Notes under the pieces: generated by a model
What the model was told of the DNA's origin: nothing
Seen by the model: the letters and a program-made list of their open reading frames with translations, nothing else
The model's database searches: none
Translations under genes and position numbers: made by a program
Origin: Ferroacidibacillus organovorans
GTDB lineage: Bacteria > Bacillota > Bacilli > Alicyclobacillales > SLC66
Length of the DNA: 34,104 nt
NCBI RefSeq assembly: GCF_001642725.1
Contig: NZ_LSUQ01000029.1
Location: 1-34,104 of the forward strand
Direction: 5' to 3'
Shown: one piece after another, positions 1 to 34,104 of the stretch
How the letters are laid out: each line of letters opens with the position of its first letter
Numbering within the stretch: the first letter of the stretch is position 1

Positions 1-44
1 TGACGGAGTCAAAGTCCGTTGCCTTACCACTTGGCGACTCCCCA
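1..44 (-). tRNA. tRNA-Gln(TTG), 3' part cut off by window edge
   Basis: Minus strand reads TGGGGAGTCGCCAAGTGGTAAGGCAACGGAC-TTTGACTCCGTCA, with a D-arm and an anticodon loop carrying TTG. Confidence 0.93.
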
Positions 45-51
45 AAATGTA

Positions 52-135
52 TGGTGGAGGGGGTAGGATTCGAACCTACGAAGCTTGCGCAACGGATTTA
101 CAGTCCGCCCCAGTTGGCCACTTTGGTACCCCTCC
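52..135 (-). tRNA. tRNA-Tyr(GTA)
   Basis: GGAGGGG acceptor stem, anticodon arm GCGGA-CTGTAAA-TCCGT, long variable arm, GTTCGAATC T-loop, encoded CCA. Confidence 0.96.
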
Positions 136-154
136 ATGCCGTCACAGCTTTCCT

Positions 155-163
155 AGTATAACA
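155..163 (-). promoter_or_regulatory. Putative extended -10 promoter (TGnTATACT) for tRNA-Tyr/Gln
   Basis: TGTTATACT about 20 nt upstream of the tRNA-Tyr 5' end; no good -35. Confidence 0.5.
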
Positions 164-306
164 CCAACTTGTTGAAAAAGAAAACCCGTTGATCACACTC
201 TTTTTTTCTGTCTGTGGTATGCTCATCCTGTCGCAACGCGCCGCATGAATCCTTGTATCGAATGGCGTTTAAAACTCCCTTGCGACACAGAAGTCGGAGG
301 GATATC

Positions 307-1593
307 ATGTCTGTCAATCAGGCAGTCACTCAAAAAAAGAGCATATCGGCAACTGTGTATTATCTGATCACTTCACTCAGTTGGAGCATTCCAGCACTGC
401 TTCTGGTTAGCATCGCGCTTCCCCAAGCACTTCTTGGGAATCTGGGTGATCCACTTCTCCTGGCCGCCATTCACGCCATCATTCTTGGCACACTGCTAAC
501 CGCAGCCTGTGGTGTATTATGGCAATTCATCCCGATTGCATTTCAAGCGCCCCCGCTCAGTCGCCGCGTTCTCTATTGGCATCTCCCCACACACACAATC
601 TCCGTGCTTCTCATGGTTCTCGGTTTTATTCAGAGTCAGTGGAACATCGTGGCGTGGGGCGGATCCCTTTTACTTCTGATAACCATCGTGTACGGTACAT
701 ATCTTTTCGCACATTTACGCCGAGCGCGCAATCAAACCGCCGTTCACAAACTTATGGCTTTCCCGCTTATTTCGCTCCCCATCGTCATGTTCGTCGGGCT
801 ACTCCTTGCGACTCATCGCGTAGCAGGGTCAAACCCATGGTTGGTCACACACGCAACCCTTGGCTTTTTTGGATTCTGGATCAGCCTCGTGATGGTGATC
901 AGTTACAAATTTATCCCTATGTTTTCCCTTAGTCACGGGTACCGGGTTATACCTCACTTCGTTATGCGTCTGTATTTCATCAGCCTAACCCTTCTCCTCG
1001 TTGCAGGATTGCTTCCACTCCTGCATATCTCCCCGCTTTTTTCACGCGCCTTACAGTGGATCGGCGCTTCCCTAAACGCTGTCTCTCTCACACTCTTTGT
1101 ACGTGACAGTGTGCGAATTTTGCAGGCGAGAAAAAGACGACGAATTGCATTTCCGCTTATCGCCGCGCTGCTCTCATCCAGCTTTCTCATCCTTTCCGCA
1201 CTGCTTGCACTCGCGGTTTTTAGCGGCTGGATTCACATCTCTGTGACCCTTATCGCATATCTCATGATCCTTGGCGGACTGTTTCCTCTGCAACTCGCGT
1301 ATATGCACAAGATCATCCCCTTTTTACGCTATGAGTACCGTTACTCCCACGCGCCAGATCGAAAATCAGCTCCACGTTTAGACGATATGGTGCAAAAAGA
1401 CAATGCAAAACGAGGCTCGATCATGTACGCGGCTGGTTTTCTGATCAGCTTTTCGCTCATCCTGATCCAACCGCGCGCATTATCCGAGCCTGTAAGCATC
1501 ATTTTAGGCTTGTTACAAATAGGTGGAATTCTTTCAGTAATCACCGGGTTCGTCAAGACGCTCCAGAGCGGCGGCGTTCGTCCACCCGCATAA
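307..1593 (+). CDS. Polytopic (~12 TM) membrane protein of unknown function, heme-copper-oxidase subunit I-like / NnrS-like
   Basis: GGAGG at 296-300 before ATG at 307; hydrophobic helices throughout; repeated helices ending in (Q/K)(F/I)IP; KIIPFL..YRYS...P.L.DM C-terminal motif. Confidence 0.7.
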   Translation: MSVNQAVTQKKSISATVYYLITSLSWSIPALLLVSIALPQALLGNLGDPLLLAAIHAIILGTLLTAACGVLWQFIPIAFQAPPLSRRVLYWHLPTHTISVLLMVLGFIQSQWNIVAWGGSLLLLITIVYGTYLFAHLRRARNQTAVHKLMAFPLISLPIVMFVGLLLATHRVAGSNPWLVTHATLGFFGFWISLVMVISYKFIPMFSLSHGYRVIPHFVMRLYFISLTLLLVAGLLPLLHISPLFSRALQWIGASLNAVSLTLFVRDSVRILQARKRRRIAFPLIAALLSSSFLILSALLALAVFSGWIHISVTLIAYLMILGGLFPLQLAYMHKIIPFLRYEYRYSHAPDRKSAPRLDDMVQKDNAKRGSIMYAAGFLISFSLILIQPRALSEPVSIILGLLQIGGILSVITGFVKTLQSGGVRPPA

Positions 1594-1610
1594 GAAAAAA
1601 CCAACTTCAA

Positions 1611-2186
1611 TTAAGCGACGACAGACGAATCGACAAGAAATCCATAGTGAACAGGATTCAAATGGTGCAACTGGTGAGAAACGTTAAGCTCTGTGAGAGC
1701 AGCGCCTAGCGATGCGGAGGAGAGACGGTGATGAATCGGTGGTCCAAACTCGCTCTCCTTTTTTTCCCACTCAATGAGCAACATCTTGCCACTCGGTTTT
1801 AAAATTCGAATGAATTCTTTCAGCGATTGTGACAGGTCATCCACCTCGTGAAGGACAAACGAACATAAAATTCGATCAACAGAGTGATCAGGAAGCGCAA
1901 TACTTTCTGCTGGACTCTCGACCGTAGTAACGTTTTGGCAATTCGCCTCTGCAGCGCGCTTTTGCACATAGGAAAGCATCACGGAAGAGAGATCAACGCA
2001 ATACACTGAGCCCTTCGTTTTTGCTGCCAACGGAAGAGAAAAATAGCCAGGACCACACCCGATATCTGCCACGTCATCCGTTTCTCGCACATCGAGAAGT
2101 TGCAGCGTTTCATCAGGAGGTAAAAGCTTCATACGTTCAGCGCTCAACAAGCGATCTACGTGTGCCGGATCAAAGCGATGTCCCAT
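1611..2186 (-). CDS. Class I SAM-dependent methyltransferase
   Basis: Motif I VADIGCGPG, YCVDLS, SFVLHE, LKPSG; AAAGGGGA ribosome-binding site. Confidence 0.9.
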   Translation of the reverse strand: MGHRFDPAHVDRLLSAERMKLLPPDETLQLLDVRETDDVADIGCGPGYFSLPLAAKTKGSVYCVDLSSVMLSYVQKRAAEANCQNVTTVESPAESIALPDHSVDRILCSFVLHEVDDLSQSLKEFIRILKPSGKMLLIEWEKKESEFGPPIHHRLSSASLGAALTELNVSHQLHHLNPVHYGFLVDSSVVA

Positions 2187-2208
2187 TTTAAATCCCCTTT
2201 TTAAGATG

Positions 2209-3669
2209 TCATGAATGGCGCGCCGTTACCATTTTCCTGCGCGTATAAAACTCCACGCCATCTTTGCCATTGGCGTGAAGATCTCCATAAAAGGATTTCT
2301 TCCAGCCGGAAAACGGGAAGAATGCCATGGGGGCAGGTACGCCGAGATTGATACCAAGCATTCCCGCGTCAATCTCTTCGCGAAATTTCCGAATCGCACT
2401 CGCGCTGTCCGTAAAAAGGCATGCCCCATTAGCAAAATCGGACTGGTTCGCGATCTGAATCGCTTCATCAAACGTTTCAACGCGAACAACCGATAACACC
2501 GGTGCAAAAATTTCATCCGTCCAAACTTTCATCCCAGGCTTCACGTGATCAAGAAGCGTCGCGCCAAGAAAATACCCATCTTCAGACACTGGGTCGTTTC
2601 GTCCATCGCGCACGACGATCGCACCCTCCCGCTCACCGTGTTCAATGTAAGAAGTGGCGCGCTCTTTTTGCGACTGTCGAATGACCGGACCGAGGAAAAC
2701 GTTTTCTTCGAGTCCATTCCCGATGATCAATTCATCGCCCGCATTTTTTAACCGCTGAACGAGCTCATCCGCAACATCGCCCACCGCAACCACGACGGCG
2801 CACGCCATACAGCGCTCTCCCGCCGACCCGTAGGCGGCCCCAACAATCTCTTTTACCGCAAGATCAAGATCCGCATCCGGCAAAACAATCGTGTGATTTT
2901 TCGCCCCAGCGAGCGCCTGAACGCGCTTTCCATTCGCTGCCGCCGTCTTGTAAACGTATTCCGCGACAGGCTGCGACCCCACAAAAGAGATGGCAGTGAT
3001 ATCCGGATGGGAAAGCATTCCATTGACGACGTCACGCGCACCGTGCACGATGTTGAATACACCATCCGGGAGCCCCGCTTGGGAGAGCAACTCAGCGACG
3101 CGATTGGCGGTAAGCGGCGTACGCTCCGACGGCTTTAACACAAATGTGTTCCCGCAGGCGATCGCGAGTGGGAACATCCAAAACGGCACCATCATCGGAA
3201 AATTAAACGGTGTGATGCCACCGACGACTCCGATCGGATAGCGATACATCCCTGATTCAATATCTGTCGCGATACTCGACAATTGATTTCCCATCATAAG
3301 CGTAGGTGCACCCGCTGCAAACTCAACACATTCGATACCACGTAACACTTCGCCATGCGCCTCTTTAAAACTCTTTCCATTCTCCATCGTGACAAGTTGG
3401 GCGAGTTCATCCCAGTGCTTGACGAGTAGTTGCTGAAAGGAAAACATGATGCGCGCACGCTTAGGAGCAGGCACGCGGCTCCACGTTTTAAACGCGTGTG
3501 CGGCGTCCGCGACCGCCGCGTTTACGTCTTCCAGCGTAGAGAGCGGAACGTGCGCCAGCGTTACCCCAGTTGCTGGATTCACGACGGCTTCCGTCTCATT
3601 TGAGCGAGACGGCACCCACTTTCCGCCACTATAATTTTGAAGCGTTTCTCCATCACAAGTCAAATTCAC
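2209..3669 (-). CDS. iolA: CoA-acylating (methyl)malonate-semialdehyde dehydrogenase (IolA/MmsA)
   Basis: ITPFNFP, LKPSE, SFVGS, AGAKNH, catalytic Cys in [41 protein letters not shown] start with AAAGGGGG SD. Confidence 0.93.
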
Positions 3670-3805
3670 GTGCCCCCTTTAATCAGCTTCTAGCAGTAAC
3701 CCCCACAACGCTAGTCTATCACACAGATGGTGGTACCCTCACGATGACCTTCACAGATTCAACATTCTCCACGGCAAATACACGCCATGCGTAGCTGCGT
3801 TCAAA

Positions 3806-3994
3806 TCAGGTGTTGTCTGATGCTGAAATTCTCACAACGGTGTCATTCCACGACTGACCGCCGCCAATCGGATCTGCGCCACTCGCAATCAGAGCATTCG
3901 GATTGTATCCGCGAAAAGCAGCAGTTCTACCATACTGCCAATGCCCGAAACTCGCTGATATCGCGACGACCTGTGGGTGAATCGCTTCGCACGT
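3806..3994 (-). pseudogene. 3'-terminal remnant of a molybdopterin oxidoreductase (DMSO-reductase family) catalytic subunit
   Basis: Start-less frame TCEAIHPQVVAISASFGHWQYGRTAAFRGYNPNALIASGADPIGGGQSWNDTVVRISASDNT* resembles the C-terminal molybdopterin-dinucleotide-binding domain; lies directly downstream of the Mo transporter. Confidence 0.75.
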
Positions 3995-5944
3995 TCATCC
4001 GTTTCCTCCCACAGTAGACAGCGGCTGATAACCGAACTGCTGAAAGATGGCCTGCCCCTTTGCTGATACCATCATGCGCAAAAGCGCGTTCGCGAGCGCA
4101 GGGTGTGGCGCGTGTACGGGAACCGCGATATAATTCGTCGCAATCACGTTGAGCGTTGCCGGAATTGGGATCACGGTCACTTTGGAACGAAGCGTAGGCG
4201 TTACGTCCGTCTGGTATACAATCCCCGCTCCTGCGTCGCCGAGCGCCACCTTCTCGAGAATCTGTTTTACGTTTACCTCTTCCGATACGACATGTGCCAG
4301 CGCATCTGTCGAAAATGCAGATCCATACACGGCATTCGCCTTTTGAAAGATCTCTCTTGTGTACTTTCCGATCGGAACACTCGTGACCCCAATGATGAGA
4401 TTGACTGGTTTACGTCCGAGATCTGCGAGAGATGTGATATGCGCCGGGTTAGCTTTAGGGACAACGATCACTTCCTTATCGTGTGAAACCGGATAAAACT
4501 GGGTCACGAGCCCTTCTTTCTTAATCTGCGCAATATGACTCAGATCGGCCGAGAGAAAAAGATCATCCGGCGCGCCTTGCTGTAGCTGTGTTTGCAAGAT
4601 TTGTGTCCCGGTATAACTCGCCTGAATGAAGACACCGGAATGCCTTTGTTCAAACGCCTGGATGATCGCGTTAAAGGGGTCGGTTGCATTCGCCGCGACA
4701 AACGCCGTAAGTGTCGTCGAGTGACCCGCCTGATTTGCGCCTGCGCCCTGCGCGTGAGAGTACGTAGTAACGCTTGCTCCCACACCGACTGCGGCAATCA
4801 GCGCTACTGCCGCTGTGAGTGGCGATCTCAAAAAGCATATGCGCGAGGCTGGACGCCACAGTTCTCCAACTTGCGTCTGCTTTTCCGATGGTTCATCTCG
4901 AACGAAAATAGAAGCATCTCGACGTTCTTCATCAGCACTTTGCGCACGAGTGACATACTGGCGTATGTGCTCGCTCGCCACGCTGATGCAGACATCCTCG
5001 CCCACCTCAAACGAGCTTTCACGAAGTGTGTGCGATGACACATCTGCAATGAGCGGAACATCTCCATCAACCCACAAACGCAGCGCATGCCCATATAGCG
5101 CACGATCGCGAATACGTCCACGCCACTGACGCTCCGCTGAAACGGGCCCCCGCGTGACCACCGCGTGCCACGGATCAAACGAGAGGACGCGCGTCTCCTC
5201 TTCTCCACACGTTTCGCTCACCTGATCATCTGCCACCCAGTTGGTTCCGACAAATTGCGCCACAAAACGATTCGCAGGACGCTCGCGCACCTCTTCTGGC
5301 TCTCCGCGCTGTAAAATGATGCCGCGATCCATGACAGCGATCTCTTGCCCGAGGACGCGCGCGTCTTCATAATCGTGCGTCACCACAATACAGGGAATCC
5401 CGATCTGATCGAGTTGCGTACGCAGTTCTGCCCGCACATGGCCGCGTGTTTCTACATCCAGCGCGGACAAGGGTTCATCAAGCAGCAGCAACTTCGGCCG
5501 TTTGACGAGCGCCCGCGCAAGCGCCACGCGTTGTTGCTGTCCTCCAGACAACGTGTTTGGCTTAGCTTCAGAGAGCGACTCTAACTGAAACATCCGCAAT
5601 ACATCACGCACACGTTCTGCGATTTCGGCACGCGCGACTCCCTGCAATCCGTACGCGATGTTGTCACCGACGGACAGATGTGGAAAAAGCGCATAGTTTT
5701 GAAACACCATGCCGATGTTGCGCCGCTCCGTTGGCAACATCACCGTTTGCTTTGCGTCAAACAGGGTTTTTCCATCCAATTCGATAAAACCGTCATCGGC
5801 ATGAACAAGGCCCGCAAGGAGTTGAAGCAGTGTCGTTTTACCACACCCAGAGTGCCCGATAAGCGCTAACGTGTGCGCTGGCACATTGAGCTTGACATCA
5901 AGTGTAAACTCACGAAGTGATTTGCGAAGTTGAAAGGACAGCAT
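3995..5944 (-). CDS. Molybdate/tungstate ABC transporter: fused ATPase (ModC) - TOBE-like region - TM helix - substrate-binding protein (ModA)
   Basis: N-half has Walker A GHSGCGKT, LSGGQQQR, LLLLDEP, VTHD; hydrophobic LTAAVALIAAVGVGASV; C-half has ModA motifs QGAPDDLFLSAD, VPIGKY, NVKQILEKV, AGIVYQTDV, FQQFGY. Confidence 0.88.
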   Translation of the reverse strand: MLSFQLRKSLREFTLDVKLNVPAHTLALIGHSGCGKTTLLQLLAGLVHADDGFIELDGKTLFDAKQTVMLPTERRNIGMVFQNYALFPHLSVGDNIAYGLQGVARAEIAERVRDVLRMFQLESLSEAKPNTLSGGQQQRVALARALVKRPKLLLLDEPLSALDVETRGHVRAELRTQLDQIGIPCIVVTHDYEDARVLGQEIAVMDRGIILQRGEPEEVRERPANRFVAQFVGTNWVADDQVSETCGEEETRVLSFDPWHAVVTRGPVSAERQWRGRIRDRALYGHALRLWVDGDVPLIADVSSHTLRESSFEVGEDVCISVASEHIRQYVTRAQSADEERRDASIFVRDEPSEKQTQVGELWRPASRICFLRSPLTAAVALIAAVGVGASVTTYSHAQGAGANQAGHSTTLTAFVAANATDPFNAIIQAFEQRHSGVFIQASYTGTQILQTQLQQGAPDDLFLSADLSHIAQIKKEGLVTQFYPVSHDKEVIVVPKANPAHITSLADLGRKPVNLIIGVTSVPIGKYTREIFQKANAVYGSAFSTDALAHVVSEEVNVKQILEKVALGDAGAGIVYQTDVTPTLRSKVTVIPIPATLNVIATNYIAVPVHAPHPALANALLRMMVSAKGQAIFQQFGYQPLSTVGGNG

Positions 5945-6749
5945 GCTTCTTGCGCACCCCCTTTTTGACGGTGCGATTCACATGCGTGGTGCGCCCGAGC
6001 ATATACACCAGGATAAGTAAAATGAAGGAAACGAGCAAAAGGAGTGCGGACATCGCAACCGCCACATTAAAGTTCGACTGCATCGCCGTATAGATCGCGA
6101 GGGGCAGCGTCTGCGTAATGCCAGGCAAATTGCCAGCAAACATCATCGTAGCGCCAAACTCCCCAAGCGCCCGTCCCCAAGCGAGCGCCGCGCCAGAGAG
6201 TAGCCCAGGCGCCGCAAGCGGAATGGTGACGCGCCAGAAAGTCGACCATCTCGATACGCCAAGTGTGCGCGAAACAGTGAGGAGTTGCCCGTCCACCGCC
6301 GCGAACGCTTGCATCGCAGCGTGGATGTAAAACGGCGCACTGATGAACATCTGGGCAATGATCACGGCGGACGTGTCAAAAGAGAGGGAAATCCCGAACA
6401 GGGAAAAAGCGTGCCCGAGGAGTCCTGATTGACCAAAGACTAAAAGCAGGCCGACACCTGCAACAGCTGGTGGACTGACGATTGGCATTTGAACCGCAGC
6501 GCGAACAAGCGACTGTCCGCGAAAGTTGCTTCTTGCGAGCCAGTATGCGATTGGCGTGCCGAGTAAAAGAATGACGATAAGTGCACTGACACTTGTCTTT
6601 ATACTCAGTTGGAGCGCCTGATACGATGCTGCCGTGTTTAATTCGCGAAAAAGTGTGCCAATAGGCATTGAGAAAAAAACGGCGAGTAACGGAAGAAAGA
6701 GAAACGCTAAACCGATTGCGATAACAATGCTCCATAAAATACGAAACAT
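5910..6749 (-). CDS. modB: Molybdate ABC transporter permease
   Basis: PIVSPPAVAGVGLL, RALGEFGATMMFAGNLPGITQTLPLAIY. Confidence 0.92.
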   Translation of the reverse strand: MFRILWSIVIAIGLAFLFLPLLAVFFSMPIGTLFRELNTAASYQALQLSIKTSVSALIVILLLGTPIAYWLARSNFRGQSLVRAAVQMPIVSPPAVAGVGLLLVFGQSGLLGHAFSLFGISLSFDTSAVIIAQMFISAPFYIHAAMQAFAAVDGQLLTVSRTLGVSRWSTFWRVTIPLAAPGLLSGAALAWGRALGEFGATMMFAGNLPGITQTLPLAIYTAMQSNFNVAVAMSALLLLVSFILLILVYMLGRTTHVNRTVKKGVRKKHAVLSTSQITS

Positions 6750-6790
6750 GCGATCCCTTGTGTTGATTGTGAACTCTCCCCTCTTCCACC

Positions 6791-6815
6791 TATATCAGAT
6801 AAGTTATCATATATA
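6791..6815. promoter_or_regulatory. Dyad TATAT-N2-GATAA-G-TTATC-N2-ATATA, putative operator over the modB promoter region
   Basis: 25-bp inverted repeat about 40 nt upstream of modB, overlapping a minus-strand TATGAT. Confidence 0.45.
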
Positions 6816-6931
6816 ATAAAAAAACGGAATAAAAAGCACGCACCATGCCACGGTCCGTTAAAAAGCCGTTGAGCAAAAGAATGCCTGAATTCTCTTTTTG
6901 ACATCGCCATTTTTCTTGCAGAGACACACCT

Positions 6932-8611
6932 TTAATACGTTGCACCTTGCAAAAACTTAACGCGCTCACCCATCGGTGGAATCTCGTTACCATCAACGAC
7001 CACTTCAATGAAGACGGGCATCCCCCTTTGCGTCCACTGGAGCATCTGTTCTTTCGTTATATCGCTTATCCGGCTGACTTGATACGCTTCAATCCCGAGC
7101 GATCGCGCCACCTCGGTGAGATTGATCCGCTCCTGACTAAACTCACTTGGGCAGCGCTGATATTGAAGCATGTGCCCGTGATAGACCATGCCAAGACGCG
7201 CGTTGTTCACGACAATAAAAAGAAGGGGGATCTTTGCCTCTTTTGCCGTAAGAATTTCCATACCGTGCATAAAAAAGCATCCATCTCCCGTGATGCATAC
7301 AACGGGCCGCTCCGGTTCCGCGAGCTTAGCGCCAATAGAACTTGTGATTCCTGATCCCATCCCTCCAAAATGAATGTTGATATCAAAATCAAATCCAGGC
7401 CTCATCGTCAACTCTTGGATCGCATAGGTCATCAGTTCGCCAATATCCACGTAAAACTTCGTACCCTCAGGTGCGCACGCACCGATGCGGCGAATGATGT
7501 CACGCGTTTTAAGTGAATTCTCAGTCGATTTTGGCGACCCTTCATCGAAACTGGGGGACATCTCTTCCGCTGCCGCCGCAATTTCTTGCGTGAACGTGGT
7601 GGTCAAAGGCGGCCGCGCACCGAGTTTTTCAATCAGCAGCGAAAGTATGGGTTCGATGTGCCCTGTGATCGTTCGATACGGCGTGAATCCGCGCCCAAAC
7701 ACTTTCGCGTCATAATCGATGTGAATCAATCGTTTCTCGTTTACGAGTTGTTCATCCCAATTGCACGTCCCACTCTCCCCAAGACTCGAACCGATGACAA
7801 GTAAGACATCCCATTCTTTGCTATGTAAATACATAATCGCACGCTCGTGACCTGCCAACCCATAGACACCAAGACTCAAGGGATGCGTTTCTGGAAATCC
7901 TCCCTTCCCTCGCGGTGTTGTGGCGACCATCCACTGCAGTCTCTCTGCGAGTTCAAGCGCGAGACGTTTCGCTGACTTTGCTCCATAACCGAGAAGAATC
8001 GCGCCGCGCTGACCGGACTGTTGAATGATTTGTGTGATTTCTTCGACTTCACTCAGCTTGAATTGCGTTTGTATTTTTTCACTTGTATTCTTGACAATAG
8101 GATGAGAATGGATCTCAGCCATCTGCACATTGATTGGGAGTTCAACGTGAACAGGGCCCGGAATTCCTGAAACTGCCGTTTCATAGGCGCGGACAAGCGC
8201 ACCTGGCACATCGCTGGGATTGTGAACTGCAACGGATGATTTGGTGATCGACTTAAACAAAGGCGTAGCGAGGAGTTCTTGTGCCCCACCTTTGCCAAGG
8301 ATAGGTGTCGGAACCGCTCCCGTGATAAAGAGGACAGGCGTTTTTTCTGTGAATGCATTCGCACACGCGGTTAGCAGATTGGTCGCTCCCGGACCGCTTG
8401 AGCCGATGGCCAGTGATGGTCGTCCCGTAACTCTTGAGTACGCCGCGGCGATGTATCCAGCGCTTGCCTCGTGTTTGACGATCAGCGATTTTATTTCAGG
8501 AATATCGAGCAGCGCATCATAGATCGCATTGATCGATCCCGCAGGGATTCCAAATGCGTGCGTTACACCGCACTGCGCTACTTCACGCAATCCAACCTCA
8601 ATCGCTCTCAT
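6932..8611 (-). CDS. Thiamine-diphosphate-dependent enzyme (acetolactate synthase large subunit-like superfamily)
   Basis: FGIPAG, catalytic Glu in KHEASAG, GPGATN, PGPVH, ThDP motif GDGCFFM...VVNN; no ilvH/ilvC nearby. Confidence 0.88.
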   Translation of the reverse strand: MRAIEVGLREVAQCGVTHAFGIPAGSINAIYDALLDIPEIKSLIVKHEASAGYIAAAYSRVTGRPSLAIGSSGPGATNLLTACANAFTEKTPVLFITGAVPTPILGKGGAQELLATPLFKSITKSSVAVHNPSDVPGALVRAYETAVSGIPGPVHVELPINVQMAEIHSHPIVKNTSEKIQTQFKLSEVEEITQIIQQSGQRGAILLGYGAKSAKRLALELAERLQWMVATTPRGKGGFPETHPLSLGVYGLAGHERAIMYLHSKEWDVLLVIGSSLGESGTCNWDEQLVNEKRLIHIDYDAKVFGRGFTPYRTITGHIEPILSLLIEKLGARPPLTTTFTQEIAAAAEEMSPSFDEGSPKSTENSLKTRDIIRRIGACAPEGTKFYVDIGELMTYAIQELTMRPGFDFDINIHFGGMGSGITSSIGAKLAEPERPVVCITGDGCFFMHGMEILTAKEAKIPLLFIVVNNARLGMVYHGHMLQYQRCPSEFSQERINLTEVARSLGIEAYQVSRISDITKEQMLQWTQRGMPVFIEVVVDGNEIPPMGERVKFLQGATY

Positions 8612-8679
8612 CCGTTTACACGCTCCTATTCTACTGAATCAGCCGTGTATGCAATCTTAGATTGTTGGAGGAACTTTCC

Positions 8680-10833
8680 ATGAGCATAGCACAAAAATTG
8701 CTACAATTGACTGGTATGATTTATTCCAGTCAAACTGTTCTTGAAATTTTGCAGGCGATGATCGATGCGATTGCCAGCGAAATCACGTCGGCAGATTTGG
8801 TCGGTTTCTTTATTCGGGAGAATGAATCGATGTTTCGAGGAAAAGTTACGAATGTTCCTGGCGATCGCGATTTTATTCAAACATTAACCATCGATTTGCG
8901 TGAGGATCCGTTTGCGCGGCAAATCGCAGAGACAAAACGTCCGGTGTTTGTCTCCAATGTGAAAAAAGAAGCGACGATTGATCCTGTCAAACAGGAAACT
9001 CTATCCATTCAATCCATTTTAGGGTTGCCTCTGCTTGTCGACCAACACATCTACGGCATGGTTTTTGCGCACAATGTCGGAAAGCCTATGCTGCTGACAC
9101 AAGAGCAACAGTCTGTCGCTGAAACGTTTATCAATGTAGCCAGTATCGCAATCCAAAACATAGAAATTTTAAAAGCCCAAAATTTGCGGAATCAATTCTC
9201 CAACCGCATGTCTGAATGCAAATCGATTAAAGAAGTGACGAAAATTTGTTCTGACTATGTAAAACAAGTATGCGACGCGCACGCGATTGGCATTCACCTG
9301 CTTGACGTTGCGACACAGCGCACGACGGCGGTCTTTGTGTCGCCAGAAGCGCGCGTCACGCCAACGGAGTTGAACGCCCTCTACCGCGCGGGATTCGATC
9401 ACATTGAGCGACACTCCATTTTTTGGGAGGTCATAGAATCCCGCGCGTGGGTCTTTATTCCAGATACGGCGCGTGACGAGCGCGTCAATTCAACACTGTG
9501 CAAGGAATTCGATATTCAAAGTCTGCTTGTGCTTCCACTCAGAGAAAAGGATACGGTCGTCGGTCTCATGACGATTCCAGGCATTGGTGCGAGCAGAGCT
9601 TACAGAACCGATGACATTGCGATCTTACAATCCATGGCGGATACAACCGGTGTGACACTCTCCAATGTCATCCACTCGAATGAATTAGAACGACTTGTAT
9701 TGACGCGAACCGAAGAGTTACGCGAACGGAACTCTCAGCTCAAATCAAGCATTTCCTACTTGGAAATTCAAGAAGCCAGACTGCGCGGTCTTGTCAATGC
9801 GATGCCACTCTCGATTGTTCTCATCGATGAAAACGGAAAATGGATTGAAGCCAATCACATTGCTATTCAATTTTTTAAACTACAAAACGTGCACTATCGA
9901 TTCAAGACAGGAAGTGAGTTGAGCGCACTTTGTGGCGCCAATCGAGAGATCATAGAACACATGATGAATCGCAAACACCATGTGTACGACAAGAATCAAC
10001 CTTGCATCTTCACGGATGAGTATAAAAAATCTGATGGATCCATACTGGTGTATAAAACATACCTTTGTCCGATGATCCCTCAGGCTGATCAACTTCAGGG
10101 CATCATTTATATTGGCGAGGATTTGACAGAACAACGCCGGATCGAAGAAGTGCTTTATCGCTCAGAAAAGCTTGCGCTTGTGGGTCAACTCGCGGCAGGT
10201 GTCGCTCACGAAATTCGCAATCCATTGACATCCTTGAGCGGTTTCATCCAGTTGCTTAAGGAGGAAGGAGCCAACCCAATGTATTGCGATGTGATGCTCC
10301 GGGAACTTGAGCGACTCAACACCATTACCAAGGAGTTCCTTTTTCTCGCAAAACCAGCGCAGCCCAACCGAACGTACAGTGATCTTAACGCGATTCTCTT
10401 CGACGTAATCCTGCTCTTTCAAGCGCAGACCATGCTTCAGCAAATTGAATTGAATGTCGACGCGGTCCGCGATGTCCCACTTCTCTTCTGTGACGAAAAC
10501 CAGATCAAACAGGTTCTTATCAATCTGCTCAACAATGCAATCGAAGCCTTGCCATCTGGCGGCAAGGTAACCTTGTCGACCTTCTTTTCGAGCGATGACA
10601 CCCACTTTGTCGTTCGCATCAAAGACAACGGAAGCGGTATCTCAAAAGATCGCCTCAAGCGAATTGGAGAACCTTTCTATACAACAAAAGAAAAAGGAAC
10701 GGGACTCGGTCTCATGACCTGTTTTAAGATCATGGAGCTTCACGGTGGAGCGCTCGACATAAAAAGTGATCTGGATCACGGCACTGTCGTCGACATTCTT
10801 CTTCCATTGGTCAAACCGTCAAAAGAGATCTAG
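8680..10833 (+). CDS. Soluble GAF-GAF-PAS sensor histidine kinase (sporulation-kinase-like HisKA/HATPase)
   Basis: GGAGG at 8667-8671; two GAF-like segments (SILGLPL, SLLVLPL); PAS ending in GEDLTE; H-box AHEIRNPLT; N box NLLNNAIEA; DNGSG, PFYTTKEKGTGLGL; no TM helix. Confidence 0.9.
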   Translation: MSIAQKLLQLTGMIYSSQTVLEILQAMIDAIASEITSADLVGFFIRENESMFRGKVTNVPGDRDFIQTLTIDLREDPFARQIAETKRPVFVSNVKKEATIDPVKQETLSIQSILGLPLLVDQHIYGMVFAHNVGKPMLLTQEQQSVAETFINVASIAIQNIEILKAQNLRNQFSNRMSECKSIKEVTKICSDYVKQVCDAHAIGIHLLDVATQRTTAVFVSPEARVTPTELNALYRAGFDHIERHSIFWEVIESRAWVFIPDTARDERVNSTLCKEFDIQSLLVLPLREKDTVVGLMTIPGIGASRAYRTDDIAILQSMADTTGVTLSNVIHSNELERLVLTRTEELRERNSQLKSSISYLEIQEARLRGLVNAMPLSIVLIDENGKWIEANHIAIQFFKLQNVHYRFKTGSELSALCGANREIIEHMMNRKHHVYDKNQPCIFTDEYKKSDGSILVYKTYLCPMIPQADQLQGIIYIGEDLTEQRRIEEVLYRSEKLALVGQLAAGVAHEIRNPLTSLSGFIQLLKEEGANPMYCDVMLRELERLNTITKEFLFLAKPAQPNRTYSDLNAILFDVILLFQAQTMLQQIELNVDAVRDVPLLFCDENQIKQVLINLLNNAIEALPSGGKVTLSTFFSSDDTHFVVRIKDNGSGISKDRLKRIGEPFYTTKEKGTGLGLMTCFKIMELHGGALDIKSDLDHGTVVDILLPLVKPSKEI

Positions 10834-10850
10834 CGGATCCCTTTTGACGG
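10816..10850. terminator. Long inverted repeat between convergent kinase and opu genes (likely bidirectional terminator)
   Basis: CCGTCAAAAG...CTTTTGACGG with inner GATC/GATC pairing, spanning the kinase stop codon. Confidence 0.55.
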
Positions 10851-10858
10851 AATGGAGA

Positions 10859-11788
10859 CTAAATCAACCCTTTTTTCACGAGAAACTGATGTGCCACCGT
10901 GCTCGGACTCTCTTTTAAGACGTCGACCTCATAATTCATCTGTGTCTGCGCCGCCGTAGAAATTGTCCCCCACAGAGGCTTGAGCACCTTTGTAAGATGA
11001 TCCGCTTTGCGAACCGAATTTTTAATCAGAACAATCCCGTGATAAGGCGGAAAGAATTTTTTATTGTCTGCGAGCGGAACCTCATGCAACTTCTTGAGGC
11101 GACCGTCCGTCGAGTAGGCCATGATCGCCTGTACATCATGATGCGCCAATGCTTCATAAATCAAATTGTAGCTCATCGGCGTCACTTTCTTGAATGTGGC
11201 CCCGTATGTGCGTTCAAACCCTTTCAAACCTGTGTGATGTAGATAGGGAAACGTCGTGTCCGTCGCCATATTCCATGTCCCAAAATACTTTGCCGCCTGA
11301 GAATCGGTGGTCAGATGGTATTTTTGCGCCGTGGATTGATTGACGGCCAACGCATACGTATCTTGATACCCGAGGGATGGCGATACCCAGACACCAAACT
11401 GCTTCATCTCCTGTGTTTTTACGTATTTTGTCACCGCTTTTGGATGCCCCGCAAATTTCCCACTGTAAGACTGATGCAGCGACTCTTGAAACTCAGTCCC
11501 ATCATACCCGACATACATTTGAATCGCCCCCTGCTGCATCATCGAATGCATGAGTTGCGACGCGCCGGAGGTTTGTTTGATCGTCACATGAATATGCGTC
11601 TTCACTTCAATGAGATCCTTTAAAATGTAGTCATCAATCACAGCCTCAGAAAAATCCTGTGACGCAATGGTGATCTGCTTCGGGGCAGCCCCAAGGCTAC
11701 TTGTCGCAGACTGTACACCGCATCCCGCGAGCGCGACGGCCATGACGCCACTCGCACTTAAAATCAACCCTTTTCGCTTGTTGCTCAT
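10859..11788 (-). CDS. Osmoprotectant (glycine betaine/carnitine/choline) ABC transporter substrate-binding lipoprotein, OpuCC-like
   Basis: Lipobox LAGC; LGYQDTYALAV, AYSTDGRL, DNKKFFPPY, MNYEVD. Confidence 0.9.
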   Translation of the reverse strand: MSNKRKGLILSASGVMAVALAGCGVQSATSSLGAAPKQITIASQDFSEAVIDDYILKDLIEVKTHIHVTIKQTSGASQLMHSMMQQGAIQMYVGYDGTEFQESLHQSYSGKFAGHPKAVTKYVKTQEMKQFGVWVSPSLGYQDTYALAVNQSTAQKYHLTTDSQAAKYFGTWNMATDTTFPYLHHTGLKGFERTYGATFKKVTPMSYNLIYEALAHHDVQAIMAYSTDGRLKKLHEVPLADNKKFFPPYHGIVLIKNSVRKADHLTKVLKPLWGTISTAAQTQMNYEVDVLKESPSTVAHQFLVKKGLI

Positions 11789-12456
11789 CGCTCACCCGCG
11801 CCTCCCACTCGCACGCGCAATCCGCGCGGTGTTACCCATTTTTCCAATTGCGCCATCAGAAATTCAGCTAAAAATGCCATCAAAACGGCCGGGATGGTCC
11901 CCGCCAAGACAATTGAGTTGCTGGCCATGCTAAGCCCTTGCAAAATAAGCGAACCAAGCCCTCCTCCGCCAACCAAAGCGGCCAGTGTGGCAAATCCTAC
12001 GGTAGATACTAATGAAGAACGAATTCCTGTAAGAATGACCCGAAGCGCCAAGGGAAGTTCAACAAACCAGAGTAGTTGCCATTTCGTTGTGCCCATCCCA
12101 ATCGCCGCTTCTTTTAATTCTGAAGCGACACCGTCAATCCCTACGTACGTATTCCGAACAATGGGCATAAGCGCGTAGACGAACAGTGCGACGATCGATG
12201 GAAGAACGCCGATTCCAAGCCCTAATGTAATCATTAAAACGAGCAGCGCGAGACTGGGGATTGTTTGCACCGCGTTGCTAAACCCGATAACCCACGGGTA
12301 TAACTTGCGCACGCGTGTCGCAAGAATGGTCATCGGAACAGCGATCAAGACCGCCAATCCGATTGGAATCAACACCAAGACGATCTGTTGTTCCGTCGCC
12401 CTGAGAATATGGCCTGTGTGTTGCGCAAAATACTGCAGCGTATGTTGAATCAGCAT
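11785..12456 (-). CDS. Osmoprotectant ABC transporter permease, OpuCB/CD-like
   Basis: QTIPSLALL, EAAIGMG (EAA motif), VELPLA, LVGGGGLG. Confidence 0.9.
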   Translation of the reverse strand: MLIQHTLQYFAQHTGHILRATEQQIVLVLIPIGLAVLIAVPMTILATRVRKLYPWVIGFSNAVQTIPSLALLVLMITLGLGIGVLPSIVALFVYALMPIVRNTYVGIDGVASELKEAAIGMGTTKWQLLWFVELPLALRVILTGIRSSLVSTVGFATLAALVGGGGLGSLILQGLSMASNSIVLAGTIPAVLMAFLAEFLMAQLEKWVTPRGLRVRVGGAGER

Positions 12457-13310
12457 GAGGATCGCACCGCCTCCCCCGCTACATTCACTGTTACTTTTTC
12501 TGCAGGAGTAGCTTGTCGCGCCATTTCGCTATCTGCCCCGCAGGCATTCACGCTTCGCAAATCCATTTCTTGAAACCGCCCCAACATCCTTTGACGACCG
12601 ATGAAATTCGCGACAAACTCATCCGCCGGATTGCGTAGGATCTCGTCAGGCGCAGCCACCTGCACGATGTGCCCGCCCTTCATCACAACGATGCGATCGG
12701 CGAGGCGCAATGCTTCGTCCATATCGTGCGTGACAAAGAGAATCGTCTTTTGTACGCTACGCTGCAAACGTTTCAACTCATCTTGAAGTTGTTCGCGCGT
12801 AATCGGATCAAGTGCCCCAAACGGCTCATCCATTAGAATAATCTCTGGATTATGCGCCAACGCGCGAAGAACACCGACGCGCTGTTGCTGCCCCCCACTC
12901 AACTCGACGGGATAGCGGTCAAGATAAGTGTCCGGGTCGAGATCAGCGAGTTTCAGCAATTCTCGCGCCCGCGCGCGCCTTTGCACTTTGCCTATTCTTT
13001 GAAGTTTCAAGACAAACGAAATATTCTCCGCGATCGTCAAATGAGGCATCAATCCAATCTGTTGAATCACATACCCTAACCGCCTGCGAAGTTCAACAGG
13101 GGGATAGGAGCGAGCGTCACGTTGGTCAATCTCGATCGTTCCAGACGTCGGTTCAACCAGACGGTTTACCATGCGCAGCGTGGTCGATTTGCCACACCCC
13201 GAGGGACCTATGAGCACGACAAACTCTCCACGCTCGATCGATAGATTGAGATGATCAACGGCAACCGTCTGATCAGCGTAGGATTTTGTTAAATCGATAA
13301 AACGTAAAAT
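12450..13310 (-). CDS. Osmoprotectant ABC transporter ATP-binding protein, OpuCA-like, without CBS domains (start codon uncertain)
   Basis: GPSGCGKST, GYVIQQIGL, LSGGQQQR, LMDEPFGALDPITR; family-like sequence begins at ILRFIDLTKSY (ATT at 13310, after AAAAGGGG); alternative TTG starts at 13346/13349. Confidence 0.88.
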   Translation of the reverse strand: MLRFIDLTKSYADQTVAVDHLNLSIERGEFVVLIGPSGCGKSTTLRMVNRLVEPTSGTIEIDQRDARSYPPVELRRRLGYVIQQIGLMPHLTIAENISFVLKLQRIGKVQRRARARELLKLADLDPDTYLDRYPVELSGGQQQRVGVLRALAHNPEIILMDEPFGALDPITREQLQDELKRLQRSVQKTILFVTHDMDEALRLADRIVVMKGGHIVQVAAPDEILRNPADEFVANFIGRQRMLGRFQEMDLRSVNACGADSEMARQATPAEKVTVNVAGEAVRSSC

Positions 13311-13481
13311 CGTCCGTTCAACCCCTTTTCCGGCGCTTAGGCGCAACAAATGAATACCCGTGATCGAATCGCGGGCAATGCGTACGCTACCCACCCTTCC
13401 TGGTGGATTTCCTTGGCCAATACGCATCATTTTAGACAGACAAAAAGAAGCGTATTGAATCAATTGATGCATTGGGATTGG

Positions 13482-13513
13482 AAAGTAAAATGAGCGGCAC
13501 ATGGTCGCCACCA
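13482..13513 (-). terminator. Putative riboswitch expression-platform terminator
   Basis: TGGTGGC-GACCATGT-GCCGCTCA followed by TTTTACTTT directly after the aptamer. Confidence 0.5.
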
Positions 13514-13517
13514 GTAT

Positions 13518-13642
13518 TCGCCTACGAGGTTAGCTGACGGATTCGGCGAAATAATACGCGCCTAAGAGCGACTGCGGGCGCAGTCCACTCTATTCACCCC
13601 ACAAATGGTTCCCCCGTTCTCCAAAAAAGGAGATTCGGCCCT
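13518..13642 (-). ncRNA. c-di-AMP riboswitch (ydaO/yuaA class)
   Basis: Conserved blocks GCCGAATC..GAGAACGGGGGAACC..GGGGTGAAT..TAGG..CCGAATCCGTCAGCTAACCTCGTAGGCG upstream of an osmolyte transporter. Confidence 0.93.
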
Positions 13643-13674
13643 TCCCGCGGTACCAAGGATAGTTTACTACAATA

Positions 13675-13703
13675 ACTATACCATACTCGCTAAATCTTGG
13701 CAT
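13675..13703 (-). promoter_or_regulatory. Putative sigma-A promoter of the opu operon
   Basis: ATGCCA-N17-TATAGT with TG extension. Confidence 0.55.
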
Positions 13704-13810
13704 CATGCTGGGGTTGTAATGAGGTTTCTTTGCAACGACACTCTTTTACATTCTATCTTTAATGATAAATCATAACACATACGAGCCTCATGTTGACTCA
13801 TCCATAAACT

Positions 13811-13841
13811 AAAAAAAGGCTTTCTCAAGATCGAGAAAGCC
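13811..13841 (-). terminator. Intrinsic terminator of tRNA-Thr
   Basis: GGCTTTCTC-N6-GAGAAAGCC followed by T7. Confidence 0.85.
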
Positions 13842-13859
13842 CGTCAAATCAAGGTATTT

Positions 13860-13935
<76 letters not shown>

Positions 13936-13952
13936 ATATCGACAACACACAT

Positions 13953-13981
13953 AAGATAGCACAATTGAATTTCCAAGTCAA
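13953..13981 (-). promoter_or_regulatory. Sigma-A promoter of tRNA-Thr
   Basis: TTGACT-N17-TATCTT with TG extension. Confidence 0.75.
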
Positions 13982-14055
13982 GAACAAGTTGCATTTCATA
14001 ATTTGCACACGCTCACATTCGCTGTGAGCGGCGCGAATGCGTGCGTCGCACGTTT

Positions 14056-14304
14056 TTACGTGGTCTGATTCAGCGCCTCTGTGTCAAAACGCACATTTCT
14101 GCTCGGCGTAAAGGTTGAAACTGCGTGCTTGTAGATCAATTGCTGTTTGCCATCTGACTCGATCACAATGGTAAAATTGTCAAACGCTTTGACAATCCCC
14201 CGAATTTGGAATCCATTGACCAAATAAACGATCACTGGCACATTTTCTTTGCGAATCTGATTCAAAAATGCATCCTGAATGTTAATCAATTTTCCGTTAC
14301 TCAC
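14056..14304 (-). CDS. hfq: RNA chaperone Hfq
   Basis: [36 protein letters not shown]; downstream of miaA with GTGA overlap. Confidence 0.97.
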
Positions 14305-15260
14305 CGTGTGCCCCCCAGCGGCTGCGAGCCGCTCCGCGACTCAAACCATCCTTGTAAAACGCGATCGCGAATCATTTCCAGTATCATACCATCTTCTGAA
14401 CGATCGTACCAGTGTACGCTCTGATCGTTTCGATACCACGACCACTGACGCTTTGCATAGCGCCGACTTGCCTTTTTAATCTCGTCGATCATCGCTTCGC
14501 GCGAGATCAACCCTTCGAAAAAATCGAACACTTGCCTGTACCCAATCGCCTGCATCGAAGCCATGTCGCGACGACACCCGCGCGCGCGCAACCGTTCCAC
14601 CTCATCAAGCAATCCTTCTTCCATCATCTGCAAAACCCGTGCATCGATTCTCTGATAGAGTGCGTCACGAGAAAGAGTCAATCCAATCATAACTGAATCG
14701 TAAGGTGAATCACCTTGATTCCAGTTCTCGTGAAGCGTTTTTCCAGTGATCTCATTTACTTCAAGCGCCCGAATGATGCGCCGAAGATCATTCGGATGAA
14801 TTCTTGTTGCCGCCTCAGAATCGCGCAGCATAAGCTCCTCGTGCAATCGCTGCACGCCTTCACGCTCTGCGCGGGCAGTGAGTTGCGCCCGAAACGCCTC
14901 ATTCTCACGTGTCTCCGTAAAATCAAAATGCTCCGTGAGCGCCCGCACGTAGAGCCCCGTTCCACCAACGACAATCGGAGTCTTGCCGCGCAGCGCAATC
15001 TCATCAATCGTCTTTCGGGCCTGAACGGCATAGCGGTGCACGGTATATACCTCTGTAGGGTCTGCAACATCAATCATATGATGCACAATTCCGCGGCGCT
15101 GATTCATCAGCAGTTTGGCCGTGCCAATATCCATTCCGCGATAGACTTGCATAGAGTCTGCACTTACAATTTCTCCAGAGAGCGCTTCTGCAAGCTGCAA
15201 GCTGAGTTCCGTTTTGCCGACGGCCGTCGGCCCGACAATACAGAGAATGCGCGTTTTCAT
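14301..15260 (-). CDS. miaA: tRNA dimethylallyltransferase
   Basis: [40 protein letters not shown]. Confidence 0.97.
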
Positions 15261-16054
15261 ATGGATCCCCCTTCCTGTGACGGTGCTGCGTAAAAAACGG
15301 CATAGGCAATTCGCGCAGACTCATGAAGTTCATCAGGCTGAACAGCGCGTAGCCACGCACTGTGCCGTCTCGTTTTAACGATCAATCTGCGTCTCGCAAA
15401 ACCGCGCGCCAAATCCAAATCCGCACGCGAAAAGCATGCGGGCAGCGTGTACGGTTTTAACGCCTGCATGCCAGAAGAGCGGTTGATCGTCTGTTCAAAC
15501 ATCGGGTCTAAATAGAAGATGTCCGGACGCTTTGTCGCGTCCATGCGAACCTGTTCCTGCCATACCCCAAAGCGCAGCGCAATTCGCCGGATGGCACTGT
15601 TAAACTGTGGGGACGAGGAATGATACGCTGCCAATCCTTCACGAACCACCAGATAGGTCAAGAAATGCGCCTCAGTCGCCGTTACCTGTCCTTCCTCGCC
15701 GACTGCCGCCGCGAGCAGCGTTGCCTCCGAGCAGAGTCCTGCGGTCCCATCCCAAACGTGATCCCCGCGACGTACACCACACAGCTCCACAAAGCGATCC
15801 ATTTCCCCTTTTTCCATCGCCTTGACGCGTGGGAGAGAAATGCCCGGATGATAGAAAAAACCGTGTGGCGACACCCCGTCAAAAAGTGCGACCCGCGGGT
15901 CATCGCCAATGACAATCGCAGTGTCGACCCCTTCGTCTTTAAGAAATAGCGCCAAGGGCCGCTTTGTCCGCGCCACAAAGCGTAGATGATACTGTTTTGC
16001 AATATGGCGCGCGCGCCCCTCTTGTCGCAGCGCGCCATTGGCGGACGTTGTCAC
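15257..16054 (-). CDS. SAM-dependent methyltransferase, RsmJ-like / SAM_MT family (start uncertain; GTG at 16054)
   Basis: VTTS N-terminus, FFYHPG, DGTAGL SAM motif, YLDPMF; position between mutL and miaA; the longer ORF-track start overlaps mutL by ~190 nt. Confidence 0.8.
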   Translation of the reverse strand: MTTSANGALRQEGRARHIAKQYHLRFVARTKRPLALFLKDEGVDTAIVIGDDPRVALFDGVSPHGFFYHPGISLPRVKAMEKGEMDRFVELCGVRRGDHVWDGTAGLCSEATLLAAAVGEEGQVTATEAHFLTYLVVREGLAAYHSSSPQFNSAIRRIALRFGVWQEQVRMDATKRPDIFYLDPMFEQTINRSSGMQALKPYTLPACFSRADLDLARGFARRRLIVKTRRHSAWLRAVQPDELHESARIAYAVFYAAPSQEGGSI

Positions 16055-16083
16055 GACCGCATGCTTGCGCCAATACGTCTCAT

Positions 16084-17997
16084 CTAACGCCTGCGAAATT
16101 CCTTTTCCAGTCGATCCCGTCCGATCCTCAGCGCGGTTGGTCGACCGTGTGGGCACGTAAACGGATTCTGAAGCGTCGAAAGCTCGTCGAGAAGCGCCTG
16201 CATCTCCATCATGGATAACCTTTGATTCGCCTTGATCGCCGCTTTGCAGGCGCGCAGAATCACTCGTTTTTCCCACGTTTTTTGATCGGCTCCTTCGTCC
16301 TCTAAAAAAGTGTCGATCGTTTCTTGCACCATGCGATCAAGCGGTATGCCCTGCCACCAGAGCGGAACCGCGCGCACCACGAGGTCATGTTCGCCAAACG
16401 GCTCATACACCAGTCCCATTCGCTTGGCATCCGTGATCCGCTCCATCACGCGAAGAAACGCGGCAGGTGTAAGCGAGTAGGTGAGCGGAACGAGCAGTTC
16501 CTGTTCCTGCGTCGTTCCTGCCCCGGCCATTTTCATGAATCGCTCATAGAGTATCCGCTCGTGCGCCGCATGCTGATCGATCAAGTAGACCGCCTCGTCA
16601 TCCTCTGCAACGACATACATCGTTAACGCCTGGGCAATCGGCCGCAGTCGCGCGCGATCCTGAAGATCGTCTACCGGCTCCTGCGACACCGTCTGCTCCC
16701 GCGCAGGTGTTCGCGTCAGTGCCTCTGCCAGCTCCGCTCCTAGGGGCGTCGAGGGAGAAGACGAAGCAGACTGAACGCGGGTGTACACTTGGCATGTCTG
16801 GCGAAATTCACCCTCGCGCGATTGCGATTCGTATCCACCCGCGTCTGAATCCTGCACATGGTGCGAAGCGCTGTAAGACATGCGGTCAACCCCGTCGGCG
16901 TCGCTGATCGCCAACTGCTTTGACAGATACGCGTCATCGTGCGGGCGTTCACGCAGTTGCAACAGTTCATCTGCAGGCGATTCCTTTTCAGACAAGTCAG
17001 GAATATAGAGGCCTGTCATAAGCGCCGCCTGAATCGCCCGCGTCACCGCATCCCGCACATCCTGTTCCTCACTGAAGCGAACCTCCAGCTTGCTCGGATG
17101 GATATTCACATCAACGAGCGCCGGATCCATCTCAAGAAAGAGTGCTGTCAGCGGATACCTTCCTTTGAATAGTGCGGTGCCATACCCCTCGATAACCGCA
17201 TACTGTAACGCCTGACTGCGAATCGGTCGCTGATTCACATAAAACCACATCGCGTGACGCGCGGTGCGCGCGTCTTGCGGCGCCCCAATCAGGCCGTGTA
17301 CACGCAAATCAGGACGCACACCGTGAACGGCGAGCGCGCGCTTCGTCACATCCGCTCCGTACAACGAGAGAAAAACGGATGTCAGGTCGCCGCTTCCGGG
17401 TGTCAAAAAGGTCAGCTTGCCATCCACTTTCAAGGTAAAGGCAATCGCTGGATACGCCATGGCGCGCTTTGTGACAACCTCCGTGATATGACTGACCTCC
17501 GTCTGGAGCGATCGCACAAACTTGAGCCGCGCAGGCGTGTTATAAAAGAGGTCTTCGACCGTCACACGCGTTCCGCGCGCCATGCCAATCGGCGCCTGAT
17601 CGATCTTTTCTCCACCTGTCACACGCAATTCAATGCCGCCAGGATGCCCTTCCACGCGCGAGCGCAAGATCATGTGGCTGACCGATGCGATCGAAGGCAG
17701 CGCCTCTCCGCGAAAACCGAGCGTGTGAAGCTTTCGAAAGTCATCCATCGTGCGCAATTTGCTCGTCGCGTGGCGAATAATGGAGAGCACCAGATCATCC
17801 TCATCCATCCCGCAGCCGTTGTCCTGTACTTCCATGCGCGTGAGTCCACCACCGGACACGGTGACGTCAATCTTCGTCGCCCCAGCGTCTATCGCATTGT
17901 CGAGGAGTTCGCGAATGACCGACGCCGGTCGCTCGACAACTTCACCTGCCGCAATCTGATTGGCGACAAGTTCACTCAGTTGCGCGATGCGCCCCAT
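16084..17997 (-). CDS. mutL: DNA mismatch repair endonuclease MutL
   Basis: NQIAAGEVVERP, GFRGEAL, DVNIHPSK, DQHAAHERILYE, ACK, CPHGRP. Confidence 0.97.
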   Translation of the reverse strand: MGRIAQLSELVANQIAAGEVVERPASVIRELLDNAIDAGATKIDVTVSGGGLTRMEVQDNGCGMDEDDLVLSIIRHATSKLRTMDDFRKLHTLGFRGEALPSIASVSHMILRSRVEGHPGGIELRVTGGEKIDQAPIGMARGTRVTVEDLFYNTPARLKFVRSLQTEVSHITEVVTKRAMAYPAIAFTLKVDGKLTFLTPGSGDLTSVFLSLYGADVTKRALAVHGVRPDLRVHGLIGAPQDARTARHAMWFYVNQRPIRSQALQYAVIEGYGTALFKGRYPLTALFLEMDPALVDVNIHPSKLEVRFSEEQDVRDAVTRAIQAALMTGLYIPDLSEKESPADELLQLRERPHDDAYLSKQLAISDADGVDRMSYSASHHVQDSDAGGYESQSREGEFRQTCQVYTRVQSASSSPSTPLGAELAEALTRTPAREQTVSQEPVDDLQDRARLRPIAQALTMYVVAEDDEAVYLIDQHAAHERILYERFMKMAGAGTTQEQELLVPLTYSLTPAAFLRVMERITDAKRMGLVYEPFGEHDLVVRAVPLWWQGIPLDRMVQETIDTFLEDEGADQKTWEKRVILRACKAAIKANQRLSMMEMQALLDELSTLQNPFTCPHGRPTALRIGRDRLEKEFRRR

Positions 17998-20543
17998 GCG
18001 CTCACCCCTTCACTCCCGTTTTCGCGTGTCGCGCGCAGGCGTTCACGAAGGTCAAAAAGATAGGTCAGCGCATCGCGCGGCGTCCACTCATCGAGAGGAA
18101 GCTCCGCAAGCGTCTCAAGAATCGCCCTGGCCTCTTGGTCCTCTTGTGCAGTCGGCGTATCAAAAAAGGAAACCTGTTCACGATTCATCTGGCGCGCCTG
18201 TGCCTCGCGCTCTTGAAGCAGCATCCGCGCGCGCGCCGTCACCCGTTTCGGGACGCCCGCCAGTTTTGCGACATCAATGCCATAGGAGCGATTCGCCGGT
18301 CCTTCGTTTACGTGGTGGAGAAAAATAAGCGCGTCACGCTCCGTGGACGCGGCAACCGAGAGATTGAACGTGCGCGGCAAACGCTGCGGGAGTTCGGTGA
18401 GCTCGTGATAATGCGTTGCAAAAAGGGTGCGCGCTTTAACCTGATCGTGCAGAAATTCAATCACCGCCTCTGCAATCGAGAGCCCGTCATACGTTGCGGT
18501 TCCGCGCCCGATTTCATCGAGCAAGATCAAACTTTTCTCCGTCGCCATCGTGAGCAATTCTGCGGTTTCAGCCATTTCCACCATAAACGTGCTCTGCCCA
18601 GACGCGACATCATCCGATGCGCCAATGCGCGTAAACAGCTTGTCCACTATGCCGATGCGCGCGTAGTCCGCTGGCACATACGAGCCAATTTGCGCGAGGA
18701 TCACAATCAATGCCACTTGTCTCATATACGTGCTCTTTCCGCCCATGTTCGGCCCCGTGATGATCGCGAGTTGCCGCTCATCAGAGAGAAACGTGTCATT
18801 CGGGACGTAGGCGGCAGAGAGCCACCGCTCCACAACGGGGTGACGCCCCGCCTTGATCTCAAGGTCCGTGCTGTCATCGAGTACAGGACGGGTGAAGCGA
18901 TAGCGCAGCGCAATCTCTGCGAGGTCCGTGAAGGCGTCAAGCATGCCGATGAGTGAGGCCGTTTTCTGAATCTCAGGAACCCGCCTGCGCATTTCCTCGA
19001 TCATCTGGCGCACGCGGCCTTCTTCAAGATTGCGCAGTTGATCTTCCGCTGACAGAATCTCCGTTTCCCGCAGTCGAAGCTCCGGCGTCACATAGCGCTC
19101 AGCGCCTGCCAACGTCTGTTTTCGTTCATAATCATCAGGCACCAGAGCGCGATTGCTCGCCGTCACCTCGATGTAATACCCAAAGACGCGGTTATAGGCG
19201 ATTTTAAGCGAACGTATCCCCGTCCGCTGCCGCTCGCGCGCTTCGAGTTCCGCCATGTACGCGCGACTGTCTTGTGCGATGCGACGCAATCGGTCAATCT
19301 CAGGATCTACGCCCTCCCGAATCACGCCAAGCGCCCGCTCGGCGACGGGCGGATCATCCACCAACATCGCCTCAATCTGCACATCCTGCGCGTCATCGCG
19401 CGGCAGATCCGCGAGCAGCGCGTGGAGGGGGACCGCAGTCGCAACCTGTTCCCATACGTTTCGAATCTGCACCGCGCGGCGCATCGACTGCGCGATAAAA
19501 AGTATATCGCGCGGGCCTGCAGCCCCGCTTGAAAGGCGCGCGCACATCTTCTCAAGATCGCGGAACCCGCGCAACAGCTCTGCCGTCTCTGCGCGGGCAA
19601 CCGCGTTTTCCATCACGTGATCAAGCACGACGAGACGCGCTTCAATCGCCTTGCCATCCGCGAGTGGGTAGAGAATCATTTGGCGCAACGCGCGTTTTCC
19701 CATCGCGGTGTGGGTAGTCTGTAGAAAATCAAAGAGGGACGTCGAGCGCTTGGCAAAGCGGCGCGGCTCAAGCAGTTCCAGGTGGTGCGCCGTGCCTGCA
19801 GATACATACAGATAAGGTGTGTCATTTACAGACGTTGCAGGTTTCATATGGAGCGGCGTTGTGCAAAGCGTATACGATACGTACTCAACGAGACGTGTTG
19901 TGACAACCTGCGCGAGGTCATCCTGTGCGTGCGTCACGCGATCTGCCGGCAAATGGGAAACGAGTGCATTGAGCGCCGTCGCCATCTCCCCAATTGCCCG
20001 CCTCGCCTGTTCAGATGTTTGGCTGTCAACAATCAATTCGCGCACGCCCGATGTTTTAAACCAGCCGAGGAGTTCCTGCGTCGTCGCCTCCATGCGCAGA
20101 CAATCCCCCGTAAGTGGATCAAGCATCGCTGCAACCGCCCCCAAAGTGCGCGAGGAGCGCAGCTCAAGCGTCCCGATGCGCAGCGGTCCGTCTTCCTCCC
20201 GCAAATACTCGTGCGCAGTTCCTGGCGTAACGATGCGCACAATTTCGCGGCGAACGATGCCCTTGACGCTGCGCGGATCTTCCACCTGCTCACAGATCGC
20301 CACGCGCAGCCCCGCATCCACCAGTTTCCCGATGTATCCTTCTGCCGCGTGAAACGGAACCCCGCACATCGGAATGCGCGAATCCCCTTTGCCCCGACCC
20401 GTGAGAGTCAGTCCGAGTAGCTCGCTCGCAAGCGTTGCATCGTCATAAAACAGCTCATAAAAGTCACCCAGGCGGTACATCAAAAGGGCGTCCGGACAGG
20501 ACGCCTTGATACGCTCGTACTGGTCAAGCATCGGGGTCTTCAT
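17976..20543 (-). CDS. mutS: DNA mismatch repair protein MutS
   Basis: TPMLDQY, GDFYELF, TGPNMGGKSTYMRQ, STFMVEM, DEIGRGT, FATHYHEL. Confidence 0.97.
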   Translation of the reverse strand: MKTPMLDQYERIKASCPDALLMYRLGDFYELFYDDATLASELLGLTLTGRGKGDSRIPMCGVPFHAAEGYIGKLVDAGLRVAICEQVEDPRSVKGIVRREIVRIVTPGTAHEYLREEDGPLRIGTLELRSSRTLGAVAAMLDPLTGDCLRMEATTQELLGWFKTSGVRELIVDSQTSEQARRAIGEMATALNALVSHLPADRVTHAQDDLAQVVTTRLVEYVSYTLCTTPLHMKPATSVNDTPYLYVSAGTAHHLELLEPRRFAKRSTSLFDFLQTTHTAMGKRALRQMILYPLADGKAIEARLVVLDHVMENAVARAETAELLRGFRDLEKMCARLSSGAAGPRDILFIAQSMRRAVQIRNVWEQVATAVPLHALLADLPRDDAQDVQIEAMLVDDPPVAERALGVIREGVDPEIDRLRRIAQDSRAYMAELEARERQRTGIRSLKIAYNRVFGYYIEVTASNRALVPDDYERKQTLAGAERYVTPELRLRETEILSAEDQLRNLEEGRVRQMIEEMRRRVPEIQKTASLIGMLDAFTDLAEIALRYRFTRPVLDDSTDLEIKAGRHPVVERWLSAAYVPNDTFLSDERQLAIITGPNMGGKSTYMRQVALIVILAQIGSYVPADYARIGIVDKLFTRIGASDDVASGQSTFMVEMAETAELLTMATEKSLILLDEIGRGTATYDGLSIAEAVIEFLHDQVKARTLFATHYHELTELPQRLPRTFNLSVAASTERDALIFLHHVNEGPANRSYGIDVAKLAGVPKRVTARARMLLQEREAQARQMNREQVSFFDTPTAQEDQEARAILETLAELPLDEWTPRDALTYLFDLRERLRATRENGSEGVSAWGASRN

Positions 20544-21994
20544 GATCCTGTCATCGCCACACTTTCACGATCCACGCGCTCCCCGCGCAGCGTCCACGTG
20601 TTGGCCGATAGGATGCGAACGTAAATCGACTGCCCAATCCACTGCGGCGGTCCTTCCACCAGCACCAGCTTATTCGTGTCCGTCCGAGTAGCGAGGACGT
20701 GCCCGTTCGTTCGCGAGACGCCTTCTACCAAAACGCGCGCCGTCGCGCCTACCGCTCGCTGACTCGCCGCAAGCGTATAGCCATCCTGAACGCTCATCAA
20801 ACGAGCCAAGCGCTGCTTTTTTTCATCTTCTGAAACGGCATCCTTAAATCCAGCCGCCGGCGTACCTGTTCGCGCCGAATACGAAAACGTATATGCATTG
20901 TCAAACTGAACGTCAGAAACGAGGGTGAGCGTCTCTTGAAAATCTTGCTCCGTCTCCCCCGGAAACCCTACAATCAAATCGGTCGTCAGCGCGACGCCCG
21001 GGATGCGTTCGCGGATCTTTCTCACCAGTTCGAGATAGTACTCGCGCGTGTATCCCCGGTTCATCCGCTTTAAGATTGCATTGCTACCCGACTGCACCGG
21101 GAGGTGAATGTGATGGCATACGGTCTTCGTCTCGGCAATCGCTTCGATCAAATCATCTGTAAAATTCCACGGATTAGACGTGGTAAAACGTACCCGTTCA
21201 ATCCCCGCGACACCCCCCACAGCCCGCAACAGTGTCGAAAAATGCGTTCCAAGATCCAATCCATAGTCATTCACATTCTGGCCGAGCAGCGTCACCTCTT
21301 TAAAACCGCGCGCGGCAAGGTCTACGACTTCCGAAACGATGCTCTCCATCGTGCGGCTACGCTCTTTTCCGCGCGTGTACGGCACAATGCAGTACGTGCA
21401 ATACTTGTTGCAACCGTACTGAATATTGACCCAAGCGCGCGTCTGATCGGTGCGCGCCTTTGGGAGTTCATCAAGCGTCTCCACCGACTGTTCCCAAACC
21501 TCCATGACCGTTTCAAACGAGTGACTCGCCTGCTCAATCAGTTCAGGCATGCGATGGATATTGTGCGTGCCAAAGACGACATCCACCCACGGATATGTGC
21601 TGCGCACACGCTCTTGCACCGCAGTTTCTTGCGGCATGCACCCGCAAACGCCAAGCAAGAGTTGCGGATTAAGCTGTTTCAGCGGTTTGACGCGTCCAAT
21701 CTCGCCAAACACTTTGTTTTCCGCATTCTCGCGCACCGCACACGTATTAAAAAGAATCAAATCCGCAGCCGTTTCATCGGTTGTCGCGGCATATCCCATT
21801 TCTTCGAGCAACCCGGCAATCATTTCCGAGTCGTGTTCATTCATTTGACATCCATACGTTTTTAGGAGATAGCGTTTCCCGCGGTACGCACCCTTTAGTT
21901 CTTCGCGCAATCCCGCCGCATGTTTCAGCGCTTCCTGCACGGGGATCGAGGGGCGATGCACGGTCAATGCGGGATCAAGTTCACTTCGCAGCAC
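20540..21994 (-). CDS. miaB: tRNA-2-methylthio-N6-dimethylallyladenosine synthase MiaB
   Basis: TYGCQMNEHDSE, NTCAVRENAE, radical-SAM CNKYCTYC, IVGFPGET, TRAM domain; GTG at 21994 with GGGAGG SD. Confidence 0.96.
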   Translation of the reverse strand: MLRSELDPALTVHRPSIPVQEALKHAAGLREELKGAYRGKRYLLKTYGCQMNEHDSEMIAGLLEEMGYAATTDETAADLILFNTCAVRENAENKVFGEIGRVKPLKQLNPQLLLGVCGCMPQETAVQERVRSTYPWVDVVFGTHNIHRMPELIEQASHSFETVMEVWEQSVETLDELPKARTDQTRAWVNIQYGCNKYCTYCIVPYTRGKERSRTMESIVSEVVDLAARGFKEVTLLGQNVNDYGLDLGTHFSTLLRAVGGVAGIERVRFTTSNPWNFTDDLIEAIAETKTVCHHIHLPVQSGSNAILKRMNRGYTREYYLELVRKIRERIPGVALTTDLIVGFPGETEQDFQETLTLVSDVQFDNAYTFSYSARTGTPAAGFKDAVSEDEKKQRLARLMSVQDGYTLAASQRAVGATARVLVEGVSRTNGHVLATRTDTNKLVLVEGPPQWIGQSIYVRILSANTWTLRGERVDRESVAMTGS

Positions 21995-22025
21995 CAGGTC
22001 GTTCCTCCCTGTTCTCGTTGACTCT

Positions 22026-22054
22026 AGTTTATCGAAAGATCGGTTAGGTGACAA
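22026..22054 (-). promoter_or_regulatory. Sigma-A promoter of the miaB-mutSL-miaA-hfq operon
   Basis: TTGTCA-N17-TAAACT. Confidence 0.65.
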
Positions 22055-22065
22055 ATTTTCCATGC

Positions 22066-22093
22066 AAAAGCCGCAGGAGGACATTCCTGCGGC
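22066..22093 (-). terminator. Intrinsic terminator downstream of 6S RNA
   Basis: GCCGCAGGA-N6-TCCTGCGGC followed by TTTT. Confidence 0.8.
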
Positions 22094-22114
22094 GGTTCAC
22101 TTGTCTTTTCATTT

Positions 22115-22292
22115 AAAACCCGCGCATGCCGTAAAGGACGCGTGTTTTCGAACCTGCTCTCGCAGGTGGGCAACTGTGGTTTCGAGTGTTTGACGTCCCT
22201 TCAAAGAGGGCATGCCAGCACGAAACTCCGATCTGTTTCCCTTATAACACGTAAGGTTCAAAACATAAGCCCTCATACGCACACGGCAGGTG
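22115..22292 (-). ncRNA. ssrS: 6S RNA
   Basis: ~180-nt rod: 5' TGCCGT pairs with 3' ACGGCA; GTTTTGAACCT pairs with AGGTTCGAAAAC; central bubble flanked by AAGGGA and CCCACCTG; own TGnTATGAT promoter at 22298-22306 and own terminator. Confidence 0.85.
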
Positions 22293-22345
22293 TGAACATC
22301 ATAGCAAGCGTGCGCGCTTCGCGCAACCATCAGTTTTCTCCAGAC

Positions 22346-23392
22346 TCAGCTTTCGGCGATGTGTTGCAGTGTGCGCAAAAGACGCATTTTTCCTTCTGTT
22401 TCAATCTTCGTCTCATCAAATTTCATGGGTTTTGCATTGGCTTCAAATAGAATAGGCGTCCCCTCCGGCGCCAGACCGAGGTCAAAGGAGAGTTCACACC
22501 AAATGCCGCCGCACCCGAGTTCAAGTGCGCGCGCGGCAGATTGAACAACCTTCTCAATCCGCGCATTCACCTCTTCACTACGCCGCCCATAAAGCTCATG
22601 TAACGTCTTGTCAAGCGCTGCCAATCGTCCGCCGTTTGGAACATGCGTCGTGATCCCGTCGCGCGGTCCAATTCGAACGCCCGCACCCGATCGCGTAAAA
22701 CCATCCTGCAAGTCACGATGCATCAGCATCCGCACGTCGACGCGACAGCCATCAATCGTTAGCGTATTCGCCTCGCGCTGCAACACAAAGCGCGCGGGGA
22801 GACTCCGCCAAAACGCCCGAACCATCAACTCATCGCGCAGTTCTGATATACGAGTACGGCCTTTTTCCTGATGGGTAATCCCGATCGAGTGAGCACCGCA
22901 CTGCAAACGCTTGATGCCCATCCCCGCTTTGCCGTGCGCTGGTTTCAAATACCACACCGGATACTCGCGAAACGCGAGAAGTGCTTCTTCTACAGTCGGC
23001 GAAACGAGTGAAACGGGAACGTTTGCGGATAATTCAGGCGCGCGTGACCAAATGCGTGCAAGTTCATCTTTATAGAGGAAGTTTGGGTTGGTGAGAATTC
23101 TCCCTTCGCGTGAAAAGCGGGTCTTAAAGGATGTTACCCAATCCGTTTGCTCCAGCCTGCGTGTCGGAATGCGGTTGTAGAGCACACGCGGCAACTGTTT
23201 CATCTGAATTTCCGTGAAACCTCCGCCAGACGCATTCCACGCATACGTTTCAAGGGTACCGTTTGGCTTGAGGCTATACACAAAAATGGGGATCCCCATG
23301 TGCTCGCCGAGGCGAACGAGTCTGCGAAAATGCATGGTGTCGCCACCCGGTTTGCCGCGCGTTACGCTTGCCGTCAGTACGCCGACACTCAT
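22346..23392 (-). CDS. YheC/YheD-family ATP-grasp protein
   Basis: LYNRIPTR, YLKPAHGKAGMGI, DVRMLMHR, ITTHVPNGG, ELSFDLG, FEANAKP. Confidence 0.9.
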   Translation of the reverse strand: MSVGVLTASVTRGKPGGDTMHFRRLVRLGEHMGIPIFVYSLKPNGTLETYAWNASGGGFTEIQMKQLPRVLYNRIPTRRLEQTDWVTSFKTRFSREGRILTNPNFLYKDELARIWSRAPELSANVPVSLVSPTVEEALLAFREYPVWYLKPAHGKAGMGIKRLQCGAHSIGITHQEKGRTRISELRDELMVRAFWRSLPARFVLQREANTLTIDGCRVDVRMLMHRDLQDGFTRSGAGVRIGPRDGITTHVPNGGRLAALDKTLHELYGRRSEEVNARIEKVVQSAARALELGCGGIWCELSFDLGLAPEGTPILFEANAKPMKFDETKIETEGKMRLLRTLQHIAES

Positions 23393-24606
23393 CGCGCCCG
23401 ACTCCCATACGTTTCAAAGGAAGCCGACTCTTGCGTAGTGGATTCTTCGAAAGGCGTGCCCGATTCGTTCTTAGGGAGCGACGTGTCAAGTTTTGGCTTA
23501 AGGCGATTCTGCGGGGGGCGCGTCAGACTCGCCGCAAAAGAGAGCAGCATCCTGCGCGAGGCTGCCGCTTGATTTTTTAAGGAAGGGTGGTGAAAGATGG
23601 TGCGCCCAGGTTTGGCATTTGCCTCAAACAAAACGATGCGATCATCCGCCGAGATGCCCATGTCAAGACCCAGTTCTCCAAGCGACCCTGAGACGAATCG
23701 CTCTAACGCACGTCCAATGGTGATAGCTGACTGGTCGATGCGTTCACGCATCGTCAGCGCGCGCGCGCCATACCAGCCGCGCAAGACCTGTTCTGCCGCA
23801 TCAACGTGCCCCCCACTGTATACGTGCGTGGTAATCGCATCGCGCCGCGCAATCTTTGCCGCGCTGCCAGCGATCCGCCATTGACCTTCGCCGTCCTTGC
23901 AAAGATGAACGCGAAAATCCGTAGGGCATCCCTGCACCGAACGCAGTTGTATTCCTTCTTGCAAGACGCACGTCGCGCTACGTGTGCGCGTCACGTGTTT
24001 GGCGAGCGCAGAAATACTCTCAAACGTCGTCGAAACGACGCGCCGACCGCGCCTCTCTGCCATCACGACCCGCCCCGCCTCGCGCGCGATGCGCACAATG
24101 CCTTCGCCAAAACTTCCGTCAGTCGGCTTGATAAAGACGAGTGGATAACGCTTTAGAAATTCTTTTACATCGTCTTCACTGAAATGAGACGTTGTGTCAG
24201 GTAACAATGCGGACGCCTGATCGTCTTGATGGAGCCAGATGCTTACATCGCGCTTGGAAAGGAAAGACGGATTAAAATAGGGGATCTTTCGCGCATCAAG
24301 CATTTGTTTGCACTGAACAACCGCCGATTGCGACTCGTCTTTACGCGTCCCCAAGCGATTATAGACGACAGCTGAGCGCTCAATTGTCTGTAGCACTTCG
24401 AGGAGTTGCGGTGTAGTCACGATCGCTGCGTCAAACCCAAACCACGCCGCCTCACGCTTTAGCGTTTGCAGATAGGCAGTGCGCACCTGACGCTCTCCGA
24501 TCCACACCATACACAGCGGCTTTGAAGAAAGCGTAGACGCGCGCTTCCGGTGCAAAGAATCTTCATGCCCCTCGCGCAGTGCGTCAGTATTTTTATCATA
24601 CGGCAT
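23389..24606 (-). CDS. YheC/YheD-family ATP-grasp protein
   Basis: VYNRL, FNPSFLSK, FIKPTDGSFGEGI, DFRVH, ITTHVYSGG, ELGLDMG, FEANAKPG. Confidence 0.9.
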   Translation of the reverse strand: MPYDKNTDALREGHEDSLHRKRASTLSSKPLCMVWIGERQVRTAYLQTLKREAAWFGFDAAIVTTPQLLEVLQTIERSAVVYNRLGTRKDESQSAVVQCKQMLDARKIPYFNPSFLSKRDVSIWLHQDDQASALLPDTTSHFSEDDVKEFLKRYPLVFIKPTDGSFGEGIVRIAREAGRVVMAERRGRRVVSTTFESISALAKHVTRTRSATCVLQEGIQLRSVQGCPTDFRVHLCKDGEGQWRIAGSAAKIARRDAITTHVYSGGHVDAAEQVLRGWYGARALTMRERIDQSAITIGRALERFVSGSLGELGLDMGISADDRIVLFEANAKPGRTIFHHPSLKNQAAASRRMLLSFAASLTRPPQNRLKPKLDTSLPKNESGTPFEESTTQESASFETYGSRAR

Positions 24607-24658
24607 GAAAAAAACCCTTTCTCTTCTCTCATCACATCACATCACAAGCGACAATCGC

Positions 24659-26104
24659 TTAAGAAGCCGTTGTCCGTGCGCGACTTTCAGCCTGCTCACG
24701 CACACCCCACGCATCGCGCACATCCACATTCTCATCCCACACTTCGTCGCGCTCGATCATCTCAAAAACAGGGTCGATGACATCCTGGAATCGCTCATAC
24801 GCGGTCGTTCTACGCAGGGAAGAATAGATCGCTCGCGCCATAGGCAAAAGCGTGTCGCGGTCATTTTTGTAAAACGCGCGCGTCATTTCATCCTCGTAGA
24901 GTGGATGGCAGACAAGCTCCTGCTGATGGTGAATGACGATGTGCGCCAATGCGAATGCGCACATGGCGATGACCGGATCGACCAGAAAGCTGCCAGGTGT
25001 GCGGTACTCAAAACCCCCGTGCGGCTTGTGACGAACATCACCAAGAAAACCGTAGCGCGGTCTTCTGCGCACACTGCTCATCGGATCCTCAATCAGCATC
25101 AGCGGAAGCCCGACATACACATCCAGCAGATGGACCAACCTGCCGTGAAAAGGTACCCCGCTCATATGAATATGACCACCTGTCGGAAAGCGTTCAAACG
25201 GCGCACACCCGGCAATCCACTGTGGAAATTCGTGCGGGAAGCGCCCGGCGGCCTCATAGAGCGTCTGTCGCACATTCTCACACAGGCGTTCCGGCGTGGC
25301 GGCGGGTGCCGGGCGCACCTCTGCAAGCGGGTGTTTCATGCGGTCTCCACCAAAGCTCCGATCGTCACAGCCAACCACGCCTTTGAGCGGAAAGAAGCGA
25401 GACGCGAGAACCATCTTCCCCTTTTTTCCGCGTAGCATAAATTCAAGATCGGTGCCAAGTAAAATGCGCGCCGGATCGATAGCTGTTTCACGCTGTTCAA
25501 TCCACTCGTGAATCGCTTGCGCAAACACTTCGAGAATCCTTCCTTGCATGACAGGCGCCGGAGAGACGTCCAAGACAACAAGCATGCCGCGCGGTGTGAC
25601 ACCAATGCTCACAAGGGACATTTCTAGTCCCAATGCGTGTGTCGCGCGCACAGCCAATTGGCACACTTTTCCTGCCTGTTCATCAAAATCGAGCGGAATT
25701 TCTGACATCGAGTCAACCACTTCACGTACGCGCTGGCTCAGCCACACCGTTTTTTGATCGGTGCGAAAACACGCGAGGGCGCGCAGCCCAAACACCGGAA
25801 TGCGATAGTGCCTCGTCAAAGGAGCCTGCCATCCATCGCGCGCCGATCGCGCATATTTCGGCAAGCGAACCCCTGTCATTTTAAGTCGCTCGGCCATACG
25901 CTTGCGCTGACTGGCTGTTTCAAATGCAGCCCTTCGATTGATGACCCACGCGCCTGCGTCCGGCTCTTCTCCGCCCACATAGCGAATCAGTCGATCGGTC
26001 GACTGCACATGGCCACGCACCTCGCGAATCCCGATCAGTCCAGGCACACGTTTAACCAGCCGCCTGGCAGAAGCCTGCCCCTGATGGAGAAGGTATGTGC
26101 TCAT
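24659..26104 (-). CDS. Putative amidoligase: degenerate ATP-grasp-like N-domain plus COOH-NH2 ligase type 2 (phiEco32-like) domain
   Basis: LGTDLEFML, VGCD, AEVRPAPA, GGHIHMSG, YGFLGDVR, HGGFEYRTPGSF. Confidence 0.85.
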   Translation of the reverse strand: MSTYLLHQGQASARRLVKRVPGLIGIREVRGHVQSTDRLIRYVGGEEPDAGAWVINRRAAFETASQRKRMAERLKMTGVRLPKYARSARDGWQAPLTRHYRIPVFGLRALACFRTDQKTVWLSQRVREVVDSMSEIPLDFDEQAGKVCQLAVRATHALGLEMSLVSIGVTPRGMLVVLDVSPAPVMQGRILEVFAQAIHEWIEQRETAIDPARILLGTDLEFMLRGKKGKMVLASRFFPLKGVVGCDDRSFGGDRMKHPLAEVRPAPAATPERLCENVRQTLYEAAGRFPHEFPQWIAGCAPFERFPTGGHIHMSGVPFHGRLVHLLDVYVGLPLMLIEDPMSSVRRRPRYGFLGDVRHKPHGGFEYRTPGSFLVDPVIAMCAFALAHIVIHHQQELVCHPLYEDEMTRAFYKNDRDTLLPMARAIYSSLRRTTAYERFQDVIDPVFEMIERDEVWDENVDVRDAWGVREQAESRARTTAS

Positions 26105-27267
26105 CGCGGTACCCCTTTTTGACCTCGTTTCACGCTCAGTCCCTGCGCAAAGCGCAGAGGACGCAAAAACGAGAGATCGAGCAATTTCTCCGAACCGAGT
26201 TCGGTGACAGGTGATTTGAACGGCTTGCTGTTCACCTCAATGACATAAAGATGACCGTCAGGCGCAATTCCAAAATCAAGACCGAGTTCACCGATCAACG
26301 TGTGACTCTCTTCTTCGATACAATCACAGACCTCCATCGTAAGCGTCTTGATCGTCTCGCGAAGTGACTGAGCGTTTTGAATCAGCCCGCTGCGCTCCAG
26401 ATCGCCAATGCGAAGCGCCTCACCGCCCGTGGTTAGATTGGAGACAAACTCACCGCTGGCGGCTTTTCGGGCGTATTGCTTTGTGATGCACCATATGCCT
26501 AAGCGATTTTTTTGTGCAACGACACGCAAGTCGACAGGACACCCATTAACCTGAATAAGCGTCAGACCCTGTTGGAGGATGTGGGGACGCAAAAAACGTT
26601 TTTGATAACGCGCAAACAGCTCCTCTGCGCTTTTAAACGTTTCTTCACGCAGCGCCCCTGAGCGCTCTCGCAACTGTGCGAGGCAGTCGCGATCTTTTTG
26701 AATCACCCGCAAAATTCCGATGCCAAGGCTTCCAGCCGTCGGTTTGATAAATGTGACTGGGTGTCTCATCAAAAAAGAATGCAATTGATCTGCGTCACGG
26801 AGTGGATACGTCTCTGGTAGAAAGGAAAGGAGTGCGGTACGCTTTTTTAACCATTGATCGACATCCCACTTGTCGAAATAACCGTTGTTAAACAGTTTGG
26901 CATTCTTTTGCAGATACGCGCGCAGCGGTCGAAAAGAACGCAATTGCTCGTATCTCCGGGACAAGATCTGATCGTAAATGACCAGAGGAATCGGCATTTC
27001 GCGCTGAATGACCTGGGACGTCTCGATCCCGCGCAACACATACCCCTGCAGCACATGGCGTTTTATATCGACATCCGCCGGGTCAAAGATGCACACCGCG
27101 ATGTCATGCTTTCTCCCAAGCTCAAGATATTTCATGAGGGCGAGGCCCTGTCTCCCAGCAAACTGGCCATCGACAAGTCGCACGTGCGTCATGACGCCGA
27201 CCGTGCTTCCCTTGTTGTCTGCACCTGTCAGAAATGGTTTTCGCACGCGCCTTGATGGACTCGCCAC
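26101..27267 (-). CDS. YheC/YheD-family ATP-grasp protein
   Basis: FNNGYFDKW, LPET, FIKPTAGSLGIGI, DLRVVAQKN, VSNLTTGG, ELGLDFG, IEVNSKP. Confidence 0.92.
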   Translation of the reverse strand: MASPSRRVRKPFLTGADNKGSTVGVMTHVRLVDGQFAGRQGLALMKYLELGRKHDIAVCIFDPADVDIKRHVLQGYVLRGIETSQVIQREMPIPLVIYDQILSRRYEQLRSFRPLRAYLQKNAKLFNNGYFDKWDVDQWLKKRTALLSFLPETYPLRDADQLHSFLMRHPVTFIKPTAGSLGIGILRVIQKDRDCLAQLRERSGALREETFKSAEELFARYQKRFLRPHILQQGLTLIQVNGCPVDLRVVAQKNRLGIWCITKQYARKAASGEFVSNLTTGGEALRIGDLERSGLIQNAQSLRETIKTLTMEVCDCIEEESHTLIGELGLDFGIAPDGHLYVIEVNSKPFKSPVTELGSEKLLDLSFLRPLRFAQGLSVKRGQKGVPR

Positions 27268-27282
27268 ACGCCATTCTCCTCG

Positions 27283-28542
27283 TCATGATTTGATCGTTTC
27301 ATACCCTGTAATGCAAAGCGCATGCTCTAGGATTCGCGTGATGGAGTGCATGCGCAACCGCGGATCGACATTTCTGAGCATCCTCCGACCGGGGCATGGA
27401 TTGATTTCAAGGATATAGATGCGAAGATTCTGATCAAACGCGAAATCGATTCCCACTTCTCCCAACTCGCCATGCTGGCGCTGGAGCATTTCAAACAGAT
27501 CACACGCGAGAGATTCTGCACGTCGAAATTCTGCAGGCATTGCGCTCGCCTGCGACGCAGTGAGACGCGGCAGGAGGTCCTGCGCAGAAACCGCCTCACC
27601 GCCTGTGTGAAGATTGGTCGTGATCGATTGCGGGGAACCGACGCGCGCGATAAGCGCCGTCGCGACGGGTCGACCGTTTACCGCCTGCACGAGGCAGCGA
27701 AAATCAAGCGGTCGCTTATCCATGGTGTGAAGAAGCGGGATGGTCTCCTGCACGATGACACGTTCACCCACACGAAAAAAAGAAGCGTACCAAAGTGCGA
27801 GCTCAGGTAGAGAAATCTTGCTCGCAGGCGCGCCATCGCGTAGGAATTCATGGCCGCCGCGCGTACGGCGCAGGCGCGCGATACCGATGCCTTGGGTGCC
27901 ACGCGCTGGTTTCACGTAGCAGTCGTCAAATGCATCCACACACGCGATGAGCGTCTCTTCATTGTGAGCAATCTTGGTCTGTGGCACGTGTGAAGAAAAA
28001 GGAGCGCGCGTCAATACGCGTTGATGCATAACACCCTTCTCACTCATGGAGCGCGGCAGCGTGATTTGCGGCATCTCCGAGAAGACTGTTTCATCCTCGA
28101 TCAACTTCGCCTGCAGTGCGCGTGGGCGACTGGTCAATCTGCGCCACACGATGTCCGGATAAGGACACGTTTCTTCGCGCCACACACCTTCGCGAAAACG
28201 GTACCCCGAGACGACATGAACACCCGCCCGGACAGCCCCAGGCGTTATCACAAAGATGTCCATGCCTAGGCGCGCGCCAAGCCGACTGACATCTTGAAAC
28301 AGTGTCTGCTGTTGGCCAAAGCGTCGCCCCTTTGCTTTTGAGAGAGCATAAATCGCAAACGCAGGACCGAGTCGAATGGCCTGATTGCCCGTTGTCATAA
28401 AACGCATCGCGTGAGGCGGCAGGTGAAGCGCGCGGCGAATGTTTGTGTGCAAAAGAATTCTCGTCTTACGTCTGCTGCCAAAAAGATTTACCCGCTCGCA
28501 AAGTGCACCATACGCAGCATTCACCATGTGCGACTGCGTCAT
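27283..28542 (-). CDS. YheC/YheD-family ATP-grasp protein (long form)
   Basis: IRLGP, YVKPARGTQGIGI, DFRCLVQ, ITTNLHTGG, EVGIDF, LEINPCPG; ATG at 28542 with AGAGGGGG SD. Confidence 0.9.
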   Translation of the reverse strand: MTQSHMVNAAYGALCERVNLFGSRRKTRILLHTNIRRALHLPPHAMRFMTTGNQAIRLGPAFAIYALSKAKGRRFGQQQTLFQDVSRLGARLGMDIFVITPGAVRAGVHVVSGYRFREGVWREETCPYPDIVWRRLTSRPRALQAKLIEDETVFSEMPQITLPRSMSEKGVMHQRVLTRAPFSSHVPQTKIAHNEETLIACVDAFDDCYVKPARGTQGIGIARLRRTRGGHEFLRDGAPASKISLPELALWYASFFRVGERVIVQETIPLLHTMDKRPLDFRCLVQAVNGRPVATALIARVGSPQSITTNLHTGGEAVSAQDLLPRLTASQASAMPAEFRRAESLACDLFEMLQRQHGELGEVGIDFAFDQNLRIYILEINPCPGRRMLRNVDPRLRMHSITRILEHALCITGYETIKS

Positions 28543-28579
28543 GACGTCGCCCCCTCTTGTGCAATGCGCGAATCTAGAG

Positions 28580-28600
28580 AAAAAAGGGCGCATCGCGCCC
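28580..28600 (-). terminator. Intrinsic terminator after cotE
   Basis: GGGCGC-GAT-GCGCCC followed by T6. Confidence 0.7.
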
Positions 28601-28620
28601 CCGCACTACATGAAGTTCTA

Positions 28621-29139
28621 TTACAGGCTTGACTCTTCAAGCGAGCTGCTCTCAATGTCAAAGCTGTCTTTTTTATGGGAGGGGGTCATCGTCAATACCC
28701 ACACCTTCGTCGGCCCGATCACTTCGACAAGCCATTCCGTTTCGACGCGAACCAAGATCTCGGAGTGGTCATCTACAATCGTCGCGTCGACACAATTGGG
28801 TTGCTGCTTGACTTTGACGTGCACAGACAAATCGTCTCGTGCGCAATTTGGGTCAAGCCCTTGCAAGCTGATTTGCTCAACGTAGGAAACCGTATCTTTT
28901 GCAACCGCGGTTTCACTGTTGTCGTTATACGAATACCAAACGTTCGTATCAAAACGCCCGCGAACCTCGACCGTCTCGTCGATCAGAATCCCTTCGCACG
29001 AGTGATTCATCACCCAGCAACCGCCGATGGTGGTAGGACGATTCGCCGTGTGGATGGTATAGGTATGCTGACTGTACTTACTACCGCGACCACAAACCGC
29101 ATCTGTAATGATTTCGCGGTATTCATCTCGTGAGTGCAC
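28621..29139 (-). CDS. cotE: Outer spore coat morphogenetic protein CotE
   Basis: EYREIITDAVCGRG, GCWVMNH, NVWYSYNDNSETAV, QQPNC, VEVIGPTKV; AAGGAGG SD. Confidence 0.95.
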   Translation of the reverse strand: MHSRDEYREIITDAVCGRGSKYSQHTYTIHTANRPTTIGGCWVMNHSCEGILIDETVEVRGRFDTNVWYSYNDNSETAVAKDTVSYVEQISLQGLDPNCARDDLSVHVKVKQQPNCVDATIVDDHSEILVRVETEWLVEVIGPTKVWVLTMTPSHKKDSFDIESSSLEESSL

Positions 29140-29215
29140 GCCCGCGACCTCCTTCAGCCATGTTGACAGTGCATCGTCTGCTCCTCTGTTAATGGATCGA
29201 TCGATCTGTCAGCAC

Positions 29216-29243
29216 ATCCTATGAATCGGTCTAGGCCAGTGAC
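29216..29243 (-). promoter_or_regulatory. Putative sigma-E/sigma-K mother-cell promoter of cotE
   Basis: GTCAC...CATAGGAT matches the CATAnnnT -10 of mother-cell sigma factors. Confidence 0.5.
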
Positions 29244-29282
29244 ACGGATTTGCGCGCCCAAATCACAGGCGTATGAGAGGAA

Positions 29283-30107
29283 CTAGGTGCGGAGTTTTGC
29301 GGGGAGGTCTTCATATTCCATGATTTGACTTCCGAGATCGCCGCGGTGACCACTCGTTAACCCGTGGAAATCAGAGCCAGCCGTCGTAAACAGGTTCATC
29401 CGCATTGCAATCGCGCGGTACGTCGCGCGCTTTGCAGCGTCGTTGTCTGGATGATCCACTTCAATCCCGTCCATGCCAAGGTGTAGATACGATTCGACAT
29501 ACGCGTCATCCCCAATCAATGCCGGATGCGCCAAGACGGCCACACCTCCCGCATCGTGAATCCATTGTACGGCGTTCTTTACTGCGAGTTGCGGGCGATC
29601 GACAAAACAGGTTCCACCGCGCCGCAGGTGAAGCGCAAACGCTTCTTGAACAGACGATACGAGTTGCCGTTTGACCATGGCGCGCGCAAGATGCGGACGT
29701 CCGACCGTCCCTCCTGACGATTCACGCAAGACATCATCCATCCCGATGGTCATCCCGCAAGCCTGGGCGCGTTCGACCATTTTTTTGATGCGTTCGTCAC
29801 GCTCACTGCGAAGTGCAGAAAGTTTTTCCCGAAACAAAGCATCGAGAAGATCGATCCCGTAACCGAGCAGATGGACATCTCTGCTCTCATCGGTCGCACT
29901 CAGTTCCACCCCTGCGATCACACGCACGGAAAATTCTACGCCAGCGCGCTGCGCCTCGACGACGCCGTCTACCGTGTCGTGATCGGTAATTGCTACGCCA
30001 TAAAGCTTTCGCTCTCGAGCGAGTTTCACGACCGCGCGGGGAGAAAGCGTACCGTCGGACGCTGTGGTGTGAACATGAAGATCCACTGCATGCGCGGTTT
30101 TTACCAT
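29283..30107 (-). CDS. PHP-domain phosphoesterase (TrpH/YciV family)
   Basis: DLHVHTTASDG, AITDHDT, GVELS, HLLGY, GRPHLA, LAHP, GSDFHG; GGAGGG SD. Confidence 0.9.
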   Translation of the reverse strand: MVKTAHAVDLHVHTTASDGTLSPRAVVKLARERKLYGVAITDHDTVDGVVEAQRAGVEFSVRVIAGVELSATDESRDVHLLGYGIDLLDALFREKLSALRSERDERIKKMVERAQACGMTIGMDDVLRESSGGTVGRPHLARAMVKRQLVSSVQEAFALHLRRGGTCFVDRPQLAVKNAVQWIHDAGGVAVLAHPALIGDDAYVESYLHLGMDGIEVDHPDNDAAKRATYRAIAMRMNLFTTAGSDFHGLTSGHRGDLGSQIMEYEDLPAKLRT

Positions 30108-30182
30108 CTCCATTCGCCCTCCATCTGTGTTAACCCTCACTCTCGCAGTCACACCCTCGCGAAATGATCGCCTCTCACCATC

Positions 30183-31130
30183 TTAGCGGAGCACCGTTTC
30201 TAGAACGCGAAGCCAGGATTCACCCGCGATCTTTTTCGCGACTGGATCCCCATACGTTCGATACAGTCGCTCTAAAAGAACAGGATAGGATCGTCCGTCG
30301 CGCAATCCCACAGGTCCCTCATCTATGCCATCGAAATCAGAACCGAGACCCACCGCATCTTCGCCTGCGATCGTCAAGAGATGATCGATGTGACGCATCA
30401 CATCATCGATCGATGCGTCTTTCTCTGCGAGAAAGGGCGGAACAAACGTAGCACCAATCAATCCGCCTGAGCGCGCGATGGCCCGGATTTGGTCGTCCGT
30501 AAGATTTCTGCGATGCGCGTGAACGCGCATCGCATTGCTGTGTGACGCAATGACCGGCGCGCTCGATGTCTCGAGGACATCCCAAACGCCCTGAACACTC
30601 AGATGGGAGACATCGATGACCATGCCGAGTTGGTTCATTCGCTGTACCACTTCGAATCCAAACTGCGTAAGTCCGCCGCCACGCGATTCACCAACGCCGT
30701 CCGCGAGACAGTTCTGACCATTCCACGTGAGTCCAACGAGGCGAACCCCCATGCGATACAGTCCGTCTAGAACACTGATTCGACGGTCGAGGCACTCTGC
30801 GCCTTCAACGCTCAAGAGACCAAAGATTGGGTTTGAATCAGATTCGCGCAAACGCGCGATATCGGCAGCGGACAAAACTGGTGAAATGCCTTTCGGAACA
30901 ACTTCATCATAAAAACGTTTGAGCGACGCAAACACTTCGTACAATTGTTCGCCACTTGAGAGCGCAGGTTCCACGAACGTAACGAATACTTGCAAGTCAA
31001 CGCCGCTCGCCTTTAATTTCTCATAAGATTGATGAAGACCCGAGTCAGGATCGCCAAATGACAAATGATCATGACCCATGCGATATAAAATATCTGCGTG
31101 TCCGTCGACAACTCGATTCCCCTGAAACAT
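30183..31130 (-). CDS. Membrane dipeptidase (peptidase M19)
   Basis: DGHAD, SVEG, LTWN, IDVSHLS, ASHSN, RNLTD, GLGSDFDG. Confidence 0.93.
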   Translation of the reverse strand: MFQGNRVVDGHADILYRMGHDHLSFGDPDSGLHQSYEKLKASGVDLQVFVTFVEPALSSGEQLYEVFASLKRFYDEVVPKGISPVLSAADIARLRESDSNPIFGLLSVEGAECLDRRISVLDGLYRMGVRLVGLTWNGQNCLADGVGESRGGGLTQFGFEVVQRMNQLGMVIDVSHLSVQGVWDVLETSSAPVIASHSNAMRVHAHRRNLTDDQIRAIARSGGLIGATFVPPFLAEKDASIDDVMRHIDHLLTIAGEDAVGLGSDFDGIDEGPVGLRDGRSYPVLLERLYRTYGDPVAKKIAGESWLRVLETVLR

Positions 31131-31167
31131 GGCTCAGCCTCCTCTGAATGGAGTAACGCAGTATCTG

Positions 31168-31947
31168 CTACTGTTCAAGCTGTTGAATGCGTTCAATCTT
31201 CGTGACTCGGCCACTCTCTGAAACGTCAATAAGCACACCCGACAATTGGAGAAATCCGTCTGCAACATCAAATTTTGCGGGCAACTGATCAATGAATTTG
31301 CGAATCACCGTTTCTTTGCGCACGCCGAGCACTCCGTCACGCGGGCCCGTCATGCCGACATCCGTCAAATAGCCGGTTCCCCCCGGCAAGATGCGTTCAT
31401 CTGCCGTCTGAACATGAGTGTGCGTGCCAATCACCGCCGTAGCTCGCCCATCCGCATGCCAGCCCATCGCTAATTTTTCTGATGTGAACTCTGCGTGAAA
31501 ATCGACAAAGAGAAAATCGCAAGATGCGGAAATGTCTTTATAAAATTGATCAAAAAAGAGAAAAGGATTGCTTCCAAGCGGAATTCCTGCAGGTCCAATG
31601 AGATTTAATACGGCTACAACTTTCCCTTTTACCTTAACGGTTGTGTATCCCTGACCAGGCACCGACGTGTGTAGATTCGCGGGGCGAACGATACGCGGGT
31701 CATCGCCAAGCCACGAAGCGGTATCCTTTTGATCAAAGGCGTGATTGCCAAGTGTCAATATTTCTACACCCGCGTCATAGAGTCGCTCCGCCGCCTGCCG
31801 CGTAATTCCGCGACCATTTTGCGCTGAGTTCTCTGCGTTTGCAAGCACGAGATCCGGGCGGTGTTTTGTAATGAGACCAGGTAAATAGCGGGCGACTGCC
31901 GCCACTCCAGGATGGCCTGTGATATCGCCAAGCATCAACCATCTCAT
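31168..31947 (-). CDS. ymdB: YmdB-family metallophosphoesterase
   Basis: GDITG, NAEN, TLGNH, VDFHAE.TSEK, GTHTHVQTAD, TDVGMTGP; downstream of rny. Confidence 0.94.
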   Translation of the reverse strand: MRWLMLGDITGHPGVAAVARYLPGLITKHRPDLVLANAENSAQNGRGITRQAAERLYDAGVEILTLGNHAFDQKDTASWLGDDPRIVRPANLHTSVPGQGYTTVKVKGKVVAVLNLIGPAGIPLGSNPFLFFDQFYKDISASCDFLFVDFHAEFTSEKLAMGWHADGRATAVIGTHTHVQTADERILPGGTGYLTDVGMTGPRDGVLGVRKETVIRKFIDQLPAKFDVADGFLQLSGVLIDVSESGRVTKIERIQQLEQ

Positions 31948-31985
31948 CCTGAGCGCCCCTTTCCAAATCAATTTTCAATCCGACG

Positions 31986-32016
31986 AAATAAAAATAAGGG
32001 CAGCCAAAGGGCCGCC
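31986..32016 (-). terminator. Stem-loop / leaky terminator between rny and ymdB
   Basis: GGCGGCC-CTTT-GGCTGCC followed by CTTATTTTTATTT. Confidence 0.6.
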
Positions 32017-32017
32017 T

Positions 32018-33568
32018 CTATTTTGCGTATTCTACTGCTCTGGTCTCGCGAATTACCGTGACTTTAATCTGGCCAGGGTAATCCAGTTCACTCTCAATTC
32101 GCTTTGAAATCTCTCGCGCTACGCGAATGGACTCTGCATCATCCACTTGCTCAGGTTTTACAATAATTCGGATCTCACGCCCCGCTTGAATCGCGTATGA
32201 CTTGTCCACGCCTTCAAACGAGCATGCAATCTCTTCAAGACGCTCTAATCGCTTAAGGTACACGTCAAGCGACTCGCGACGGGCGCCTGGTCGCGCTGCG
32301 GACAACGCGTCTGCTGCGCCTACGAGCACCGACACGGGTGACGTATACTCAATATCCCCGTGATGCGCGCCGATTGCATTGATGACAATCGGGTGCTCAC
32401 GGTATTTTCTCGCAAGGTCTACGCCAATTTCTACGTGTGACCCCTCCACCTCATGCGTAACCGCTTTTCCTACATCGTGAAGAAGTCCTGCACGTTTTGC
32501 CAACGCCACGTCTAAACCGAGTTCTGCCGCCATAAGTCCAGCCAAATGGGCCACCTCGATAGAGTGCTTAAGCACATTTTGACCGTAGCTCGTGCGAAAT
32601 TTCAAACGTCCCAAAACCTTAACCAAATCGGGGTGTATGCCGTGAATCCCCGCTTCAAACGTCGCCTGTTCACCTTCTTCGCGAACGCGGTCTTCCACGT
32701 CCCTGCGCGCTTTTTCCACCATCTCTTCAATGCGTGCAGGGTGGATGCGACCGTCCGCAACCAACCGCTCAAGGGCAATCCGCGCCACCTCGCGGCGAAT
32801 CGGGTCAAAGCCGGACAAAATGACAGCCTCCGGTGTGTCGTCAATGATCAAGTCGACACCTGTCAGTGTTTCAAGGGTGCGTATGTTGCGGCCTTCACGA
32901 CCGATAATGCGCCCTTTCATTTCGTCGCTCGGCAGTGTCACCACAGACACTGTCGTTTCTGCAACATGGTCTGCCGCGCAACGTTGAATCGCTGTTGCAA
33001 TAATTTCTTTCGCTTTCCGTTCCGCATCGTCACGCGCCTGCGTCTCAATCTCTTTCATTAAGACAGCAGCATCGTGTTTACACTCTGAACGTACTTGTTC
33101 CAAAATCATCGCTTTTGCCTCATCGCGCGTCAAAACGGCAATCCGTTCCATTTCCTGGGTGCGCTCGACAACGAGCGCTTCCGCATCCTCACGCAGTTTA
33201 TCGAGGTTTCGCTCCTGCATTGCAAGGGATTCTTCGCGTCGATCCAAGGCTTCATTCCTGCGATCAAGCGCCTCTTCTTTTTGCAAAAGACGGCGCTCCA
33301 AACGCTGAACTTCAAACCGTCTCTCGCGAATATCGCGCTCCGCATCACTGCGAATTCGGTGCGCCTCTTCTTTTGCCTCAAGGGTTGATTCTTTTAGCTT
33401 ACCTTCTGCTTCCCGTTTCGCCGCTTCAATCAATTGTTCCGCCTGTGCCTGAGCCGCAGACAACGAGGTCTGAATCGATTTGTTTCTCATTAAAATCATG
33501 AGAATGCTGAATGCTACCACAAGGATGAGCAGAAAAACAACGATTAAAACAATTCCTTCACCAATCAT
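32018..33568 (-). CDS. rny: Ribonuclease Y
   Basis: N-terminal TM, coiled coil, KH domain [15 protein letters not shown] domain [20 protein letters not shown]-terminal ETRAVEYAK. Confidence 0.97.
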
Positions 33569-33709
33569 GGGCAATTTGCCCTCCCTGCTCACCATACTTC
33601 GAGCGCGGGACGTCGCATGAATTCACTAACGCTTTCAAGAACGCTTCAAAGACCAGAACTGTGTCGTAAACGTTTCGAGAAAAAATCAACAGCAGGTATA
33701 CGCTTTACC

Positions 33710-33739
33710 AGTATAAATCAGCCCATTCACCGCTGTCAA
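33710..33739 (-). promoter_or_regulatory. Sigma-A promoter of rny
   Basis: TTGACA-N18-TATACT. Confidence 0.75.
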
Positions 33740-33809
33740 AGCAAAATCTCGTCCTCCACAGCATCCTATCCGCTGTCGCAGACTCATTTGCCGTCGACAG
33801 TCGGACGTC

Positions 33810-34104
33810 TCACTCGAATTCCGCATCGTCGCTACGCCAAGCGCCTTCATTTTCCTCACCTTGTGAAGATCCGATCTGTTCGACAACGTGCGAAACGGTA
33901 CTGTGCTTAAAACCGCGTCGAGCAAGATACTGTCCTAGTAGCAGCAAACCGTGCCGCAGAACTTCACCATTCCGTTCCACGCGCTCGACCGCTCCCTTAT
34001 GTTTCATTCGCTCTACCCTTTTTTCAGCGCGTCGCAACAGTTCAGGAAACTTCTTAAGGGCAAGCCGTACCGCCGCCTGTTCCTCATCGCGCTCTGCACC
34101 ACGC
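33810..34104 (-). CDS. recX: Regulatory protein RecX, C-terminal part (open to window edge)
   Basis: Frame open from the edge: EEQAAVRLALKK...YLARRGF; recA-recX-rny synteny. Confidence 0.75.
   Translation of the reverse strand, partial: RGAERDEEQAAVRLALKKFPELLRRAEKRVERMKHKGAVERVERNGEVLRHGLLLLGQYLARRGFKHSTVSHVVEQIGSSQGEENEGAWRSDDAEFE

Follow-up and report, generated by a model that had tools for sequence, protein, structure and literature searches.

The window, the 34,104-nt stretch of Ferroacidibacillus organovorans DNA analyzed here, carries a two-gene transporter unit on its minus strand, to which all feature coordinates below refer. The fused gene (3995..5944) is one ORF of 649 codons plus stop with no internal stop, and its parts follow in the order ATPase, regulatory domain, linker, hydrophobic segment, tether and ModA. 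Directly upstream lies modB (5910..6749), encoding a permease of 279 aa, and the 3′ end of modB and the start of the fusion overlap by 35 nt. ModB scored above the cut-offs of TIGR02141 (modB_ABC; 223 bits against 182.6), which places it in the modB equivalog family, and of TIGR01581 (232.7 bits against 210.3). Pfam found BPD_transp_1 as its only domain, with the binding domain on the ATPase chain. The unit holds no other transporter gene and is flanked by a TPP enzyme gene 183 nt upstream and an aldehyde dehydrogenase gene 325 nt downstream. An earlier note on this DNA, made from the letters alone, had described an operon of modB and one uninterrupted 649-codon frame, and ORF, Pfam and hydropathy analyses recovered this frame with each of the elements it had listed. 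At Rfam gathering thresholds, no Moco riboswitch or other element was found ahead of modB, and a scan for promoters and terminators was at chance level (two promoter-like sites against 2.3 expected; five terminator-like sites against 4.7 expected).

The ABC nucleotide-binding domain spans residues 1–240 (5225..5944). Pfam matched ABC_tran at residues 23–159 (E = 1.1e-34), AF2 modeled the domain with pLDDT >90, and Foldseek matched it to ModC (2onk_A) at 44% identity. Its ATPase motifs are complete (Walker A GHSGCGKT, signature LSGGQQQR, Walker B LLLLDEP and H190) and are invariant or nearly so in alignments of 115 homologues. A beta-rich C-terminal regulatory domain of the TOBE_2 type follows at residues 250–333 (4946..5197), where AF2 modeled strands with pLDDT of about 90 and Foldseek aligned 355–370 columns to CysA, MalK and PotA chains bearing such a domain; the direct Pfam match to TOBE_2 at 270–328 was weak (18.3 bits against a cut-off of 21), and one relative (P0245) reached 26.1 bits. 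On the modC equivalog model TIGR02142, the ATPase half scored 226.4 bits, below the cut-off of 285.05, with a match confined to profile positions 2–264 of 353, indicating that the canonical ModC C-terminal domain is unmatched. The potA and PhnT2 models outscored the modC model, both below their own cut-offs. The name ModC for this half therefore rests on context: of the ModC-TM-ModA naming proposed in the earlier note, the complete ABC ATPase held, while the TOBE_2 match stayed sub-threshold and the modC assignment fell short of its cut-off.

The ModA molybdate-binding domain occupies residues 410–645 (4010..4717). Pfam matched SBP_bac_11 at 412–640 (E = 2e-44), residues 405–649 scored 109.3 bits against TIGR01256 (modA; cut-off 62.5), which places them in the modA equivalog family, and the solved ModA structures 2h5y, 4kd5 and 3gzg matched the domain with E values of 6.5e-15 to 4.2e-14. 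This domain was also modeled by AF2 with pLDDT >90.

Three stretches join the two halves. Residues 334–375 (4820..4945) form a variable, charged linker of 42 residues, predicted to be cytoplasmic and carrying Arg just before the hydrophobic segment (R366, R369 and R373); its length among 115 homologues is 21–63 residues, with a median of 30. The Ala/Gly-rich segment L376–Y395 (20 residues; 4760..4819) has a 19-residue Kyte-Doolittle mean of 1.89, consistent with the single hydrophobic helix after Arg residues that had been noted earlier, and is predicted to cross the membrane. Residues 396–409 (4718..4759) form a Ser/Gly/Ala/Gln-rich, putatively extracellular tether that holds the motif SHA-QG; it has 14 residues in the query protein and 7–27 (median 13) in the 115 homologues. 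A 19-residue window with a Kyte-Doolittle value of at least 1.6 lies between both domains in 111 of the 115 aligned homologues. The number of Lys and Arg residues averages 4.4 in the 15 residues upstream of the segment and 0.98 downstream, with the upstream count higher in 111 homologues, equal in 4 and lower in none, an asymmetry that predicts the ATPase inside and ModA outside. Hydropathy and charge each point to a membrane segment in nearly all of these homologues. The sequence of the segment is not conserved among homologues, and AF2 gave pLDDT <50 over residues 343–406 and did not model the segment as a helix.

We looked for features by which ModA could arise as a separate protein. No lipobox is present in the query fusion, as the earlier note had observed, which sets it apart from lipoprotein precursors: the nearest Cys, C370, precedes the segment and is Arg in a 99%-identical homologue (P0002) and in other strains. 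Nor was an in-frame ATG, GTG or TTG with a Shine-Dalgarno-like motif found just ahead of the segment. Five in-frame start-type codons lie between residues 300 and 412, and the only one placed to yield ModA with a signal-like segment, the TTG at L372, has no Shine-Dalgarno motif. There is no usable internal start, which rules against a separate ModA made from a Shine-Dalgarno-preceded start, as the earlier note had read from the letters.

The fused gene is real and conserved far beyond chance. All of the best 120 database matches contain both PF00005 and PF13531, and 118 of 121 proteins (the query included) are at least 590 aa long, giving at least 118 full-length homologues of the kind that the earlier note had proposed to seek in independent genomes. 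Their identity lies between 44 and 99%, and the matches listed include named Bacillales and Actinomycetota; Effusibacillus pohliae and Cytobacillus oceanisediminis are examples of cultured carriers. A full-length copy in the same genus (G001) is 79% identical to the fused gene. Both families also occur in 100% of a 93-member ESM Atlas cluster. Fused copies were found in 3 of 41 near relatives and, across the class, in 9 of 401 genomes and 7 of 145 genera. At the fused loci the gene order is modB-modC-modA, and modB lies directly upstream in all 12 of 12. A pattern scan of genome contigs, which drew on ATPase motifs, returned 80 loci of generic ABC ATPases, among which the only relevant one (L039) is a canonical modA-modB-modC locus. 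Source annotations name the fused proteins "molybdate ABC transporter substrate-binding protein" or even "carnitine transport ATP-binding protein OpuCA"; through such misleading annotations, carrier genomes can appear to be without modC.

To model how the binding domain might sit on the permease, two copies of ModB were predicted together with fusion residues 350–649, using our own alignments. The complex scored 0.69, against 0.00 for the best of three controls; 116 of 157 solved complexes attained the same score mark, as did 2 of 215 mismatched pairs, in a calibration made on jobs unlike this one. Runs agreed in at least 47% of contacts, and partner pLDDT was at least 75. In the model, both ModA lobes contact residues 95–108, 123–124 and 202–228 of both ModB copies, so that the modeling suggested in the earlier note, carried out here on ModB2 with the ModA part, placed both lobes on the outer loops. 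Because like complexes have been solved (2onk, 3d31), the passing score may reflect memorized structures and is evidence of likeness only. The hydrophobic segment is absent from the model's confident contacts with ModB, and the model is uninformative on its packing; with its sequence unconserved as well, nothing shows the segment to be a fixed part of the complex.

In the genome, which is 96.8% complete, no second modA-class domain scored above the modA cut-off. Molybdate is the presumed substrate from family membership, and its binding and import would also fit the five PF00384 molybdopterin oxidoreductase genes in the genome. We consider it probable (about 0.6) that modB and the fused gene together make a complete type I molybdate importer, ModB2(ModC-TM-ModA)2, whose fused chain stays uncleaved. 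The earlier note's two-gene importer, with each ATPase tethering its own binding domain, gains support from the conserved position of modB, the positive-inside segment, the sole modA-class domain and the docking model. In this importer, the N-terminal 333 residues (ATPase and beta regulatory domain) would fold in the cytoplasm, the hydrophobic segment would insert N-in/C-out as a signal anchor, and the C-terminal ModA domain would be exported by the Sec system. ModA would then stay at the outer membrane face on its tether of about 14 residues, like a lipoprotein ModA, capture molybdate and dock on the outer loops of the ModB dimer. The membrane segment would serve both as ModA anchor and as a covalent link to the chain's own ATPase, fixing one binding domain per ATPase and keeping ModA at the transporter. 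With linkers that are disordered and variable, we take this link to be a tether rather than an allosteric wire.

The strongest competing explanation, which we regard as unlikely though worth serious weight, is that the chain is a processed polyprotein, an alternative already raised in the earlier note. The segment would then be an internal Sec signal peptide cut by signal peptidase I near the A-Q bond of SHA-QG, with Lgt and Lsp acting instead in lipobox-bearing members; cleavage would leave ModC with a membrane tail at its C-terminus and make ModA a separate protein, either free in the wall zone or lipid-anchored, and fusion would serve co-translation and 1:1 synthesis only. Standalone relatives (46–67% identity) carry a lipobox or a cleavable AXA signal peptide exactly at the position of the fusion's segment, and signal-peptide features are present in the query itself: an RxxRxxxR n-region, L376–Y395 as h-region, and SHA-QG, which fits the −3/−1 rule four residues past the hydrophobic core. 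The segment also resembles the non-lipobox signal peptides of three other substrate-binding proteins of the genome, ending THA-FG, LHA-ST and AFA-SS. A canonical lipobox (LGAC-G, VGGC-G) is kept at the segment end in 4 of 115 fused homologues (P0039, P0066, P0079 and P0093), which would be sensible if those members are processed; cleaved signal peptides, like the segment here, often fail to appear as confident AF2 helices; and a quick, midpoint-rooted tree requires at least two changes between fused and standalone states, suggesting that the two forms interconvert readily. Bacteria offer a precedent in the Bradyrhizobium cytochrome b/c1 precursor FbcH, which is cut at an internal signal peptide; a literature search on internal signal peptides in bacteria gave no useful match. 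Against processing, the homologues show no sign of selection for a cleavage site: small-x-small motifs follow the segment in 102 of 115 homologues (103.5 expected in shuffles) and strict AxA in 14 (19.8 expected), so that a motif of the SHA-QG type, being at chance frequency, argues neither for nor against cleavage, and an obvious AXA motif is missing from most Bacillaceae members. A Kadane-type measure of h-region length did not tell fused segments and the signal peptides of standalone relatives apart and was set aside as a cleavage test. The core of 19–20 residues is long enough for a membrane span. The presence of cotE in the window points to a spore-forming Bacillota, in which no outer membrane would retain a released binding protein, and ModA cleaved in such a monoderm could be lost if it had no lipid anchor; lipoboxes are available to the organism (32 lipobox-like N-termini, including OpuAC in the window), yet the fusion uses none.

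Two further explanations carry far less weight than processing. That the SBP-like domain is a cytoplasmic sensor, as in NrtC/CmpC, binding intracellular molybdate and regulating the ATPase while the receptor is encoded elsewhere, is very improbable. The comparison is prompted by CmpC, in the available text of PMC13287603 the one solved chain uniting an ATPase and an SBP-like domain, and CmpC chain 9u9z_C appeared at Foldseek rank 46. In CmpC, however, that text describes the regulatory domain as joined directly to the ATPase domain, whereas a positive-inside hydrophobic segment parts the two domains in 111 of 115 fused homologues. The genome has no other modA-class gene to act as receptor, the nearest standalone relatives are either secreted or exported as lipoproteins, and AF2 models a beta regulatory domain already present in the ATPase. 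The ModA domain also appears to keep its ModB-docking surface in the complex model, whose passing score may again reflect memorized structures. That modC and modA are really two genes, parted by a stop or frameshift that a sequencing or assembly error erased, has next to no probability. Canonical split modA-modB-modC loci do exist (G036 and G039), and one fused relative (G258, locus L104) is interrupted, but there the break falls within the ATPase, outside the linker. The order at fused loci, in contrast, is modB-modC-modA. Two other runs (X5 and X6) each cover 3978–6797 in one contig with 20 substitutions and no gaps, and another (X7) covers the region in three pieces, also without gaps; no indel is listed across the region in contigs of three independent studies, and the frame remains open after all 14 substitutions inside the ORF are applied. 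A stop or frameshift, which the earlier note had proposed to look for in the reads, turned up in none of these other runs, and with these indel-free contigs and the full-length homologues the artefact was rejected.

The coincidence of the segment with the signal-peptide position of standalone relatives makes the fusion look like the product of modC stop-codon loss. On the uncleaved, tethered reading that we prefer, the stop codon of modC would have been lost in a modB-modC-modA operon, and the ModA signal peptide would have become an internal signal anchor. As one polypeptide would join an outside binding domain to its own ATPase's regulatory domain, coupling in cis is conceivable. We think it improbable, however, that the whole chain is more than a tether, with ModA docking or ligand state coupled in cis to ATPase gating or trans-inhibition, and stop-codon loss a general route to "through-membrane" ABC subunits of which this would be the first recognized example.

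The available text of PMC3971661 gives three means by which ABC importers retain a binding protein, namely a lipid anchor, a transmembrane helix belonging to the binding protein itself and fusion to the permease; fusion to the ATPase across the membrane would be a fourth. No description of an ATPase-TM-binding-protein chain was found in the literature searched, subscription journals, TCDB and InterPro pages lying outside the search. The arrangement occurs in nature, is widespread and has been stable enough for its members to diverge down to 44% identity. It would provide a built-in 1:1:1 stoichiometry from two genes and a clean natural setting in which to ask what number of tethered binding domains is required by a type I importer. 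It would also illustrate how a signal peptide was apparently turned into a transmembrane linker.

Compared with canonical ModABC (E. coli ModABC; Archaeoglobus ModB2C2A, 2onk; Methanosarcina ModBC, 3d31), the system has the same three functions from the same families, with a nucleotide-binding domain close to that of 2onk_A and ModA modeled on the outer loops of both ModB copies. It differs in that ModC and ModA are one ORF and not separate subunits, predicted to form one polypeptide through the membrane in the order modB-modC::modA, in that the ATPase C-terminal domain is of the TOBE_2 type with a modC score under the cut-off, and in that the ratio of binding domain to ATPase would be fixed at 1:1. 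OpuA and GlnPQ, as described in the available text of PMC11065425, PMC8025302 and PMC3971661, represent a Gram-positive solution in which at least two binding domains per complex are tethered covalently by short flexible linkers. Covalent tethering to the transporter would be common to both; in OpuA and GlnPQ, however, the binding domain is on the permease, whereas here it is on the ATPase, so that the chain must cross the membrane once on its own helix and does not belong among the permease fusions. NrtC/CmpC is, in the available text of PMC13287603, the only described class with an ABC ATPase and an SBP-homologous domain in one chain. The CmpC C-terminal domain, about 30% identical to CmpA, is described there as cytoplasmic and regulatory, locking two ATPase domains until nitrate binds; it is carried by only one of the system's two distinct ATPases, and an extracellular CmpA works alongside as a separate protein. 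The fusion falls outside this class, with an intervening membrane segment, an ATPase that would be a homodimer partner and no separate ModA. Binding proteins anchored by lipid or by their own N-terminal transmembrane helix are also comparable, in that ModA would likewise be kept outside by a tether of similar length (12 residues between the Cys and the same first strand in the lipoprotein relative at L106, close to the median for fusions). Unlike these, the cytoplasmic end of the fusion's anchor would run into an ATPase and not into a short N-terminus.

The fused gene (3995–5944, minus strand) is a single 649-codon open reading frame with no internal stop, as the earlier note had read it, and the pairing of an ABC ATPase with a ModA domain in one chain is borne out by Pfam, which places ABC_tran at residues 23–159 (E = 1.1e-34) and SBP_bac_11 at residues 412–640 (E = 2e-44). 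The C-terminal 245 residues alone pass the NCBI modA equivalog model TIGR01256 (109.3 bits; cut-off, 62.5) and match solved ModA structures, e.g., 2h5y and 4kd5; the ATPase half misses the modC equivalog cut-off (226.4 versus 285.05 bits), its match to that profile being limited to the nucleotide-binding part. An AlphaFold2 model built on 115 homologues (mean pLDDT 86.8) contains an ATPase domain (residues 1–240), a beta-rich domain (250–333), and a ModA fold (410–645), each with pLDDT near or above 90, and leaves residues 343–406 unmodelled (pLDDT below 50). The TOBE-like region proposed from the sequence has a counterpart in the beta-rich domain, but its Pfam match, TOBE_2 at residues 270–328, falls below the cut-off (18.3 versus 21 bits). 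Foldseek aligned 355–370 columns of the N-terminal half to importer ATPases that carry a regulatory domain at their C-terminus (CysA 1z47, MalK, and PotA) and also aligned this half to ModC 2onk_A (44% identity). The halves are joined by a charged 42-residue linker, a hydrophobic stretch of 20 residues (L376–Y395, nucleotides 4760–4819, exactly where the helix had been placed), and a 14-residue Ser/Gly/Ala/Gln tether leading to ModA. As the earlier note had also observed, the fused protein has no lipobox, and the gene has no in-frame start with a Shine-Dalgarno motif able to yield a separate ModA with the signal-like segment.

The fusion region is covered by contigs from runs of three other studies, with X1 left out of the independent runs as a possible source of the window. 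Runs X5 and X6 each cross 3978–6797 in one ungapped contig that differs by 20 substitutions, three pieces from X7 span the region, likewise without gaps, and the contigs of these three runs list no insertion or deletion across it, including 4700–4950, the stretch singled out earlier for a check of sequence support. With all 14 substitutions inside the ORF applied, the frame is still open and seven residues are altered. The fused gene is real. Just 3' of its stop codon, the X5 and X6 contigs differ from the window (3978–3988): one contig matches 3900–3988 and then diverges, and another starts matching at 3978 after unlike sequence, which points to a rearrangement or an insertion boundary at strain level immediately behind the fused gene. 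The X7 pieces likewise end at 3978 and 4007, with no loose end listed for that run.

Directly upstream lies modB (5910–6749, minus strand; modB equivalog model 223 bits, cut-off 182.6), which shares 35 nt with the 5' end of the fused gene, start codon included. The pairing recurs in all 12 fused loci examined, where modB is immediately upstream in the order modB-modC::modA; these loci include the window's own and an interrupted one, and in one of them modB is cut by a contig end.

The full-length homologues that the earlier note had wanted sought in independent genomes were found. A word-indexed search of 5.8 billion proteins gave a list of the best 120 matches, 44 to 99% identical to the fusion, all 120 with both PF00005 and PF13531; together with the query, 118 of 121 are at least 590 aa long. 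Named sources among these best matches include Effusibacillus, Fodinisporobacter, Pullulanibacillus, Ammoniphilus, Aneurinibacillus, Cytobacillus, Mesobacillus, Neobacillus, Halobacillus, and Sediminibacillus, as well as two actinobacterial ones (the genus Actinophytocola and an 'Actinobacteria bacterium' MAG). When the ModA part was compared with a library clustered at 50% identity, 5 of the 150 best matches were proteins of 631–657 aa matched at their C-terminus, and the ESM Atlas holds one cluster of 93 members, 100% of them with both families. The distribution is patchy, since the fused form occurs in 3 of 41 genomes of the host's genus, family, and order (its own, G001 with a copy 79% identical, and G013) and, in the class sample, matches at E ≤ 1e-80 come from 9 of 401 genomes, which span 7 of 145 genera. 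In two genomes, G036 and G039, the ModA-like and the ModC-like match are separate and lie 1–2 kb from each other on one contig. In G258, one of the nine matching class genomes, a break within the ATPase, past the signature motif, splits the fused homologue (L104, G258:C4 1100–2964) into ORFs of 146 and 475 aa; this is either a pseudogene or a sequencing error. Database names for the fused proteins are partial or wrong; IMG names both halves once (P0028), so the architecture has been seen by annotators. Other ModA fusions (proteins P0362, P0275, P0303, P0324, and P0271) comprise three of ModA with Oxidored_molyb, one of ModA with Peripla_BP_2, and one of FUR with ModA.

The window contains cotE, RNase Y, ymdB, mutSL, a 6S RNA, and a c-di-AMP riboswitch, which places the host among the spore-forming Bacillota. 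The riboswitch (13504–13650, minus strand; 82.4 bits) immediately precedes an OpuA-type glycine-betaine ABC operon (10859–13511, minus strand) encoding ATPase, permease, and the lipoprotein OpuAC with an LAGC lipobox. The 6S RNA (22113–22295, minus strand; 71.5 bits) lies directly downstream of a radical-SAM/TRAM (MiaB-like) gene (20540–22084) and beside a row of four YheC/D-type ATP-grasp genes and a phiEco32-like COOH-NH2 ligase gene (22346–29139, minus strand) that adjoins cotE and is possibly a spore-coat-associated peptide-ligase cluster. A 459-aa ORF (214–1593, plus strand) has no Pfam match at E ≤ 1e-5. Across the host genome (96.8% complete), nothing beyond the fused domain scores above the modA cut-off; five molybdopterin oxidoreductase genes are present, and molybdate or tungstate is therefore needed by the host. 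A WtpA-like binding protein (L002, contig C26) scores below the WtpA cut-offs and has its own permease and an HTH regulator, whose C-terminus matches the C-terminal end of the molybdopterin biosynthesis protein model NF011068 (E = 1.2e-16, with a score far short of the cut-off). Together these genes may form another system for oxyanions (tungstate/molybdate), complete with a sensor. The signal peptides of this and two further PF13531-type binding proteins (L003 on C2 and L004 on C32) lack the lipobox Cys and end in THA-FG, LHA-ST, and AFA-SS in a genome that otherwise uses lipoboxes.

For topology, we aligned 115 homologues after removing six of 121 as partial or half-covered (P0072, P0076, P0089, P0100, P0117, and P0118). 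A 19-residue window with a Kyte-Doolittle mean of at least 1.6 separates the domains in 111 of the 115. The cytoplasmic linker before the segment measures 21–63 residues (median 30), and the external tether after it 7–27 (median 13). Lys and Arg average 4.4 per 15 residues before the window and 0.98 after it (higher upstream in 111 homologues, equal in 4, lower in none), and because of this excess the ATPase is predicted to lie inside and ModA outside by the established positive-inside rule. A ModA domain acting as a cytoplasmic sensor would have a precedent in NrtC/CmpC, the only class so far described that combines ATPase and SBP-like domain in one chain; in that class the SBP-like domain is cytoplasmic and locks the ATPase domains until nitrate binds (PMC13287603). 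Against such a sensor, a membrane segment separates the domains of the fusion, the genome has no other ModA, the relatives are exported, and ModA docks on ModB in a model. In this complex of two ModB copies with fusion residues 350–649, both ModA lobes contact ModB 95–108, 123–124, and 202–228 of both copies, with at least 47% of contacts shared between runs and partner pLDDT of at least 75. The score was 0.69 versus 0.00 for the best of three controls; among solved complexes 116 of 157 attain this mark, and among mismatched pairs 2 of 215. The job used our own alignments and differs from the tool's calibration. The pass shows likeness, not binding, and may be memory of a like complex, since ModB2C2A complexes are already solved.

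In the predicted topology, the chain could stay whole or be cut after the hydrophobic segment. Cleavage would fit a segment that resembles a signal peptide, a SHA-QG site that obeys the -3/-1 rule, the similar non-lipobox signal peptides of three other SBPs in the genome, a canonical lipobox kept in 4 of 115 fused homologues, and the absence of a modelled helix at the segment in AlphaFold2. Small-x-small motifs after the segment, however, are no more frequent than in shuffled sequence (102 of 115 observed, 103.5 expected), nor is strict AxA (14 versus 19.8); a monoderm has no outer membrane to retain a cleaved, unlipidated ModA; the host uses lipoboxes (32 lipobox-like N-termini, including OpuAC), yet the fusion has none; and the tether is as long as that of a lipoprotein relative. 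We consider processing less likely and give the uncleaved tether a probability of roughly 60%.

The shorter relatives of the ModA part form a standalone set at 46–67% identity, below which identity falls to 42% or less, the level of ordinary ModA proteins. At the position of the fusion's hydrophobic segment, these relatives carry a signal peptide, which in some is of lipobox type (P0122, P0123, P0129, and P0131) and in some of AXA type (P0125, P0127, P0137, and P0139). A quick, midpoint-rooted maximum-likelihood tree of ModA domains (63 fused, every second protein beyond P0010 with five fragments left out; 16 close standalone; 16 ordinary, every second protein from P0143 to P0173) places fused and close standalone domains in one clade (SH-aLRT 100), and its well-supported branches force at least two changes of state. 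The simplest reading is that the modC stop codon would have been lost in a modB-modC-modA operon, turning the ModA signal peptide into an internal signal anchor. Genome G268 combines a fused copy (L102) with an orphan lipoprotein ModA (L106, G268:C1 1390–2235, plus strand; ITGC lipobox) that shares 56% identity with the window's ModA domain, adjoins neither modB nor modC, and may serve the same transporter as an additional receptor. In four fused homologues (P0039, P0066, P0079, and P0093, the last named 'Actinobacteria bacterium') the internal segment ends in the lipobox LGAC-G or VGGC-G; these proteins may be processed internally by Lgt/Lsp, or the motif may be left over from the lipoprotein ancestor.

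A full-text literature search found no published description of an ATPase-TM-binding-protein chain. The passage of a standard review (PMC3971661) on ways of keeping the SBP at the transporter names permease fusion, lipid anchor, separate TM helix, and free diffusion, with fusion to the ATPase absent there, and the part of a C. difficile ABC systems survey on binding domains (PMC8144104) has them only separate or permease-fused. The fusion is real, widespread, unstudied, and mechanistically plausible. It works like the ModABC importer, but without the three separate subunits that define that architecture, and like OpuA and GlnPQ, importers with a fused binding domain, but with that domain on the ATPase chain rather than on the permease; what it offers is probably a tether rather than a novel principle of transport.
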